From Candidatus Enterousia sp. (lineage in GTDB: Bacteria; Pseudomonadota; Alphaproteobacteria; Rs-D84): a stretch of 64,000 nt of DNA. The position numbers and the translations under genes are program-made. The notes under the pieces were generated by a model. The model had not been told where the DNA came from. It searched no databases and saw only the letters and a program-made list of their open reading frames with translations. Positions 1 to 64,000 of the stretch are shown here, in pieces. The stretch is from contig JAZNVR010000020.1 in the NCBI GenBank assembly GCA_045592905.1, positions 3,471 through 67,470 of the forward strand, in the 5' to 3' direction. Position 1 is the stretch's first letter, and each line of letters begins with the position of its first letter.

Positions 1-2
1 GG

Positions 3-1388
3 TTATCAAATGACAAGCGTAATCAAGAATTGGTTAATGATCCAGATTCGCCTGTGGAAGTATTGATTTTCAAACAGGCTATTGCAACAGGTTGGGATTG
101 TCCGAGAGCACAAATCTTGGTTATGTTGTGCGATATCAAAAGTGTGACATTTGAAATTCAAACTGTCGGCCGTATCTTACGTATGCCAGAATTAAAACAT
201 TATGACGATGATGATTTAAATGCCTCTTATGTATTCACAAATATAGAAAAGCCAGAATACAGTCAAGAAACAGATGCCCAAGCGTTCTTTAAGACATATA
301 TATCTAGATTACAAAATAAAGAAACATTCAAGAATATTACTTTGCCGAATGCTTATTTATTGCGTCAAAATCGTCATCGTTTAGGCGGCGACTTTAGACG
401 CATTCTGGTTGAAACCTTGGACGAAGAATTTGGAATTGAAACACTAGATACCCCAAAACAACGATTAGAAAAGCTGGATGCAAAGCTACAAATTGAACCA
501 GAAGAATTAACAATACCAATTTTATCAGAGGTTGTCCTGAAAAGTTTGGACGACCAAGAACGGGTTATAGCAGAAATAGAAAACAACGAAAACGCATCTA
601 TTACCGCTGATGCACCATATATTCAGCGTCAATTTGACCGTTTATTGCGTGCGTTGGTATCACCGTATGCGCCACACGACTCTATGAACATATTAAAATC
701 TGCCTTATATTATTGGTTCAGATTGAATGGTTTTAGCAATGAATTGATGGTCCAGCGCATTCTGACTTGTTCTGACGAAAGTAAATTTGACGGCAGTCAG
801 AAATTGTTCGCAAAAATCATGGAAAAATCGAAAGCAAAATATGGCCATAATTCTGGTGAAACACGTCAAGAGGAACACAACACATTTAGAATTCCAAGAG
901 AACAGGAATTTGGTCAGAATTATGAAGAATGTAAAATGGATAAACATATATTACAACCATACTATCGACCAAAACAAGATTCAAACCAAAGTTATAAAAC
1001 CGAAATTGCCTTTGAAAATGTATTAAACGCAAGCAATAAAATAGATTGGTGGTATCGCAATAAAGAAGGCGAATCTAAATACTTTGCTGTGATATATGAA
1101 ATGACAAATCCAAGGAAAAATAACGAAATAGAGAAACGTGCTTTTTATCCAGATTATATAGTGAAGTTTAAGGATGGCCGAATTGGTATTTACGATACAA
1201 AATCAGGTTTTACTGTGACTCAACCAGAAACAACAGAAAAATTGCGTGCATTGCACAGTTACATAGCCGAGCATGTCGCAAAAACTAAATTGAATTTATG
1301 TGGTGGTATTATAGATGTACGGGATAATAATTCGTTCTACATAAAATCTGAGCCAGATGGTGACTTTAGTGTTTTTGATGAATTATAA
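3..1388 (+). CDS. Type III restriction endonuclease Res subunit, C-terminal part (5' truncated by window)
   Basis: Frame open from position 3; helicase-C motifs FKQAIATGWDCPRAQ and QTVGRILRMP; C-terminal nuclease FYPDYIV...IYDTK. Confidence 0.85.
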   Translation, partial: LSNDKRNQELVNDPDSPVEVLIFKQAIATGWDCPRAQILVMLCDIKSVTFEIQTVGRILRMPELKHYDDDDLNASYVFTNIEKPEYSQETDAQAFFKTYISRLQNKETFKNITLPNAYLLRQNRHRLGGDFRRILVETLDEEFGIETLDTPKQRLEKLDAKLQIEPEELTIPILSEVVLKSLDDQERVIAEIENNENASITADAPYIQRQFDRLLRALVSPYAPHDSMNILKSALYYWFRLNGFSNELMVQRILTCSDESKFDGSQKLFAKIMEKSKAKYGHNSGETRQEEHNTFRIPREQEFGQNYEECKMDKHILQPYYRPKQDSNQSYKTEIAFENVLNASNKIDWWYRNKEGESKYFAVIYEMTNPRKNNEIEKRAFYPDYIVKFKDGRIGIYDTKSGFTVTQPETTEKLRALHSYIAEHVAKTKLNLCGGIIDVRDNNSFYIKSEPDGDFSVFDEL

Positions 1389-1415
1389 AAAACGTGGTCA
1401 AATGACCACGTTTTT
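1388..1415. terminator. Bidirectional intrinsic terminator
   Basis: aaaaacgtggtca-aa-tgaccacgttttt between convergent genes. Confidence 0.8.
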
Positions 1416-2034
1416 ATCTTATAGATTTTATACTTTCCACCAATTTATAGATGCCCGCAAAGAATAAACACGTATATTCTGATGAATCACCAGCAGACTG
1501 TTTCCATGCTTTAGCCCTCTTTAAAGCATCATCATAGCCTGATTCCATCATGTCAAAATCAAAACGTGGATTTTTGGAATGATGGTATCCAGGCATACAA
1601 TTATTCAATTTACCTTGGTTCACTTTTGGGTCTGCGACTACCTTTTGATTGCAACACAATAATCCCCATGTTTCTATAGATGGCGCATTGAATGCTATGT
1701 TTATCTCTGGTGTATCCGGATTCCGGTTGGCCATGTATGCGCTAATTTTATCAAACGCATCTTTCACCTTTTTTGGAACATCGTTATCAAACACAACCCA
1801 AACTTCAGATTTTTCTGGCAGGGCTGGTCCATCACTAACAAAACGTATTGCAGTAACAGCTAAAGTCAATGGATCGGCAGAGCCTTTGTATATTGAAATT
1901 ACCGTGCAATTATATGCAGCACATAATTGTTTAATATACGCTCCTTCGGTTCCGGTGGTACCGCCCTCGCATGCCAGATAGATTATCTTTTTAGGAGTTC
2001 TACGGCGAAAAGTTATTTCACGATCTCTTCCCAT
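1414..2034 (-). CDS. RloB-family (TOPRIM-like) protein
   Basis: IYLACEG..TE..Y, VWVVFDND, NAPSIETWGLL motifs; directly downstream of an AAA ATPase. Confidence 0.8.
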   Translation of the reverse strand: MGRDREITFRRRTPKKIIYLACEGGTTGTEGAYIKQLCAAYNCTVISIYKGSADPLTLAVTAIRFVSDGPALPEKSEVWVVFDNDVPKKVKDAFDKISAYMANRNPDTPEINIAFNAPSIETWGLLCCNQKVVADPKVNQGKLNNCMPGYHHSKNPRFDFDMMESGYDDALKRAKAWKQSAGDSSEYTCLFFAGIYKLVESIKSIR

Positions 2035-3284
2035 GCCTTTTCATCTCCTAAAAATGGAATTGCACCATACCGCCCATTGATATAGTCTTTTTCCAAATCT
2101 TTATCAAAACGTGGATTTATATCTGTCAAAGGATACAAATCGCTTGCCCCTTCTTCGTCTTTCTCTACGAACCAGATTTCATCAACACGCCAAATATCAT
2201 GGCTTAACAACATTGTATTATGCATAGCCGCAATAATTTGTCCACCCATGTGATTGTTTAACAATCCCTTAAGCAATACTTTTGTCAAGAACGGATGAAA
2301 CAATCCATCAAATTCATCCAACAGCAGTAATTTGCTGCCTGGCATATTTTTGTATGAATACAACAAGAACCCGAGTTTAAACAGTTTGATCGTACCGGCG
2401 GATTCCTTTGATAACGTAAAAGGAACATCGCCATGCATTGTTATCAGGTTTTGTACTCTGATTCCACCACGATCGGCAATAAATACATAGTAATCGTCAC
2501 CATACTGACGTATCAATGCATGTCCTGGTTGCAATTTGGACAAGTCTGGGTCCCGTGCAATTTGTTCTGGGGTTGCCGGTGGCAAATCCCGCAAATCAAC
2601 ATCGGTTATTCCGGTATCTGCTTGTTTCAACAAACCTTTCAGGAATCTTTTAAACAAAGGCTCTCTAAATCCGTTATAGATGTACCCACCTGGTACTTCT
2701 GTTTTCGGATCAAAGAATGCGATTCCTCTTAAGAATTCGTCAATGTTAACAAAGTGTTGATTCCCAGGAATCTTATTATCGATTATCCCGTCACTTAGTA
2801 TTTTTGACATCAATGTAACGTCTTTTGGGCAGGTTCTGTTTTTATACCATTCGGTTTGAAACTTCTTGCCATATTCCGTTGTAAGTCCTGTTCTTTTGAA
2901 AATCAAATTGCGTTTTGTTTTTTCCGTAAAAGATATTTCTTCATTCAAAATCATTGTCGAATCAAACGATATTTTGTAAATGTAATTTACTCCGTTTGAT
3001 TTAAATTCAATTTCAAACTCTGTCGGAATGCCAACATTTTGCATAAACGCATTTAATGCGTTCAGTTTCAAAATGCTGTTTGGATACGCAAACATCGGCA
3101 CAAAACCTATCGCTTTCAACAGATTTGTCTTTCCAGACGCATTTGCCCCATATACAACAGCCCCCGATAACACACCTTTGTCCAGAATGTGTTCTGGATG
3201 TTGCTGTATAGCGGTCTTTTCCATTGACAAGGTTACTTTGTTTTTGAATGACGCAAAATTAGACACAGAAAAGTTTATTAACAT
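2013..3284 (-). CDS. RloA-like AAA_21 ATPase
   Basis: MLINFSVSNFASF start, YGANASGKTN Walker A, ESAGT signature, LLLDEFD Walker B, DEIWFVEK, YINGRYGAIP end. Confidence 0.88.
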   Translation of the reverse strand: MLINFSVSNFASFKNKVTLSMEKTAIQQHPEHILDKGVLSGAVVYGANASGKTNLLKAIGFVPMFAYPNSILKLNALNAFMQNVGIPTEFEIEFKSNGVNYIYKISFDSTMILNEEISFTEKTKRNLIFKRTGLTTEYGKKFQTEWYKNRTCPKDVTLMSKILSDGIIDNKIPGNQHFVNIDEFLRGIAFFDPKTEVPGGYIYNGFREPLFKRFLKGLLKQADTGITDVDLRDLPPATPEQIARDPDLSKLQPGHALIRQYGDDYYVFIADRGGIRVQNLITMHGDVPFTLSKESAGTIKLFKLGFLLYSYKNMPGSKLLLLDEFDGLFHPFLTKVLLKGLLNNHMGGQIIAAMHNTMLLSHDIWRVDEIWFVEKDEEGASDLYPLTDINPRFDKDLEKDYINGRYGAIPFLGDEKAWEEIVK

Positions 3285-3707
3285 ATCAAAACCTCTTCTT
3301 TACGATCAATAATATCAAATTTCGGCCAAAAAGTCAAGACAAATGTGAAAAAATCACATTTATTTGTAAAAAATGATGGTTTTTGACCATTTTCCATAAT
3401 TTTGGTTATACATACCTACGATATAAAAAATAAAAATCTGCGCCAAGTATTTACATCACCAAATATCAATGTTCAGCGATTGATAAGAAATCATTTAAAT
3501 TCTTTTTTAAGTTCTTATTTAAGAGATTATTTCAGTATTAAAAATCACAAAAAATTATATTGATTAACGGGTATTTAATGGATATTTTTACCAACTTGAA
3601 ATTTACACATATGTACACCACTTGTTTTTTTATGCACCATACCAACACGAAAAAAAGCCCCGATTCCTGCGGTATTGCGAAGTTTTTTTTACTTCCAATT
3701 AAATTTG

Positions 3708-3752
3708 CTGTTAATCCGTATGTCGTTGGTTCGAGCCCAACTGCCCAAGCCA
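3708..3752 (+). other. Displaced 3' half of tRNA-Asn(GTT); probable att site
   Basis: CTGTTAA anticodon loop, T-arm gttggTTCGAGCccaac, acceptor 3' strand + G-CCA; no D-arm or 5' acceptor strand upstream. Confidence 0.75.
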
Positions 3753-3965
3753 AGTTTTCCAAGGGTTTCACACGAAACCCTTTTTCTTCTACTTTGCGTT
3801 TGCTACCTATTTGCTACCACGAACATATATCTTAATTATGTAAAATCCTTGAATATTAAACATTATTTAGTATTATACAACCCAGAAAAAACAAAGGGTT
3901 CACGATGATTGAAGTTAAAATTTTAAATGAATGTACATTATTACAGGCATGCGAATGGATTGCGT

Positions 3966-4259
3966 TCAAATGGGAACCGATGAACAACGTTTATAACCAA
4001 TATCAAATAAAAAACCATTAAAGTTTTTTAAAACGGTTTCATAATTTTCAATTTCTTGCACAAAATTATCGCCAAACACAAAACCGCTGTGAATGCCTTT
4101 GTCCAATAATATAAAAACATCATCGGCCAAATCTTCATATCGATCATATCCATTATGCCGACAAAATCTTATTAATCTTATATTATAATCATAAATAGTG
4201 CTTGGTTTGAAACCTTGTTCTTTTAACCAAGTTTTGAATTTTTGTTTCAGCATAGACAT
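3966..4259 (-). CDS. Small hypothetical protein, weakly like an integrase N-terminal SAM-like domain
   Basis: FKTWLKEQGFKPSTIYDY pattern; AAGGA RBS. Confidence 0.45.
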   Translation of the reverse strand: MSMLKQKFKTWLKEQGFKPSTIYDYNIRLIRFCRHNGYDRYEDLADDVFILLDKGIHSGFVFGDNFVQEIENYETVLKNFNGFLFDIGYKRCSSVPI

Positions 4260-4385
4260 GTCCTTTTATACATTAATATTTTACACAAGTATGAAACACT
4301 TGCAATCACATTCTGTGTACTGAATACACACGCACAAGAACAATGACCTTCGCGTAAGAAGGGTCATAAGGAACTTTAAACAATA

Positions 4386-5198
4386 TTATGGCACAAAGAT
4401 ATTTAATTTTATAACTTTACAACCGAACGACAAATCCAACAAATACACATCCCTAAACACGGATTTAAAGTCATGTTTTTGTAATTCATTAGAAAAATGA
4501 ACAAAACAATTATCAACCACAACCAACAAATCACATTCATCACAATTCTTCTTATACGATTCAAATTTTCTATTTTTACTATCTATCGTTTTTTGCAATT
4601 CATCAAACGGATCTTCGATACACAACCCCATATTATTAACATGACAAGAAGTATTGGGTTCATGCATTCTACTGGCATGTAAAATAAATGTTTGTCCTTT
4701 TAAATCCACCCACTTTTTTGTTACCCCAAAATCTTTTATTCCTTCTGATTCCAAAACAGATACAAAAATATCTTTGAGTTCTTCGACAGATGCATTTATG
4801 TAATCAAAACCAGGATTGTTATGGACATCTATATGATCTTTCCATTTCACACTATTCTCTCTGGGATCATATACATCTATAACCAAAGACAAAGGGATAC
4901 CTTTTTGTTTAAAATATCCAACAACTTTCTTAGCCGCACCTTCAAGACGCATAGTTGCTTTATTTTTATCGTTCTCGTAAATAAAGTTGACAATTTCCAA
5001 ACCAATTGTTGGTTGATCAGGTACTTCAAATATAAAATCCGGACATTCACAAGGCTTCTTAGTTGTGATACCGTTATCTTCAGCCCATTTTATACCAATT
5101 TTATGGCGTGCAAACAAAGCCAAATAAGTTGCTTCGTTTCCTTTTTGGCTATCTTCTTGAATAATAAACTGTCCACCCTTGTGTACAACTTCTGACAT
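4386..5198 (-). CDS. Hypothetical protein, possible PD-(D/E)xK nuclease fold
   Basis: 270-aa ORF with ECPDFIF...IGLEIV motif; AAGGA RBS. Confidence 0.5.
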   Translation of the reverse strand: MSEVVHKGGQFIIQEDSQKGNEATYLALFARHKIGIKWAEDNGITTKKPCECPDFIFEVPDQPTIGLEIVNFIYENDKNKATMRLEGAAKKVVGYFKQKGIPLSLVIDVYDPRENSVKWKDHIDVHNNPGFDYINASVEELKDIFVSVLESEGIKDFGVTKKWVDLKGQTFILHASRMHEPNTSCHVNNMGLCIEDPFDELQKTIDSKNRKFESYKKNCDECDLLVVVDNCFVHFSNELQKHDFKSVFRDVYLLDLSFGCKVIKLNIFVP

Positions 5199-5307
5199 TC
5201 CAAATCCTTTGCTTAAAAATACTAAAAAATAAATCCATATACAACCACAAAAAAACTGTTGATTTTAAACATTTTTTATGAATATATACATATAAAAAGG
5301 GTAAAAA

Positions 5308-6372
5308 ATGAAATTTTTAAAATTAGATTTATCTTTTAGTAAAATTATTAGTTTCGCTGTCGTAACGATTGTGTGCATATTAGCTTTTGTATCAATAAAC
5401 ACATGTCAACAAGAATTAAAAAAAATTATATTACAAAACGAACAAATACAGATAAATTTATCAAAAACAAAAAATAATTCAGATTTGCAAAAATTATTAG
5501 CAGAATACCATATTAATAATGCTAATTATTCTAAACAATTTTATGAAAAACAAAGTGAATGGTTAAATGTATGGTTATTAATTGTAGGTATATTACTTAC
5601 AACAATAGCCATTATTGCACCACTTCGTTTTTCAGCAAACATTAAACAAATCCAGAAAGATGGCGATGATGTTATAAAAGATATCAGACTAAGAAACATG
5701 CAAGTATCGCAAAAATTAAAAGAAGAAAACGACAAAAGGAATTTGGATTTAATTAAATTTAGACTTGAATATAGAGTATTATTAGAACTTCAATGGTTTG
5801 GGTTTATCACTACTGAACAACAACTGCAAAAATATATTGATAATACACTGCTTGTTATAGATACAGAATGTGCAGACAACCAACAAGAAACACGTTTTAA
5901 GAACAACCTTTATGCTAAAGTATTTCTTCACCAATCTAGATGGTATAATCATAACAAAACATTAACAGAAACTTATAAAAAATCTATTGAATGCGTCAAT
6001 AAAGCTTTACTTTATTCGCCAGACGATGTGGATTTATATATTCATAAAAGTTATATAATAGCAACCGGCAACGAAGAAAACAAACACGATCAGGTTATTG
6101 AATTGCTGGAAAATGTTTTATCTGTTTACTGCTCCAATATAAAAACCTCCGCTTTAAATACAATATATTATAATTTGGCAGAAGCTTACATATTATCCGG
6201 TATTAATAATAATTTATTAAAAGCGATTGATTTATTACCAAAAATAGACACAACAAAAATTCATAAAGATGTGTTAGCAAAAGATTTTATGTCTTGGAAA
6301 CGAAAGTTGCAAAGCATGCCAAATTCTAATAAAAAACAACAGATAATAACATTTATAGATAAACATTCTTAA
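5308..6372 (+). CDS. Membrane-anchored protein with C-terminal TPR-like repeats
   Basis: Two hydrophobic segments; KALLYSPDDVDLY and IYYNLAEAYIL TPR-like patterns; very AT-rich. Confidence 0.55.
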   Translation: MKFLKLDLSFSKIISFAVVTIVCILAFVSINTCQQELKKIILQNEQIQINLSKTKNNSDLQKLLAEYHINNANYSKQFYEKQSEWLNVWLLIVGILLTTIAIIAPLRFSANIKQIQKDGDDVIKDIRLRNMQVSQKLKEENDKRNLDLIKFRLEYRVLLELQWFGFITTEQQLQKYIDNTLLVIDTECADNQQETRFKNNLYAKVFLHQSRWYNHNKTLTETYKKSIECVNKALLYSPDDVDLYIHKSYIIATGNEENKHDQVIELLENVLSVYCSNIKTSALNTIYYNLAEAYILSGINNNLLKAIDLLPKIDTTKIHKDVLAKDFMSWKRKLQSMPNSNKKQQIITFIDKHS

Positions 6373-6471
6373 ATAAGTCGTGGCTTGCACCTTATGGTAC
6401 ACACGTATGATTTTATTTGAAACTTTGGACTTTTTGTATTAGTATCAACCTTGAAACGATAGGAATTTATT

Positions 6472-7295
6472 ATGACAGGAAAAAGTATTAAAATTTACTT
6501 ACCAACAGGAAAGCCTGACGGCTTAAGAAAAGCATATATTACCACAGAAAAACCAGTGGTTTTTCGTATACCGCTTACAGAAATTAGTAACAACATTGAC
6601 CTTCTAGACTTTAATGGTATATATATATTTTAATCGACAGTATAACGACAGAAGCACCACAGATATATGTTGGCAAAGGCAAGGTAAAGTCCAGAATCCA
6701 ACAACACATAAAAAAGAAGACTTTCTGGAATACTGTTTTTGCAATACAACTTGATAGTGCTAGTGGGTTTAGTGATACTGATATTTCCTATCTTGAATAT
6801 TATTTTATAAAGAAAAGCAAAGATTTTAAAAACATAAATTCAGAAGAAAACAAGCAATTTCCGCAGAAACCTCGTTTAAAAGATGAAGAGTTAGATGATT
6901 TACATTGTTATATAGACACGATTGAACTTCTTTTGTCAGAGTTGGGCTTAAAATGTTTTCAAGATGAACCAAAAGACAATCTATTCACATGCCAGGATAA
7001 ATACGGCAGTTTCGGTCAAGGACGTTACAACGCTAATTCTGGTCTTTTGTTATTGAAAGGTGCAAAGTGCAGAATAGAAATGCACAAAGGTACAAAAAGC
7101 TTACCTAAACGTGATGATTTAATAAAAAAACATGTTTTACAAGAAAAGGATGGATTCTACATATTGCAAGAAGATGTTCTTTTCTCTTCCGTCTCATCCG
7201 CTGCTCAAATTGTGTTGGCAAGACGTGCTAACGGCTGGACTGAATGGAAGAACAAGTCTGGAAAAACATTGGATGATTTATACAGGATAAAATAG
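6472..7295 (+). pseudogene. GIY-YIG nuclease / DUF4357 protein, frameshifted in a (TA)5 tract
   Basis: ATG 6472 reads MTGKSIKIYL...GIYIF then stop at 6631; removing one TA gives GIYILID...IYVGKG...RIQQH, open to 7295 and ending FSSVSSAAQIVLARRANGWTEWK. Confidence 0.8.
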
Positions 7296-7642
7296 TATCA
7301 ACCTTTATTCCAATTGTTTAGAAACAGCTCGCATATTCTACCCAGACTAGTAAAATCATCAGGATTTTCAACTCGATACGTGCGAGTTATCTCGAGCCAG
7401 AATTTGTACCGTCCTGCTAAAGGGCGGTTTTTCTTTGGATTTCTAAGTTTTTTTTGCGGTTCGGCAATGCCGGTTGTAAAACAGGTTGTTTTTCAGGCGT
7501 TATCGAACTACATAATAAAAAAGGATAGAAATCTAACCTTTTTCTTAGTTCGAGTCCGCCTTGCCTGTTTGGTTAATCAAAAACTCTGTCCTGGTCCAGC
7601 ATATCTTGAACTGCATTTGCATCGTTTTTCGGGACATCTGAC

Positions 7643-8317
7643 CTATTTCTTTTTGATAAGTATATGCCAATGATAACTTTCGTATGTTTGATTGTCTTTC
7701 CGGTAATAAGTCCCGATATGTTTCACATCAAGAATTTCAAAGTCTTGGAATAATTTTAACAACAAACCATAATCAGCATAAAAGTGAGGAACCATATATT
7801 CGGGTCCCGGCTCGTCACGTAATTTAGTATTTTCATCAACAACAGGCCAATTTTGTTTGTAGCCCCACGTTTCTTTTGAGCCCAAAGTCAAATAACATTC
7901 ACCACCAGATTTCAAAATACGCTTTAACTCTTCTGTTATTTTATATACACCATTTGTATCTGTGTGAGAAATGACATTAAAACATAAAATACAATCCATA
8001 CTTTCGTCCGCAAAAGGAACGTTTAACATATCGCCTTGTTTAATATCAATATTCAGCCCCATTTCTTGTGCCCATTTAGCAGTATGTTCTATGGCTTTAT
8101 CACTAATATCAAATGCCGACACATTAAAATCATTAGAAGCAAATAAAATAGTATGTCGCCCCAGTCCACAACCCAAATCCAAGAAATTTTTTTTGCTTTG
8201 TTGCTTCCAACGCGTCATTAAATAAAACGATTCTGAAGCAGGTTTTTTCCATACGTCTGCAAAATCACCAGAAACAATATTCCAATTCCAACCCTGAGAT
8301 TTGATAATATCTGACAT
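7643..8317 (-). CDS. Class I SAM-dependent methyltransferase
   Basis: FLDLGCGLGRH motif I, VSAFDIS, PFADESMD, LKSGG. Confidence 0.9.
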   Translation of the reverse strand: MSDIIKSQGWNWNIVSGDFADVWKKPASESFYLMTRWKQQSKKNFLDLGCGLGRHTILFASNDFNVSAFDISDKAIEHTAKWAQEMGLNIDIKQGDMLNVPFADESMDCILCFNVISHTDTNGVYKITEELKRILKSGGECYLTLGSKETWGYKQNWPVVDENTKLRDEPGPEYMVPHFYADYGLLLKLFQDFEILDVKHIGTYYRKDNQTYESYHWHILIKKK

Positions 8318-8360
8318 AGCATATCCTTTTACTCATATTTTAATATACAATCCCCATAAA

Positions 8361-8747
8361 TCAATATGGTTTTTGGGATAAGATTTGCGACACGATTAAA
8401 TCTGCTGGCAGTTGCGGATGCGACAGCAATTCTGATATCAACACCCAGTGCATATAGTCATGGACACGCAATTGGATTTCGCCGGTGAAGGATTTGATTT
8501 CGTATGTATGAAGTTCAATAACCTTGCCTGAATCTGTTGTGTGTTCTGCGATTGTAATCAGGTCGCCAATTTCTGTGTCTATTCCCAATTCTTCAAACAG
8601 TTCCCTGCGCAGGCATGTTGGGCCGTCTTCACCATCTTCAAACTTACCACCGGGGTATTCCCATTCACCCGCCAATGGCTGGTCAGCCGCCCGTCGCATC
8701 AGCAGAACTTTATCCCCATCCCTAAAAATCGCAGCAGTTACTTTCAT
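8361..8747 (-). CDS. MutT/NudG-like Nudix hydrolase
   Basis: Nudix box WEYPGGKFEDGEDGPTCLRRELFEELG; LPAD near C-terminus. Confidence 0.9.
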   Translation of the reverse strand: MKVTAAIFRDGDKVLLMRRAADQPLAGEWEYPGGKFEDGEDGPTCLRRELFEELGIDTEIGDLITIAEHTTDSGKVIELHTYEIKSFTGEIQLRVHDYMHWVLISELLSHPQLPADLIVSQILSQKPY

Positions 8748-8787
8748 ATAGAATTATCAAACTTCTAATTTAGGCATATGATTTACA

Positions 8788-9063
8788 TTACACACCGCTT
8801 CGTCCATATACTATTTTGAAATTCCAGCGTTTCTTTTTGCGGACACAAAGGTGCGGGCGGTCAGAATCAATGATAAAAACAATCTTGCCAATCCAAATCC
8901 TGAAGTATCTTGCATACACTTTCTTGAATTTCACAGGTTCATGGGTTCGCATTTCGGTTCCATCGGTGTATTCAACCTCGGTACTGCGACCAATGCCGTA
9001 TTTATTATTATTAAAGTCCAGTCCGTATTCTATAAATATCTTTTTTACCTTTGGCATTTGCAA
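8788..9063 (-). CDS. Small basic protein, DUF3977-like
   Basis: FIEYG...STEVEYTDGTE...YFRIWIGKIVFIIDS pattern. Confidence 0.55.
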   Translation of the reverse strand: MQMPKVKKIFIEYGLDFNNNKYGIGRSTEVEYTDGTEMRTHEPVKFKKVYARYFRIWIGKIVFIIDSDRPHLCVRKKKRWNFKIVYGRSGV

Positions 9064-9070
9064 CTAACCT

Positions 9071-9580
9071 TTATCGTTGTTTGGTAACAAAATCTGCTAT
9101 TTGTTTGGCAGTCTGGGGTGGGGTCTGTCCGTCATTGTTTATTATCAAATCTGCATTTTTCGGTCTGTGATAGTTTTCATTATACATTTCACGTATACGT
9201 CCAATTTCCCAGTTGGTCAATGTACGTGATCCACGATTAGTCAAACAATTTTCCAAACTGGGGGCCAATGTAACTGCAATAAAACGTGTGTTCTTATCAA
9301 TATGTGCCGACCAACGTTGATACAGATTTTCTGTCATTGGATACGCAAAAATAATTGTTTCGTATTGTTGTTGATTTTTCTGCTGGGAAATAATTTTATC
9401 CAATCGGTTCAGCCGTTCGCCCCAGCCGGCCTGCATGGTCAAACCTAATTTTTTCTCTTCATCATCTGATAACAAGTCATCAACTTCTATAAAAACTGCG
9501 TGGGGTAATATTTGCACCAACAGTTTAGATACTGTTGATTTGCCAGAATTTATCGGGCCGTTGACATTCAGAATCAGCAT
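9071..9580 (-). CDS. P-loop nucleotide/shikimate kinase-like protein
   Basis: LNVNGPINSGKST Walker A, FIEVDD, IINNDGQTP. Confidence 0.75.
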   Translation of the reverse strand: MLILNVNGPINSGKSTVSKLLVQILPHAVFIEVDDLLSDDEEKKLGLTMQAGWGERLNRLDKIISQQKNQQQYETIIFAYPMTENLYQRWSAHIDKNTRFIAVTLAPSLENCLTNRGSRTLTNWEIGRIREMYNENYHRPKNADLIINNDGQTPPQTAKQIADFVTKQR

Positions 9581-9757
9581 TACAGTGTATCCTTTTTGAT
9601 ATTCTATACCGATTTTTTAGAAATATCAAATTTTATCTAGTCAAAGTGAATCCGACAAGTGTCTTTGGTTAATCACATATGCATATATTGTCAATATCAT
9701 CCTGCTTTAACAATTATTGTGATTGCATAAATTCCTAAAACGATATACCATGTACGC

Positions 9758-10969
9758 ATGGCGAAAAATTTTAATGAGATTTCTGTAAAAAGTGGATTAT
9801 CCTGGCTAAAAATCGGGTGGTTTTTTCATCACTTTATGTTAATAGTACCTGTTATTGTTTTAGTGTATACAAACAAGGGTGTATCTGTTGGGGATTTCTT
9901 TCTGACTCAAGGCATATTCCGATTGGCTGCGTTTTTATTTGAAATTCCATCGGGATATTTATCAGATTGCTTTAGCCGGAAAAAAGTACTGATTTTAGGT
10001 GCATTATTTTCATTGCTGGGATATGCAATTATTGCTGTTGCATATGGATTTTGGGCATTGGTTATTGGTGAAGCAATGTTGGGAATATCCAGTGCCTTGT
10101 TTTCCGGAACACTGGAAGCGTACACATACGACCTGTTAAAACGGAATAAAACACAAAAACAATTTCTGAAAGAATTTGGTGCCATTTCAACTGTTGCCAG
10201 TGTTGCTTGTTTTATTGCTGCGATTATGGGCGGATTATTATATGGCGTAATTGGTGCAAATGGTGTTTTATGGACAGAAGTATCATTCGCAATCATTGCT
10301 GTTATCGCATTGTTATTTATACCAGAACTGACTGAAATAAAACGCACTGTGAAGCAAAAAAGTGCAATTACAGATGCGATATCTATTACTGTGAATACAT
10401 TGAAGAATCCTAAATTAAGGAACTTGATTTTATTCCCATCATTGTTTGGTGGATTTACAATTGTTTTATTGTGGATTATGCAACCAATTATGGAAACAGC
10501 ACATGTTCCTGTTGAATTGTTTGGTTTTTATATGGGAATTAACCAGTTGGCGGCTATATTCTTTTCTAAATACGCATACAAAATATGTGAAAAATTGGGC
10601 GAAATCGCTGTTTCTGTTATAACGATTGCGGCAATTATAATCGGTGCAACAATGGGATTAATTGCCATACACATTAACAGTATGCCAATTATATACGCAT
10701 CATGTGCCATTATGGCAATCGTGCCTGCGATACGTATATTAAATAACCTGCAATACAATACACTGATTCATCATACAATTAAGTCAATAGAACGTGGCAC
10801 TGTTTTGTCTACACGTGAAATGACATCAACTATATTTGGTGCAATGTTCTTGATTTTTGCAAAGTTCTTGATGGATGGTTTTAGCACAACAACAACATTG
10901 ATATTTATTCTGGGAATGGTAATTACACTGATATTATCTTTACAGCGTGTATCAAAGTATATTAAATAA
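9758..10969 (+). CDS. MFS transporter
   Basis: About 12 hydrophobic helices; FEIPSGYLSDCFSRK MFS motif A; SGTLEAYTYD. Confidence 0.9.
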   Translation: MAKNFNEISVKSGLSWLKIGWFFHHFMLIVPVIVLVYTNKGVSVGDFFLTQGIFRLAAFLFEIPSGYLSDCFSRKKVLILGALFSLLGYAIIAVAYGFWALVIGEAMLGISSALFSGTLEAYTYDLLKRNKTQKQFLKEFGAISTVASVACFIAAIMGGLLYGVIGANGVLWTEVSFAIIAVIALLFIPELTEIKRTVKQKSAITDAISITVNTLKNPKLRNLILFPSLFGGFTIVLLWIMQPIMETAHVPVELFGFYMGINQLAAIFFSKYAYKICEKLGEIAVSVITIAAIIIGATMGLIAIHINSMPIIYASCAIMAIVPAIRILNNLQYNTLIHHTIKSIERGTVLSTREMTSTIFGAMFLIFAKFLMDGFSTTTTLIFILGMVITLILSLQRVSKYIK

Positions 10970-10973
10970 AGAC

Positions 10974-11534
10974 CTATCTGGTTCGGATATACTTTAAGAA
11001 CAAAGATTTAATTGATGTTTTTTCAGCCGGCAGTACATTTTGTGGATAAAACATTTGTTCCGATTTCCATTCTGGCGACATAAAAAATTTATCTGTGTTT
11101 TTTGGGAAATAGGTATAATGCGTTGGATTGTTTAATACTTGTTTTGCCAAATCTGCATCATAAATTTTTGTCAGATAAAAAACATCTATTATATCATTAT
11201 CCAATGCATAGTTATATACACCTGCACCGCCACAGATAAAAACCATATCAAAGGTGCGGGCGTGATGTATTGCAGATTCAATACTGGATGCATAAAAACA
11301 ACCGTTTATTGCAAATTCGTCTGTATATTTAGAACTGCATATAATATTTAATCTGCCCTGTAATGGGCGATTGCCCATACCATCAAAAGTATTTTTACCA
11401 AATATACATGGATAACCCATTGTCATATGACGAAAATGATAGAAGTCTTGTGCCGAATACCATGGCATACGATTATCACATCCGATAACATCGTTTGGGC
11501 CAACTGCTGCAATACCACAAATCACTGGCTTCAT
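10974..11534 (-). CDS. folA: Dihydrofolate reductase
   Basis: IAAVGPNDVIG.DNRMPW...DFYHFR.MTMG, RPLQGRLNII, FICGGAGVY. Confidence 0.9.
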   Translation of the reverse strand: MKPVICGIAAVGPNDVIGCDNRMPWYSAQDFYHFRHMTMGYPCIFGKNTFDGMGNRPLQGRLNIICSSKYTDEFAINGCFYASSIESAIHHARTFDMVFICGGAGVYNYALDNDIIDVFYLTKIYDADLAKQVLNNPTHYTYFPKNTDKFFMSPEWKSEQMFYPQNVLPAEKTSIKSLFLKYIRTR

Positions 11535-11536
11535 GT

Positions 11537-12121
11537 TTACCTGGCATGTTTTGGATTATATATACCATTTGCAATTAATGCACGACGCAGACAATTATAG
11601 TGCGACACCCTGCCCCGCAAATGATGATTATATAGTGTATTATTATTACTTATCATTGTAACAGGCACACCTTTGTCCAAACAACCCGCAACAACCAATG
11701 GGCCATCGTCAAAGTGCATATCTGTTTTTAATTCTTTTAAGATATCTGATTTTAGACCATGTTTATCAATAACCTGATTATAAGTACAGTTTATACCTGC
11801 ACCACGCAATTGATTAAACGTTTTATTTGGCTGCTTATACATGCGTTCTGTAACAAACAACACATCATAGTCTGGGTTTGCAATCAAATTATTTAAGACA
11901 TACGGAATATTTTTATCCAGTACTGGCATTGTATACAATAAATCATCACCGAATAATTCTAATAAATTATTCACCACATCAGGATTATCATACGCTTCGT
12001 TTAGGTTCCAACTGGTGGGTTTAGAATACGGCACGCCTGCACGTTGAAACGCCAACTGATACAGCGGTTTCATATTAAATATTACATTATCTAAATCAAA
12101 AGTTATCTTCTTTTTGTCCAT
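11537..12121 (-). CDS. HAD-superfamily 5'(3')-nucleotidase-like protein
   Basis: FDLDNV motif I, FVTER motif II, K...HFDD motif IV. Confidence 0.75.
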   Translation of the reverse strand: MDKKKITFDLDNVIFNMKPLYQLAFQRAGVPYSKPTSWNLNEAYDNPDVVNNLLELFGDDLLYTMPVLDKNIPYVLNNLIANPDYDVLFVTERMYKQPNKTFNQLRGAGINCTYNQVIDKHGLKSDILKELKTDMHFDDGPLVVAGCLDKGVPVTMISNNNTLYNHHLRGRVSHYNCLRRALIANGIYNPKHAR

Positions 12122-12240
12122 ATATATCCCTTGTCCTTTATCTTAATTGGGGCGATTATAACAATAAAAATTCAATTGCCAATATATTTATTGAAAAAAA
12201 TTTTATGATTTAGGATAATATTCTGACACAAGGAAAAAAC

Positions 12241-13167
12241 ATGCTGTTAAATATAATTTTATTAATTCTGGGCTTTATTTTATTAATCAAGGGTGCAGAT
12301 TATTTTGTTGATGGTGCATCCGCACTGGCAGAACGATTACATATACCTGCAATTATCATTGGTCTGACGGTGGTTGCCATGGGAACCAGTGCACCAGAAG
12401 CCGCAGTCAGCATATCATCTGCAATGGCAGGTTCAAATGCAATTGCAATTGGGAATGTAATCGGTTCTAATATTGCAAATATATTTCTTATACTGGGGAT
12501 TACCGCATTAATTACCACATTGACTGTACAGAAAAATACCGTTCATTATGAAATGCCATTTATGATATTTATTACTGTATTGTTATGCTGGTTTGGTTGG
12601 CAACATGGCATAATATCCAGATTTAATGCCGGTGTATTATTGGCACTGTTTATGATGTTTTTAGCGTATTTATTCATTGTATCACGTGGCAATACGGACA
12701 CGAACACACAAACAAAAACAATCGGCATAATAAAAATCACATGCTTTATACTGTTTGGTTTGATTGCATTAATATTTGGCAGCAAGATTACAGTACTGTC
12801 TGCTATTGATATCGCACAATATATTGGCATATCAGAACGTGTAATCGGACTGACAATTATCGCATTGGGCACCAGTTTACCAGAATTAGTAACCAGTATC
12901 ATTGCTGCAACCAAGGGTGAATCAGATATTGCGATTGGAAATATTGTTGGTTCTAATATATTTAACATACTGTTTGTTTTGGGGATTACTGGACTGATAT
13001 TACCCATACCATTTAACCATGCATTTTTATTTGATGGTATATTTGCAATACTGGCGGCCGTATTATTGGTATTATTCACATCAAAGAATAAAAAACTGGG
13101 GAAAATTGCAGGTATTTCATTTATCGTATTATACATCGTGTATATAACACGCCTGATTGTACACTAG
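12241..13167 (+). CDS. Ca2+/Na+ antiporter (YrbG/CaCA family)
   Basis: Two alpha repeats GTSAPE...GNVIGSNIAN and GTSLPE...GNIVGSNIFN. Confidence 0.93.
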   Translation: MLLNIILLILGFILLIKGADYFVDGASALAERLHIPAIIIGLTVVAMGTSAPEAAVSISSAMAGSNAIAIGNVIGSNIANIFLILGITALITTLTVQKNTVHYEMPFMIFITVLLCWFGWQHGIISRFNAGVLLALFMMFLAYLFIVSRGNTDTNTQTKTIGIIKITCFILFGLIALIFGSKITVLSAIDIAQYIGISERVIGLTIIALGTSLPELVTSIIAATKGESDIAIGNIVGSNIFNILFVLGITGLILPIPFNHAFLFDGIFAILAAVLLVLFTSKNKKLGKIAGISFIVLYIVYITRLIVH

Positions 13168-13245
13168 GTAAAAAATCACTTGTATTTACATATATAATTG
13201 TCTAGCATGACTAAATCATAAGAACAAGAAATATTAACAAGGGAG

Positions 13246-14421
13246 ATGAACATGAAAAAAATCTTTTTATTAACAAGTGTTTGTGCATTGGCAGCATGTG
13301 GTGGCGGATCTTCTACACCAATCAGCGGTGGTGCAACTGCAGGAACACCAACAGACGGTCGCCCACAAACAAGTGAACATTATATTTCCGCAGACGTTCG
13401 TGGAAGCAACCAGATAGTTACATCTGCAGCATCACAAATCTTTGTTGCCAAAGATGGCAGTTCACCAATTATTATACGTTCATCAACACCTGTTGAAATC
13501 AACGGTAAACAATACGACGAATATAATTTGGAAGATATAAAATTCTATCCCACAGGTGTTCAACCCGAAGATAATATGTATATCCAATTCGCATTGGATG
13601 ATTCTGGCAGAATTGATGAATTACACCTGGTTGAAGGCGACAATCAGTTGACTGTTGGTCGCAGTGGCGAAACATCCACTTTTGCACAACATGTGTTTAA
13701 GTATGTAATTTCTGATTGGCATTCTGATTACTTCTTGACCGAAATCACCGATCCTGCTGAATTACGTAAAGCACTGGAAAAACAATTGGAAGGCAAAGGA
13801 TTCAAAGATGAAATATTGGCCAAATTTGACAATAACGAAGGTAGATGGGAACCACAAAACCATACCGAAGAAATTGAAATGCATGGCAAATACGTTGGCG
13901 AAGGAAAAAATGAAGGCCTGCGTTATTCTGACTTTGGATATGACATTATGACCGAAGAAGGTAATGATAAAGATTACACTGTTATCGCAGGGGGCTATGA
14001 TGTTATGGCAATTCCACACAAAGACATTGTAAACAAAAATGTAACATTCCGTGGCAAGGCAATCGGAACCGGCAGTTACGAAGACCCAACCGATGGTTGG
14101 CAACAAATACACTTTACAACAGGTAACAACGATGCAACGTTACAACTGGATGGCGAAAAAGAAGTATTAACAATGCCATTTGCCGATTACTATACAGTGG
14201 TTGTTGAAAAAGAAGGTAATGATGCAACAATTACATTTAACGACTGGAAAGGCACAAATGATAAATTAAAGTTTGAAGAAACAACGGGCACGGCCGATGT
14301 TTTGTTCCAATACTTTGGTCAAAACGGCACACCATCCGAAGCAGTTGGTACAGTTACGTATGAAGAAGATTCAGCATACGAACCATCATTTGATGCTGGA
14401 TTTGGTGTAAAATTACAATAA
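13246..14421 (+). CDS. Surface lipoprotein with TbpB/fHbp-like C-terminal beta-barrel (probable Slam substrate)
   Basis: Lipobox LAAC followed by GGG and a flexible linker; LRYSDFG, VTFRGKAIG; ends FDAGFGVKLQ. Confidence 0.65.
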   Translation: MNMKKIFLLTSVCALAACGGGSSTPISGGATAGTPTDGRPQTSEHYISADVRGSNQIVTSAASQIFVAKDGSSPIIIRSSTPVEINGKQYDEYNLEDIKFYPTGVQPEDNMYIQFALDDSGRIDELHLVEGDNQLTVGRSGETSTFAQHVFKYVISDWHSDYFLTEITDPAELRKALEKQLEGKGFKDEILAKFDNNEGRWEPQNHTEEIEMHGKYVGEGKNEGLRYSDFGYDIMTEEGNDKDYTVIAGGYDVMAIPHKDIVNKNVTFRGKAIGTGSYEDPTDGWQQIHFTTGNNDATLQLDGEKEVLTMPFADYYTVVVEKEGNDATITFNDWKGTNDKLKFEETTGTADVLFQYFGQNGTPSEAVGTVTYEEDSAYEPSFDAGFGVKLQ

Positions 14422-14434
14422 TTGTGAAACAAGA

Positions 14435-14462
14435 AAAACACCCATTGTGGGTGTTTTTTTTA
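14435..14462 (+). terminator. Intrinsic terminator
   Basis: aaaaacaccc-cattgt-gggtgtttttttt. Confidence 0.75.
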
Positions 14463-14532
14463 TCTTGCATAGATACCCAAAAAAACATATAATATAGATA
14501 ATTATTGTATTAGGAGAAAGGGTGCCCCTGAG

Positions 14533-16104
14533 ATGTTTTACGAAAAACAATTTGGTTTTATGTGCGTTTTAACGTCATTCTGTGCGTTATATTCTGGTGA
14601 TGCCGATGCTATCTGTAACAGATATAATCCTGTGGGTGCGGGTAAGTATTGTCAGCATACTGTGGAATATACATGTCCAGAAAACTGTTATTGCACCGGT
14701 GTTAAAAAGGGTGAAAAATGCAGTATTACATGGGCAACTGGTGTTTCTAAGGCATGTAAAAACAGGGATCCTGATATTACGTCTGAATTATCTAATTCCC
14801 GATATGGTGTTTTTTTGTGTCCCGAAGGGATGACATCAAACAAGGGTGCATCAAAACAATCAGACTGTTTCAAAAAAGAAACAACAACAGCGTCCGATAC
14901 CGCAACCAGTGGAAAAACATGCAACAGTAACAGCAAACCTGCACCAAAGGGGTCATATTGTGGGGCGTTGTTAACAAAAAAATGTAAACCGGGATGCTAT
15001 TGCACAGGTGGTGGTAACTTTACATGGGCGGCTGGCGATGTTGAAAAGGGATGTCGGGACAGATGGTCCAAGGTTACATCAGAATTAAATAGTAAGGGTG
15101 TTTATTTATGCCCAGATGGATACACATCCGTAGAAGGTGCCGGTAGCCAGGAAGACTGTTTCTTGAAGGGGCATTCTGATATAAAATATAAAAAAGTGTC
15201 CTGTAATGCGGGACAATATTTACCTGCGAATGCCAGCAAATGCCAAAGTTGTAAATCAAACAATTCATATCTGTCATATTGCCCAGGTGGCAGTTGGTAT
15301 CCAAAATCATCTGCCCAAGGGTTAAAATCATGCCCAACTGGTCAAAAAATGAATGCAGATGGCACAGGTTGCACCACAAGCGACACAGGTGGCAGCACCG
15401 GTGGTAATACAGGTGGTGGCAGCACTGGCGGTTCATTACAATGTTCTGCGGGAAAATATTACAGTGCTGGTGCAAAAAAATGCGAACCATGCCCAATCAG
15501 GGAAAATGGTGAAAAATTCTTCTATTGCCCTGGGGTGTCATATACAAGTGGACAAACAGACGATACTGGTGCATACGAATGTCGCGAAGGTATCCCATCA
15601 TTAGATCAAACAAAATGCGAGAAGGTTACTGTAAATTGTTTGCCTGGGTATATGCTGAAACCACTTGCACGTGCATGCACAGCGTGTGATCCATCATGGG
15701 TTTGTCCTGGGGGTGATATAACATCATCATATCAAGCAGAAGGGTATGAATTATGCCCAGATGGCAAAATTCCAAACGATGGACATACAGCGTGCGTTGA
15801 TGCACCACCAGATTCTGTAACATGCAAGAATGGCGAATATTTGCCAGCACAGCAAACAACATGTGTACCATGCCCAGAATCAGATGCCACATCGGCAACT
15901 GTCTATACATGTCCAGGCCAAACCTGTCAAATTAGTAACGAAGATTGTGGACTAACAGAGACTCCACGTAGAATACTTAAGAAAGATCAACTGTTGTCTG
16001 GGGAAAAATCAACCAGCAACGCTCTACAAGATCAATGTTGGATACATACAAACCCAATAGAATATATTAATTGTGTATTAGGGGTCGCAGAAGAAGATCA
16101 ATAA
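14533..16104 (+). CDS. Secreted Cys-rich repeat protein
   Basis: Signal-like N-terminus; repeated CxxGxYxPAxxxxCxxC...YCPGG and CYCTG...GVxLCP..TSxxGA..DCF units. Confidence 0.75.
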   Translation: MFYEKQFGFMCVLTSFCALYSGDADAICNRYNPVGAGKYCQHTVEYTCPENCYCTGVKKGEKCSITWATGVSKACKNRDPDITSELSNSRYGVFLCPEGMTSNKGASKQSDCFKKETTTASDTATSGKTCNSNSKPAPKGSYCGALLTKKCKPGCYCTGGGNFTWAAGDVEKGCRDRWSKVTSELNSKGVYLCPDGYTSVEGAGSQEDCFLKGHSDIKYKKVSCNAGQYLPANASKCQSCKSNNSYLSYCPGGSWYPKSSAQGLKSCPTGQKMNADGTGCTTSDTGGSTGGNTGGGSTGGSLQCSAGKYYSAGAKKCEPCPIRENGEKFFYCPGVSYTSGQTDDTGAYECREGIPSLDQTKCEKVTVNCLPGYMLKPLARACTACDPSWVCPGGDITSSYQAEGYELCPDGKIPNDGHTACVDAPPDSVTCKNGEYLPAQQTTCVPCPESDATSATVYTCPGQTCQISNEDCGLTETPRRILKKDQLLSGEKSTSNALQDQCWIHTNPIEYINCVLGVAEEDQ

Positions 16105-16164
16105 TTTGGATTTATTCTTGACCCACATGCACATGGTAAAATATAATATCCATACATAAACTGT

Positions 16165-17151
16165 ATGGATATTTTTATGGCATCAATTCCAAAATTTTTA
16201 TTACCACAGAAAAACCTTGTTCGGTTGTTGCAAACGCATGCAGGATTATACAAATCACCAGATATACAAAAACTGATTAAATCTGTTGACGTTTATACAG
16301 AACCATTACAATTGGTATTCTTGTTGGCCAGTGCCATTTATAAATATGATAAAACAAAATTAACCAAACAATTGGCAGGCGTAATAAACCACGAAGTGTT
16401 TTCCAATGCAATGAATATGGCCGCATTTCAGAAAATATGCCGATTATATAATGCGGAAAATATTCCTGTACTGGCAACCAAGGGACTGGTACATAAATTA
16501 CTGTACCCACACAGCACCCGACCAATGAACGATGCGGACTTTGTCGTACCAAAATCAGTGTACAGACATGCAATCAATTTGGCTGTGCAAAACGGGTTCC
16601 ACATAAATCACGATTTGCGGTTTAGTGCAGACCTGCAATTACGGGACCAAGGATGTATTGATATACACTATGCCTTGTTCAAGGGAACAAACCCACGAAT
16701 GGACGACGTTGTATTTAATCGTGCAAAACATATTAACGTTATGGGATGTAATGTGCTGATTCCACAACCCGAAGATATTATTATTATTGAAATGTGCGAA
16801 TTTTATGGAAATTTCATATTTGAAGGTTTATCACTGGATACAGATATATCCAGAATATTTTCATCACATCCACAATGGGTACTGGATGTATATAAAATAA
16901 TTCGTGAAAACCCAAATCTGAATTGGGGCGAAATTATGCGAACAACACAAATGTCTGGATATGAATATCAAATAAAATTGTTGGCAAAACTGATGAATAA
17001 AATTATACCAAATGCAATTCCACCACACGCAACCAAGGTCATTGATTTTATGTGCCCTGATGATGTCGTACGAAATTATGTTAAGCGTGATGAAAAAATT
17101 GTATTTATGCATAAAAATAACTATAAATTGTACAAGAATAATAAAGTATAA
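16165..17151 (+). CDS. Nucleotidyltransferase (NTP_transf_5 family)
   Basis: IPVLATKG, RPMNDADFVV (DxD), IDIH, IPQPED. Confidence 0.8.
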   Translation: MDIFMASIPKFLLPQKNLVRLLQTHAGLYKSPDIQKLIKSVDVYTEPLQLVFLLASAIYKYDKTKLTKQLAGVINHEVFSNAMNMAAFQKICRLYNAENIPVLATKGLVHKLLYPHSTRPMNDADFVVPKSVYRHAINLAVQNGFHINHDLRFSADLQLRDQGCIDIHYALFKGTNPRMDDVVFNRAKHINVMGCNVLIPQPEDIIIIEMCEFYGNFIFEGLSLDTDISRIFSSHPQWVLDVYKIIRENPNLNWGEIMRTTQMSGYEYQIKLLAKLMNKIIPNAIPPHATKVIDFMCPDDVVRNYVKRDEKIVFMHKNNYKLYKNNKV

Positions 17152-18173
17152 TGAACACATCATATATTAAAAATTTTAATCTGTCTGAATTCATGTCGCT
17201 GTTTGATAAACTGGAATCTGCGGTGCAATCATCACAACATAAATGGTGTGGCACTGTATATGTCGGAACACGTCCACTGTATTTAGAATGTAATGTCCAA
17301 TGGATGACAGATAAAATTGAACAATACTTTGTTAATGTATTACCAAATGTAAAACTGGAAAACACACCAGAATTATACGTAATTAACAAAACATACGATG
17401 TGTTTGCTGTACCAGATACAGAAAAAACATATGTATGTTGTTTGGGCGATAATATTTATAAAAGACCAGACCTTATCATTAATCCGCACTGCGTATTTAT
17501 AAAAAAATCACCTAAATACATTATGGCACTAAATGATGATGAATCTAACTTTTTATATCTGGGTGAAAATCATTTATTGATGAAATTATTTAATTATATA
17601 TTTGATGAACCAAACTTTGCAGTTGTTCATGGTGCTGTGGTTGGACATAACGGTTGTGGCATACTGATTACAGGAATGTCCGGGTACGGAAAATCCACAT
17701 TGTCTGCACATTGTATGGCACGTGGATTGCAATTTGTTGGTGATGATAGAATCGCATTATGCAAAAATTCAGATGGATTATTTGCCAATCCAATTTATAC
17801 AACAATATCATTGGGCGATAATATCCCATCGCAACTGCAAATAACTGATACTGTACGTCCGACAAACAGTACAAAAGATATACTGATTCTGGACAAATCA
17901 CAAATATCTGAAAACATCAAAATTACTGCTGTACTGGAACCACAGAAATCAAACTGTAAAACGCCAGAAATTATAGATACCAAACCTGGACATGTCATAA
18001 CCAGAATGTGTATGGATTTTTCTACATTTAATGTGCTGACACCATCAAAAAATCAAATTGGGGACTGGCACAAGATTTTTGACTTGATGACGGGAATCAG
18101 TTTCTATAACATAAAATTATCTGAATCCATTTCTGATAATGTCAGTGCAATTATAAATTTTATAAAACCATAG
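17151..18173 (+). CDS. HPr-kinase-related P-loop kinase
   Basis: VHGAVV...GILITGMSGYGKSTL...FVGDDRI. Confidence 0.8.
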   Translation: MNTSYIKNFNLSEFMSLFDKLESAVQSSQHKWCGTVYVGTRPLYLECNVQWMTDKIEQYFVNVLPNVKLENTPELYVINKTYDVFAVPDTEKTYVCCLGDNIYKRPDLIINPHCVFIKKSPKYIMALNDDESNFLYLGENHLLMKLFNYIFDEPNFAVVHGAVVGHNGCGILITGMSGYGKSTLSAHCMARGLQFVGDDRIALCKNSDGLFANPIYTTISLGDNIPSQLQITDTVRPTNSTKDILILDKSQISENIKITAVLEPQKSNCKTPEIIDTKPGHVITRMCMDFSTFNVLTPSKNQIGDWHKIFDLMTGISFYNIKLSESISDNVSAIINFIKP

Positions 18174-18181
18174 GGGGTAAT

Positions 18182-18604
18182 ATGTTCAAACGCAATGATA
18201 ATTTCTTTTCAGATATAACAGATTCACAGACAATATTTATTGATATGGAATCCGGTGTTTTTTATGTATTACCATTGTTTGCCAACCTGGTTTTCAAGAT
18301 GTTATTAAACGGCAAGACACTTGATGAAATCACAAAAATATTTTCAACCATACCAGAAATTCCATCTGATTGGGCACAGCGTATTAATGATGTTTATGAT
18401 AACTTGATTAAGTATCAACTAATATTGCCATGCGAAACACCAGACGTGTTACCAAATGCAGAACTGACCGATTTTGTTTTACAGGAATTACAAGAAACAG
18501 ATTTCGCATATAAAATTGAACCGTCAACAGATGTGCAACAACTGCTGCTGGATGACCCAATTCATGATGTATCGCTGGATGGATGGACACCTTTTGCAAA
18601 ATGA
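18182..18604 (+). CDS. PqqD-family RiPP recognition element with a C-terminal LLLDDPIHDV..GW extension
   Basis: TIFIDMESGVFYVL..FANLVF beta3-alpha pattern; tail TDVQQLLLDDPIHDVSLDGWTP. Confidence 0.75.
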   Translation: MFKRNDNFFSDITDSQTIFIDMESGVFYVLPLFANLVFKMLLNGKTLDEITKIFSTIPEIPSDWAQRINDVYDNLIKYQLILPCETPDVLPNAELTDFVLQELQETDFAYKIEPSTDVQQLLLDDPIHDVSLDGWTPFAK

Positions 18605-19227
18605 TTTCTGTAATAATACCTGTATATAACGGTGATAAATATCTGGACGAATGTTTAGCCAGCGTTGGAAAAAATGCGGAAATCATCGTCATAAATGATG
18701 GCAGTACAGATAACACTGTAAACATCGCATCCAAATATACAAATAATTTAATTACAGTTGACAGAATTGGGCCTGTGCGTGCCAGAAACATTGGGATACA
18801 AGCATCAAAAAACGAATATATCATGTTTTTAGACTCAGATGATATCCTGAAAGAAAATGCGTTTGATATCTTGGGCAGCAATATACAAGATTATGATGCT
18901 GTTATTGGTTTGCGACAAGATTTTATATCGCCAGATTGTAAAAACAATCACGTTAATATAAATGTGTCTGGACACACCGCAATCGCAGGCTGTGCATTAA
19001 TAAGAAAAGATACATTCAATACTGTCGGTATGTTTGATGAAAACTTGATGTGCGGTGATGCATACGATTGGATACTGCGTGCAGAAAAAATTGGCTTAAA
19101 AATAAAAAAGATTAATGATGTCTTATGCATGCGAAGAATTCATGACAATAATATGGGGCGTACACTAAAAAATCAAGAATATGCAGATTACTGCAAAATA
19201 ATAAAAAAGCACTTTATAAAAAAATGA
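18601..19227 (+). CDS. Glycosyltransferase family 2
   Basis: MISVIIPVYN, INDGSTD, ARNIG, FLDSDD; ATGA-coupled to the PqqD gene. Confidence 0.92.
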   Translation: MISVIIPVYNGDKYLDECLASVGKNAEIIVINDGSTDNTVNIASKYTNNLITVDRIGPVRARNIGIQASKNEYIMFLDSDDILKENAFDILGSNIQDYDAVIGLRQDFISPDCKNNHVNINVSGHTAIAGCALIRKDTFNTVGMFDENLMCGDAYDWILRAEKIGLKIKKINDVLCMRRIHDNNMGRTLKNQEYADYCKIIKKHFIKK

Positions 19228-20195
19228 TGAATACTATACATATTTGTATCGCAGCAGATCGCAATTATAAATTGCCATTGGTTTGTTTGGTAAATTCTAT
19301 TTATAAAAATAGTTCTGTCCAACCATGCGTTATTCATGTTTTATATAATGACTTGTCTGAAAAATATCGGAATAAATTGGTACGGAAATATATCAATACA
19401 AACATATCATTTGACTTTATTGATATGTCTGAAATTAATTTTGATTTCCATGGTCTGGATATGCAATACTGGACCAAAACAATATTTTACAGAATAATGA
19501 TTCCAGAAATATTCCAAAGTCTGGACAGAATATTATATATTGATGGTGATACACTGGTATTGGGAAATCTGTCTGAAATGTTTAATACAAAATTCCCAGA
19601 CAATACTGATGTGGCAATGGTTGTAGATAAATATTCGTGGAAAACACATATATTCAAACTGGACATAAAAAACTATTTCAATTCAGGTATGATTCTGTTT
19701 GACCTAAATAAATGTCGTGAAAATAAATTTGCGGATAAATGCGTACGTTGGTTGCATGATAACCCAGATAAAGCAATGTTCCCAGATCAAGATGCAATAA
19801 ACACAATCTGTGATGGTAAAATATTACGACTGAATAACATGTATAATAAACAATTTGCACCAAATGATAAAATTATACTGGAAAAAAATCCTGTAATTAT
19901 TCACTTTTTATCTGCTGTTAAACCATGGATGCGAAACGCACCAATTACATACAGCAAAATATACAGACAATATATCCCATCAAAAATTCAACAAATGCGT
20001 GTACTGGGATTGCAAATAATTTGGCACAGTAAATATTTTGTATTCCATAAAAAATATTCAATGAAATTGCAACAGACAAAAATTCTTGAACAAATCAAGT
20101 TTTATCTGTTTAATATATGTATCAAAACAAAGACATTGAAAAAACAAAATATGGATTTGATTGATATCCTGAAAAATAATAAAAGTAAAAAATAA
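19224..20195 (+). CDS. Glycosyltransferase family 8
   Basis: RILYIDGD, YFNSGMILFD, FPDQDAIN, IIHF...KPW. Confidence 0.92.
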   Translation: MMNTIHICIAADRNYKLPLVCLVNSIYKNSSVQPCVIHVLYNDLSEKYRNKLVRKYINTNISFDFIDMSEINFDFHGLDMQYWTKTIFYRIMIPEIFQSLDRILYIDGDTLVLGNLSEMFNTKFPDNTDVAMVVDKYSWKTHIFKLDIKNYFNSGMILFDLNKCRENKFADKCVRWLHDNPDKAMFPDQDAINTICDGKILRLNNMYNKQFAPNDKIILEKNPVIIHFLSAVKPWMRNAPITYSKIYRQYIPSKIQQMRVLGLQIIWHSKYFVFHKKYSMKLQQTKILEQIKFYLFNICIKTKTLKKQNMDLIDILKNNKSKK

Positions 20196-20906
20196 ATGTA
20201 TATTAATCCTGAACTGATAACAGATGTGGTTATAAAAACACTGGAAAAACCAGTGGATTGGATACAATTTCAACGTTTCTTGAATAAATCACCATATGTA
20301 CGCAGAATTGCTTTTATCGGAACAGGTATTTTTCAACTGCCACAATTTGTACAAATGATACAGTTATGTCGTGATAAAGATATTGTACTAATATTCGGGG
20401 AATGTCGGGATACAACACCAGAAAACATTGATGCACTGGTTGAATACGGAAATGTTATATGTGTGAATATTTATGAAACATGTCAGCATGTTAACAGATT
20501 ATTAAAATTGAAAGAAAAGTATAATACTGCCCTGCCCGACGTTAATTTAATTTTTGATCAAACAAATCCAACCCCCCAAGATACAAATTTATCACAACCA
20601 TATGATTTTTATAATATGGGTCATGATACACATAATATTCCATGTCTAAAAATGCTGACAGAACCAATGATAAATTACAATGGTGATTTTTTAGGCTGTT
20701 GGGAAAATACTGATTCCAAACATCCTGTGAACGCATTTGATTTAGGGCTAGAAAACGCATTAAACCATCCTGTATACAAGAATAGATTGAAAATGTTACG
20801 TACCGGAAAAATAAACATGTCTTGCCCATGTGCAAGGTGCATGGTGTTTTTTGGTTTGGTATGGTCAAACAAAACTGTTGATGTGTATAAAAAGACAATT
20901 GAATAA
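20196..20906 (+). CDS. SPASM/Twitch-domain protein lacking the radical-SAM CxxxCxxC motif
   Basis: C-terminal PC......INYNGDFLGC...NAF...CPCARC. Confidence 0.65.
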   Translation: MYINPELITDVVIKTLEKPVDWIQFQRFLNKSPYVRRIAFIGTGIFQLPQFVQMIQLCRDKDIVLIFGECRDTTPENIDALVEYGNVICVNIYETCQHVNRLLKLKEKYNTALPDVNLIFDQTNPTPQDTNLSQPYDFYNMGHDTHNIPCLKMLTEPMINYNGDFLGCWENTDSKHPVNAFDLGLENALNHPVYKNRLKMLRTGKINMSCPCARCMVFFGLVWSNKTVDVYKKTIE

Positions 20907-20989
20907 TCTGTAATATTTTGTCTTGCAAAAAAATTCTATAATTAATAAAATGTACAGTAATATATGTAGAAAGGGCGGAAATCTAAGGT

Positions 20990-23974
20990 ATGCGGCATAT
21001 CAGACATATTATTTTTATTGCATTTGTCGTATTTACGATGTCTGTTGATATTGCAGGTGCGGTCAGTTGTGCCGCTGGTAAACATGTACGTGCAGGTGGT
21101 TGCTATGGTTGTCCTGCGGGATGTTATTGCGTTGGCAGTTCGGAAAAATCTGTTGATGACGGATGTAAAAATAGTAAAGGTAAATTTAAGAAAGAAGGTC
21201 AAGCTGGCGTATACACATGCCCAGCTGCATATCCAAATTCAGAACGTAATCATGCCGCAATTGGTGGTGTTGGGGCAAAATCTGCCAAAGAATGTTTCAA
21301 AAAAAGTGGCAGCACAAAAATATATAACGAAACAAAAAGTTGTCCTGCGGGACAATATCTGAAAGCGAATTCTTTGACATGTGCAGCATGCCCATCTGGC
21401 AAGGTTTGCAAGGGTGGCACACTTAACAAAGCAACCGCAGACCAGGGTATCACGACATGCCCATCAGGTCAGGCACCAAACAGTACAAAAACAGCATGCA
21501 TGTCTGCCATTACATGTAAGGCGGGGCAATATCTGCCAGCAAACAAAGACAAATGTGAAAGTTGTTCTTCGTTGGGTATAACAAAATACTGCCCAGGTGG
21601 TTCTTTCTTGAAAGGTACATCAGACCAAGGTGTCAGTACATGTTCTAAAAGCAACGAAACTACGAACGACGCCAGAACCGGTTGTACAACCAGCAAACGT
21701 TGCGATGCAGGACAACATAAAATAGGTCTGATTTGCTATGGCTGTCCCGAAGGTTCATATTGCGATGGCAGTGCAGAACAATCATCCAACGGTGGTAAAA
21801 ATGGTGTTGCTGGGGTTCATACATGCCCAGCTGCATATCCAAAATCGGACCGAAACAAGGCAACCGGTGGGGTTGGTGCCAAAACAGCAAAAGATTGCTA
21901 CAAGGTTGTTAGCAATGTAAAATATTATAATGTCCAGGTCAGTTGTGAAATCGGTAAATATTTACCGTCCAGCAAAACAACATGTGCAGCATGTACAGAT
22001 GGCAAATATTGCCCAGGTGGCAAATTTGATTTAGCAGCCATTGACCAAGGATTAATGACATGTCCATCTGGTCAAAAACCAAACAGCAACAAGACAGCAT
22101 GTAACACATCATGTTTGGCGGGTAAATATTTGCCAGCAAACACATCAACATGTGCAGCATGCCCAACTGATAAAAAAACCACATATTGTATTGGCGGTGA
22201 ATATGCAGTATCAAATAAAGATCAGGGTAAAGCAGAATGTGCACCTGGTAAAGTTGCAAATTCCGCCAGAACCGCATGTACAGACATAAAAGTTAAATGT
22301 TCTGCGGGACAATATCTGCCAGCAAACAGCGAAACATGCAAAAAATGTGAAGCAGGTAAAGTTTGTCTAAAAGAAGAAACATACACTTTTTCCACAGTAA
22401 AATCACAGGGTATGTCTGACTGTGCACAAAAAGAAATTCCAAACGACACACAAACTGCATGCGTTCCTGCACCGGCACAAACAGTTAAATGTAATGCTGG
22501 GGAATATCTGCCAGCAAATGCAGAAAAATGTTCCGCATGCAAGGCAAATTCTGCATGTGCAGGTGGTACATTTACAGTATCGGGTTCTGATAGTGGAATA
22601 AAAACATGCGAAGATAAAACAAAACCAAATGCACAAAAGTCTGCATGCGAAGCCGCAGGTGCAGAATGTTCCCCGGGACAATATTTGCCAGCAAACAAAA
22701 AAAAGTGCGAGGCATGTACCGCTGGAAACATCTGTCCAGGTGGTGTATGGTTTGAATTCAAGGCAGAAAATCAAGGTATTGAATCATGCCCTGCAAACAC
22801 AAAACCAAATGCAAATAAAACACAATGCGAAAAAGAAGAATCGCCAGTATGTGATGGTATAACTTCTTTAAATGCAGACGGAACAAAATGTGAAGTATTA
22901 CCAATTAAATGCCCCGCAGGTCATGCATTGCCAAAAGGTTCAAAAGAATGTACACCATGTGCCGAGAACATTATATTAGTAGTAGGTAACCTTCTGGCAG
23001 GTATAAATGTATATTGTCCGGGGGGTGAAATTACACCATCTAATGACGAGAATGTTGGTATGAAGGATTGTCCAGATGGGCAACAGGGTAATGCCGATTA
23101 TACTGCATGCGAACCAATCCCAGCAGAACCAGAAGAGGTAACAGAAGAAGCAGAAGAAGTAGTAGCAGAAGAAACGTCAGAAGAAGTTGACCCACAATCA
23201 ACCACTGTGATATGTCCAGCAGGTTCCGCACTGGCTGCAGGTTCCAGCGAATGTTCATTCTGTAAAGAAGGATCCATTCTTATCGCAGCAACATTAACTA
23301 TGTCTATATGTCCAGGTGGAAAACTAACACCATCCGCAGAAAAAATTGTTGGTCTGGAAAATTGTCCAGATGGTTTGTATCCAAATGATGATTTTACAGA
23401 ATGTATAGAGAAAAAAGTAATCACCAAGGATCAATTATTGTATGGCACCAACAGTGCTGATTCACCTTTGTCAGACCAATGTTGGTTAATCACGAACACT
23501 GAACAATATGAAAAATGCGTAACAGAAAAGGCAAAAAAAGTAAATCAGATTGTACGAAATACGGGTGTTGCAAAAACTGCACAAATATCAAACAAAATAA
23601 ATACAAACTTGCTTGATGACAAAACAGTTGAAATGGTTACCGCCCCAATTTCAATGGAAACCGGTATCAATTCTGATAAATCACTGCCAACATTACAGGT
23701 ACAATCTTCGGATGATACTGCAGGTAAAAAAACACTGCCATCGTTAAAATCACAATCTTCGGATGATACTGCGGGTGGGAAAACACTGCCAACAAACGAA
23801 TCAAAAACATTTGGTAATTTTAGCGGGGGCAAGACATCAAATAATGCATTTGGCGGAACAACAATGACAAATGGCGTAAATAGATCTGCAAGAACAGTAA
23901 ATACAGTAAAGAAAACCACGACTGTTACCAGACGCACAAAACCGGTTGTAAAACCAAGGCAAACAAGACATTAA
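20990..23974 (+). CDS. Large secreted Cys-rich repeat protein (paralog of 14533-16104)
   Basis: Signal peptide; many CxAGxYLPAN..C..C...CxGG...QG...CP repeats; S/T/K-rich tail. Confidence 0.78.
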   Translation: MRHIRHIIFIAFVVFTMSVDIAGAVSCAAGKHVRAGGCYGCPAGCYCVGSSEKSVDDGCKNSKGKFKKEGQAGVYTCPAAYPNSERNHAAIGGVGAKSAKECFKKSGSTKIYNETKSCPAGQYLKANSLTCAACPSGKVCKGGTLNKATADQGITTCPSGQAPNSTKTACMSAITCKAGQYLPANKDKCESCSSLGITKYCPGGSFLKGTSDQGVSTCSKSNETTNDARTGCTTSKRCDAGQHKIGLICYGCPEGSYCDGSAEQSSNGGKNGVAGVHTCPAAYPKSDRNKATGGVGAKTAKDCYKVVSNVKYYNVQVSCEIGKYLPSSKTTCAACTDGKYCPGGKFDLAAIDQGLMTCPSGQKPNSNKTACNTSCLAGKYLPANTSTCAACPTDKKTTYCIGGEYAVSNKDQGKAECAPGKVANSARTACTDIKVKCSAGQYLPANSETCKKCEAGKVCLKEETYTFSTVKSQGMSDCAQKEIPNDTQTACVPAPAQTVKCNAGEYLPANAEKCSACKANSACAGGTFTVSGSDSGIKTCEDKTKPNAQKSACEAAGAECSPGQYLPANKKKCEACTAGNICPGGVWFEFKAENQGIESCPANTKPNANKTQCEKEESPVCDGITSLNADGTKCEVLPIKCPAGHALPKGSKECTPCAENIILVVGNLLAGINVYCPGGEITPSNDENVGMKDCPDGQQGNADYTACEPIPAEPEEVTEEAEEVVAEETSEEVDPQSTTVICPAGSALAAGSSECSFCKEGSILIAATLTMSICPGGKLTPSAEKIVGLENCPDGLYPNDDFTECIEKKVITKDQLLYGTNSADSPLSDQCWLITNTEQYEKCVTEKAKKVNQIVRNTGVAKTAQISNKINTNLLDDKTVEMVTAPISMETGINSDKSLPTLQVQSSDDTAGKKTLPSLKSQSSDDTAGGKTLPTNESKTFGNFSGGKTSNNAFGGTTMTNGVNRSARTVNTVKKTTTVTRRTKPVVKPRQTRH
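23679..23792 (+). repeat. Tandem ~51-bp coding repeat (KTLPxLxxQSSDDTAG)
   Basis: acaatcttcggatgatactgc occurs twice and cactgcca three times. Confidence 0.75.
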
Positions 23975-24108
23975 TTTAGTGTTTGGTTAATACTTTTGTA
24001 AAAACACTTACATAGCACTTCAATAATCACAATATAAACATATAGTTATCTGTGATAAAATAAAAACTTTGCAATTCCAATATATCTTGATTATAATCCT
24101 AAACACTT

Positions 24109-25479
24109 ATGAATATAAAAAAGTTATTTTTTGTACTGCTGTTATTATTGCCCGAAATATGTTGGGCAACGGATTCTGTAAAACCAACAGAAACATCAAA
24201 AAAAACAACAGAAATAACCATGTCTACGACACAGGCGATGCAACTGGCCGGTGCGATGATTGATCGTGGCGATATTGAAAATGCAACAAAAATATTAACA
24301 CAAACACCGCCAATGAATAATGTCGCACTGGAAATAGAACGGTGGTTTTTATTGGCACAAATCGCACAAAAGCAAGGCGACTTTGAATCCGCAATCAAGA
24401 TATATCAAAAAATACTGGATGATCAGCCAAACTTGGCACGTATCAGGTTTGAATTAGCAACATGTTATATGCATACAAAACGTTGGTCACGTGCAGATTA
24501 TCATCTGCGATTGGCAATGGCGGGCAAGGATTTACCTGATAAGGTTAAACAATTAATGAATTATTACAGATATGTTATACGCCAAAATAAAAACTGGAAT
24601 ATATGGTTTAATTTGGGTGCCGCCCCAGACAGTAATGTAAACAATGCAACCGGTGGTAAAGAGTGTATTATTACACCATATGGTTTTGTGGGCTGTAATT
24701 ATTTAGCAGAACCAGAATCTGCAATTGGTACGAATTTTACACTGGGCGGGAATTACGAATTCAAACTGTCCGACAAGTGGCGTTGGAAATCAGATGCAAA
24801 TATTTATTCCAACATATATGACAAACACAAATTTGATGACTTGTATTTGGCACTTTCAACTGGGCCACGATATGTATGGCAACGTGGTGATATATGGATG
24901 GGGGCAACCGCATCACGCAGATGGTACGGATGGGATGAATACAACTGGAACGCTGGTATGCGACTAGACTTAAATTATGATTTTTCCAGAAAAATGTCTG
25001 GTGGTTTATATCTGCGATTTACAGAAAATACATATGATGATTATGGTGATTATTTAGATGGTCAGACATATGCTGCAAATGGACGATTAACCTACTCTTT
25101 TAATGCCAGTGTATACATGAATATACGTGGCGGATTAACACGTGAAGAAACCGCAAACAGTGCATACTCATTCTGGCAACCAAGCCTGTCTGTGGGAATT
25201 GGGGCAGAATTACCATGGGGTTTTCATGCGTATATTGAACCAATGGTATATTGGTCTTGGTATGATTCCGGCAAAATCGTTGTTAAAGACGCTGGATTTG
25301 CACGTGTTACAGAACATGATTTCACACACAGGTATGCAATATCTGTGTCTAATAATAAGTTTGATATTTGGGGATTTATCCCAACACTTACGTTCAGTTA
25401 CACACAACGTGATTCAAACATATGGCAACGTGAATACAAAAAGACATCTATTGAATTTACAATGCAACAACGTTTTTAA
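24109..25479 (+). CDS. Slam / type 11 secretion outer-membrane exporter (TPR + DUF560 barrel)
   Basis: Signal peptide; TPR (ILDDQPNLARIRFELA); APDSNVNNAT; aromatic beta-barrel ending R.SNI...Y......QRF. Confidence 0.85.
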   Translation: MNIKKLFFVLLLLLPEICWATDSVKPTETSKKTTEITMSTTQAMQLAGAMIDRGDIENATKILTQTPPMNNVALEIERWFLLAQIAQKQGDFESAIKIYQKILDDQPNLARIRFELATCYMHTKRWSRADYHLRLAMAGKDLPDKVKQLMNYYRYVIRQNKNWNIWFNLGAAPDSNVNNATGGKECIITPYGFVGCNYLAEPESAIGTNFTLGGNYEFKLSDKWRWKSDANIYSNIYDKHKFDDLYLALSTGPRYVWQRGDIWMGATASRRWYGWDEYNWNAGMRLDLNYDFSRKMSGGLYLRFTENTYDDYGDYLDGQTYAANGRLTYSFNASVYMNIRGGLTREETANSAYSFWQPSLSVGIGAELPWGFHAYIEPMVYWSWYDSGKIVVKDAGFARVTEHDFTHRYAISVSNNKFDIWGFIPTLTFSYTQRDSNIWQREYKKTSIEFTMQQRF

Positions 25480-25664
25480 TCTGAATTGGAATTTGTGGTA
25501 TTACGTATAAATTTATATACCGCCCCGAAAATCAATCAAAATCAATGAAAATCACCAGAACTAAATGCCGGCAAAAGCAAATACATAGCAAAAACATTGT
25601 GTATGATGCCAGCCGTGCGAACAATATTATTGACTATCAATACAAATCTAAATATCATTTACGT

Positions 25665-26069
25665 ATGAAAAATTTATTTTTTGTGTTTTCTATGTTTATA
25701 ATACTATCACGTACTGTTTTTGCGGCCCCTGATTACAGGTTTATGATGCAAAGTTGTGATACAGAATACGAAAATGCCAGCAAACGTGCCAATACGACCA
25801 TAGAAATTGTACAAGCAATAGATACACATACGGAATGCTATAAGACAATTGTATCAGAAATAATAACAACAAAATATAGACAAACCCATGAAAGCATGTG
25901 GGGCAATTTTATTCAATATATAGACAGTGCTGCAGATGCAACATCATATATTCAGCGCCCAGATTCTTGTTATCCACAGTGCGGTTCAATCATTGGGATA
26001 AATGCGGCGACATCAAAATTTGATGCCGCCAAACAATACCTGGAACAACTGATTCAGATAAATCAATAA
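25665..26069 (+). CDS. Small exported protein with 4 Cys, convergent on the lysozyme fusion
   Basis: Signal peptide MKNLFFVFSMFIILSRTVFA. Confidence 0.6.
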   Translation: MKNLFFVFSMFIILSRTVFAAPDYRFMMQSCDTEYENASKRANTTIEIVQAIDTHTECYKTIVSEIITTKYRQTHESMWGNFIQYIDSAADATSYIQRPDSCYPQCGSIIGINAATSKFDAAKQYLEQLIQINQ

Positions 26070-27232
26070 CCACTATAGTCTGCATTATTGTATAGCCGCC
26101 ATTCTGCATCACGTCGTCTATCCAAGATTCCTACATTCCTAAATGCACGCCACGCATATTCTAAATTTGGGTAAATATTGCTTTTATATTTATTGTCATT
26201 CAAATATTTTCTAACCGTTGATTGGTATAGCCCACGATTTCTATTTTGTGGTGCAGCAGACCCGGCCCCAATATTAAATACCAGCGACACCAATGCGTCA
26301 TATTGGCTTTGTGTCATATTTGATATGGCATCAGCAGATATTTGTTCGTTTATTGTGTTATAGGTCGCTTGCAGGTCTTGTTCCAACAGTTCTGTTGCCT
26401 GTTGTTCCGTTAAACCAGCACTAAAATCTTCACCTGGCTTTACCAAATGCCCATAGCCAATTGTTGCACCCACTGGCAATGGAACTCCTGCAGGTACAGG
26501 TTTGCCCGTGGCATCATCGTATATAACGTGTTTTCCATTAACCTTGACCGAACCTTCTAACCCTTTCAACCACTCGATACCTTTATCGCTCATTTTCATA
26601 TCAGTAACCTTTTGTGTTTCTGGCTTTTGGCCTTTATAAACCTTGCTGCCTATCTTCTTGCCGTTTTTGTCCAGCTCTATTTCTTCCACCCAACAGCGAC
26701 AGTTTGGATGAACGGGGATATCTGGTATATCTTCTTTGTTTTCATAGACTGTTCCATCATTCCCCGAACATTCATCGCATGTATTTTCGCCATGCTCGCT
26801 GTGCCATATCCATATCTTGGGCTTTATTTCAAACTCTGGAATATTCAAATCAAAGGTTTCCAGACTACGCTTTGACACATGACCACCTGGCATTAAAACT
26901 TTGACCGGTATTGACGTGCCAGGAACAACGTATTCTTCAATATCAAAATTAAAACCAATCGTTTCAAAATAATCACCGTATGTATCAAGAATTTCTGCTT
27001 CTGCCTCGCTTTTATCGGACTCAAACTCCGTTTCTATTTCATGCTGGGCTTTGTAGAACTGTTCCAATGTCATATCGTAATCTGGGTGCATCATACGACC
27101 GGATGCATCAAACTGTACTGTACCGGGGTACAGAATATTCATGTACCTTGTTGCACGTTTATATGTTTCGCTGTTTTTATCGCTGTATTCGGGTGATGAT
27201 ATCAGATCCTGTAAAAATTTTGGTGTTATCAT
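26063..27232 (-). CDS. MuF-like (phage minor head) domain fused to GH24 lysozyme
   Basis: GGAG RBS before ATG 27232; MuF motif WIW.....TCDEC...DG...P.HPNCRC; lysozyme SDKGIEWLKGLEG, IYDD, TIGYGHL, QYDALVSLVFNIG, RRRDAE. Confidence 0.82.
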   Translation of the reverse strand: MITPKFLQDLISSPEYSDKNSETYKRATRYMNILYPGTVQFDASGRMMHPDYDMTLEQFYKAQHEIETEFESDKSEAEAEILDTYGDYFETIGFNFDIEEYVVPGTSIPVKVLMPGGHVSKRSLETFDLNIPEFEIKPKIWIWHSEHGENTCDECSGNDGTVYENKEDIPDIPVHPNCRCWVEEIELDKNGKKIGSKVYKGQKPETQKVTDMKMSDKGIEWLKGLEGSVKVNGKHVIYDDATGKPVPAGVPLPVGATIGYGHLVKPGEDFSAGLTEQQATELLEQDLQATYNTINEQISADAISNMTQSQYDALVSLVFNIGAGSAAPQNRNRGLYQSTVRKYLNDNKYKSNIYPNLEYAWRAFRNVGILDRRRDAEWRLYNNADYSGY

Positions 27233-27245
27233 TGTTTTTCTCCAT

Positions 27246-27339
27246 AAAAAAACACCCGCACGTGGCGGGTAATAAAAAAAACGACCAAATGTCGTTCGCT
27301 GAATAAGTGTATTATACCATAAAATACGAAAATTTTCAA
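27246..27339 (-). promoter_or_regulatory. Sigma70 promoter followed by a two-terminator leader
   Basis: TTGAAA-17-TATAAT; aacgac-atttg-gtcgtt+U run; acccgc-cacgt-gcgggt+G-U7, just before the RBS. Confidence 0.75.
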
Positions 27340-27371
27340 TAAAAAACGACCGGCAAGCGGTCGTTAATTTC

Positions 27372-27447
27372 TGGTGGGGACACAGGGACTCGAACCCTGG
27401 ACCCAATGATTAAAAGTCATTTGCTCTACCAACTGAGCTATGTCCCC
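27372..27447 (-). tRNA. tRNA-Lys(TTT)
   Basis: GGGGACATAGCTCAGTTGGTAGAGC...CTTTTAA...GGTTCGAGTCC...CCA cloverleaf, 76 nt. Confidence 0.97.
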
Positions 27448-27548
27448 AAAACCGGACCCGGAAAGGGAAAACTTGCGTTCTATTTCCGTAGTTCGGGGGA
27501 AATTTTGACATAATTAAAAACAAAAATCAAGAAAAAATGCTATTTTTT

Positions 27549-28250
27549 TTATTTTTTCTGTTTTTTAGGCTTTGATTGTTGTGCTACCACAGTGCCAATG
27601 CCTGATAAATGCTGGGATATGTTTAGTGCAGATATACTGTCTGAATCCAACCAATCCAGTATTTTTGTCGTGATTGTTTCCAGATATTTCGCAGATATAT
27701 GACGATTTTTATGAAATTTATTTTCATTTATAAAATGTGTCATCGCACGTGCCAACGAAGATAATGTCTGAACCTGATCAGAAGGCAAAACATCTGTTTG
27801 ACTGTTGCGATACAACAGTGTATCCAGTTCATTATGATATTCGTGCATCTTGTCAATTATATTAGGGGTTATTTTTAATCGTTGTGATATTTCTGATGAA
27901 CGCCATGACAACATACGATTTATATTTTCTGTTGTTATCTTTGTTCGCACCGACATAGTTTCACGCAACAGCAAAATCAGGTTTATCATTAAATCATTTA
28001 TCTTGTCGCCAATACTGTTTGCCATATGCTGTTTCATCTGACGACTTATACGACTGTTTGTATAATCATACAACAAGAACACCAGCGGAATTGACAACAA
28101 AGACGCAGATACATTTATTACTAAATCACGAATATTATCGTTTGGTGCATTATCAATCGCACCTGTATACAAAACAACACCACCTGCGATTGACAGTAAA
28201 TATGGCAAAGATCTTAAAAAAACATTGCGAAAATTGATTTTCATACACAT
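27549..28250 (-). CDS. Hypothetical membrane protein (2 N-terminal TM segments)
   Basis: 233-aa ORF with two hydrophobic stretches. Confidence 0.6.
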   Translation of the reverse strand: MCMKINFRNVFLRSLPYLLSIAGGVVLYTGAIDNAPNDNIRDLVINVSASLLSIPLVFLLYDYTNSRISRQMKQHMANSIGDKINDLMINLILLLRETMSVRTKITTENINRMLSWRSSEISQRLKITPNIIDKMHEYHNELDTLLYRNSQTDVLPSDQVQTLSSLARAMTHFINENKFHKNRHISAKYLETITTKILDWLDSDSISALNISQHLSGIGTVVAQQSKPKKQKK

Positions 28251-28292
28251 ATGATAGCATATTTTTGCGGCAACATGTACAGGAACAATACC

Positions 28293-29468
28293 CTAGCCTT
28301 CGTCTAATATATCTGGCAACACACATTTACGACGAACAACAGTAATTGCCCAGCCAAATATCATCAGCATCATTACCCCAAGTATAAAAATACTGAATGC
28401 CCAACTGCCAAACTTTGCCCCCAGACCGATAATGCCACAAACCATCATATACACAACATACATCAGTGTCGTGTACAACGACAGAACAACAGACCGATGT
28501 CCCAGTGGTATCATATTCTGAAATCTGGAATACATCAGTGTATATATGCCATAAAACAGCATATATGCCACGCCCATCATCCACAACGCCCCAGGCGTAT
28601 AAGCAAACGAAAAACCAATATACAGCGCCCCAACAACCCCGATTAATGTATACAAAAACCAGTCAGGCAGTCTTGTAAACCTGTATGCAAATCGCTGGCC
28701 CAATGTGGCACACGCCAGTAAAAAGAAAGACAGTAATCCAACATATTCAGTCGGTATCCCCAGTTGTAATCCAAGTGGGCTTAAAAAATCGTCCAAAAAA
28801 GGAACATTTACCGCCAACAATGTCAGCATCATCACAGACATTAAACATGGTGTTTTCAAACAGACACGCCAACCTGTACGAAACAATTTTGTAAAATGAA
28901 CTTTCTTGGCGACCATATGTTGGGGCGGTGTGTACTTTACCGCCATCAAGCAAATAATTGATATTAAAATTGCTGCAACAGATGCCCATGTTACCCAATC
29001 ATACCCCAAGAACATCAGCAAAGAACCAAATGCAGACAACGCAGTCCCGATTGATTCATAAGTGGATTTGCGTCCCAAGATTCGTGTATAATCATCACCC
29101 ATACCGTTTGCATACACAGAATCATATAATAAACCTTCAAATGCAACGCTGCGGAATCCGGCCTGCAGCCCCCACAGGGTCATCCCCACAACAAAACCCA
29201 TATATGACGGCCAAGCCAACCACAATAAAATTGCAATCATTTTCAAGAACTGGCCAAAAATCATGGCATATCGCTGGCCCACACGATTGGTGATAAAAGT
29301 AATTGGCATTTGCCCCATGATTGTTGCAAGTGATGATATAATAAACATACTTGATAACTGTAAATCAGACAACCCATTTTCCAACATAAAGATTGAATAT
29401 ACAGGTGTTAACAATAAAAACTTGTTGAAAAACGCAAATCCATACAAAGCAATCAACAATCGTGACAA
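28293..29468 (-). CDS. MFS transporter
   Basis: About 12 TM segments; FEGLLYDSV matches the corresponding motif of the MFS at 9758. Confidence 0.85.
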   Translation of the reverse strand: MSRLLIALYGFAFFNKFLLLTPVYSIFMLENGLSDLQLSSMFIISSLATIMGQMPITFITNRVGQRYAMIFGQFLKMIAILLWLAWPSYMGFVVGMTLWGLQAGFRSVAFEGLLYDSVYANGMGDDYTRILGRKSTYESIGTALSAFGSLLMFLGYDWVTWASVAAILISIICLMAVKYTPPQHMVAKKVHFTKLFRTGWRVCLKTPCLMSVMMLTLLAVNVPFLDDFLSPLGLQLGIPTEYVGLLSFFLLACATLGQRFAYRFTRLPDWFLYTLIGVVGALYIGFSFAYTPGALWMMGVAYMLFYGIYTLMYSRFQNMIPLGHRSVVLSLYTTLMYVVYMMVCGIIGLGAKFGSWAFSIFILGVMMLMIFGWAITVVRRKCVLPDILDEG

Positions 29469-29577
29469 TATTTTCCCCTTTTATGCCAAATTATACATAT
29501 TTTTTGCCTAAAAAGTACAGGAAATATTGATTTTTTGCTAAAATTTACTATAATTATAGGGATATAGACAAAGGTGA

Positions 29578-31428
29578 GTGCATATGGCAACATTTGAATC
29601 CAAAAATTTTATTATTGACTTGGTCAAGCAGTTAAACTTGAACAATATGGATGATGCCACACGTGCCAGACTGGACGACTTGCAAAAAAAGGGACTTGCA
29701 ACAAAAAAGCAAATGGAATGGAACCCCCGGAGTCCTGATGACCCCAGGGGCCTTGTACCGACAATTACAGAAAACGACGGCACAAATTATACATATAACG
29801 GCGAACCTGTGGCCGGTGGCAACGAACCAAAGGTTAACGATTTAGAGGAACTGTATAAAAAAATAATTGTTATCCTGCGTGAGATAGAAGCAGACAGTGA
29901 CCTGAAAGAAAACGAGCCAACAAAAAAGTTTTTAGAAACTTTTTATGGTTCGGGTCTGGCCGTAGGAAAATTTGAAATAGAACCATTGCCTGATCCAAAC
30001 GCAGAGAAAATCGCAGAATATATTGATTCAAATCTAGATGACTATACAAACTTCTTTAATGGGGAAATAAAAGAAAAAGATTTAAAATCACTGGTTGAAA
30101 AATTAAAAGACGGCAAATATGTATCTGATACAAAAGCATTAAAAACACTGGATAAATTTTTAGAAAAAATTAACTATTACTATCAATGGGATAACAGCCG
30201 ACCATTACCGACCAAAGATTTACCTGATTTTTTAGGTACAGAAGAAGAAGTTGATGGTGTTAAGTATGCAGCATTAGACGTTAAAGGAATTACCGATTTA
30301 CGCAAGAAAATAGACTCCCCAAAAATACCAGACGACTTAAGTAATTTTGACAAAGGCTTACCGGACTTATTGGATCAACTGGTAAAAAAAGAGAAATTAT
30401 TTGAAAAATTTGCAAGTAAGGATGCAGAAGGCAGTATTTCTAAATGGATTACCAAGGGTATTAATGAAACCAACTATAAAACTGGTGATCATGCACTGAC
30501 GCCAAAGTATAAAGACCGCAAACAATTTTGGGATAATGCCAAGGATAAAATAAACGAATGGTATGTTAATACACTGGGAAAACTGGAACAAAAGCACGCA
30601 CGACATATATACCAAACAAAAGCACGGCATATTGTCGCAGAACTGATAAAAAAGGGCGTAAAACCAACAGACGGCACTGGAAAAATACTGGAAACACTGG
30701 ATGCAATACGCGGCGATTTACCAAACCCAGTACAAAAGCAGTTGGACTGGATAAAGGACACATTGACGCCAATGTCAAAAACCGACTTCTTTAAAGATGC
30801 GTTACGTGATGGTGACCAAATGAACGTATTGGTTTCTGAAATAATCAAGGCAGCCGCACACGATGACAAAGAAGAGGAAGCCATGGTCGCACTGGAAATG
30901 CTGGCGGTAATGCGGTATACAATGTTTACATCATCTGTTCGTGACCAATTGAAAAAAACTGAATTCAAATTATTATCTGATGGGAACTTGTCGTTTAACA
31001 AGGGAAATAAATTTATGCAATCATTAACCAAGGCACTGGACAACACATTAAAGTTCGGTATGATGGCTGCGTTTGAAATTGGAAATTTGGCAAAAAACGC
31101 AATAAAACAACAAGGATTAAGATTTGGTAAAGGTAAAGAATCCCTGGATGAACGTATTTCAAAGAGTAATGAATATACAGATAAAGATAAACAAAAAATG
31201 ATTGAACGACTGATGGGATTTTGGAACGAGGTTAATTCATCTGCAAACACCAAGGATTATAACATATTTATATATCATAACAAAAAACAAGAGCAGGCTG
31301 ATAAAGAAAACACCGGAGAAGTTGAGGTTAAATTGGCTGGCGAACCAACCAAGTTAACACATGAAACCAACCAACAACAAATATATCTGGAATATCTGAA
31401 AAACAATAACATTGGACGTGAAGCTTGA
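29578..31428 (+). CDS. Large helical hypothetical protein
   Basis: 616-aa ORF with upstream TTGATT/TATAAT-like signals; no motif recognised. Confidence 0.7.
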   Translation: MHMATFESKNFIIDLVKQLNLNNMDDATRARLDDLQKKGLATKKQMEWNPRSPDDPRGLVPTITENDGTNYTYNGEPVAGGNEPKVNDLEELYKKIIVILREIEADSDLKENEPTKKFLETFYGSGLAVGKFEIEPLPDPNAEKIAEYIDSNLDDYTNFFNGEIKEKDLKSLVEKLKDGKYVSDTKALKTLDKFLEKINYYYQWDNSRPLPTKDLPDFLGTEEEVDGVKYAALDVKGITDLRKKIDSPKIPDDLSNFDKGLPDLLDQLVKKEKLFEKFASKDAEGSISKWITKGINETNYKTGDHALTPKYKDRKQFWDNAKDKINEWYVNTLGKLEQKHARHIYQTKARHIVAELIKKGVKPTDGTGKILETLDAIRGDLPNPVQKQLDWIKDTLTPMSKTDFFKDALRDGDQMNVLVSEIIKAAAHDDKEEEAMVALEMLAVMRYTMFTSSVRDQLKKTEFKLLSDGNLSFNKGNKFMQSLTKALDNTLKFGMMAAFEIGNLAKNAIKQQGLRFGKGKESLDERISKSNEYTDKDKQKMIERLMGFWNEVNSSANTKDYNIFIYHNKKQEQADKENTGEVEVKLAGEPTKLTHETNQQQIYLEYLKNNNIGREA

Positions 31429-31530
31429 TTTTTTTGTCGATTTGTGGTATAATATAGGCATGCGTCACTGGTCAACAGTGGCGTTTGTTTTTTTACCCCT
31501 GCCCCATTGTTGGTGGTGGGGACTTTTTTT
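31425..31530 (+). promoter_or_regulatory. Sigma70 promoter followed by a two-terminator leader
   Basis: TTGATT-17-TATAAT; gcgtcactg-gtcaa-cagtggcgt+U run; cccca...tgggg-ac-U7. Confidence 0.72.
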
Positions 31531-31561
31531 AGCTAAAACAATTAACATAAAAGGATAAAAT

Positions 31562-32128
31562 ATGACACGTGTTTTACAAATTAGACGTGGCACAGCCGCA
31601 CAACATGAAAACTTTGTCGGAATGCCCGGCGAAATCACAATGGATACAGATAATAAAAACATTCGCCTGCATGATGGGCAAACGTTGGGCGGATTCATAA
31701 TTGGTGGTGGTAACAGCACAGGCAATAATGAATTTGATATCACAACTGTACCAGATGAATTCTGGGCACACACTGTCGCAAAACATACGCCTGCACCATT
31801 TACAGTAATAGAAACAGAACCAATGACACCAAACAGTAACGCTGCTGGCCTGGATTATATTATTGGCGGAAATGAAAAACCTGTATTTATCCAAACTGTG
31901 CTGGTATGCCAAATTCCACAAGCAGGATATAACATTAATGATGAAGTATGGTGCTGGGGCATTGGAAATCGTGCAAACCCAAATCCAACACCTGTATATG
32001 ATACAGACGGATTGCACATCAGACTGATGACAAATAATGAAAAATTTTGGGTAAATAATAAAAATACAGGTACACAATCAGAAATTACCGATACTAATTG
32101 GTCAATTTTATTCCGAGTTTACTGTTGA
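31562..32128 (+). CDS. Phage tail-fibre/receptor protein with Mtd_N-type (major tropism determinant N-terminal) domain
   Basis: LQIRRGTAAQHENFVG.PGEITMDTDNKNIRLHDGQTLGG. Confidence 0.75.
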   Translation: MTRVLQIRRGTAAQHENFVGMPGEITMDTDNKNIRLHDGQTLGGFIIGGGNSTGNNEFDITTVPDEFWAHTVAKHTPAPFTVIETEPMTPNSNAAGLDYIIGGNEKPVFIQTVLVCQIPQAGYNINDEVWCWGIGNRANPNPTPVYDTDGLHIRLMTNNEKFWVNNKNTGTQSEITDTNWSILFRVYC

Positions 32129-32178
32129 AAATAAAAAATAGCTTTGCTATGCTTGGGACGAAGAAAAAAGGATGGCAT

Positions 32179-33420
32179 ATGTATATACTTGCATTAAATT
32201 GTGGTTCTTCGTCCCTGAAATATCAGGTTTTTGACGCAGAAACAAAAACAGCAGTTGTTGGTGGTAATGTTGAAAAAATCGGTTTGGCTGATTCTTTCTT
32301 GACCCAAAAATACCCGGACGGCACAAAACAAAAGAAAGTCGTTTCAATGCAAAATCATGACGAAGCACTGAATAATGTTTTGATGATGTTGCGTGAGGCA
32401 TCAATTGACTTGAATGAAATCAAGGGTGTTGGTCATCGTGTTGTTATGGGGGGCGATAAATTCGCATCTTCGGTTGAAATCACAGATGAAGTTATTAAAA
32501 CAATTGATAAATTGTCACCATTGGCACCATTACACAATCCACCTGCACTGCGTGGAATTATGACTGCACAACAGTTGTTACCAAACGCAAAACAGGTTGC
32601 AGTGTTTGATACAGCGTTCCATCAAACAATGCCAGATTATGCATATCGCTATGCGGTTCCAATGGCATGGTACACACAACTGGGTGTACGTCGTTATGGT
32701 TTCCATGGAACCAGCCATTTGTATGTATCAAAACGTGCGGCAAAAATGCTGGGCAAGGATGCCAAAGATTGCAACTTTATCACAATGCACATTGGTTCTG
32801 GGGCATCTGCGACTGCAATTCGCAACGGTATTTCTGTTGATACATCTTTGGGTATGACACCATTGGCAGGTCTGACCATGGGAACACGCCCAGGTGATTT
32901 GGACCCTGGTGTTGTTCTGTATGTTATGGAACAGTTGCAATTAACACCTGCACAGATGCAAACACACCTTAGCAAGGATTCTGGATTAAAGGGTATCACA
33001 GAATGTTTCGTTGACCGTCGTGATGTAGAAGAAAATAAATCTACGAATGACTTGTGTCGCTTGGCCATTGATACAGAAGTTCACAATGTAAAAAAATACA
33101 TTGGTGCATATATGGCAGAACTGGGGCATGTTGACGCAATTATCTTTACCGCAGGCGTTGGTGAAAACGATGATTACCTGCGTGAAAAATTCTGCAGTGG
33201 ACTGGAAGAATTGGGTATCAAACTGGACGTTGAAAAGAATGCTAAATCATTGGCACGTTTGGGCGTTGAAGAAACAGAAATCAGTACCCCAGACAGCAAA
33301 GTCAAGGTATTTATGATTCCAACAAACGAAGAATTGGTTATCGTTGAAGATACATTGGCAATAATGAATGGTACATATAATCCAAATCACTTGGAAATGG
33401 ATTACAGTTTTTCTAAATAA
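32179..33420 (+). CDS. ackA: Acetate kinase
   Basis: LNCGSSSLKYQ, GHRVV, APLHNP, VFDTAFHQT, RRYGFHGTSH, FTAGVGEN, IPTNEE. Confidence 0.97.
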   Translation: MYILALNCGSSSLKYQVFDAETKTAVVGGNVEKIGLADSFLTQKYPDGTKQKKVVSMQNHDEALNNVLMMLREASIDLNEIKGVGHRVVMGGDKFASSVEITDEVIKTIDKLSPLAPLHNPPALRGIMTAQQLLPNAKQVAVFDTAFHQTMPDYAYRYAVPMAWYTQLGVRRYGFHGTSHLYVSKRAAKMLGKDAKDCNFITMHIGSGASATAIRNGISVDTSLGMTPLAGLTMGTRPGDLDPGVVLYVMEQLQLTPAQMQTHLSKDSGLKGITECFVDRRDVEENKSTNDLCRLAIDTEVHNVKKYIGAYMAELGHVDAIIFTAGVGENDDYLREKFCSGLEELGIKLDVEKNAKSLARLGVEETEISTPDSKVKVFMIPTNEELVIVEDTLAIMNGTYNPNHLEMDYSFSK

Positions 33421-33424
33421 GAAC

Positions 33425-33449
33425 ATCCCCCGTTTGGGGGATTTTTTTT
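33425..33449 (+). terminator. Terminator, copy of the ATCCCCCGTTTGGGGGAT palindrome family
   Basis: Hairpin plus T run after the ackA stop. Confidence 0.8.
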
Positions 33450-33518
33450 ACTGATATATATTGAATTTATAAAAATCGTACACTACAATATAGTTATAAT
33501 AAAACAAAGGATTTAATC

Positions 33519-34058
33519 ATGTGGACAACTGTTGCTGTTATCGCTGTATTTTTATTGTATTTTATCGCTGTTTATAATGGTCTGATTGCACGTCGTAACC
33601 AGGTACGTGAAGCATGGGCAACAATTGATACACAACTAAAACGCAGATATGATTTAATTCCTAACTTAATTGAAACAGTTCGTGGTGCCGCAAAACACGA
33701 AAAAGAAACTTTGACCGAACTGACCGCAGCACGCACAATGGCAATGAATGAATCTGGTCCAAGCAGTGCAAATGCACAAAATAAAATTTCACAAACATTA
33801 AAAAGTCTGTTTGCTGTTGCAGAAAATTATCCTGAATTAAAGGCAAATCAAAACTTCTTGGAATTACAACAAGAATTAAGCGATACAGAAACAAAAATTC
33901 AATCTGCACGTCAATTCTATAATACTGTTGTTATGGGATTAAATACACAAATTGAACAATTCCCATCTAATATCATCGCAAATATATTTGGTATAAAACC
34001 AGAAAAAATGTTTGAAATAGAAAATTCAGAAAAAGTCGCACCAAAGGTTGAATTCTAA
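33519..34058 (+). CDS. lemA: LemA family protein
   Basis: N-terminal TM; YNGL..RN.V.EAW..ID.QLKRRYDLIPNL, ENYPELKAN, FPSNIIA. Confidence 0.95.
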   Translation: MWTTVAVIAVFLLYFIAVYNGLIARRNQVREAWATIDTQLKRRYDLIPNLIETVRGAAKHEKETLTELTAARTMAMNESGPSSANAQNKISQTLKSLFAVAENYPELKANQNFLELQQELSDTETKIQSARQFYNTVVMGLNTQIEQFPSNIIANIFGIKPEKMFEIENSEKVAPKVEF

Positions 34059-34064
34059 AAAAAA

Positions 34065-34904
34065 ATGACACAAGATTTTATATTACACACCCATACAATC
34101 GGATTTGATGGTAAAAATCATGAACAAGAAATGATAAATGCCGCAAAACAACATGGCATAAAAACAATCGGATTTTCTAATCACTTTATTGTACATCCTG
34201 ATATTTATAAAACTGATTTTTATCCACATGCAGTACTGGGTGGATACGGACGTATGTATAACAAAGACTTTACAACAGCCATTAATAAATTCTTGGAACA
34301 TTATAATACATTAGACGAAATGAATATAAAATACAGCCCATATAATATAAAAGTATTACATGGTATGGAACTGGACTTGTTTAATAACAGACGTTGGTAT
34401 AATGGATATGCACATGCAATAAAAAAATTGAATCCTGATTATGTTATTGGGGCATGCCACTTTATTGAATACGGTGGGAAAGTTTGCAATATACACGATA
34501 TAAAAAAAGCATCCCCAGATATTCAAGATAAAATGATAAAAACATATTGGGAAAAAATTCAATGGATTGCAAAGTCTGGTTTATGTAATTTTATGGCTCA
34601 TCTTGACTTGCCCGCACGTGTAAATCTGGGCGGGGATGAAAAATGGACAGATATAGAACAAAAAACAATTGATATAATTGCAGATTGTAAAATTCCTGTG
34701 GAAATAAATACAGCGTTATACAAGTACAATGGACAACCACACCCTTTGCCACGAATTATGCAAATGTGTGCAGACAAACAAATACCGATGTTTCTATCTG
34801 ATGATGCACATCATGTCAGCCAAATATGCAGAAATTTTGACAATGCAAAAAAATACGCAGATAGTTTTGGAATCAAATTGATTGGATTGGACAAGATAAT
34901 TTAA
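34065..34904 (+). CDS. PHP-domain phosphoesterase (histidinol-phosphatase HisJ-like)
   Basis: LHTHT, GFSNH, GMELD, IGACH, AHLD, EINT, SDDAH. Confidence 0.85.
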   Translation: MTQDFILHTHTIGFDGKNHEQEMINAAKQHGIKTIGFSNHFIVHPDIYKTDFYPHAVLGGYGRMYNKDFTTAINKFLEHYNTLDEMNIKYSPYNIKVLHGMELDLFNNRRWYNGYAHAIKKLNPDYVIGACHFIEYGGKVCNIHDIKKASPDIQDKMIKTYWEKIQWIAKSGLCNFMAHLDLPARVNLGGDEKWTDIEQKTIDIIADCKIPVEINTALYKYNGQPHPLPRIMQMCADKQIPMFLSDDAHHVSQICRNFDNAKKYADSFGIKLIGLDKII

Positions 34905-35812
34905 TCATTTGCACGTGGGTGTGCATTGGCATAAATATTTGTAATTTCTGCCATATTTACCTTGGTGTATAATTGCGTTGTTGACAGGGACGCATGTCCC
35001 AACAATTCTTGCAGACTGCGTAAATCTGCCCCGCCTGCCAATAATGCTGTAGCAAATGTATGACGCAATGCATGTGGTGTTACATAATCTGGCAACTGTA
35101 AATAATGACGCAAGTTTTCAATAACTTTTTGTGCCATACGGGGCGACATCGGCAGACCACGCACACTGCGAAACAGTTCATCCATCGCATCATTTCCAAA
35201 TGGTCGCACATGAATATATCTTTCAATCGCATCCCATACCACAGGTAATACAGGCACCAATCTTTCTTTGTTACCCTTACCAACAATTCTTAGCACTTCT
35301 GGGCGACCACGAACATCCATATTACGCAAAGCCAACGCTTCGGATATACGCAATCCACAACCAAACAACAACACAACCAATGCCCAATCACGTGCCGCCA
35401 ACCATGGTTCACCACCATCAATATCACGAATGGCACCACGCATATGTTCAACATCAATAGGATCAATTGCCTTAGATAACTTTCGTGGAACCTTGGGCGA
35501 AGATATTAACCCAATGGCATCATTTTTTACATTGTAATTGCGTGCCAAGAATTTATAAAAACCACGTAATGATGATAACGCACGTGCCGTTGATTTATGC
35601 GACAGACCACGTCGCTGGCGGTTGGCCAAATACGAACGAAAACATAATGTATCAGGACGCGACATATCTGCAACAAATGGTGGTGTGCCCAAGAATTCCT
35701 GATAAAACGATAAAAAGTCGTGAATATCCGCATCATATGCCGTTGCAGTATGTGACGAATAATTCTTCGTCTGGATTAAATAGTCAATAAATTCAACAAC
35801 AACTTCGTTCAA
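34901..35812 (-). CDS. xerC: Chromosomal tyrosine recombinase XerC
   Basis: S.HT..AY..D, ARALSSLRGF, ARD..L..L.GCGLRISE, GKGNKER, TPHALRHTFAT.LL..GADLRSLQELLGHASLSTTQLY. Confidence 0.9.
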   Translation of the reverse strand: MNEVVVEFIDYLIQTKNYSSHTATAYDADIHDFLSFYQEFLGTPPFVADMSRPDTLCFRSYLANRQRRGLSHKSTARALSSLRGFYKFLARNYNVKNDAIGLISSPKVPRKLSKAIDPIDVEHMRGAIRDIDGGEPWLAARDWALVVLLFGCGLRISEALALRNMDVRGRPEVLRIVGKGNKERLVPVLPVVWDAIERYIHVRPFGNDAMDELFRSVRGLPMSPRMAQKVIENLRHYLQLPDYVTPHALRHTFATALLAGGADLRSLQELLGHASLSTTQLYTKVNMAEITNIYANAHPRAND

Positions 35813-35821
35813 GAATTTTCC

Positions 35822-36553
35822 TTATTTAATTTCATAAACCGCAGAAACAGATACAGTTACATCTGTATCACGCGTCATAATTGTACCAGATGCACTGTCC
35901 GCTGCAGATGCGGTCACCATTTTTGTTCGCAACAAACCATTTGTCGGAACAACAGAATTATTGGCATTTGTATCATACGATACAGATATCAGTCGCCCTG
36001 CCCGTTTGTTGTCACCGGATGCCAATGCATTCGCACGAACACGTGAATTTTCCACAGCAACAGATAAACATTGTTCCATAATCGGCTTTAACACTTCTGG
36101 ACTGGTGTACATACGCAGATTTTCAGAATACACATTTGGTTTATTTGCAAACTGGGATAATATTTGCTCAATTTCTTCAACGCTGTTTGCAGAAACTTCA
36201 ACTGCAATAGTTGTTTCTATTCCCAACACAACAGATTTTTGTTCGTCACGATTCCATTCTGATTTTTCATATGAATTAAACTGGGTTGTCTGTAATTGCA
36301 CAGACAATGCCTTCAAATATTCTGTGATTTCTGCCATTTGGGCGGTTGCATCACGCATTGATTGTGATGCAGTATCTGCCAACGCAGTTACACGCAATGT
36401 AATTGCAGTCTTGTCACGTGGTGCCGTTGTTAGGCATTCACCACTGACAGATATTGTACGCAGGCTGGCAGCACGATTATCTAAACAGCAAAACAACCCA
36501 CCCAACAATGCCACGCCAACAGCACTTGCAAAAATCACAGGTATTTTTTTCAT
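35822..36553 (-). CDS. SIMPL/DUF541 family periplasmic protein
   Basis: N-terminal anchor; TISVSGE....RD...ITL; AV.N...RA..LA; ends VSVSAVYEI. Confidence 0.8.
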   Translation of the reverse strand: MKKIPVIFASAVGVALLGGLFCCLDNRAASLRTISVSGECLTTAPRDKTAITLRVTALADTASQSMRDATAQMAEITEYLKALSVQLQTTQFNSYEKSEWNRDEQKSVVLGIETTIAVEVSANSVEEIEQILSQFANKPNVYSENLRMYTSPEVLKPIMEQCLSVAVENSRVRANALASGDNKRAGRLISVSYDTNANNSVVPTNGLLRTKMVTASAADSASGTIMTRDTDVTVSVSAVYEIK

Positions 36554-36574
36554 ATTCTCTCTCCTATAAATTAA

Positions 36575-37573
36575 TTAACCCAGCATAGCACGTTTTACCC
36601 GCATCAATGTTTCAGACGCAACAGGTTTAGCACGCAGGGCACCCTGTTGCAAAATCTGTTCAATTTCATCAGGATTTGACATCAGGCGTTCGTATTCCAT
36701 ACGTGCATCGGCCAACACAGAATTTACTTTTTCAAATAAAATTGTTTTGGCAGTGCCGTACCCCATGCCACCACGACGAAACATTTCTGCAAATTCTGCA
36801 ATTTCAGATTCAGACGCAAAGTGTTTATACAACTGATAAATTGTAGATTCATCAGGATTTTTAACCTCTTCCGGGGTTTTGGAATCTGTGATGATACGCA
36901 TAATCTTCTTTTTCAGTTCTTTTTCTGGTGCCATCAATGGAATTGTGTTGTCATAAGATTTGCTCATCTTTCTGCCGTCCAAACCGGGGATTAAACCTGT
37001 ATCACGCCCAATCACAGGGGTTGGCAACTTGAACACATTGCCGTACAGATGATTAAAATATCCTGCGATATCACGTGCAAATTCAACATGCTGTTTCTGG
37101 TCTGCACCAACCGGCACAATATCAGAATTATACAACAATATATCCGCAGTCATTAAAATCGGATATGTATACAGCCCCATATTTACACCTGCATCAATAT
37201 CGTCCCCAGATGCAATATTTTTATCCATCGCAGCCTTGTACGAATGGGCACGATTCATCAACCCCTTTGGTGTCACATTCATCAGCAATGTATTTAATTG
37301 ATATATTTCGTCAATATCAGACTGACGAAATAATATTGCATTTTCCAAATTCAGCCCCAATGAAATCAGCAGGGCTGCCGCCTGATAAGTATGTTCGCGT
37401 ATTACTTTTGCATCGTGAATACTATTTAGCGCGTGCAAATCAGCGATAAACATAAAAGTTTTTTGTGTTTGCGATGCGGCAATTGCAGGTTTTAGGGCTG
37501 CAATATAATTACCAAAATGTGGCATGCCTGTTGGTTGAATGCCTGTTAAAACAATTTTTTCTGTACTTGACAT
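36575..37573 (-). CDS. trpS: Tryptophan--tRNA ligase
   Basis: TGIQPTG.PHFGNY, YPILMTADIL, VPVGADQKQH, KMSKS. Confidence 0.97.
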   Translation of the reverse strand: MSSTEKIVLTGIQPTGMPHFGNYIAALKPAIAASQTQKTFMFIADLHALNSIHDAKVIREHTYQAAALLISLGLNLENAILFRQSDIDEIYQLNTLLMNVTPKGLMNRAHSYKAAMDKNIASGDDIDAGVNMGLYTYPILMTADILLYNSDIVPVGADQKQHVEFARDIAGYFNHLYGNVFKLPTPVIGRDTGLIPGLDGRKMSKSYDNTIPLMAPEKELKKKIMRIITDSKTPEEVKNPDESTIYQLYKHFASESEIAEFAEMFRRGGMGYGTAKTILFEKVNSVLADARMEYERLMSNPDEIEQILQQGALRAKPVASETLMRVKRAMLG

Positions 37574-37619
37574 AATAATTACCTTTTCTTGTGTTTAATT
37601 TTAATGAATTTTTGCTAAA

Positions 37620-37748
37620 AATGAAAGCCCAAAATAAAGTGGGGCATAAAAACAGTTCAGGCGACAATGCGCCAACATTTGTTTACAGAAAAGATAAATG
37701 TATTTTTTAACATATGTTTATTATAAGACACAAAAAGCAAACTTGCAA
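37620..37748 (-). promoter_or_regulatory. trpS promoter and putative Trp leader peptide MLKNTFIFSVNKCWRIVA (37657-37713)
   Basis: TTGCAA-17-TATAAT; 18-codon uORF with a WR motif, followed by a weak GC hairpin and U-rich tract. Confidence 0.55.
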
Positions 37749-37796
37749 TAAAAATCCCCCGTTTGGGGGATTTTTATGATATAATGACATATAAAT

Positions 37797-39521
37797 ATGG
37801 GGGATAAAATGGCAAAAAATATGTATGAAGTTATTAAAAAACAAAATGGAGAACATTTTGCCAAGGCAATTCGCAACTATGACAACGGTATTTTTGATAT
37901 CCCAAACATTGATAAAATTGTGAAATATGCGGGCCGTGATGCAGAACCAATTTTAAATTATCTGATATCATTAAAAGACATTACAATCGAAGAATATGGC
38001 GTACATATGGATCCAATCACACTGTTGGACAAGGCTGGTTATAACGCATATATTGCAGATACATTGGAAAAACAAAACGCAATCAAAAAATATTTTGCAC
38101 ATAGCGAAGAATTATGCACTTTCCGCGACCCGTTCAGATTTCAGCGTTACCACATTATAAATGCAGTGCGTAAAGATGTTGATAAAATCAAACGCGGCAA
38201 TCCACCGCAACGCGATGATGAATATGGTACATCCGTTATTTCAATTCAGATTTTAAAAACCGGTGGTTTTATTAGTATCAAAAACAGATATAATCACACT
38301 GTAGATAACTGTGACAATACATTAAATTCAAATCCTGACAACATTATTAAAGGCCTGTCCGATGCAATCAGGCATCACTTTGACGTTGATTTTTCATCAC
38401 AAAAAACTCAATTACCAGACGGATATGTATTGATTGGCAAACAAATATGCAAATATGATTACGAACTTAATAACGTATATTTTAGCAACGGATTCTATAT
38501 CAAAGACGGAAATGTAATTGAAATTAACCACGATTCTCAGTTAATGCTGGGCGGGGGAAATCTGTATGATAATAAACGCAGGGCAGTGATTGATTTGACT
38601 GACGAAGGTTTTCCAATGTTTGATAGTGTAATTTTAAAAGATAAAAAATTACTTATTATAAAAAATGAAGACGGTTCTAAATCATTAACTGCAGATGGCG
38701 AAACAATATTTTCTGTCAAAGACGGCCACATATTCTATCTGAATCCGAAGGATTCAATGACTGTTATATTGCGTGGTGCAACACTGCGTGGCGATTTAGA
38801 TTTCAGTCACGTAAACTATCTGGATGCAACAGGTGCAGATTTTAGCATGGCAACCAGTTTAAAAATGCCAACTGATGGCAAAGATGTACGACTGGGGACT
38901 GCAATACTGCCTGTGTGTGATTTGGATTTTAGCGGCACAGAAAAACTTGATTTAGAATACGCAGATTTAAGACATGTAACCAATCTAAAATTTGCACAAC
39001 AACCAGGCACCGCAGAGGTTTTGTTTTCATCAACAAAACTGCCTGTGTGTGATTTGGATTTTAGTAATCTGAACGAACTGAAACTGAATAACATGGATTT
39101 AAGCAAGGCAAAAAATATCAAAATGCCAGCCAATGCAAAGTTAGTCAGTATATCAGGCACAAAATTTCCATCTTGCCATTTAGACGTTAGTGGAGCAGAT
39201 ATCCTGTTTTTGCGTAACGTAGTTTTAAAACATTTACATAGTTTAAAAATGCCGACACACGCAAAATTGATTGATATTTTTAGTGCTTCAATGCCTGTAT
39301 GTGACTTAGATTTCACCAACGTACAAACATTCAGAATAAACGATAGTGACTGCACAAAAGTTTACAGTATAAAATTACCACCCAATGGTATAAAATATAT
39401 AATCAATGCAAAATTTTCGACAGCTATTGAAATGCAATTAGCATCGGAAAGATTAAAAAGACAAAATACAACCCAAGGAAGAACAAATGTCCAAAATCCA
39501 AATGACATTAACGAACGGTAA
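37797..39521 (+). CDS. Hypothetical protein with C-terminal LRR/pentapeptide-like solenoid repeats
   Basis: Repeats of LPVCDLDFS......L...D.S....LKMP at roughly 43-45-aa spacing. Confidence 0.7.
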   Translation: MGDKMAKNMYEVIKKQNGEHFAKAIRNYDNGIFDIPNIDKIVKYAGRDAEPILNYLISLKDITIEEYGVHMDPITLLDKAGYNAYIADTLEKQNAIKKYFAHSEELCTFRDPFRFQRYHIINAVRKDVDKIKRGNPPQRDDEYGTSVISIQILKTGGFISIKNRYNHTVDNCDNTLNSNPDNIIKGLSDAIRHHFDVDFSSQKTQLPDGYVLIGKQICKYDYELNNVYFSNGFYIKDGNVIEINHDSQLMLGGGNLYDNKRRAVIDLTDEGFPMFDSVILKDKKLLIIKNEDGSKSLTADGETIFSVKDGHIFYLNPKDSMTVILRGATLRGDLDFSHVNYLDATGADFSMATSLKMPTDGKDVRLGTAILPVCDLDFSGTEKLDLEYADLRHVTNLKFAQQPGTAEVLFSSTKLPVCDLDFSNLNELKLNNMDLSKAKNIKMPANAKLVSISGTKFPSCHLDVSGADILFLRNVVLKHLHSLKMPTHAKLIDIFSASMPVCDLDFTNVQTFRINDSDCTKVYSIKLPPNGIKYIINAKFSTAIEMQLASERLKRQNTTQGRTNVQNPNDINER

Positions 39522-39945
39522 TGTTATAATTGAAACATTACCAAATGTTGCGCCAAAACATGTTGCAAGAATTATTGAATTGGTAAAATCTGGTTTCTAT
39601 GACGGATTAACATTTCATCGTGTGATTGATGGTTTTATGGCACAGACTGGTTGCCCATTGGGAAATGGTACCGGTGGCAGTGGTGTTAAAATTCCAGCCG
39701 AGTTTTCAAGTGAACATTTTTCACGTGGCACAGTTGGTATGGCACGTGCATTTGATATCAATTCTGCGGATTCACAGTTCTTTATTTGCTTTGATGATTG
39801 CGGTTTTTTGGATGGGAAATATACAGTTTGGGGACGTGTTGTGTCAGGAATGGAACATGTTGATAATATTAAACGAGGCGACGAATTTGATAACGGCCAT
39901 GTTGAAAACCCAGACAAAATTATAAGGATGGAAGTTATCGATTAA
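39487..39945 (+). CDS. Cyclophilin-type peptidyl-prolyl isomerase
   Basis: APKHV, FYDGLTFHRVIDGFMAQTG.P.G.GTGG, GMARA...NSADSQFFI, YTVWGRV. Confidence 0.95.
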   Translation: MSKIQMTLTNGNVIIETLPNVAPKHVARIIELVKSGFYDGLTFHRVIDGFMAQTGCPLGNGTGGSGVKIPAEFSSEHFSRGTVGMARAFDINSADSQFFICFDDCGFLDGKYTVWGRVVSGMEHVDNIKRGDEFDNGHVENPDKIIRMEVID

Positions 39946-39970
39946 AAAATCCCCCAAACGGGGGATTTTT
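39946..39970. terminator. Bidirectional terminator at the end of the virion module
   Basis: aaaatcccccaaacgggggattttt between convergent genes. Confidence 0.8.
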
Positions 39971-40229
39971 ATTTTATTACTGCACCTTTTATCAAAGTCA
40001 GGTCTTCTTTGATATCGTCAATTTTAATTTGTATTCTGGCAATACCCGTTTCCAAGATTGTCGTTCTGTTTTCTAGGGCGGTTATGCGGGCATCAACACG
40101 TTCCAGTTCCAGAACAGAAAAATCCTGTTTGGCAGCCCAATAAATTACACCTGCAACAAACGCGATTAAAAACCAACTTTCACGCAGGAATTCCAGCAAT
40201 CCATTTACTGGCTTGTGTTGCGATTTCAT
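39969..40229 (-). CDS. Small TM + coiled-coil protein (holin/hemolysin XhlA-like)
   Basis: Hydrophobic WFLIAFVAGVIYW followed by heptads RITALENR...IKEDL. Confidence 0.5.
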   Translation of the reverse strand: MKSQHKPVNGLLEFLRESWFLIAFVAGVIYWAAKQDFSVLELERVDARITALENRTTILETGIARIQIKIDDIKEDLTLIKGAVIK

Positions 40230-40429
40230 GACTTGTCCCCCATGCCCCTGGATACCAGCGTTTCAATTTGATGCACCAAAAAACGCTGTGATTCCAATGA
40301 ACGCAATTCTGAATCTGTGGCGTTTGGACCCAAAACACGTTCAATTGTTGTTTTACGTAAATGTTCCAAAACACGCTGACCAGACACACCAGAAAATGTC
40401 TTGGCATATGCAATTTCTATATCTGTCAT
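40226..40429 (-). CDS. Bbp19-like small phage protein
   Basis: YAKTFSG.SGQRVLEHLR......LGP...LR.LESQR.LV..IE; directly after the portal gene. Confidence 0.7.
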   Translation of the reverse strand: MTDIEIAYAKTFSGVSGQRVLEHLRKTTIERVLGPNATDSELRSLESQRFLVHQIETLVSRGMGDKS

Positions 40430-41661
40430 AACGCACCCCCAAGAACACTTTCAATTGTTGTCATTTGTGCAATTGGTGCAATATATTTTAATTCTGCATC
40501 ACTGTTTAGTTTAATCGGTTCAATCAATCCACGTGATGACAATATTTGCAATCCACGATCACATAACGGTCTGATGAATTCATGCAGCATGCGTCCATAT
40601 GTTGCACCCAAAATTCGCATCATATCTGCGTTGCGTGCCATAATTTCTGTTGCTGTCATTTCTTTCTCGCTTAACAGCCCCAACCTGTCCGCCAACAGTG
40701 CATGACGAATTCTGTCACGCAGATCTTTTAATATAATCTGTGAAACATCAAAGTCAGCCGCACTGTTCAATGGGGTCAGACCAGATGAACCAACAGCCTT
40801 TGGTATAATCGCCCCAGGGGTCAGATTGATATTATTCAGATTTATAACCCCATCATCATCTGCCTGCCAGATGCCAGACACTGCGATTGTTGCGTTTTTA
40901 AGCACCAGTTCAACAACCTTGTTCGCAGTTTTAATATCTGGTAATGCACGCATAATTGGACTGCGACCATATATTTCCCCACTGACCACAGACCAGCGGA
41001 ATATAATATATGGATTGGTTTCAAATATGCCAGTTGATACAATATTGTTTTCAATATCACCACCAACATCCAACCACGCTGTAAATTCTGTGCCAACCAG
41101 GCTTTGTACCAATTTCAATTGCATTTCTGGGTTATTTTTGATTGATTCACGTATATTTGATGGCGGTGTCCATGTTGGATATTGTTCCATAACTTCACGT
41201 GCAGACATTGAAGTCGTATGAAATACAGCATTTGGTAAAACTGCAATATCAGACATCGGAATCGCTGTAAAATTAAATGCAGATGATGTACCAATTGGGT
41301 TTTGTGCCATAAACAAGCATGCTGTTCCCAATGTAACCAAATCCATATAACACTGATGCACAGTTGTATAAAAATTAGAATCGTTTAAATGTGCCCGCAA
41401 AACAGATGTTGCATAATCTGCATCTGGTGATAATTCACTTTCTGGAACCAGTTGCAACCACATTGATTCTGGTGGTGTCAACAATGTATAGATAGACGCA
41501 GCCAAATTATCTGCAGCATCTGATGCAGTGGCATCATACAATGTGGCCAAATCATCATCTGATGTTGGCATTGTATATCTGCGTGCATCATCCCAACGCT
41601 TTAACCATGGGTTGCGTAAATCCAAGGCACGTTTATAAAGTTGCTGTAAGTTATTTTGCAT
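40426..41661 (-). CDS. Portal / head-to-tail connector (T7 gp8/Bbp21-like), compact
   Basis: LYDATA.DA.DNLAA.....LTPP...W, DLVTLGTA, PYIIFRW....GEIYGRSP.MRALPDIKTAN, MTATEI. Confidence 0.88.
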   Translation of the reverse strand: MQNNLQQLYKRALDLRNPWLKRWDDARRYTMPTSDDDLATLYDATASDAADNLAASIYTLLTPPESMWLQLVPESELSPDADYATSVLRAHLNDSNFYTTVHQCYMDLVTLGTACLFMAQNPIGTSSAFNFTAIPMSDIAVLPNAVFHTTSMSAREVMEQYPTWTPPSNIRESIKNNPEMQLKLVQSLVGTEFTAWLDVGGDIENNIVSTGIFETNPYIIFRWSVVSGEIYGRSPIMRALPDIKTANKVVELVLKNATIAVSGIWQADDDGVINLNNINLTPGAIIPKAVGSSGLTPLNSAADFDVSQIILKDLRDRIRHALLADRLGLLSEKEMTATEIMARNADMMRILGATYGRMLHEFIRPLCDRGLQILSSRGLIEPIKLNSDAELKYIAPIAQMTTIESVLGGAL

Positions 41662-41689
41662 TTTTTATCCTTTGTTTTGTGTTATTTTT

Positions 41690-42529
41690 CTAAATCTTGA
41701 AATTTGTGTTTGCATTAAATGTTTTAACGCCATACCCCAATGGCCGAACAGGTATTGGTGTTTGTGCAATCGCACCGGCAACCGCATCCAATCCGTCATC
41801 ATGACCCGCATACGCAACAGGCGACCAACCAATCATTTCTGCAATCAATGGTGTTTTCTGGACACGTATATGTGCGTATAAATGCCCCGTACTTAGAACC
41901 GGTTCAATCGCAGACAATATGCGTTCTGATTTTGCACGATTATTTGCCACACGATTTACATATATGTTGCATCCACGACGCATGGCACAATCACGCATAA
42001 TTTCTGGCAATCCGCCACCAATACCATTTGTTTCAATTGTAATTTTGTTTAATCTATGCTGATACATATAATCAATTATCATGTCGCATTGGCAGGACAA
42101 TGGAAATTGTTCTGAATCAGGCACCGTTAAATACAAAATATCATGAATAAAAACATGTCTATTTTTATCATCACGATATAACAAAACACATGCACTGCCA
42201 TCACGTTTACTGCGACCGGTTGACGGATCCCAATACAACATGCAACCAGAAATTATGTATTCGCCAATTTTGGCTGTTCTGGGTTCAAATTCTTCGTTAT
42301 ACAAATGCAATCCGCCTGGATCAAGTCTGGCACGTTCTGGCGAAATAAATTCTAGCATCATTTGTGCAGAAAAATGTCGTGGCCCAACCGTTTGACGCAT
42401 TTGGTCTATTTTTTCGTGCGGAAACAATTCTGGCCATACCGGTTTTCCGGCATTATCCACGATTGGAATTTTTAATATTTTATATCCTGATAAAAAAGGC
42501 GTTGAAAAAGCATTTTTTTCATATAACAT
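41690..42529 (-). CDS. Terminase large subunit, C-terminal nuclease half
   Basis: Probable start MLYEK at 42529; WPELF, F.AQMM, YWDPS...DGSA, IETNGIG, K..RI..AIEP, HDDGLDA. Confidence 0.82.
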   Translation of the reverse strand: MLYEKNAFSTPFLSGYKILKIPIVDNAGKPVWPELFPHEKIDQMRQTVGPRHFSAQMMLEFISPERARLDPGGLHLYNEEFEPRTAKIGEYIISGCMLYWDPSTGRSKRDGSACVLLYRDDKNRHVFIHDILYLTVPDSEQFPLSCQCDMIIDYMYQHRLNKITIETNGIGGGLPEIMRDCAMRRGCNIYVNRVANNRAKSERILSAIEPVLSTGHLYAHIRVQKTPLIAEMIGWSPVAYAGHDDGLDAVAGAIAQTPIPVRPLGYGVKTFNANTNFKI

Positions 42530-42551
42530 TGAACCAAAGAAGGAATTTGAC

Positions 42552-44117
42552 ATGGACTTTACCCCTAAAACTTTACCTACGAATTTAGAAGCCGAACAGG
42601 CTGTGTTGGCTGCTGTTTTAATGAACAATCGTGCACTAGAAAACGTGTCAGAATTCCTGCGGGCAGAACATTTTTCACATCCTGCACACCAAGAAATATA
42701 TAAACTAGCAAACCGTCAATTTTCAGCCGGCATTCCATTTGATATAATCACTGCAAAAAATTACTTGGATCAACAAGGTGTTCTGGAAACTGTTGGTGGT
42801 GTTGATTACCTGACACAGTTATCTGGTGCTGGTGCAACTGTTGTGAACATTGAACAATATGCAAGAATTGTATACGAACATGCAATGCGACGTAACTTAA
42901 TTGCATTGGGTCAAGATATTACTGACAAGGCATTTATTGAAGATTTAGATAATCCTGTATCACGACAAATTGAAATTGCGGAACAAAAACTGTTTGATAT
43001 GGCAACAATTGGTTCATCTGAACGTGAAGTTACATCTATTAAATCTGCATTAGATGCCGCACTGAAAGAAGTTGAAATCGCATATAAGGCAGATGGTCAA
43101 CTGTCTGGTTTAACAACAGGATTGTCTGCACTGGATAAATCAATCAGTGGGTTGCATAATTCTGACTTAATTATTATTGCTGGACGACCAGCGATGGGAA
43201 AAACCACACTGGCAACGAACATTGCATTTAATGCCGCAAATGCAATTATGTACGGTCGTGCAAATCCAAACTACAAGGGTGTTGTTGCATTTTTTAGTCT
43301 TGAAATGTCATCATCACAATTGGCTGCACGTATATTGTCATCTCAATCCAAGGTACCTGCATCCGCAATGCGTGAAGGGGCTGTAACAGATGAAGATTTT
43401 ATGAAGATGACACAGTATTCCGCTGCAATCAGCAAAATACCATTGTTTATTGATGATACACCCGGAATGTCCGTCCCAATGATTCGCACACGTGCCAGAC
43501 GCTTGGCACGCAAGCATGGCGGAATCGCACTGATTGTAATTGACTATCTGCAATTAATGACATCACCTGGTGGCAAAAAAAGCGATAATCGTGTCCAAGA
43601 AATTTCTGAAATAACACGTGGTCTGAAAATGCTGGCCAAAGACTTAAATGTTCCTGTTATCGCATTGTCCCAGTTATCACGTAGTGTTGAATCACGTGAT
43701 GACAAACGTCCACAATTGGCAGACTTGCGTGAATCAGGTTCTATTGAACAAGATGCTGATATTGTTATGTTCACATATCGTGAAGAATATTATCTGCAAA
43801 ATCGTGACCCATCAGAAAGAATGTCTAATACAACAAACAACGCAATGGTTGAAAGTTGGCAAAAACGTTTAGAACGTGCACGTGGCAAAGCAGATATTAT
43901 CATTGGCAAAAACCGACATGGTCGCCCAGAAACCGTACGAACAGCGTTCTTTGGCGATTACAGTCTGTTTGACAATCTGGATGAATTCCAAGCACGTGGC
44001 GAAAATGAATTCGCACAGCCTGCACCAACTGTTTCTGCGTCAACGTTTGCACCAAATCCTGACACAATGCCAACAGCGATTGACCCAGATGAAATACCAG
44101 ACGATATTCTAATGTAA
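42552..44117 (+). CDS. dnaB: Replicative DNA helicase
   Basis: P.NLEAEQAVL, AGRPAMGKT, FSLEMS, IDYLQL, LSQLSR.VESR.DKRPQLADLRESGSIEQDAD, KNRHG. Confidence 0.97.
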   Translation: MDFTPKTLPTNLEAEQAVLAAVLMNNRALENVSEFLRAEHFSHPAHQEIYKLANRQFSAGIPFDIITAKNYLDQQGVLETVGGVDYLTQLSGAGATVVNIEQYARIVYEHAMRRNLIALGQDITDKAFIEDLDNPVSRQIEIAEQKLFDMATIGSSEREVTSIKSALDAALKEVEIAYKADGQLSGLTTGLSALDKSISGLHNSDLIIIAGRPAMGKTTLATNIAFNAANAIMYGRANPNYKGVVAFFSLEMSSSQLAARILSSQSKVPASAMREGAVTDEDFMKMTQYSAAISKIPLFIDDTPGMSVPMIRTRARRLARKHGGIALIVIDYLQLMTSPGGKKSDNRVQEISEITRGLKMLAKDLNVPVIALSQLSRSVESRDDKRPQLADLRESGSIEQDADIVMFTYREEYYLQNRDPSERMSNTTNNAMVESWQKRLERARGKADIIIGKNRHGRPETVRTAFFGDYSLFDNLDEFQARGENEFAQPAPTVSASTFAPNPDTMPTAIDPDEIPDDILM

Positions 44118-44195
44118 TTTTGTATGATTTTACTTGCACATTTTCTAAAAATTGACTAATATTTTGTCAAGAAATAAATTTTTAGGAGCATTGCC

Positions 44196-45203
44196 ATGGC
44201 ACAAGAAGAAATCATTTTTCCAAATAATATACGCAACATTCGGTTGGCGGCTGGTATGAAAATGACTGAATTAGCACGCAGAACTGGATTATCATTATCC
44301 GCAGTATCCAAAATTGAAAAAGGCGTTCGTCGCTTAAACCAAAAACAATTGTTAAATATTTGCAGTATCTTGGGTTGCAAATTATCAGATATATTTATCA
44401 AGGAATCTGACGACGTTGCAAATCAATGGCAAAATGAAATCAAACGCCGTATGACAGATAACGAAGATAACGGTCTGAAAGTATTCGGCAGTGGATTACG
44501 CAAAATCCGCCAAATCAAAGGTAAAACTATCGCACAGGCTGCCAAAGATGCTGGAATGACATTGTCTGTATATCATAAAATAGAAGTTGGACAACGTGAA
44601 ATCTATAAAAATGAAATTGAACCGTTGGCAAAATCATTCGCAATGGGCGTTGAAGATATGTTTCAACAAATCGCAGATTTATATAAATCTGGTGAATTAA
44701 ACAAACATATTAACAAGGTCAAAGAACGTGTCAAATCTGTTTTAATTCCAGGCAGTCCAATATCTGGTATTGACATGCAAGGCAGCGTTTTTGGTGCAAA
44801 ATTATATGACAGTGCACGAAAAAAATTAGTTCCTGTGTTTGGTATGCCTGCTGGAAAGGCAATTGCATTCAAAAAGTCTGACGAAACAATGATTGTCGCA
44901 CCAATCGCACTGGAAGGTCGCAAAGGTGTTTATGCTGTTGTTCCAAACACAAAAAGACTGGGTGGATTTATACCAGAAAAATCATACGTATTTGTTGATG
45001 CATTAACACCCGCAACCCCAGGCGATTTAGCGGTATGTGTTGACCCAGATTTTGATAACTTGAATTCAGAAACAACAACAACCGCACATATCGTAAGTGT
45101 TCGTCAAGATTCCAAAGGCAATTTGTATGGCCATATTGCAGCACCAGAAGAAAAAATTACTGGCAAACTAATGCACAAGGTCATAATGATTGTTACAGAA
45201 TAA
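44196..45203 (+). CDS. Regulator with two XRE HTH domains and a degenerate S24-like C-terminus
   Basis: IRNIR..AGM...ELA..TGLS.SAVSKIEKG and LRKIR......AQAA..AGM..SVY.KIEVG; C-terminal VPVFG..AG...YAV...VFVD...PGD. Confidence 0.8.
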   Translation: MAQEEIIFPNNIRNIRLAAGMKMTELARRTGLSLSAVSKIEKGVRRLNQKQLLNICSILGCKLSDIFIKESDDVANQWQNEIKRRMTDNEDNGLKVFGSGLRKIRQIKGKTIAQAAKDAGMTLSVYHKIEVGQREIYKNEIEPLAKSFAMGVEDMFQQIADLYKSGELNKHINKVKERVKSVLIPGSPISGIDMQGSVFGAKLYDSARKKLVPVFGMPAGKAIAFKKSDETMIVAPIALEGRKGVYAVVPNTKRLGGFIPEKSYVFVDALTPATPGDLAVCVDPDFDNLNSETTTTAHIVSVRQDSKGNLYGHIAAPEEKITGKLMHKVIMIVTE

Positions 45204-45233
45204 ATCACCCTATATGGAGAGAGAGGGTATACC

Positions 45234-45875
45234 ATGAAAGCAAAAATTCGTGCAACCGCACAAAAGTTACTAAATCTGTATCGCCAAGCACATGTAATTG
45301 TTGGTGGCTGGGGTACGGTTAACCCAATCTTTGTTGACGAAGCGGACGATAATGTAATTCATGAAATTCAAGATTTACCAACTGGTAAAATGCTGGTGCG
45401 TCATATTGAAAATCTGCGTAGTGGCAAAACCCCAATGGATTCAATTGAACGTGAATTGTTACCATATGGCGGCATGATGGTTGGCGAAGAAATTACCCCG
45501 ATTAATCTGACAGCAGAACAATGGTCTGAATTAGAATATGGACTTGAAAACTTTGTTCCAAACCAAGAAGGACTTGATGCATTCACTTCATTGGATGTTA
45601 TTAAGCATTTTGGCGAACAATGGCCCGAAATAATTAGTTCTGTTATACAATCAAAAAAACATTTACAAGATAAATGGGCTGCTGTAAAGCATACTTTTAA
45701 CGCATACAGACTGTGGGTATCTGCAAATGAGGTTATATCAAAACCATTAACGGAACGTGTTCGTGCCCAAGTTCAAGCAGATATGCCAGAATACGAAACA
45801 TACTTGCCGATGTTTGGCGATGCAGGTAATAAACTGTTAACAAAATTACGCACATTTATCAGCAGCATTGGTTAA
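45234..45875 (+). CDS. Hypothetical protein
   Basis: 213-aa ORF with GAGGG RBS; its stop overlaps the TerL-N stop in TTAA. Confidence 0.7.
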   Translation: MKAKIRATAQKLLNLYRQAHVIVGGWGTVNPIFVDEADDNVIHEIQDLPTGKMLVRHIENLRSGKTPMDSIERELLPYGGMMVGEEITPINLTAEQWSELEYGLENFVPNQEGLDAFTSLDVIKHFGEQWPEIISSVIQSKKHLQDKWAAVKHTFNAYRLWVSANEVISKPLTERVRAQVQADMPEYETYLPMFGDAGNKLLTKLRTFISSIG

Positions 45876-46477
45876 TCACTTGAATCGGTACGATATATCG
45901 TATCATATGTATGCGGTGTTCCAATATAAATCATTGTTCCCGATGGCGATAAGATAAAATCTAGTTCACGCAACCGTTCTCGCAGACTTTCTCGTTTGAC
46001 AGCAGTGTTTGATGTATTTGGCACTTCTACGTCATCACATATTATTAAATCTGCACGCATACCTGTTATATTTCCATAAACGCCCTGACAAATAACAGAC
46101 GGTTCACGAATACCTATTGGTCTGTTAATTGTTATGCGTCCTGTGGCCCACTCTTTTTTATTTGTTGGAATTAATTCAGAACAAAACGTATGATTTTCCA
46201 AAATATGTTTTATATGTGCTACCATACGGGTTGCCAACGTAGATTCTGCGGACAATATCAATATTCTGGTTTCTGGCCGCAAGTATAAAACACATGCCGC
46301 AAACACACCAACAACCGTAGATTTTCCAGAATGCCGAAACGCCATTAATAAACCACGATGTGGATTATGTGTCCAAACATCAACAAAAAAACGCATTATA
46401 GTACGATGATGTTTGGGTGTTTTTAATCCCAGAATTCTGTTCCATTCATCTAAAAAATTATAAAACTCCGTAATCAT
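45872..46477 (-). CDS. Terminase large subunit, N-terminal ATPase half
   Basis: Walker A MAFRHSGKST, ITGMRAD, Walker B IICDDVE, motif III YIGTPH; ends 12 residues later. Confidence 0.85.
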   Translation of the reverse strand: MITEFYNFLDEWNRILGLKTPKHHRTIMRFFVDVWTHNPHRGLLMAFRHSGKSTVVGVFAACVLYLRPETRILILSAESTLATRMVAHIKHILENHTFCSELIPTNKKEWATGRITINRPIGIREPSVICQGVYGNITGMRADLIICDDVEVPNTSNTAVKRESLRERLRELDFILSPSGTMIYIGTPHTYDTIYRTDSSD

Positions 46478-47009
46478 CGTTATTTTCATTTGGTGCAGGT
46501 TCAGAAACAAATCCGTAATCATTTATCAATACAGGCAACGCATTTTTTAGAACACTGACCAGGTTACGATACAGCCCCAGCACCGCCCCACCGGACAATT
46601 TGTCTTCTATGACCTGTAATGTATAATCCATTTGTTTTTTTATTTCATCATGTTTGTTGACCCATTCTAATAAATCAACATCTATGTTTTGTATGTCTTG
46701 AAATGCAGCCAGCAGAAAATTGAAATCCGAATTCAAGTGTTCTGGATCAATGATTTTTGTTGGCTGATAATCAATTACACGTGACAGTGATATCTGCCGA
46801 AATATATCTATCTTGGTATCAGCAGTTGGTGCAACATCAAAAACGACATTTCCACCAGAAAAATCATCATTTGGTATAATTGAAAAATTTTGATTTTCAC
46901 AATCTATGACATCATCAATAGCAACATGAATATCTGCAATTTGAAAGAAAGGAAAAGAAAACGCAAATTCTGTTGTATTACCATCTGAAACATAAGATAT
47001 TTTATACAT
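46458..47009 (-). CDS. T7 gp17-like tail-fibre N-terminal (adaptor) protein
   Basis: Y.SDGNTTEF.F.FPFF...DI.V, GG.VVF..AP......I.R, LN.DF..L....QD; ends with two DYG motifs. Confidence 0.8.
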   Translation of the reverse strand: MYKISYVSDGNTTEFAFSFPFFQIADIHVAIDDVIDCENQNFSIIPNDDFSGGNVVFDVAPTADTKIDIFRQISLSRVIDYQPTKIIDPEHLNSDFNFLLAAFQDIQNIDVDLLEWVNKHDEIKKQMDYTLQVIEDKLSGGAVLGLYRNLVSVLKNALPVLINDYGFVSEPAPNENNDDYGVL

Positions 47010-47041
47010 ACAATTCCCCCTTGGTTTGATTAGAATAAATA

Positions 47042-47386
47042 TTATCCGACCAAATCATCAAGTCTGGACAATAACGATTTTAATAAATTTGGTTTTTTTA
47101 CATTTGTGTTTTTCAACTTCATTAGATTGCTACGCTTTTTTTCATCATATGGTGCTGATGTTTCTGATTTTAATCTGCGTAGTACTGCACCCTCGCTTAT
47201 ACCACCAGACATTCCAGATGCACCAAATTTTGCACGTTGTGTTGATAAAACTTTATTTATTAAATTCGTTTTTTCTTTTTCATCTTGTGCCATCTGTTCC
47301 AATATTTCTTTACGTTGTGAATTTACATTTTTTTTAGCATCTTTGTAATCCAACAATTCTGTTACATCAGATACAATTTGTCCCAT
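47042..47386 (-). CDS. Virion-associated protein (internal virion protein-like)
   Basis: Coiled N-terminus, QRAKFGASGM..G.S..VL; lies after the tail tube genes. Confidence 0.55.
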   Translation of the reverse strand: MGQIVSDVTELLDYKDAKKNVNSQRKEILEQMAQDEKEKTNLINKVLSTQRAKFGASGMSGGISEGAVLRRLKSETSAPYDEKKRSNLMKLKNTNVKKPNLLKSLLSRLDDLVG

Positions 47387-47406
47387 TTTTTATCCTTTTT
47401 ATTATT

Positions 47407-49119
47407 TTATATCGTATACCAACCATGAACCGTTACAGACAAAATGGTTACAGGATATGGTTCTGAACCATGTATTGTCCACATTGGATTCATCGTATTA
47501 TCTATTGTTCCCAGCAAATTAACAAACACATCGCCATTATATCCGTTACTGGATGCATCATATACTTCGTTCGGTAATGTTATACGATGCTGATTAATGT
47601 ATATAGATTTAGTGTTAATCACACGTGCCACTACTTTTCGTACTTTGATACGACTGGCATTATGTTTTGATGAACGTAATGGCATCCCCGATGCACAAAA
47701 AGCAAAATGATATTGTCCTGCGTCAACCATTGCATTTTTATCAAAGACTTCTAAACAAATTTTGTTATTTCGTATAACAACGACATATGTTTTTTCACCA
47801 GATACCACAACAGAAATAAAACGTCCTTGGGTTTTATATTCAGACCATGCCGAAATTCCCAATGCCGCATTTTGATTTAACACCGCCAATACACCATCAT
47901 TTTTTACGACAAACAATTGACGATTTGTACCGTTATATGCCATATCAATAGGTTCATTCATTAAATGTTTTGACAATGCACACAAATCATTTGCGTTATA
48001 TTTTTCACCCAACTCATCCAAACTAAGTTCACGAATATCACGACCGTTTGCAGACATAAAAACTGTTGCTCCTTCTATCTTTTGTGGTGGCAAATGTCGT
48101 AACAAATAAGAACCAACAGATGTATGCTGTTTCACATCAACAGATGACGGTGTTAACGGTTTATTAGAAATTGCCCATTCACCAGAATTTGTTAATATCT
48201 GCAAATTATCACTGCTGACTAATGTGCGAATCTGTTGACGTTCTTGGGATTGTAATGATATGAATATTGCTTCGTCATCAAGTCCCGTACCAGTATCAAA
48301 ATTTTTGTGTCGTCCAACTTGCGACATCCAAACACCACTGGGCCAACTGGGCGTTCCACCAAACACCAATCTGTCCTGATGAAACGTAATACAAGATGGC
48401 CAACCACGACGATTGCTGAATGCGGACTCATACCATTGTGCAACAGGATTTTCTGGTCTGGTATAAACGCCATTTATATATGCAACAACCTGTGTTGGAC
48501 TGATATATTCTGTAATCAACCATTGATTGTCCAATAAATACAAGCGACTGCCCACACTGTCTGGTGTCCAAAAATTTGTATTCGTTGTAAACGTTGCATA
48601 ATTGTTTCCCTGGGCATTTGTATCAACTGTAATTAATACACCAGATGCATCATCAAATTTTACGAACGGCAAATTAATTGTCATATTTTCATTACCGTCA
48701 AAAATAAATCTGGATAACGAAAATCCTGTATCTGTTTTTTCCAATACATATGGCGGATAATTTGGATGCACAAAAATCATTGTATCAAAGCGTTGTGCAT
48801 ATTGAATATTTTTTACATCATCATACGCCCATGGCGATAACATATCTTTGACACGAATATTATCATGATATATATAAACACGTTGATTCATTAATGCCAA
48901 AACATATTCTTTGCCATCTGCCACAGAAAAAGATATTAATCTGGCATTATCTGGCAATTGATCCACAGTGGTTAGTCCCCATCTGCGTGATAAAGCACCG
49001 CTGGCCATAACGTCCATATTTTCTAGTTTTGACAATCCATTTATTCCATCACGTGCATAAAATTCCGAAGAAACTTCACCTTGTGCAAAAGAATTTTGTG
49101 TTTTTATAAATTCTGCCAT
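47407..49119 (-). CDS. Tail tubular protein B / nozzle (T7 gp12-like)
   Basis: Q.SF..GEVS, G.L.RR.G, YAQ..DT...VHP..PP, GWPS..TFHQDRLVFGG, W.S.VG...NF. Confidence 0.85.
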   Translation of the reverse strand: MAEFIKTQNSFAQGEVSSEFYARDGINGLSKLENMDVMASGALSRRWGLTTVDQLPDNARLISFSVADGKEYVLALMNQRVYIYHDNIRVKDMLSPWAYDDVKNIQYAQRFDTMIFVHPNYPPYVLEKTDTGFSLSRFIFDGNENMTINLPFVKFDDASGVLITVDTNAQGNNYATFTTNTNFWTPDSVGSRLYLLDNQWLITEYISPTQVVAYINGVYTRPENPVAQWYESAFSNRRGWPSCITFHQDRLVFGGTPSWPSGVWMSQVGRHKNFDTGTGLDDEAIFISLQSQERQQIRTLVSSDNLQILTNSGEWAISNKPLTPSSVDVKQHTSVGSYLLRHLPPQKIEGATVFMSANGRDIRELSLDELGEKYNANDLCALSKHLMNEPIDMAYNGTNRQLFVVKNDGVLAVLNQNAALGISAWSEYKTQGRFISVVVSGEKTYVVVIRNNKICLEVFDKNAMVDAGQYHFAFCASGMPLRSSKHNASRIKVRKVVARVINTKSIYINQHRITLPNEVYDASSNGYNGDVFVNLLGTIDNTMNPMWTIHGSEPYPVTILSVTVHGWYTI

Positions 49120-49130
49120 TTTTTCCCCCA

Positions 49131-49649
49131 TTAAAATCGTGCACTAACCAATGAAAAATCAGTTATCCCACCAGATACAGATGTTGTACTGTCTATGTAT
49201 TTAGCGTTTTGCAATTCAGATTCATACAGTGCAACCAATGTACGAAACACAGTATTATCACCCAACAATGGCATGCAAAATTCCATTGCAAGACGTGTTG
49301 CAACCAATTCAGCAAAATAACTGGGGAAACTTTCTGGTGCGGTTTTAACAATCGCAACAATAGAAATATTATCCATATCAGATATAATTTTGTTCCCAAT
49401 AATATTTCCTTGGGATTTTAATACACGTAAAACATTTGATGGCACTAAAAAGTTTCCATCTGTATTTTTTATTAAATCAATTTGCTGTTGTGCAAAATGC
49501 CATGGATGCAATGCCAACAGTGAATTAACAATCGTATCAAATAATGTACGTGCTAATTTCGCAGGGGCACTATCATCTGTTAAAGATTGGATTGGCGATT
49601 CCCCTAATTTTAATAATGCCATAGAACACAAATCTATTTTTGTAAGCAT
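49131..49649 (-). CDS. Tail tubular protein A / adaptor (T7 gp11-like)
   Basis: IDLCS.AL.KLGE.PI.S, LL..HPW.FA, FP.YF...V..RLA.E. Confidence 0.82.
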   Translation of the reverse strand: MLTKIDLCSMALLKLGESPIQSLTDDSAPAKLARTLFDTIVNSLLALHPWHFAQQQIDLIKNTDGNFLVPSNVLRVLKSQGNIIGNKIISDMDNISIVAIVKTAPESFPSYFAELVATRLAMEFCMPLLGDNTVFRTLVALYESELQNAKYIDSTTSVSGGITDFSLVSARF

Positions 49650-49726
49650 TTTTATCACCCCTTTATAATATTTTTAGAAAAAAACAGACCGGCAGAAAAC
49701 CGGTCTGTGCAAGATATAAAAGTATA

Positions 49727-49957
49727 TTATGCCAATGCAACAGTAGTTACATTTAATTCTGTAATATTTATTTTCTTAATCGCAGTGTTATCAGATGCAT
49801 TGATTATAATTATATCACCAATATTCATCAGTGTTTTAACATTATTAAAATATCCGTTTGCAGTAATTGTTGACAACGTTTCATCTGCACTGTAATGCCA
49901 CAATGTAAATCCATTTGCATATGCAATAACTGACAAGTTTTTATTTTGAAATGCCAT
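49727..49957 (-). CDS. Small capsid-associated (decoration-like) protein
   Basis: LSVIAYANGFTLWHY...GYFN...GD.I; directly after the capsid gene. Confidence 0.6.
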   Translation of the reverse strand: MAFQNKNLSVIAYANGFTLWHYSADETLSTITANGYFNNVKTLMNIGDIIIINASDNTAIKKINITELNVTTVALA

Positions 49958-50003
49958 GTTTTTTCCTTTTTTTATTTTTATTTGATTTTATTGTATTATT
50001 GAC

Positions 50004-50831
50004 TTATGCAGATTGTGTATCAGAACATTTAACACGTACGATACCATCACCATCAATTAAAACCGCACCCTGGGACATGCTGTTGCTGATAAAGTGTGCA
50101 GCACGTTCACCATGCCAAGAAATATCTGTTTTAACTTCTTGACCGCATGCATGACCGATACTGGATGCATGATAAATAAAGCAGTCACGATTTGTTTCAG
50201 ACACAGGCAAACCATTATACAGAACCCATGTAATTCCCAACCATTTGCGTGCTTCACAACCATTGATTAATGGTGTTTCACTGCCAACATAATCTGCGGA
50301 AACAAATTCATCCATTGACAATAATTCATTCCACTGATGAACACCAACAACAGCAAAGCGACGGCCATCATCTGGCACATCATTTGTGTTTAATACTTCA
50401 ACAGCAGACAATATTAAATCTTTGGTTAATCCAGTTGTATAATCACCAACATTTGCTGTTGCAGTATTCATTGCAGCAACAATTAATTCATCTGTTTTGC
50501 GTCCCAATGCGTATGCACCAGCAGAAGCCACAACACGACGTTCATCAACATTTGTTTTTAATTCATCCAATGCATCAACCCAATCACCTGCGTAATAATC
50601 TTGCAGCAAGCATTCCACAGGTTCATGATTTAAATTCATAACAGGCACAATACCATGACGTGATTTTGTACTGGCGGTGCCACGACCTACTTTTTGGAAC
50701 GTAGTAGATGCACCAACGACGCCAGATTTACTGCGAACAGTTGAACGCAACTTTGTTCCCATTTGTTGATATGCCAAATGCACATCAGCTTCAAATTGTT
50801 TTACAAAAACATTATCTATTGAAATAGACAT
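50004..50831 (-). CDS. Major capsid protein (podovirus type)
   Basis: FVKQFEADVHLAYQ..G.KLR.TV, F.KVG, D.LDELK, A.ALGRK.DE.I, DVPDDG.R. Confidence 0.88.
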   Translation of the reverse strand: MSISIDNVFVKQFEADVHLAYQQMGTKLRSTVRSKSGVVGASTTFQKVGRGTASTKSRHGIVPVMNLNHEPVECLLQDYYAGDWVDALDELKTNVDERRVVASAGAYALGRKTDELIVAAMNTATANVGDYTTGLTKDLILSAVEVLNTNDVPDDGRRFAVVGVHQWNELLSMDEFVSADYVGSETPLINGCEARKWLGITWVLYNGLPVSETNRDCFIYHASSIGHACGQEVKTDISWHGERAAHFISNSMSQGAVLIDGDGIVRVKCSDTQSA

Positions 50832-50844
50832 ACAAAAATCCTTT

Positions 50845-51058
50845 TGTTAAAAATTAATTTTACTTATCAGATTTTGTGTTTTGGTTATGCAAATAATGCG
50901 CCAGAAAACAAAAATATTTGGGTCTGCGAAATGCAGATTATCCATAAAAAATATCAGTTAGACTGTGCACAAAATCTAACTGATACTTTTATAAAAAAAA
51001 GGATCTGTGTTTTACCACAGACCCTATAAAGACAAAAACCCCACTATCGCAGGGAATT
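50845..51058 (-). terminator. Series of three terminator-like hairpins upstream of the capsid gene
   Basis: ccctgc-gata-gtgggg+U5; gggtctgtg-gtaaaa-cacagatcc+U8; tatcagttaga..tctaactgata+U6. Confidence 0.65.
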
Positions 51059-51060
51059 TA

Positions 51061-51354
51061 TTATTTCTTTTTTGCACATGCTTTTTTTGCAACTGGTTTT
51101 GCAGCCACTTTTTTAACAGGTGCTTTTTTTGCAACTGGTTTTGCAGCTGGTTTTTTTGCAGGTGCTTTTTTTGCAACTGGTTTTGCAGCCACTTTTTTTG
51201 CAGGTGCTTTTTTTGCAACTGGTTTTGCAGCTGGTTTTTTTGCAGGTGCTTTTTTTCCAACTGGTTTTGCAGCCGCTTTTTTTGCAGGTGCTTTTTTTGC
51301 AGCTGGTTTTGCAGCTGGTTTTTCTGCTACTTTTTTCTTAAAAAAGAAACGCAT
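51061..51354 (-). CDS. Histone H1-like K/A/P-rich DNA-binding protein
   Basis: AGGAG RBS; KKAPAKK(P/V)AAKPVA repeats; own TTTACT-17-TAAAAT promoter. Confidence 0.8.
   Translation of the reverse strand: MRFFFKKKVAEKPAAKPAAKKAPAKKAAAKPVGKKAPAKKPAAKPVAKKAPAKKVAAKPVAKKAPAKKPAAKPVAKKAPVKKVAAKPVAKKACAKKK
51080..51330 (-). repeat. Imperfect ~42-bp coding tandem repeat in the H1-like gene
   Basis: Repeated tttttgcaactggttttgcagc...ttttttgcaggtgc. Confidence 0.85.
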
Positions 51355-51464
51355 TTCTTCTCTCCTATTTTGTTTGAAGATAGAACAAACTTTTTTTGTT
51401 CTTGTTTTATATTTTATATTAAACATAAAATTTAGTAAAGAAGAAAAGTAAAAAAATCATATAT

Positions 51465-52121
51465 TTATGAATATAATTTTTTGAAACCATTTTCAATTTT
51501 TCTGATATATTCTGTATCATTATCACGCCAATATTTTGGATCACGCATCATGCGTCTTAAATCATCATCTGTTAAATTTTGTGTTTCATTTTTATCTGTT
51601 TTTACATTTGGTTCCATAGATTGCATCATCTTATACACGCTTTGTATTCCCTGGGGTGTAGAGCACAGTTCATTAAATGCATCATGTGGTAAAAATTTTT
51701 CACCGAATGCATTAATTGCATTTAATGCGTCCTTCATTTTTTCTGTTCCGCCAAAGAAATTTTTCAATTCATTTATTGCACCTGTTTCATTTTTCACAGA
51801 AAACAAATCAGATATAACTGGCGACAAAAAATTATTTGCGATGTCATAAATTTTTTCTACTTGTGATTTTGTTAATCCGATTTTCAAGAATTGTTCACGC
51901 AGATTTTCATCATCATACAAATCATTTTTTGGATAATCATCTGCACAATCTGGCACACCGATTGCCCGATTAAATTTTCTTTTTGCATCATCATCTGAAT
52001 TTTCTGTTGGCACAGAAATCATTGTTCCGATTTTTTTCTCTAATTCAGTATATGATTTTATCAAAGAATCAGAATTTAACGTACCATCTTCATTCAGAAA
52101 TTTTTCTGGTATATTATCCAT
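51465..52121 (-). CDS. Capsid assembly scaffolding protein (T7 gp9-like)
   Basis: IPEKF...DG......L.KSY.ELEKK; GVP...DDY; C-terminal LRRMMRDPKYWRD....I..I..GF.KLY. Confidence 0.8.
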   Translation of the reverse strand: MDNIPEKFLNEDGTLNSDSLIKSYTELEKKIGTMISVPTENSDDDAKRKFNRAIGVPDCADDYPKNDLYDDENLREQFLKIGLTKSQVEKIYDIANNFLSPVISDLFSVKNETGAINELKNFFGGTEKMKDALNAINAFGEKFLPHDAFNELCSTPQGIQSVYKMMQSMEPNVKTDKNETQNLTDDDLRRMMRDPKYWRDNDTEYIRKIENGFKKLYS

Positions 52122-52311
52122 TGTTTTTTCCTTTTGTTTCATTTGATTTACGCAAGAAATAAATCCCCCCCAATGTAAAGACTGTTTGCAACATAGTAAA
52201 CACATCTGTATCACCAACCAAGTACGCTGCCACAGCAGAAAGTATCCCTGTTCCAGAAATTATATACGTACGATATCCGGTCAGATATCCGCCCTTGAAA
52301 AACTTTTGCAT
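52114..52311 (-). CDS. Holin-like small 2-TM protein
   Basis: L.GYRTYII....ILSAVAAYLVG...TLGGIYFLR plus basic tail. Confidence 0.6.
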   Translation of the reverse strand: MQKFFKGGYLTGYRTYIISGTGILSAVAAYLVGDTDVFTMLQTVFTLGGIYFLRKSNETKGKNNG

Positions 52312-52331
52312 TAAAACACCTTTTTTAAGTA

Positions 52332-52742
52332 TTACAGATAGAACAGAAAACCATCTATATCTGCGATATATCCACGTGCGATGGCCCATTGTGGCATAGT
52401 ATCAGCCGCATGAAATTTTATTGCACCCCGACATGCATCATCCAGTCCCCCCATTAACATACGCTGTGCGACACGCACGCACATTTGGAATTTACGGTTA
52501 TTCGCATTCACATTTAATTTTTGATATTTATCTGATGTTACATTCAGTGCATCAAACACAGATTTATCTGTAATAACATCTGCGATGGCCCGACCTGATT
52601 TATCTGAAATATTTTTTATCATAGAAGTCATTGCTTCCACCAGTGTCAGCGATATTGCATCTGTTTGTGCGTATACGACACGTGCGACTTTATATGCCAG
52701 TGATGCGGACACATCTGGATTTTTTATTATTGTTAATTGCAT
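52332..52742 (-). CDS. SleB/Hydrolase_2-like cell-wall hydrolase, apparently degenerate
   Basis: ARVVYAQT (canonical ART.YxEA), D...GA.KFHA...P.WA......IDGFLFY. Confidence 0.7.
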   Translation of the reverse strand: MQLTIIKNPDVSASLAYKVARVVYAQTDAISLTLVEAMTSMIKNISDKSGRAIADVITDKSVFDALNVTSDKYQKLNVNANNRKFQMCVRVAQRMLMGGLDDACRGAIKFHAADTMPQWAIARGYIADIDGFLFYL

Positions 52743-52762
52743 ATCTTTAATTGCCTTTTGGT

Positions 52763-52874
52763 AAAAAAAGTCCCTGTGCGGACACACAGGGAATAAAAAA
52801 ACCACACATATCGTGTGGGCACAATCTGTACTGTTTATGTGCAATATAGTATCATATTTTTCATTAAAAGTCAA
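52763..52874 (-). promoter_or_regulatory. Virion operon promoter followed by a two-terminator leader
   Basis: TTGACT-17-TACTAT; ccacac-gatat-gtgtgg+U7; tccctgtg-tgtccg-cacaggga-c-U7. Confidence 0.75.
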
Positions 52875-52908
52875 GACATTATTTTATAACGCCCGAAAAT
52901 CCGGGGTT

Positions 52909-53589
52909 TTACAGACTTATTTCATCGCCATACACCAGTAAATATCGTGTATCACGTCGCAGAACCAGCGCACCATTTTCGTTTATTCCGACCAATTGTG
53001 CGATTTCCCCCTGATATTTAACAGGTTTATTAATACATACGGCCAATTCTGTCCATTTATCACGCACAGCCCTAAAATCTGCATTACGCCATTTATTTAT
53101 ATTACGCATCAGTCTGTTCAGTAATTCTGTCAGTGGTGTTTCTGCATAATTATCCAACTTGGTTGTTTTATACTTATCAACAGTTGGGTTTGTATTTACA
53201 TTTATACCGATTCCGACGACGACGAACCGTCCAGTATATTCAATCAAGATTCCTGCGATTTTTTTACCATCCACCAGAATATCATTTGGCCATTTTATTT
53301 CAGGATGTGCCCCAAATGATGCGATTGATTCAGCCACTGCCACCGCCACAGCATACGACAAACGTGGATCACGTTCTGGGGATTCAAAGATAAAACTGAC
53401 ATATAAATTACCATGGTGCGACACCCAGTTTCTGCGATATCTGCCCCGACCGGCCGACTGTGCAGCGGCCAGCACCACTGTTTTATCAGTTGCCCGCCCT
53501 GCATTAATTAATTCGTGTGCATAGTCCTGGGTACTGGGGATTTTATCAAACGATATTAATTTATAATTTGCCAATTTTGTACACCCCAT
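52909..53589 (-). CDS. birA: Biotin--protein ligase (no HTH)
   Basis: STQD, QSAGRGR..RNW.S..GNLY, IKWPNDI..GKKIAGILIE, GIGIN. Confidence 0.93.
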   Translation of the reverse strand: MGCTKLANYKLISFDKIPSTQDYAHELINAGRATDKTVVLAAAQSAGRGRYRRNWVSHHGNLYVSFIFESPERDPRLSYAVAVAVAESIASFGAHPEIKWPNDILVDGKKIAGILIEYTGRFVVVGIGINVNTNPTVDKYKTTKLDNYAETPLTELLNRLMRNINKWRNADFRAVRDKWTELAVCINKPVKYQGEIAQLVGINENGALVLRRDTRYLLVYGDEISL

Positions 53590-53980
53590 TATTATTTATG
53601 ATAAATTCCCGTCCGTACACACGACGTAATCCAGATATAGCGGTATCAACCACATGTGTTGCAACATTTGGTGCGTATCCCAGTGCGTTTTTCAATTCCC
53701 CCAGTGTCATTCCCCCTGATTTATACAGCATTACGATAATTTGTTCCTGGGTTCGTGGCAGCGATATTTTTTCACCAAATATCTGAAATAACAGATTAGT
53801 ATTATCTGTTGCATTCAGTATAATTGTTTTCAGTTCCATTGGGCTGATTATTTTATTTACATTCAGATTATCAAAATTGACATCTGTAACAGACGGCACG
53901 TCCAGCACAGTTGCCCCGAAATCGGCCAATATTTGTTTCCACACAGGATTTGCAGAATATATACGTACACCACTTAACAT
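53561..53980 (-). CDS. Winged-helix protein with OmpR-type C-terminal DNA-binding domain and vestigial N-terminus
   Basis: EL...LGY....THVVDTAISGLRR....I.N.GVY. Confidence 0.65.
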   Translation of the reverse strand: MLSGVRIYSANPVWKQILADFGATVLDVPSVTDVNFDNLNVNKIISPMELKTIILNATDNTNLLFQIFGEKISLPRTQEQIIVMLYKSGGMTLGELKNALGYAPNVATHVVDTAISGLRRVYGREFIINNNGVYKIGKL

Positions 53981-54079
53981 ATATTCAGGTTACACGATAT
54001 CCATATAATTGTCCAACAAAAAACCACAATGGATACATTGTGGTTATGGGTGGGGCATAAAATCCCCGTTGCACAGAAC

Positions 54080-54328
54080 CTATTGTCGTTCATTATCAGG
54101 TGTTGCACCAATAAACTTGGTAAAGTCTTGAATTTTTGCCCCTGTTGACGACAAAATTTTAGAAATACTGTTTGTTGATGGCCATCGTGGTTGACCTTCT
54201 TTGGACCATCTTTTACTTTTATTAAATGTTGTTGGGTCCAGTCCACTGCATTTTGCCAATCCGGAACAAGACATACCATGTTCTGTTGCGAATTTTTCTA
54301 TTGCATGCCAGACATCATCATGTGTCAT
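54080..54328 (-). CDS. Alphaproteobacterial phage-repressor-like HTH protein lacking the usual S24 domain
   Basis: THDDVWHAIEKFA...GMS.SGLAK.SGLDPTTFNKSKR...G.PRWPST.SISK.L; GGGAG RBS. Confidence 0.8.
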   Translation of the reverse strand: MTHDDVWHAIEKFATEHGMSCSGLAKCSGLDPTTFNKSKRWSKEGQPRWPSTNSISKILSSTGAKIQDFTKFIGATPDNERQ

Positions 54329-54529
54329 TTTTTTCTCCCTTCTATTTTTTTTCAACACTAGAATTTATATTTTTTGTCTAATGCACATTGATTTTATTCC
54401 AGAAATCCAAGGCTTACAACAAGTACCATTTCCTAGGAATCAAAGAACAAAACCACCCAACAAAATATACAAAAAAATTTTTTTGACAAAACACTTGACG
54501 AATCGATTTTTGTGTACTATATTTTAATT

Positions 54530-54720
54530 CGTCAAAGGGATAACCCCCTATGATACAGATGGAAACATCTGTGGGGACCAGAGGTTCAGACTCCCTCCTA
54601 CATTCTCTCTCCTCTGGACTCTGGGCCCCAAGATTTTAGTTTAGAGTGTCCAATTTCTTTTTCTCCTTTCCTTCCTTTCGGGACACTCGGAAATACCGCC
54701 GGCGACGGCGGTGTTTTTTT
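54530..54720 (+). ncRNA. Putative sRNA with CU-rich, anti-SD-like loops
   Basis: Promoter TTGACG-17-TATATT; GAAA-tetraloop hairpin, two long stems with CUCC-rich loops, strong terminator accgccg-gcga-cggcggt+U7. Confidence 0.65.
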
Positions 54721-54831
54721 ATACGCCCACATGGTTTTGGACATATTAAACAAAGAATATTTTTTACTTGCCCATACGTATAAAATTTTTCTACACTTTA
54801 CATAACCAGGAAACAAGATTGGGGGGATTGC

Positions 54832-57666
54832 GTGGGCAATACAATAAAATTTTTACGAATCGCAATATCGGCATTTATGCTGATAATCTGTACGCACCCC
54901 GCTTTTTCTGCTTCAGTTGTAACTACATGTTCTACAATTACAGAGGAATCTATATGTATAGAGAGAATGTTATGCAAATGGGACAACGGTGAATGTGTAC
55001 AAAGTACTACAACTAGCCTTGAATTCATAACGTTTAATGCGCATGGTGGCAGTGGTACGATGCTGACACAGAACTTTACTCCTGGTACGACCGTGAAGTT
55101 ATATAAGAACAATTTTGAACGCACTGGCTATACGTTTAAGTACTGGACCACAACAGAAGAGGATAGCGATGGCACCGCATATGGGGACGAGGCAACTGTA
55201 TCCTTAGTATCAAGTATAACATTATATGCCCAGTGGGCACCAAAGGAATCTACGATTACATGGGATCTTAATGGTGGTGAACCAAATAATTGGGACAAAT
55301 GTGAACAAGCTCTGCAAAAAGACCCCAGTTTTACAATAACTAAAACTCCGGGTAATTTTTCTCGGCAGCCTGCAACTTACTCTGTAACGATAACGGCAAA
55401 ATATGATAAGTATCTGCAAAATATACCTAGGGATTGTAAGTTATATAACGCCGGATATACATTTAATGGGATTGGTATACCTGCAGGGATCGTGGGGGTG
55501 ACCCCAGTTTATTATTATGACAAGAATTACGCTGGCACAAAACAATGGGATCGTACGGAAGATACAACACTAAAGGCCTTCTGGGAACCAAATGTTATCC
55601 CTGTAACATTAAATCCCGGTAATTATACATCATTTGTACAAGAAGTATCACCAAAGAAAATAGAATTAAAATATGGTACCGGATGGTATACAGAAGATAC
55701 ATCATCATCACCGGTTTTGCCACCTATAACAAACATAACAAAAATTCCAATTGTTGGTGGAAAATTATTCAATGGGTTTTATTATAACGATACTCAAAAT
55801 GATAAAATTACTCAAATGATTGACAATGCTGGAGAATTTACGGAATCTATGACAGCTACGTCATTTGAATCAGGCGAATATACTTTTAATGCACAGTACA
55901 CTGATTGTGAATGTTCTAAATCAACAGGGGTCAGTTCAACAACACCAACAGGAACAACGACCAAAAACCAATGTATATGTAGTGTACAATGTAGCCGAGG
56001 GTACAGTCAAGACGGCGGAAAAAACACCACGACTACATTTTCTCATACTGGAACTGCTGGTAGCAGTTCTGTTGAAGTAACGTGTCTTCCCCGGGAATAC
56101 ACAATAACATATAATATTGGGGCTGGGAATAATGTCCCAGATCCCCAACCAGTAAAATTTGGTGAAACATTGCCACCCGTTGCTTCCCCAACAAGGGATG
56201 GTTATACATTTACAGGTTTTTATGATAACGATGGAAGACAATATTACAAAGCTAACGGCACCCCAGTGAGCGGACGATTGTGGGATAAAACCAGTGATAC
56301 AACCTTGTATGCCGAGTGGAATGCAATTATGTACAAGGTTGCATTGAACAACCAGGGTGCAACATCCAGCGGAACGACAGCGTTCTTTTATAAATACGAT
56401 ACAGACGACGGCAAATGTAAGTTTTACTTGGACGATCAATTAACACAGTGTGTTACTGCCAACAGCACTCTAATAAGCAAACCAACAAAAACAGGTTATA
56501 CATTTCAAGGCTATTACACCGGAGAAAATGGTAGTGGCACACAATATATAAATAGCAACGGTGTTATTGACGATGATTTGCTGATGGTAATACCCAACAC
56601 TGGCACTGGCCAATTAACCTTGTATGCGAAATGGGAACCAATTCAGATTGAAATTACCTTAAATCCAGAAAAAGTTACGCTTAACGGTAGAACCGGAGTA
56701 TATGTTTATGCACAAAATCCTGTCCCTGTTAAAATAAGAGTAACATACGGAACAGATGGGTTTCAGAAACAGGATACAGAGGATGCTGAATGGACAACCA
56801 TGGAAAAGACACCTAAACAGGTGTACCAACTGACCAAACTACCAATTGTATCTAAACAAATATTCGGCGGATATATGAATATTAAAAGTGTAATGCCAGA
56901 AACACTAATAAATAACAGAGGTGTTTTTACAAATAATTTTACAAGTACAACATTTGAATCTGATGATGATGCAGAACAAAATTTTGTGCCTGCTTTTACA
57001 CCTTGTGAATGTTCTGCATCAACAGGGGTCAGTTCAGTAGAAGTAACAGGAACAACGAACCAAAACCAATGTACGTGTAGGGTAAATTGTCAAGAAGGGT
57101 ACAGTAAAGACAGTGGAGATAACACCACGACTGATTTTGAATATACTGGAACTGCTGGTGTCGCTAAAGTTGAAGTAACGTGTAATCCCCGGAATTACAC
57201 AGTAACATATTCATGTGGTGATGGAGCGACAGGCACACCACCAAACGATTCAACTGCGACATATAACAGTAACTTTGCACCAGCATCTAATACTACCTGT
57301 ACCAAGACAGGATATGTCTTTGCAGGTTGGACAACGACTGATAATGCAGAAAACAGTGTAGAACATACTGCTGGGACAGAGTTCACATGGCAATATACAA
57401 GTGACAAGACGTTTACAGCGAAATGGATGCAATGCGATGCAGGTTGCTACTGCAGTGGGCAGATAACAGTAAACGCAAACAACGAAATATGTACACAGAG
57501 ATGTCCAGACAACTTTACATCTGATGCGGGGGCATCGGCAATAACAGATTGTTATCTGAAATCCGATATTACATTTACGGACAATTATAGAACCACGATT
57601 AAAGTAGGCGATACCAAATATTATTGGTATAAGGATAATCCGACACCGACCCAAACGTCAGAATAA
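54832..57666 (+). CDS. Secreted protein with InlB B-repeat (Listeria-Bacteroides) domains and Cys-rich modules
   Basis: Signal peptide; repeated P.R/KTGYTF.G...TLYAxW; C-terminal CP..FTSDAGA....DCY. Confidence 0.82.
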   Translation: MGNTIKFLRIAISAFMLIICTHPAFSASVVTTCSTITEESICIERMLCKWDNGECVQSTTTSLEFITFNAHGGSGTMLTQNFTPGTTVKLYKNNFERTGYTFKYWTTTEEDSDGTAYGDEATVSLVSSITLYAQWAPKESTITWDLNGGEPNNWDKCEQALQKDPSFTITKTPGNFSRQPATYSVTITAKYDKYLQNIPRDCKLYNAGYTFNGIGIPAGIVGVTPVYYYDKNYAGTKQWDRTEDTTLKAFWEPNVIPVTLNPGNYTSFVQEVSPKKIELKYGTGWYTEDTSSSPVLPPITNITKIPIVGGKLFNGFYYNDTQNDKITQMIDNAGEFTESMTATSFESGEYTFNAQYTDCECSKSTGVSSTTPTGTTTKNQCICSVQCSRGYSQDGGKNTTTTFSHTGTAGSSSVEVTCLPREYTITYNIGAGNNVPDPQPVKFGETLPPVASPTRDGYTFTGFYDNDGRQYYKANGTPVSGRLWDKTSDTTLYAEWNAIMYKVALNNQGATSSGTTAFFYKYDTDDGKCKFYLDDQLTQCVTANSTLISKPTKTGYTFQGYYTGENGSGTQYINSNGVIDDDLLMVIPNTGTGQLTLYAKWEPIQIEITLNPEKVTLNGRTGVYVYAQNPVPVKIRVTYGTDGFQKQDTEDAEWTTMEKTPKQVYQLTKLPIVSKQIFGGYMNIKSVMPETLINNRGVFTNNFTSTTFESDDDAEQNFVPAFTPCECSASTGVSSVEVTGTTNQNQCTCRVNCQEGYSKDSGDNTTTDFEYTGTAGVAKVEVTCNPRNYTVTYSCGDGATGTPPNDSTATYNSNFAPASNTTCTKTGYVFAGWTTTDNAENSVEHTAGTEFTWQYTSDKTFTAKWMQCDAGCYCSGQITVNANNEICTQRCPDNFTSDAGASAITDCYLKSDITFTDNYRTTIKVGDTKYYWYKDNPTPTQTSE

Positions 57667-57671
57667 TAAAA

Positions 57672-59864
57672 TTACATAAAATTAATTGGATTTACGTCAA
57701 TTTTAACACGAATGTTCGCAGGTTGCTTTACAGATGATAACCATTGCGTAACAATCGGCTGTAAATTCGCATTACGACCACCCGCAACCAAAAATCGCAT
57801 GCGATACCATAGTCGTACCTGATATATCTGGGCCGGAATCGGCCCCATTATTTTACCCCCAGATAAACATGGTGCCACATCACGCAACGCAGAACAATAC
57901 TGATGTAATACCGATTCACGCTGGCCTTCTATGATAATGGCAATTAACTGACCATATGGGGGCATGTTCGCAATACGACGACCAGACATGTCCATCTGCA
58001 TAAATCTGTCACGATCACATGCACAAATTGATGTTAATACCGGATGTTCCGGCTGATACGTCTGTAATAATACACGACCCGCATGTTCACCACGACCCGC
58101 ACGACCCGCAACCTGGAATAATTGCTGAAATGTATGTTCCGCAGAACGAAAATCTGTTCCAAATAAACCCATATCACTGTCAACAACACCAACCAAGGTT
58201 AAATTCGGAAAATGATGACCCTTGGCCAGAATTTGTGTGCCAATAACAATGTCTGTTTCACCACATTCCAACCCATGAACCAAACGTTCCAACGATTGAC
58301 GTGATGTGATAATATCACTGGATACCAGTGCAGTACGGGCATTTGGAAAACGAACGTTTACTTCTTGTTCTATCTTTTCCAGACCAACACCACGCATGGA
58401 TATATCACCACCACAGTCTGGACATGTTTTTGGCATCGCCCCAGTACGACCACATATATGACACAACATTTTCCCAATACGCTTGTGATATGTCATGCCA
58501 ACACTGCATTCCGGACAAACAGATGTCCAACCACATTTCTTGCACTGGGTAATCGGGGCAAAACCACGCCTGTTGATAAATAACATAACCTGATGACCCG
58601 CAGATAATGTCTGGGCAATCGCATCACATAATGGTTGTGATAAAAATCCTGGCTGTTCTGTGCCGTCAATTATATATGTGTCTGGACGATGTTCACGTAA
58701 ATCAATTGTGGTTATTTCTGGTAACTGGGCACCACCAAATCTGGATGTCAATTTTAATTGAGTGTATTTGCCCAAATTTACGTTTTCCAGCGTTTCAGCA
58801 GATGGGGTCGCACTGGCCAATACAACAGGTATCCCCGCAATCTTGGCACGTAAAATCGCCATGTCACGTGCATGATAATTCCCCATATCTTCTTGCTTGT
58901 ACGATGTATCGTGTTCTTCGTCAATTACAATCAACCCTAAATTCTGCCATGGTAAAAATAACGCACTGCGTGTGCCAACAACCATCTTGATTTTACCGCT
59001 TAATACGCCATGCCAGATTTCACGACGACGGGCAGATGTTAAATTGCTGTGCCATATAACAGGCGGAGAACCAAATCTGGACTGAAAACGTGACATAAAT
59101 TGGGCAGTTAATGCAATTTCAGGCATCATTAATAATACAGAATAACCCAAACTGTACGCACGCCACGCAGAATCAAAATATACCTGGGTCTTGCCACTGC
59201 CAGTAATGCCGTCAAGTAAGTGTACAGAAAAACCACCAGATAATACAGACTTGCCAATCGTGTCCGCAGCAATTTGCTGCTGTGAATTCAGAACAATGTT
59301 GCCAGAATCATTATACTGATATATATATCGGTCAGAATGCCTTGGACGTGTCGCAGACGGTATCAGAATACCATTCTTTATCATCGTACGAATTACGCCA
59401 GAACTGACATGCGATATATTCTGAATGTCCGATACAGTCATCGCATCGTTATCGTTTGACGCAAATGCATCTTGTACAGATAAACGATTCTGGGTCATGC
59501 GAACATCAGACGCAAAATTAAATTCATACAACTGCTCCATCGGGGGTGGACAAAATGCATCTGGAATGTTAACAATCAAACGTAAAACCATGCCCATCGG
59601 TATCAATGTCCATGATGACATGCGTTGTATCCACTGTAAATCAAATACAGATAACCCAGCAGAATATATTTGCAACACGTTCTTGATTTTGCTTTCTGGC
59701 AATCCACTGTCGCCATAACCCCAAATAACACCAATGCATGGACGATTCATAACGTTTACACGTACAAATGTCCCAATGTCCGCATCGCCAGTCAGCCGAT
59801 AATCATAACCGGCATTCGGAATGTTCGCAACCAAGACCTTGACAATCGTACCCGCATTAAACAT
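57672..59864 (-). CDS. priA: Primosomal protein N'
   Basis: GITGSGKT, PEIALT, VGTRSALF, IDEEHD.SYKQ, NRRGFA with Zn CxxC pairs, QVAGRAGR. Confidence 0.96.
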   Translation of the reverse strand: MFNAGTIVKVLVANIPNAGYDYRLTGDADIGTFVRVNVMNRPCIGVIWGYGDSGLPESKIKNVLQIYSAGLSVFDLQWIQRMSSWTLIPMGMVLRLIVNIPDAFCPPPMEQLYEFNFASDVRMTQNRLSVQDAFASNDNDAMTVSDIQNISHVSSGVIRTMIKNGILIPSATRPRHSDRYIYQYNDSGNIVLNSQQQIAADTIGKSVLSGGFSVHLLDGITGSGKTQVYFDSAWRAYSLGYSVLLMMPEIALTAQFMSRFQSRFGSPPVIWHSNLTSARRREIWHGVLSGKIKMVVGTRSALFLPWQNLGLIVIDEEHDTSYKQEDMGNYHARDMAILRAKIAGIPVVLASATPSAETLENVNLGKYTQLKLTSRFGGAQLPEITTIDLREHRPDTYIIDGTEQPGFLSQPLCDAIAQTLSAGHQVMLFINRRGFAPITQCKKCGWTSVCPECSVGMTYHKRIGKMLCHICGRTGAMPKTCPDCGGDISMRGVGLEKIEQEVNVRFPNARTALVSSDIITSRQSLERLVHGLECGETDIVIGTQILAKGHHFPNLTLVGVVDSDMGLFGTDFRSAEHTFQQLFQVAGRAGRGEHAGRVLLQTYQPEHPVLTSICACDRDRFMQMDMSGRRIANMPPYGQLIAIIIEGQRESVLHQYCSALRDVAPCLSGGKIMGPIPAQIYQVRLWYRMRFLVAGGRNANLQPIVTQWLSSVKQPANIRVKIDVNPINFM

Positions 59865-59998
59865 GTCTATTAAATTAGAATGTTTTTGGCAAAAATTCAA
59901 CACGATTTATCAATCCTGTAATACAACTTTTATTTACAGTTGACAAAGTGCTTTTTTGTGCTATAATATTGTGTGTAATCTAAATCAAGGAATGTATT

Positions 59999-60499
59999 AT
60001 GCCAATAAAACGCAAAACAGCAGCAGATAAAGAATGCGGAATTTTCGCACAACAAATTAACGCTTTTGTCGTACATGAATATGGTTTCTATTATTTAACC
60101 CCTGAACAACACAAGGGTGAATGGCGTTCAAAAATCCCATACAGCCAAAATGTAGAACACGATATTATAAAATTCGCTGCAGAATATATTGAAACAGGTA
60201 TTTCAAATCAACAACTGGCTAAGTTGCAAACGTTCTTGAATAAACTTATCCCGTTGATGGCAGATTATTTGGCAAAATACGTCGCAAAAAGTCCAAATTA
60301 TAAATGTCGTGAACAGGCAACAAGTGCATTAACTGAAATCTTAAAGAAAAAAAGTACGATTTTAACACCACGTGTTCGTGATGCAGAAACAAGAAAAAAA
60401 CGTGACAGAATTAATGCTGCCCAGGCTGCATGCAAACACAGACAAATCCAAGATATGTTCGCACATGCAACGCAATTTACAACAAATTATTCTAAATAA
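59999..60499 (+). CDS. Hypothetical protein (paralog of the next gene)
   Basis: TTGACA-17-TATAAT promoter and AAGGA RBS. Confidence 0.7.
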   Translation: MPIKRKTAADKECGIFAQQINAFVVHEYGFYYLTPEQHKGEWRSKIPYSQNVEHDIIKFAAEYIETGISNQQLAKLQTFLNKLIPLMADYLAKYVAKSPNYKCREQATSALTEILKKKSTILTPRVRDAETRKKRDRINAAQAACKHRQIQDMFAHATQFTTNYSK

Positions 60500-60521
60500 C
60501 ACATAACCAAGAATCTATAAT

Positions 60522-61029
60522 ATGCAAAAAAAATAAACAACGTACCCCAGAAGAACTCTCAGCGTTCAAGTATATACGACAAGAAATTAATAATTTCGTT
60601 ATTGAAGAATATAGATACTACTATCTAAAACCTGGACAACTGAATGCACATTGGTTGGCTGTTATGCCGTACAAACCAGAATTGGTTGAAATTTTATTAC
60701 AAAAAGTTTCTAATATATTAAACCAAAAAATGAACAGCAAAAACCCTGTATTCATGGCTCATGTCATTACTGATATTGCGTATTACCTGTCTCAATACGC
60801 TAATAAAAATCCAGACAGCATAAATCGTAACCAAACAGCCAAGGCATTAAAACAAAAATTGAAAAAAACAAATGCTGTACTGCAAGGTAAACTAAATGTA
60901 ACTGACCTGGAAAAAAAGTGGCAACAAAACAAGCACGACAATTACATAGCCAGGTTAAAGACCTGTTCCGAGAAATGCAAAATGACCATAAATATCACTG
61001 GAGCAAATAAAACAAACCTATATTACTAA
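60522..61029 (+). pseudogene. Paralogous hypothetical gene frameshifted at an A8 tract
   Basis: ATG CAA AAA AAA TAA; A7 gives MQKNKQR...QEINNFVIEEYRYYYLKP..., matching QQINAFVVHEYGFYYLTP of the upstream gene. Confidence 0.7.
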
Positions 61030-61902
61030 ATCAATATCCGCATCATCACCGGTGCGGTTTATTATTATATCTGGGTTAAACTGGGTACGGAACCATGTGC
61101 GTTGCCGCTTTGCATATTGATTGGTTTTGTTTGTCCAATCAGCAATACAATCTGATTCCGATTTTTCACCACGCAAATATGCACACAACTGCATCGCACC
61201 AATTGCACGTGATTCATCCAAGTTATAATCAATTATCTTTTGTGCCTCAACAACCGCACCGCCAGATAACATCTGCGGTATTCGTGCAGCAATTCGTTCA
61301 CGAAGAACATTAACATCTGGACTTATCAAAACACGAAACGCATCTGGTACAACAGCGCCCGAACGTGGTATATTCTGAAATTCAGATAAATGGTGCCCTG
61401 TTTCTAAAAATACCTCTAACGCACGTGCAACACGCTGTGGATCGGTCGCAGTGAAATCAGACGGCAATAATTTTCGTGCCATATTAATATCTTCTGCAAC
61501 CAGACTGCGTGCACGATTGCGGGCATCATCACCAATACTTGGCATCGGTGAAATACCGTTTATCAACGCATTTATATAATACCCTGTCCCGCCAACAAAA
61601 ATCGGCACACGCCCCATGACAATCGCATTATCATATTCACGTTTCGCCATTTGCAGATATTCTGCAACACTAATCTGTTGCGATAATGGCAATACGGAAA
61701 ATAATCTGTATGGCACCCCATCAATTTCATCAGATAATACACATCCTGCAAACGGACTGGCAGATATGTTTTCAATTCCCTGATAAATCTGAACACTGTC
61801 ACAATTTATTATCATGCCACCAATTTTACATGCCAAACGATGGGCAAAACTGGATTTACCTGATGCTGTTGGACCTGTGATAATATAAGCGTTGTGTTTC
61901 AT
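61018..61902 (-). CDS. miaA: tRNA dimethylallyltransferase
   Basis: ITGPTASGKS, NCDSVQIY, VGGTGYY, RV.RALEV, T.QYAKRQRTWF. Confidence 0.96.
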   Translation of the reverse strand: MKHNAYIITGPTASGKSSFAHRLACKIGGMIINCDSVQIYQGIENISASPFAGCVLSDEIDGVPYRLFSVLPLSQQISVAEYLQMAKREYDNAIVMGRVPIFVGGTGYYINALINGISPMPSIGDDARNRARSLVAEDINMARKLLPSDFTATDPQRVARALEVFLETGHHLSEFQNIPRSGAVVPDAFRVLISPDVNVLRERIAARIPQMLSGGAVVEAQKIIDYNLDESRAIGAMQLCAYLRGEKSESDCIADWTNKTNQYAKRQRTWFRTQFNPDIIINRTGDDADIDLVI

Positions 61903-62013
61903 GTCATACGATTATAGTACCAGATTGACAATTGTAAATAAAATATTGTAATTCTAAAATTTATGATGCTATGATACAAGTATGTCTAATTATAAACGAA
62001 AGGAAGTAATAAT

Positions 62014-63012
62014 ATGTCAAAAGTAAGAGTTGCAATTAACGGTTTCGGTCGCATTGGTCGCTTGGTATTGCGTGCAGCACTGGAATCCGGTCGTGATGAT
62101 ATTGAATTTGTTGCAGTAAATGATTTGGCACCTGCCGAACAAAATGCATATCTGTTAAAGTATGATTCTGTACATGGCAATTTGCCAATGGATATAAAAC
62201 TGGATGGCGAATACATTATCGCTGGCAATCACAAGATTAAATGTCTGTCGGAACGCAATCCGGAAAACTTGCCTTGGGGCGAAATGAACATTGATATCGT
62301 TATGGAATGCACAGGCATCTTTACCGCTGCGGACAAGGCACGTGTTCATCTGGATGCGGGTGCAAAACGTGTTTTGGTATCTGCACCATCTGCAGGGGCA
62401 GACAAAACAATCGTATATGGCGTTAACCAAGACACATTAACTGCATCTGACCTGATTGTATCAAACGCATCTTGCACAACAAATTGCTTGGCACCTGTGG
62501 TCAAGGTATTAAATGATAAATACGGTGTCGTTTCTGGTTGGATGACAACTGTACATGCATATACTGGCGATCAACAGTTACTGGATAAAAACCACAAAGA
62601 TTTTCGTCGTGCAAGGGCTGCCAACCTGTCTATGATTCCGACCAGCACCGGTGCCGCCAAGGCGATTGGCCTGGTATTACCAGAATTAGCCGGCAAACTG
62701 GACGGAATGGCAATTCGTGTTCCAACCCCAGATGTATCTGTGGTTGAATTGGTTGTGAATTTGGAAAAATCTGCAACCGTTGAAGAAATCAATAACGCAA
62801 TGCATGCGGCACAGTCAAACACATTTGGCTATAACGACATGCCATTGGTATCAATTGACTTTACACACGATGCACACAGTTCTATTTTTGATGCCGGCCA
62901 GACCAAGGTTTTGGGTGACAAACTGGTACACGTAACGGCATGGTATGACAACGAATGGGGATTCTCTAACCGCATGTGTGATACAGCTGTTGCGATGGGC
63001 AAACTGATATAA
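62014..63012 (+). CDS. gap: Glyceraldehyde-3-phosphate dehydrogenase
   Basis: INGFGRIGR, SNASCTTNCLAP, PTSTGAAKA, WYDNEWGFSNR. Confidence 0.98.
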   Translation: MSKVRVAINGFGRIGRLVLRAALESGRDDIEFVAVNDLAPAEQNAYLLKYDSVHGNLPMDIKLDGEYIIAGNHKIKCLSERNPENLPWGEMNIDIVMECTGIFTAADKARVHLDAGAKRVLVSAPSAGADKTIVYGVNQDTLTASDLIVSNASCTTNCLAPVVKVLNDKYGVVSGWMTTVHAYTGDQQLLDKNHKDFRRARAANLSMIPTSTGAAKAIGLVLPELAGKLDGMAIRVPTPDVSVVELVVNLEKSATVEEINNAMHAAQSNTFGYNDMPLVSIDFTHDAHSSIFDAGQTKVLGDKLVHVTAWYDNEWGFSNRMCDTAVAMGKLI

Positions 63013-63037
63013 AAAATCCCCCGATTGGGGGATTTTT
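63011..63037. terminator. Bidirectional terminator, palindrome-family copy
   Basis: aaaaatcccccgattgggggattttt. Confidence 0.8.
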
Positions 63038-63233
63038 ATTTTCCACAACGCAAATTTATTGGATATTGAAATAAATCTGTCAGCATTATCATTTGATAAA
63101 TGTTTGGTTGTATATTACCACGTATTATTTTGTCATACTCTATTTCCGATGTGATTGCCAAACAGTTACACATAATCCAAATCGGTATATTCTTTTCTAA
63201 TCTAAGGCGTTCTATTTCCTGTCCCAGTGTCAT
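63036..63233 (-). CDS. Small XRE-like HTH protein
   Basis: LGQEIERLRLEKNI....C..L.I.....Y.KI.RG..QP......L..LF; GGGGG RBS. Confidence 0.6.
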   Translation of the reverse strand: MTLGQEIERLRLEKNIPIWIMCNCLAITSEIEYDKIIRGNIQPNIYQMIMLTDLFQYPINLRCGK

Positions 63234-63245
63234 TTTGTACCCCCA

Positions 63246-63450
63246 TAAAAAAAGTAAGACCGCCAATAAATCTGACGGTCGGGGAGTTAGTAAATCACAT
63301 CTATCAATGACTCTGCTGTGTTTCCGGTATGCCGTATTTTATATCACAACAGCTCCCCGACCGCAGTCGGGGGATTTAACGATGCAACTAAACGCACCGG
63401 ATAGATATGGGGTTACTACACCCCGAACCCAAAATCCATTGGACTCGTTT
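63246..63450 (-). ncRNA. Structured leader RNA/attenuator (C4/P4-CI-like architecture)
   Basis: Multiple hairpins; 11-nt complementary segments CGGUCGGGGAG/CUCCCCGACCG overlapping a terminator. Confidence 0.55.
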
Positions 63451-63551
63451 CTTATGCTAACAGGTTTTGCACATTTTTCAAATAATTATTTAACTTGAAA
63501 AAAAGTACTTGCAATTATTTTCCAGACAGTATAATATGTGCATTGCTTTAA

Positions 63552-63628
63552 GGGGTTGTAGCTCAGCTGGTTAGAGCGTCTGCCTGTCACGCAGAAGGTC
63601 GCGGGTTCGAGCCCCGTCAATCCCGCCA
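63552..63628 (+). tRNA. tRNA-Asp(GTC)
   Basis: GGGGTTGTAGCTCAGCTGGTTAGAGCG...CTGTCAC...GGTTCGAGCCC...GCCA, 77 nt. Confidence 0.97.
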
Positions 63629-63684
63629 GCTATTTGCACCGTCATTATGACGGTGTTTTTTCATAAATATTTATTTAATCAAAA

Positions 63685-64000
63685 TTACTTTTTTACACAT
63701 TTTTTTTGATTTTCATCATATTTATAGCCAATCAAACAGAAACCGCATCTATACTGCAGGGTTGTTTCGTGATATAAATCTTTTGGTTGACCTTGCCACT
63801 CATATCCATTCAAACATGTCGCCAGGTCCAGATATAACTTATCTGTATAACCATTCCCATCATATGTATTTGCACATATTATCCCGTCACTAAAGCTAAG
63901 CAAGTCACACTGATACCCTGTTTCTTTTTCTGTCGGGACAGGCAAAGTTGTGATAACGTTTGTGCAATCTGCATCACTGTATGCCGTTGGATTGCCTTGC
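63685..64000 (-). CDS. C-terminal part of a Cys-rich protein (start outside window)
   Basis: Open frame to the window end; ends CGFCLIGYKYDENQKKCVKK. Confidence 0.55.
   Translation of the reverse strand, partial: QGNPTAYSDADCTNVITTLPVPTEKETGYQCDLLSFSDGIICANTYDGNGYTDKLYLDLATCLNGYEWQGQPKDLYHETTLQYRCGFCLIGYKYDENQKKCVKK

Follow-up and report, generated by a model that had tools for sequence, protein, structure and literature searches.

Two genes for one large terminase in a T7-type cluster of the order Rs-D84, a candidate podovirus-type gene transfer agent

Introduction

Large terminases (TerL) have been studied as single-chain motors. The locus described here, from Candidatus Enterousia (order Rs-D84, gut Alphaproteobacteria), raises the question of what a TerL encoded by two genes can be when host genes, dnaB among them, lie between its halves on the opposite strand, how such an arrangement arose, and what kind of element carries it. 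We know of no gene transfer agent (GTA) in uncultured, genome-reduced gut Alphaproteobacteria. Our search of the literature on Enterousia, Rs-D84, T7-like or podovirus GTAs and split terminases found no description of this cluster, and the available part of a study of these bacteria (PMC12306168) mentions neither phage, terminase nor GTA. All coordinates refer to the window, i.e., the whole stretch of 64,000 nucleotides that was analyzed (GenBank assembly GCA_045592905.1, contig JAZNVR010000020.1, positions 3,471 to 67,470 of the forward strand).

Results

The window contains a T7-type (podovirus) head-tail-lysis cluster of approximately 13 kb (39969-52874; Table 1), flanked by birA and a cyclophilin-like gene, in a host genome of approximately 1 Mb that is 97% complete. 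Scans of the ORFs against Pfam and PHROG recognised no integration or replication genes beside the cluster, and no small terminase or ejection proteins of the gp15/gp16 type among the ORFs scanned. Tyrosine recombinases matched only twice in the whole genome, with one match at 34901-35812 of the window; the HK97-type capsid (Phage_capsid, PF05065) had no match anywhere in the genome, and no near match was present among 50,697 phage records. The fibre gene encodes a shortened product of 183 aa; of the 17 genus loci that cover its place, there are 5 in which it was not detected. A 145-aa ORF with KKPVAKK repeats, similar to the HC2-like ORF listed in Table 1, occupies the same place at locus L045.

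Table 1. Features of the T7-type cluster and of the host genes lying within it (window coordinates)
Feature	Position	Strand	Basis
Cell-wall hydrolase (lysis or virion-associated), opens cluster	52332..52874	-	Hydrolase_2 E 1.8e-5, just under cut-off; phrog_938 endolysin E 7e-7; syntenic in genus
T7-type scaffolding (capsid assembly) protein	51465..52217	-	Pfam Phage_T7_Capsid E 5.6e-9
Lys/Ala-rich histone-H1/HC2-like ORF, between scaffold and capsid genes	51061..51426	-	Pfam HC2 E 9e-5, below cut-off
Major capsid protein	50004..50831	-	Pfam Phage_capsid_2 E 7.5e-71; phrog_3437
Small conserved phage protein	49727..49957	-	phrog_18004; syntenic 3' of capsid gene in all families
Terminator-like hairpin 3' of capsid genes	49684..49708	-	10-bp stem, 6 GC pairs, T run; pattern match only
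Tail tubular protein A (T7 gp11-like)	49131..49658	-	Pfam Tube; phrog_394 E 3e-32
Tail tubular protein B (T7 gp12-like)	47407..49131	-	phrog_376 E 9e-91
gp14-like internal virion protein, weak	47042..47386	-	Pfam T7_gp14 E 1.7e-4, below cut-off
Short tail-fibre protein, N-terminal (tail-binding) domain only	46458..47009	-	Pfam Phage_T7_tail E 6e-4; phrog_21412, phrog_1640
TerL-N	45872..46522	-	Terminase_6N; phrog_38
All-helical protein of unknown function	45234..45875	+	no Pfam or PHROG match
Regulator, two XRE-type HTH domains and a C-terminal domain	44196..45203	+	Pfam HTH_3 twice
dnaB	42552..44117	+	Pfam DnaB and DnaB_C, E 1.8e-99
Candidate dnaB promoter in TerL-C start	42502..42529	+	TTGAAA-16-TAACAT pattern; invariant positions
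TerL-C, 287 aa from conserved Met	41690..42553	-	Terminase-T7_RNaseH-like; phrog_38
Portal (T7 head-to-tail connector)	40426..41661	-	Pfam Head-tail_con E 3.8e-82
Bbp19-like small phage protein	40226..40429	-	Pfam Phage_Bbp19 E 4e-9
Membrane/coiled-coil protein, weakly XhlA-like, possible lysis protein, closes cluster	39969..40229	-	phrog_1193 E 4e-4; XhlA E 0.009, below cut-off
Two-way terminator-like hairpin, cluster end	39945..39970	.	pattern match only

Our analysis confirmed the two-gene terminase with intact motifs reported in a preliminary description of this DNA: the ATPase and nuclease parts are not on a single polypeptide, but in two ORFs that have their own stop and start and are 3.3 kb apart. 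TerL-N (216 aa) stops shortly past GTPHT, and matches Pfam Terminase_6N (25.6 bits, cut-off 22), phrog_38 (E 8.7e-43, positions 270-459) and, in a search of PDB sequences, 8dgc (E 1.4e-22). TerL-C matches Pfam Terminase-T7_RNaseH-like (27.7 bits, cut-off 27) and phrog_38 (E 1e-31, positions 468-704), with no match in the PDB sequence search. The halves jointly span phrog_38 positions 270-704, and their identity to phage terminases is approximately 35% for the N half and 26-30% for the C half. The full TerL-C ORF (41690-42628, minus strand, 312 aa) opens with a TTG, but the start conserved in relatives is Met26 of this ORF (ATG, 42553-42551), and 5' of this codon the TerL-C frame is merely the antisense of dnaB codons.

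Residues G66, K67 and S68, D163, D164 and E166, and G201, T202, P203 and H204 do not vary across 22 N halves, and we take these to be Walker A, Walker B with the catalytic Glu, and motif III, respectively. In 23 C halves the WDP, E.NG.G and DD..D motifs are invariant, as are the acidic residues D109, E174 and D252/D253/D256, which by their position would form the catalytic set of an RNase H-like nuclease. Median NG86 dN/dS values, which are rough figures given the large dS (0.2-3), were 0.086 for TerL-N, 0.155 for TerL-C, 0.066 for dnaB and 0.146 for birA, values that fit retained function in both halves.

Misassembly, named in the preliminary description as an outcome that would refute the split, is unlikely: the same gene order recurs in 17 further loci of the genus that come from separate assemblies, a single contig carries both halves, separated by 3.2-3.3 kb, in 23 of 24 genus genomes (in the 24th, G018, they are on two contigs), and contigs from two runs and two studies bridge the junction at 45873.

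Contrary to the earlier proposal, the break does not separate ATPase from nuclease. It falls after motif III, at about residue 211-216 of T7 gp19, in a short loop within the ATPase fold. When compared with T7-type TerL (T7 gp19; PDB 4bij, 8dgc; phrog_38), the alignment of the N half covers chain residues 50-211 and the C half matches the RNase H-like nuclease domain of T7, the difference being that two genes and two chains are present here. Walker A, Walker B and motif III are on the N chain; the C chain contains the beta-strand that follows in the core, together with the lid and the RNase H-like nuclease. Prediction of the TerL-N and TerL-C complex, as the preliminary description had suggested, gave an ipSAE of 0.87 vs 0.02 for the best of three controls, although this score may echo the model's memory of the solved one-chain terminases 8dgc and 4bij, and hence report likeness, not binding. 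In benchmarking of this score, 58 of 80 solved complexes came up to the mark, as did 2 of 110 mismatched pairs; these counts are only rough because our own alignments were used. Contacts agreed between runs by at least 83%, with partner pLDDT at least 75; the predicted interface joins N residues 56-65 and 199-214 with C residues 17-31, and sets a strand of the C chain beside the Walker A strand. Since the break is in the ATPase fold, and a core strand would come from the C chain, docking by strand complementation into one ordinary TerL protomer would be required, and we infer from the model that the two chains dock in this way and are not independent enzymes. As the C chain is predicted to give the ATPase its last core strand, independent pumping and cutting is also unlikely, which argues against the earlier suggestion that a two-chain terminase uncouples the two.

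A survey of relatives demonstrated that the split is widespread in the order. TerL-N (E<=0.001) is present in 38 of 41 order genomes, and in all 30 genomes of 90% completeness or more, with an open frame of 202-245 aa in 37 of the 38; the 38th, G034, has a weak match in a 603-aa frame, and this genome (92% complete) is without the element. TerL-C is present in 36 of the 41; in one order member, G029 (99% complete), TerL-N is kept and TerL-C was not found even by profile. Separate ORFs broken at the same loop encode the halves in each of the six families sampled. Three families have them adjacent, with a spacer of 165-335 bp and no dnaB between them; a fourth has ftsZ and the portal gene in this place. 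The N half stops 1-24 residues past a TIY motif in 20 of 20 fetched loci, and a Met just before a conserved FL.G motif is present in the C half in 18 of 19 motif-bearing loci; at L037 the C-half frame begins just after this motif. Among 401 Alphaproteobacteria drawn, 60 genomes had a terminase match: the four order members have frames of 202-216 aa, and 55 of the other 56 have frames of 399-937 aa, the exception having a run of N there. Intact TerL proteins read straight through the break position. A single origin is backed by the capsid tree, in which the order falls on one side of a branch (see below); the TerL-N tree alone needs two changes and does not recover the order as one clade, but the AU test does not reject such a clade (p 0.275).

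The host block between the Enterousia halves is 3.3 kb long, on the strand opposite to them. Nine of 9 genus loci have its genes in this position, as do another 7 of 7 covering the place, against 0 of 11 loci outside the genus. Its dnaB is the sole DnaB_C match in a profile search of the 97%-complete genome. Both dnaB and the regulator are located elsewhere in five of five other-family genomes checked, the regulator as a single copy, 33-40% identical, away from the cluster. In four other-family genomes the third gene of the block follows the regulator, and on this gene order it is the ancestral partner of the HTH regulator; its product, modelled as all-helical (pLDDT 85.6), has no Pfam, PHROG or atlas match and no PDB fold match at E<=0.001. 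No direct or boundary repeats are present at either block end. The earlier claim that this block split terL was therefore not upheld: judged by these loci, the insert is specific to the genus Ca. Enterousia, and the split is order-wide and older than the insert. We propose a single split of an intact TerL, in an ancestor shared by the whole order; with two genes once present, rearrangements could separate them, and in Enterousia the host block would then have come to sit between the halves without a spacer.

The junctions of this block interlock, as the preliminary description also observed. By direct reading, the stop codons of TerL-N and the gene facing it overlap in TTAA (45872-45875), and we found in addition that the start codons of dnaB and TerL-C overlap in CATG (42551-42554), an overlap present in 18 of 18 genus loci. 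The two stop codons share 2 nt at 11 of 17 loci, and at all but one they are no more than 10 nt apart. A pattern scan identified no terminator-like sites near the 45.9 kb junction. A dnaB promoter had been proposed in the start of TerL-C; promoter patterns of this kind occur at chance level (58 sites vs 63 +/- 9 in shuffles), but the TTGAA and TA...T positions of the candidate are invariant in 18 of 18 loci, and third-codon-position entropy over TerL-C codons ~6-25 (0.36-0.71 bit vs a gene mean of 1.29) gives the lowest windows in the gene. It is these two observations, and not the pattern itself, that suggest dnaB is probably transcribed from a promoter within the first ~25 codons of TerL-C. 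Synonymous sites in dnaB codons 1-60 are not conserved in excess, as they would be over an embedded TerL-C promoter.

Gene order and place of the cluster are identical in 18 genus loci, identity of the major capsid protein between families of the order is 66-73%, dN/dS for 15 cluster genes is 0.07-0.22, similar to host genes, and the 21 rows of the order in the capsid tree form one side of a branch (support 98/91). By these comparisons the cluster is a fixed chromosomal trait of the order Rs-D84, in keeping with the earlier view that it is locked into the core genome. T7-like clusters in other Alphaproteobacteria (e.g., the one with the 'phage terminase large subunit' P0014 of Azospirillum thermophilum) contain portal, scaffold, capsid, tube A and B, fibre, TerL and hydrolase genes in the same order, with capsid identity of 53-63% in 14 fetched loci. 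These differ in having one intact TerL ORF of ~480-650 aa, the portal gene first, a full-length fibre, and patchy presence in at least one family. Outside the order, one family has the element in 5 of 6 genomes and another, a large-genome family, in 4 of 23; in one complete relative genome, nine ORFs from the 18 kb that precede the portal gene were scanned, and apart from a sigma factor none matched a phage family. This wider family may include ordinary or defective prophages.

Discussion

We consider it probable that the locus is a T7-type cluster fixed in the order, with TerL made as two docking chains after a single split, and that it forms a GTA-like element. Particle genes are present with no replication or integration module recognised among the scanned ORFs, and the cluster is fixed, vertically inherited and under purifying selection (30 of 30 good genomes, synteny, capsid clade, dN/dS). 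Known GTAs (the RcGTA-like elements of Alphaproteobacteria, BaGTA, and the podovirus-like FpGTA of Faecalibacterium) likewise consist of phage-derived structural and lysis genes with no replication module of their own, inherited vertically under purifying selection, and we infer that the cluster is a candidate podovirus-type GTA, which would make DNA-filled particles released by lysis. An inducible prophage would be a complete, sporadic genome, whereas only structural and lysis genes are found here, at the same place in 18 genus loci. The structural set of RcGTA is that of an HK97-type siphovirus; here the scaffold, tail tube and portal are of T7 type, with no PF05065 match in the genome. The cluster also differs from GTAs in its two-chain terminase, and in that DNA packaging and transfer are, in its case, putative.

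If the cluster were instead a decaying prophage remnant, the halves and their neighbours would be dead leftovers, and the block would have landed in dead DNA. The missing replication, integrase, small terminase and ejection genes, the truncated or absent fibre gene, the TerL-C not found in G029, and the patchy distribution in one large-genome family all point this way; we nevertheless regard decay as very improbable, given retention in every good genome of an order of ~1 Mb, densely coding genomes (coding density from the available part of PMC12306168), host-like dN/dS, invariant catalytic motifs, and the conservation of the capsid between families. Rejoining of the halves in producer cells, by a self-splicing intron, a split intein or DNA excision, has a precedent in the intron- or endonuclease-interrupted terL of Jug jumbo phages and Staphylococcus phage Twort, which is likewise annotated as several ORFs; according to the available parts of the reports (PMC12880540; PMC13729910), those pieces are co-transcribed and restored by group I intron splicing of the mRNA. 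The spacing of the adjacent halves in our loci is also of intron-like size. However, no Rfam intron family (E<=1) matched the spacers of L034 and L036 (two of five adjacent-half loci, from two families), Pfam identified no intein domain, and opposite-strand host genes in the genus, or the portal gene in another family, are located between the halves. A stop codon closes the N half within a few residues of its motif, a conserved Met opens the C half, direct repeats are lacking at the block ends, and excision would delete the sole dnaB, all of which makes rejoining the least credible of the readings, and highly improbable.

Read-through of the virion operon across the block, giving a TerL-C and portal mRNA together with antisense shut-down of dnaB, was raised in the preliminary description and may co-exist with the two-chain, GTA-like reading that we favour. 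The genes meet without a gap and the 45.9 kb junction lacks a terminator-like site, so the geometry permits antisense RNA to dnaB, and the CATG overlap conserved in the genus, the overlapping or closely spaced stop codons and the absence of excess synonymous conservation in the first 60 codons of dnaB are consistent with it. On the other side, a TerL-C promoter could be located deeper in dnaB or be weakly conserved, and the halves are adjacent in three other families, where the spacer of G028 has terminator-like and promoter-like sequence; separate transcription of the C half would therefore be normal in the order. We view read-through as possible but unlikely, and as more doubtful still the full proposal of an undescribed T7-type GTA with an obligate two-chain motor in which read-through antisense halts dnaB in producer cells.

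A natural TerL that is broken in its ATPase core, and kept under selection across an order, would offer a system for probing communication between core, lid and nuclease. The zero-spacer interleaving with the sole dnaB makes a possible coupling of particle production to replication directly testable.

Two terminase genes flanking a plus-strand block

Using open reading frames (ORFs) together with Pfam and phrog_38 matches, we confirm that the T7-type large terminase of the Enterousia genome is encoded by two minus-strand genes, TerL-N and TerL-C, and that, as the preliminary description had it, a plus-strand block of dnaB, a regulator gene and a gene for a 213-aa protein (hyp213) lies between them. 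The two halves match successive stretches of phrog_38 and are therefore consecutive parts of one terminase profile. The hyp213 protein had no Pfam or PHROG family match and no atlas match, and a PDB fold search with a good model of it gave no match at E ≤ 0.001; a PDB sequence search with TerL-C also gave no match.

Coordinates of the features described (window positions unless a fetched locus, L number, is given)
Feature	Position	Strand	Remarks
Tyrosine recombinase match	34901-35812	-	about 4 kb from cluster end
Terminator-like hairpin	39945-39970		closes cluster
TerL-C ORF	41690-42628	-	Pfam Terminase-T7_RNaseH-like; phrog_38 positions 468-704
dnaB	42552-44117	+	DnaB_C, E 1.8e-99
Regulator	44196-45203	+	two XRE-type HTH domains
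hyp213	45234-45875	+	213-aa protein without family match
TerL-N	45872-46522	-	216 aa; Pfam Terminase_6N; phrog_38 positions 270-459
Tail-fibre gene	46458-47009		183 aa; N-terminal tail-binding domain only
Terminator-like hairpin	49708-49684		after capsid genes
Terminator-like hairpin	51025-51000		after histone-H1/HC2-like ORF
Histone-H1/HC2-like repeat protein	51061-51426	-	Lys/Ala/Pro-rich; between scaffold and capsid genes
Counterpart of the repeat ORF	L045:16650-17087		
Fibre with collar domain	L079:11246-12325		359 aa; relative outside order
Portal/TerL-C frame	L040 (G026:C22) 12169-14565		about 798 aa; also G031:C13
AmiC-like amidase	L034:7632-8807		Amidase_3 + AMIN
Pilin-like ORFs	L034:8800-9270; L036:11150-12076; L038:11680-12186		
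ftsZ (examples)	L039:9139-10821; L034:5519-7039; L038:17033-19036		

The genes meet tightly at both junctions. The TTAA at 45872-45875, already pointed out in the preliminary description, is read in the sequence as the overlapping stop codons of hyp213 and TerL-N; these share two bases in 11 of 17 loci and are separated by 0-10 bases in five more, and in the remaining locus (L044) the two ORFs overlap by 64 bases. At the other end, the TerL-C ORF of 312 aa opens at a TTG within dnaB. Because a Met is present at the Met26 position in every genus member, and because upstream of it only the mirror image of the dnaB N-terminus is conserved in relatives, TerL-C most likely starts at 42553 and is 287 aa long, with its ATG overlapping that of dnaB in a CATG (42551-42554) kept in 18 of 18 loci.

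Conservation of the split in the genus and the order

The split is neither strain-specific nor an artefact of assembly, the two readings first set against it: the same gene order recurs in genus loci, and the junction at 45873 is bridged by contigs from the sequencing runs of two studies. The dnaB/TerL-C junction is bridged by none of the contig pieces listed, which end at 42494-42533, so that its support comes from other assemblies only. In 23 of the 24 other genus genomes a single contig carries both halves, with 3.2-3.3 kb between them, and in the remaining one they are on two contigs; dnaB, the regulator gene and the unknown gene stand between them in the same order in all 9 fetched genus loci and in 7 further loci covering the place in another collection.

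Our survey of the order Rs-D84 showed that 38 of 41 genomes have a TerL-N match at E ≤ 0.001 (30 of 30 among those at least 90% complete), with an open frame of 202-245 aa in 37 of these 38. The exception is a weak match (E 3.9e-6) within a 603-aa frame of G034, which is probably another terminase. A TerL-C match was found in 36 of 41 genomes. All families have an N half that ends 1-24 residues past the same TIY motif, and in 18 of 19 loci the C half has a Met shortly before the same FL.G motif, with the frame of L037 opening just after it.

Order of the split and the insertion of the block

The preliminary description held that the block had split the terminase gene. The other families of the order (f2-f6) contradict this, since there the halves are already separate with no dnaB between them. 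In f2, f4 and f5 they are neighbours separated by 165-335 bp, often differ in frame, and have no dnaB near; in f3, TerL-N is followed by 3-7 kb that includes ftsZ, then by the portal gene and TerL-C; and in the f6 genome G029, TerL-N is followed directly by the portal gene. A profile built from 23 C halves also failed to find TerL-C in this 99%-complete genome. The cluster of G029 is also rearranged (L052, G029:C64), with tube B and the scaffold gene coming after the hydrolase. In five other-family genomes dnaB and the regulator gene are single-copy and away from the cluster; for example, dnaB of G028 lies about 180 kb from it, adjoining priA. The regulator and unknown genes are an old pair, standing side by side in G026, G027, G035 and G040. 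The comparison indicates that the block was placed between two already separate genes in the ancestor of the genus, i.e., the interleaving of dnaB is a later, genus-specific layer on an order-wide two-gene terminase.

Known split terL genes of phages, in the available portions of PMC12880540 and PMC13729910, are restored to one protein by intron splicing. Here, an intron is rejected for two of the five spacers between adjacent halves, in which no Rfam intron family was matched at E ≤ 1, and the intervening genes are antisense in Enterousia and include the portal gene in f3. There was no intein domain among the Pfam matches, and excision of the block through boundary repeats was not supported, with no direct repeats at its two ends.

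In every family, genes of the cell envelope and cell cycle are interspersed with the cluster. In families other than that of Enterousia, the gene for an AmiC-like amidase lies between TerL-C and the portal gene, as do pilin-like ORFs, judged by eye from their N-termini; the small pilin-like proteins tested had no Pfam match. Portal gene and TerL-C share one frame in G026 and G031, with one TAG reported within the match; this may be a fusion, a read-through or chance. The FtsZ/tubulin domain (PF00091) was found in none of the 25 Enterousia genomes and in 14 of 16 genomes of the order's other genera, and in at least 9 of these 14 the single ftsZ is on the cluster's contig, a few kb at most from the portal gene or TerL-C. 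Enterousia may divide without FtsZ.

Intact relatives of the terminase

A search of 1.84 billion representative proteins with the N-half profile gave 230 matches at E ≤ 1e-30. The best of these are mostly proteins of 450-510 aa that continue uninterrupted past the break point, through a linker of about 10-14 residues; one, on a 2.5-Mb contig of Azospirillum thermophilum, is named phage terminase large subunit. Among 401 Alphaproteobacteria drawn, 60 (49 of 307 genera) have a strong match, with open frames of 202-216 aa in the four from Rs-D84 and of 399-937 aa in all but one of the 56 others. The exception, G225, looked like a second split but has a run of N at the site.

TerL-N and TerL-C matches abut in all sixteen loci fetched outside the order. 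Fourteen have a capsid gene at 53-63% identity, most also have tube, fibre and hydrolase genes, and seven have the portal gene within the fetched stretch; a complete 4.6-Mb genome was also tested with nine ORFs from the 18 kb preceding its portal gene, and these matched no phage family except for a sigma factor. A single-copy T7-like cluster with an intact TerL and with portal, scaffold, capsid, tube A and B, fibre and hydrolase genes occurs in 49 of the 307 genera sampled (loci L074-L089 among them). The element is fixed in one family (5 of 6 genomes) and patchy in another (4 of 23), and these clusters may make up a broader class of podovirus elements that are domesticated or defective.

We made trees for two proteins. 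In the capsid tree, a branch with support 98/91 separates the 21 rows of the order from the rest; two changes are required on the TerL-N tree, with a one-clade tree not rejected (AU p 0.275). The simplest reading is one acquisition and one split.

Position of the break and fit of the two chains

The N half aligns to residues 50-211 of solved T7-type terminases (8dgc, 4bij) and ends just past motif III, which places the break, by alignment, inside the ATPase domain and away from the ATPase-nuclease linker. When both chains were given as their own alignments, the predicted complex scored 0.87 in three runs, with 0.02 for the best of three controls; 58 of 80 solved complexes pass the mark for this score, as do 2 of 110 mismatched pairs, counts that are rough with own alignments. 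At least 83% of contacts agree between runs, with a partner pLDDT of at least 75, and the confident predicted contacts join C-chain residues 17-31 to two stretches of the N chain, residues 56-65, which form the strand preceding Walker A, and residues 199-214. This fits a C chain that supplies a strand of the ATPase sheet, and which strand it gives we have assumed from the ASCE fold, not taken from the model. Since one-chain terminases of the family are already solved, the model may have remembered them, and the result, from a check proposed at the outset, speaks for likeness and not for binding.

Each half is conserved. Nucleotide-binding residues are invariant in 22 N-half sequences and nuclease acidic residues in 23 C-half sequences. 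Median dN/dS for TerL-N (0.086) and TerL-C (0.155) is comparable to the values for dnaB (0.066), portal (0.073) and birA (0.146), all of them rough, with dS high in most pairs. We infer that the two chains would be an obligate pair equal to one TerL protomer. With the break inside the ATPase domain and such a pair predicted, the uncoupling of cutting from pumping once proposed is unlikely.

Regulation at the junctions

The dnaB promoter proposed within the start of TerL-C is no more frequent as a pattern than expected by chance (58 such sites vs 63 ± 9 in shuffles), but its conservation supports it: TTGAA of the first hexamer and T, A and the final T of the second are invariant in 18 loci, including wobble positions in TerL-C codons that encode variable amino acids. 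Third-position entropy at TerL-C codons about 6-25 is 0.36-0.71 bit, lower than in any other window of TerL-C (mean 1.29), which supports a constraint at the DNA or RNA level. Such a constraint fits a dnaB promoter and leader, and the translation start of TerL-C could contribute. The first 60 dnaB codons have an entropy of 0.9-1.1 vs a mean of 1.15, which is ordinary, so nothing there points to a TerL-C promoter within the beginning of dnaB. Terminator-like hairpins lie after the capsid genes and at the end of the cluster; because none was found at 45.9 kb, read-through from the cluster into the antisense of the block is possible.

Contents and putative function of the cluster

The cluster runs on the minus strand from 52874 to 39969, in the order cell-wall hydrolase, T7 scaffolding protein, Lys/Ala-rich ORF, major capsid protein, small conserved protein, tail tubular proteins A and B, a weak gp14-like protein, a short fibre N-domain protein, TerL-N, the plus-strand block, TerL-C, T7-type portal, a Bbp19-like protein and a weakly XhlA-like membrane protein. 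Its neighbours on either side are host genes, birA and a cyclophilin-like gene. Among the ORFs scanned, none was recognised as encoding a DNA polymerase, RNA polymerase, primase, small terminase or gp15/gp16-type protein. A near-identity search of phage records with 40000-50000 matched nothing, Rfam found two tRNAs only over the window, and the best 120 matches of the capsid protein were near relatives only, adding no names.

The genome (0.99 Mb, 97% complete) has one DnaB_C match, no HK97-type capsid match and two tyrosine recombinase matches, of which the one near the cluster is probably XerC or XerD. A histone-H1/HC2-like repeat protein, which could be a DNA-condensing component of the particle, is encoded in the cluster and has a counterpart in L045. 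The tail-fibre gene is cut short, and no such gene was detected in five of the 17 genus loci (L031, L032, L033, L044 and L045); one fibre with a collar domain comes from a relative outside the order.

Rs-D84 is described in the accessible part of PMC12306168 as an order of gut bacteria with genomes under about 1 Mb, and the terms 'phage', 'terminase' and 'gene transfer agent' do not occur in that part. We found no T7-type gene transfer agent (GTA) of Alphaproteobacteria in the papers searched. The particles of this cluster are putative. Caution is needed with a GTA reading because neither a small terminase nor ejection proteins were recognised, the fibre gene is cut short or, in some genomes, was not found, and TerL-C was not found in G029.

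The overall interpretation first offered was right in part, in the promoter and the conserved halves, but not in the splitting by the block or the uncoupling, and the finding is larger than first noted: an order-wide two-gene terminase in a domesticated T7-type cluster. We regard the cluster as domesticated because it is fixed, in single copy, in a whole order of genome-reduced bacteria, its structural, packaging and lysis genes are under purifying selection, and no replication or integration module lies beside it. The retention of a terminase with intact motifs suggests continued packaging of DNA, which favours, as the most likely function, a putative gene-transfer-agent-like particle.
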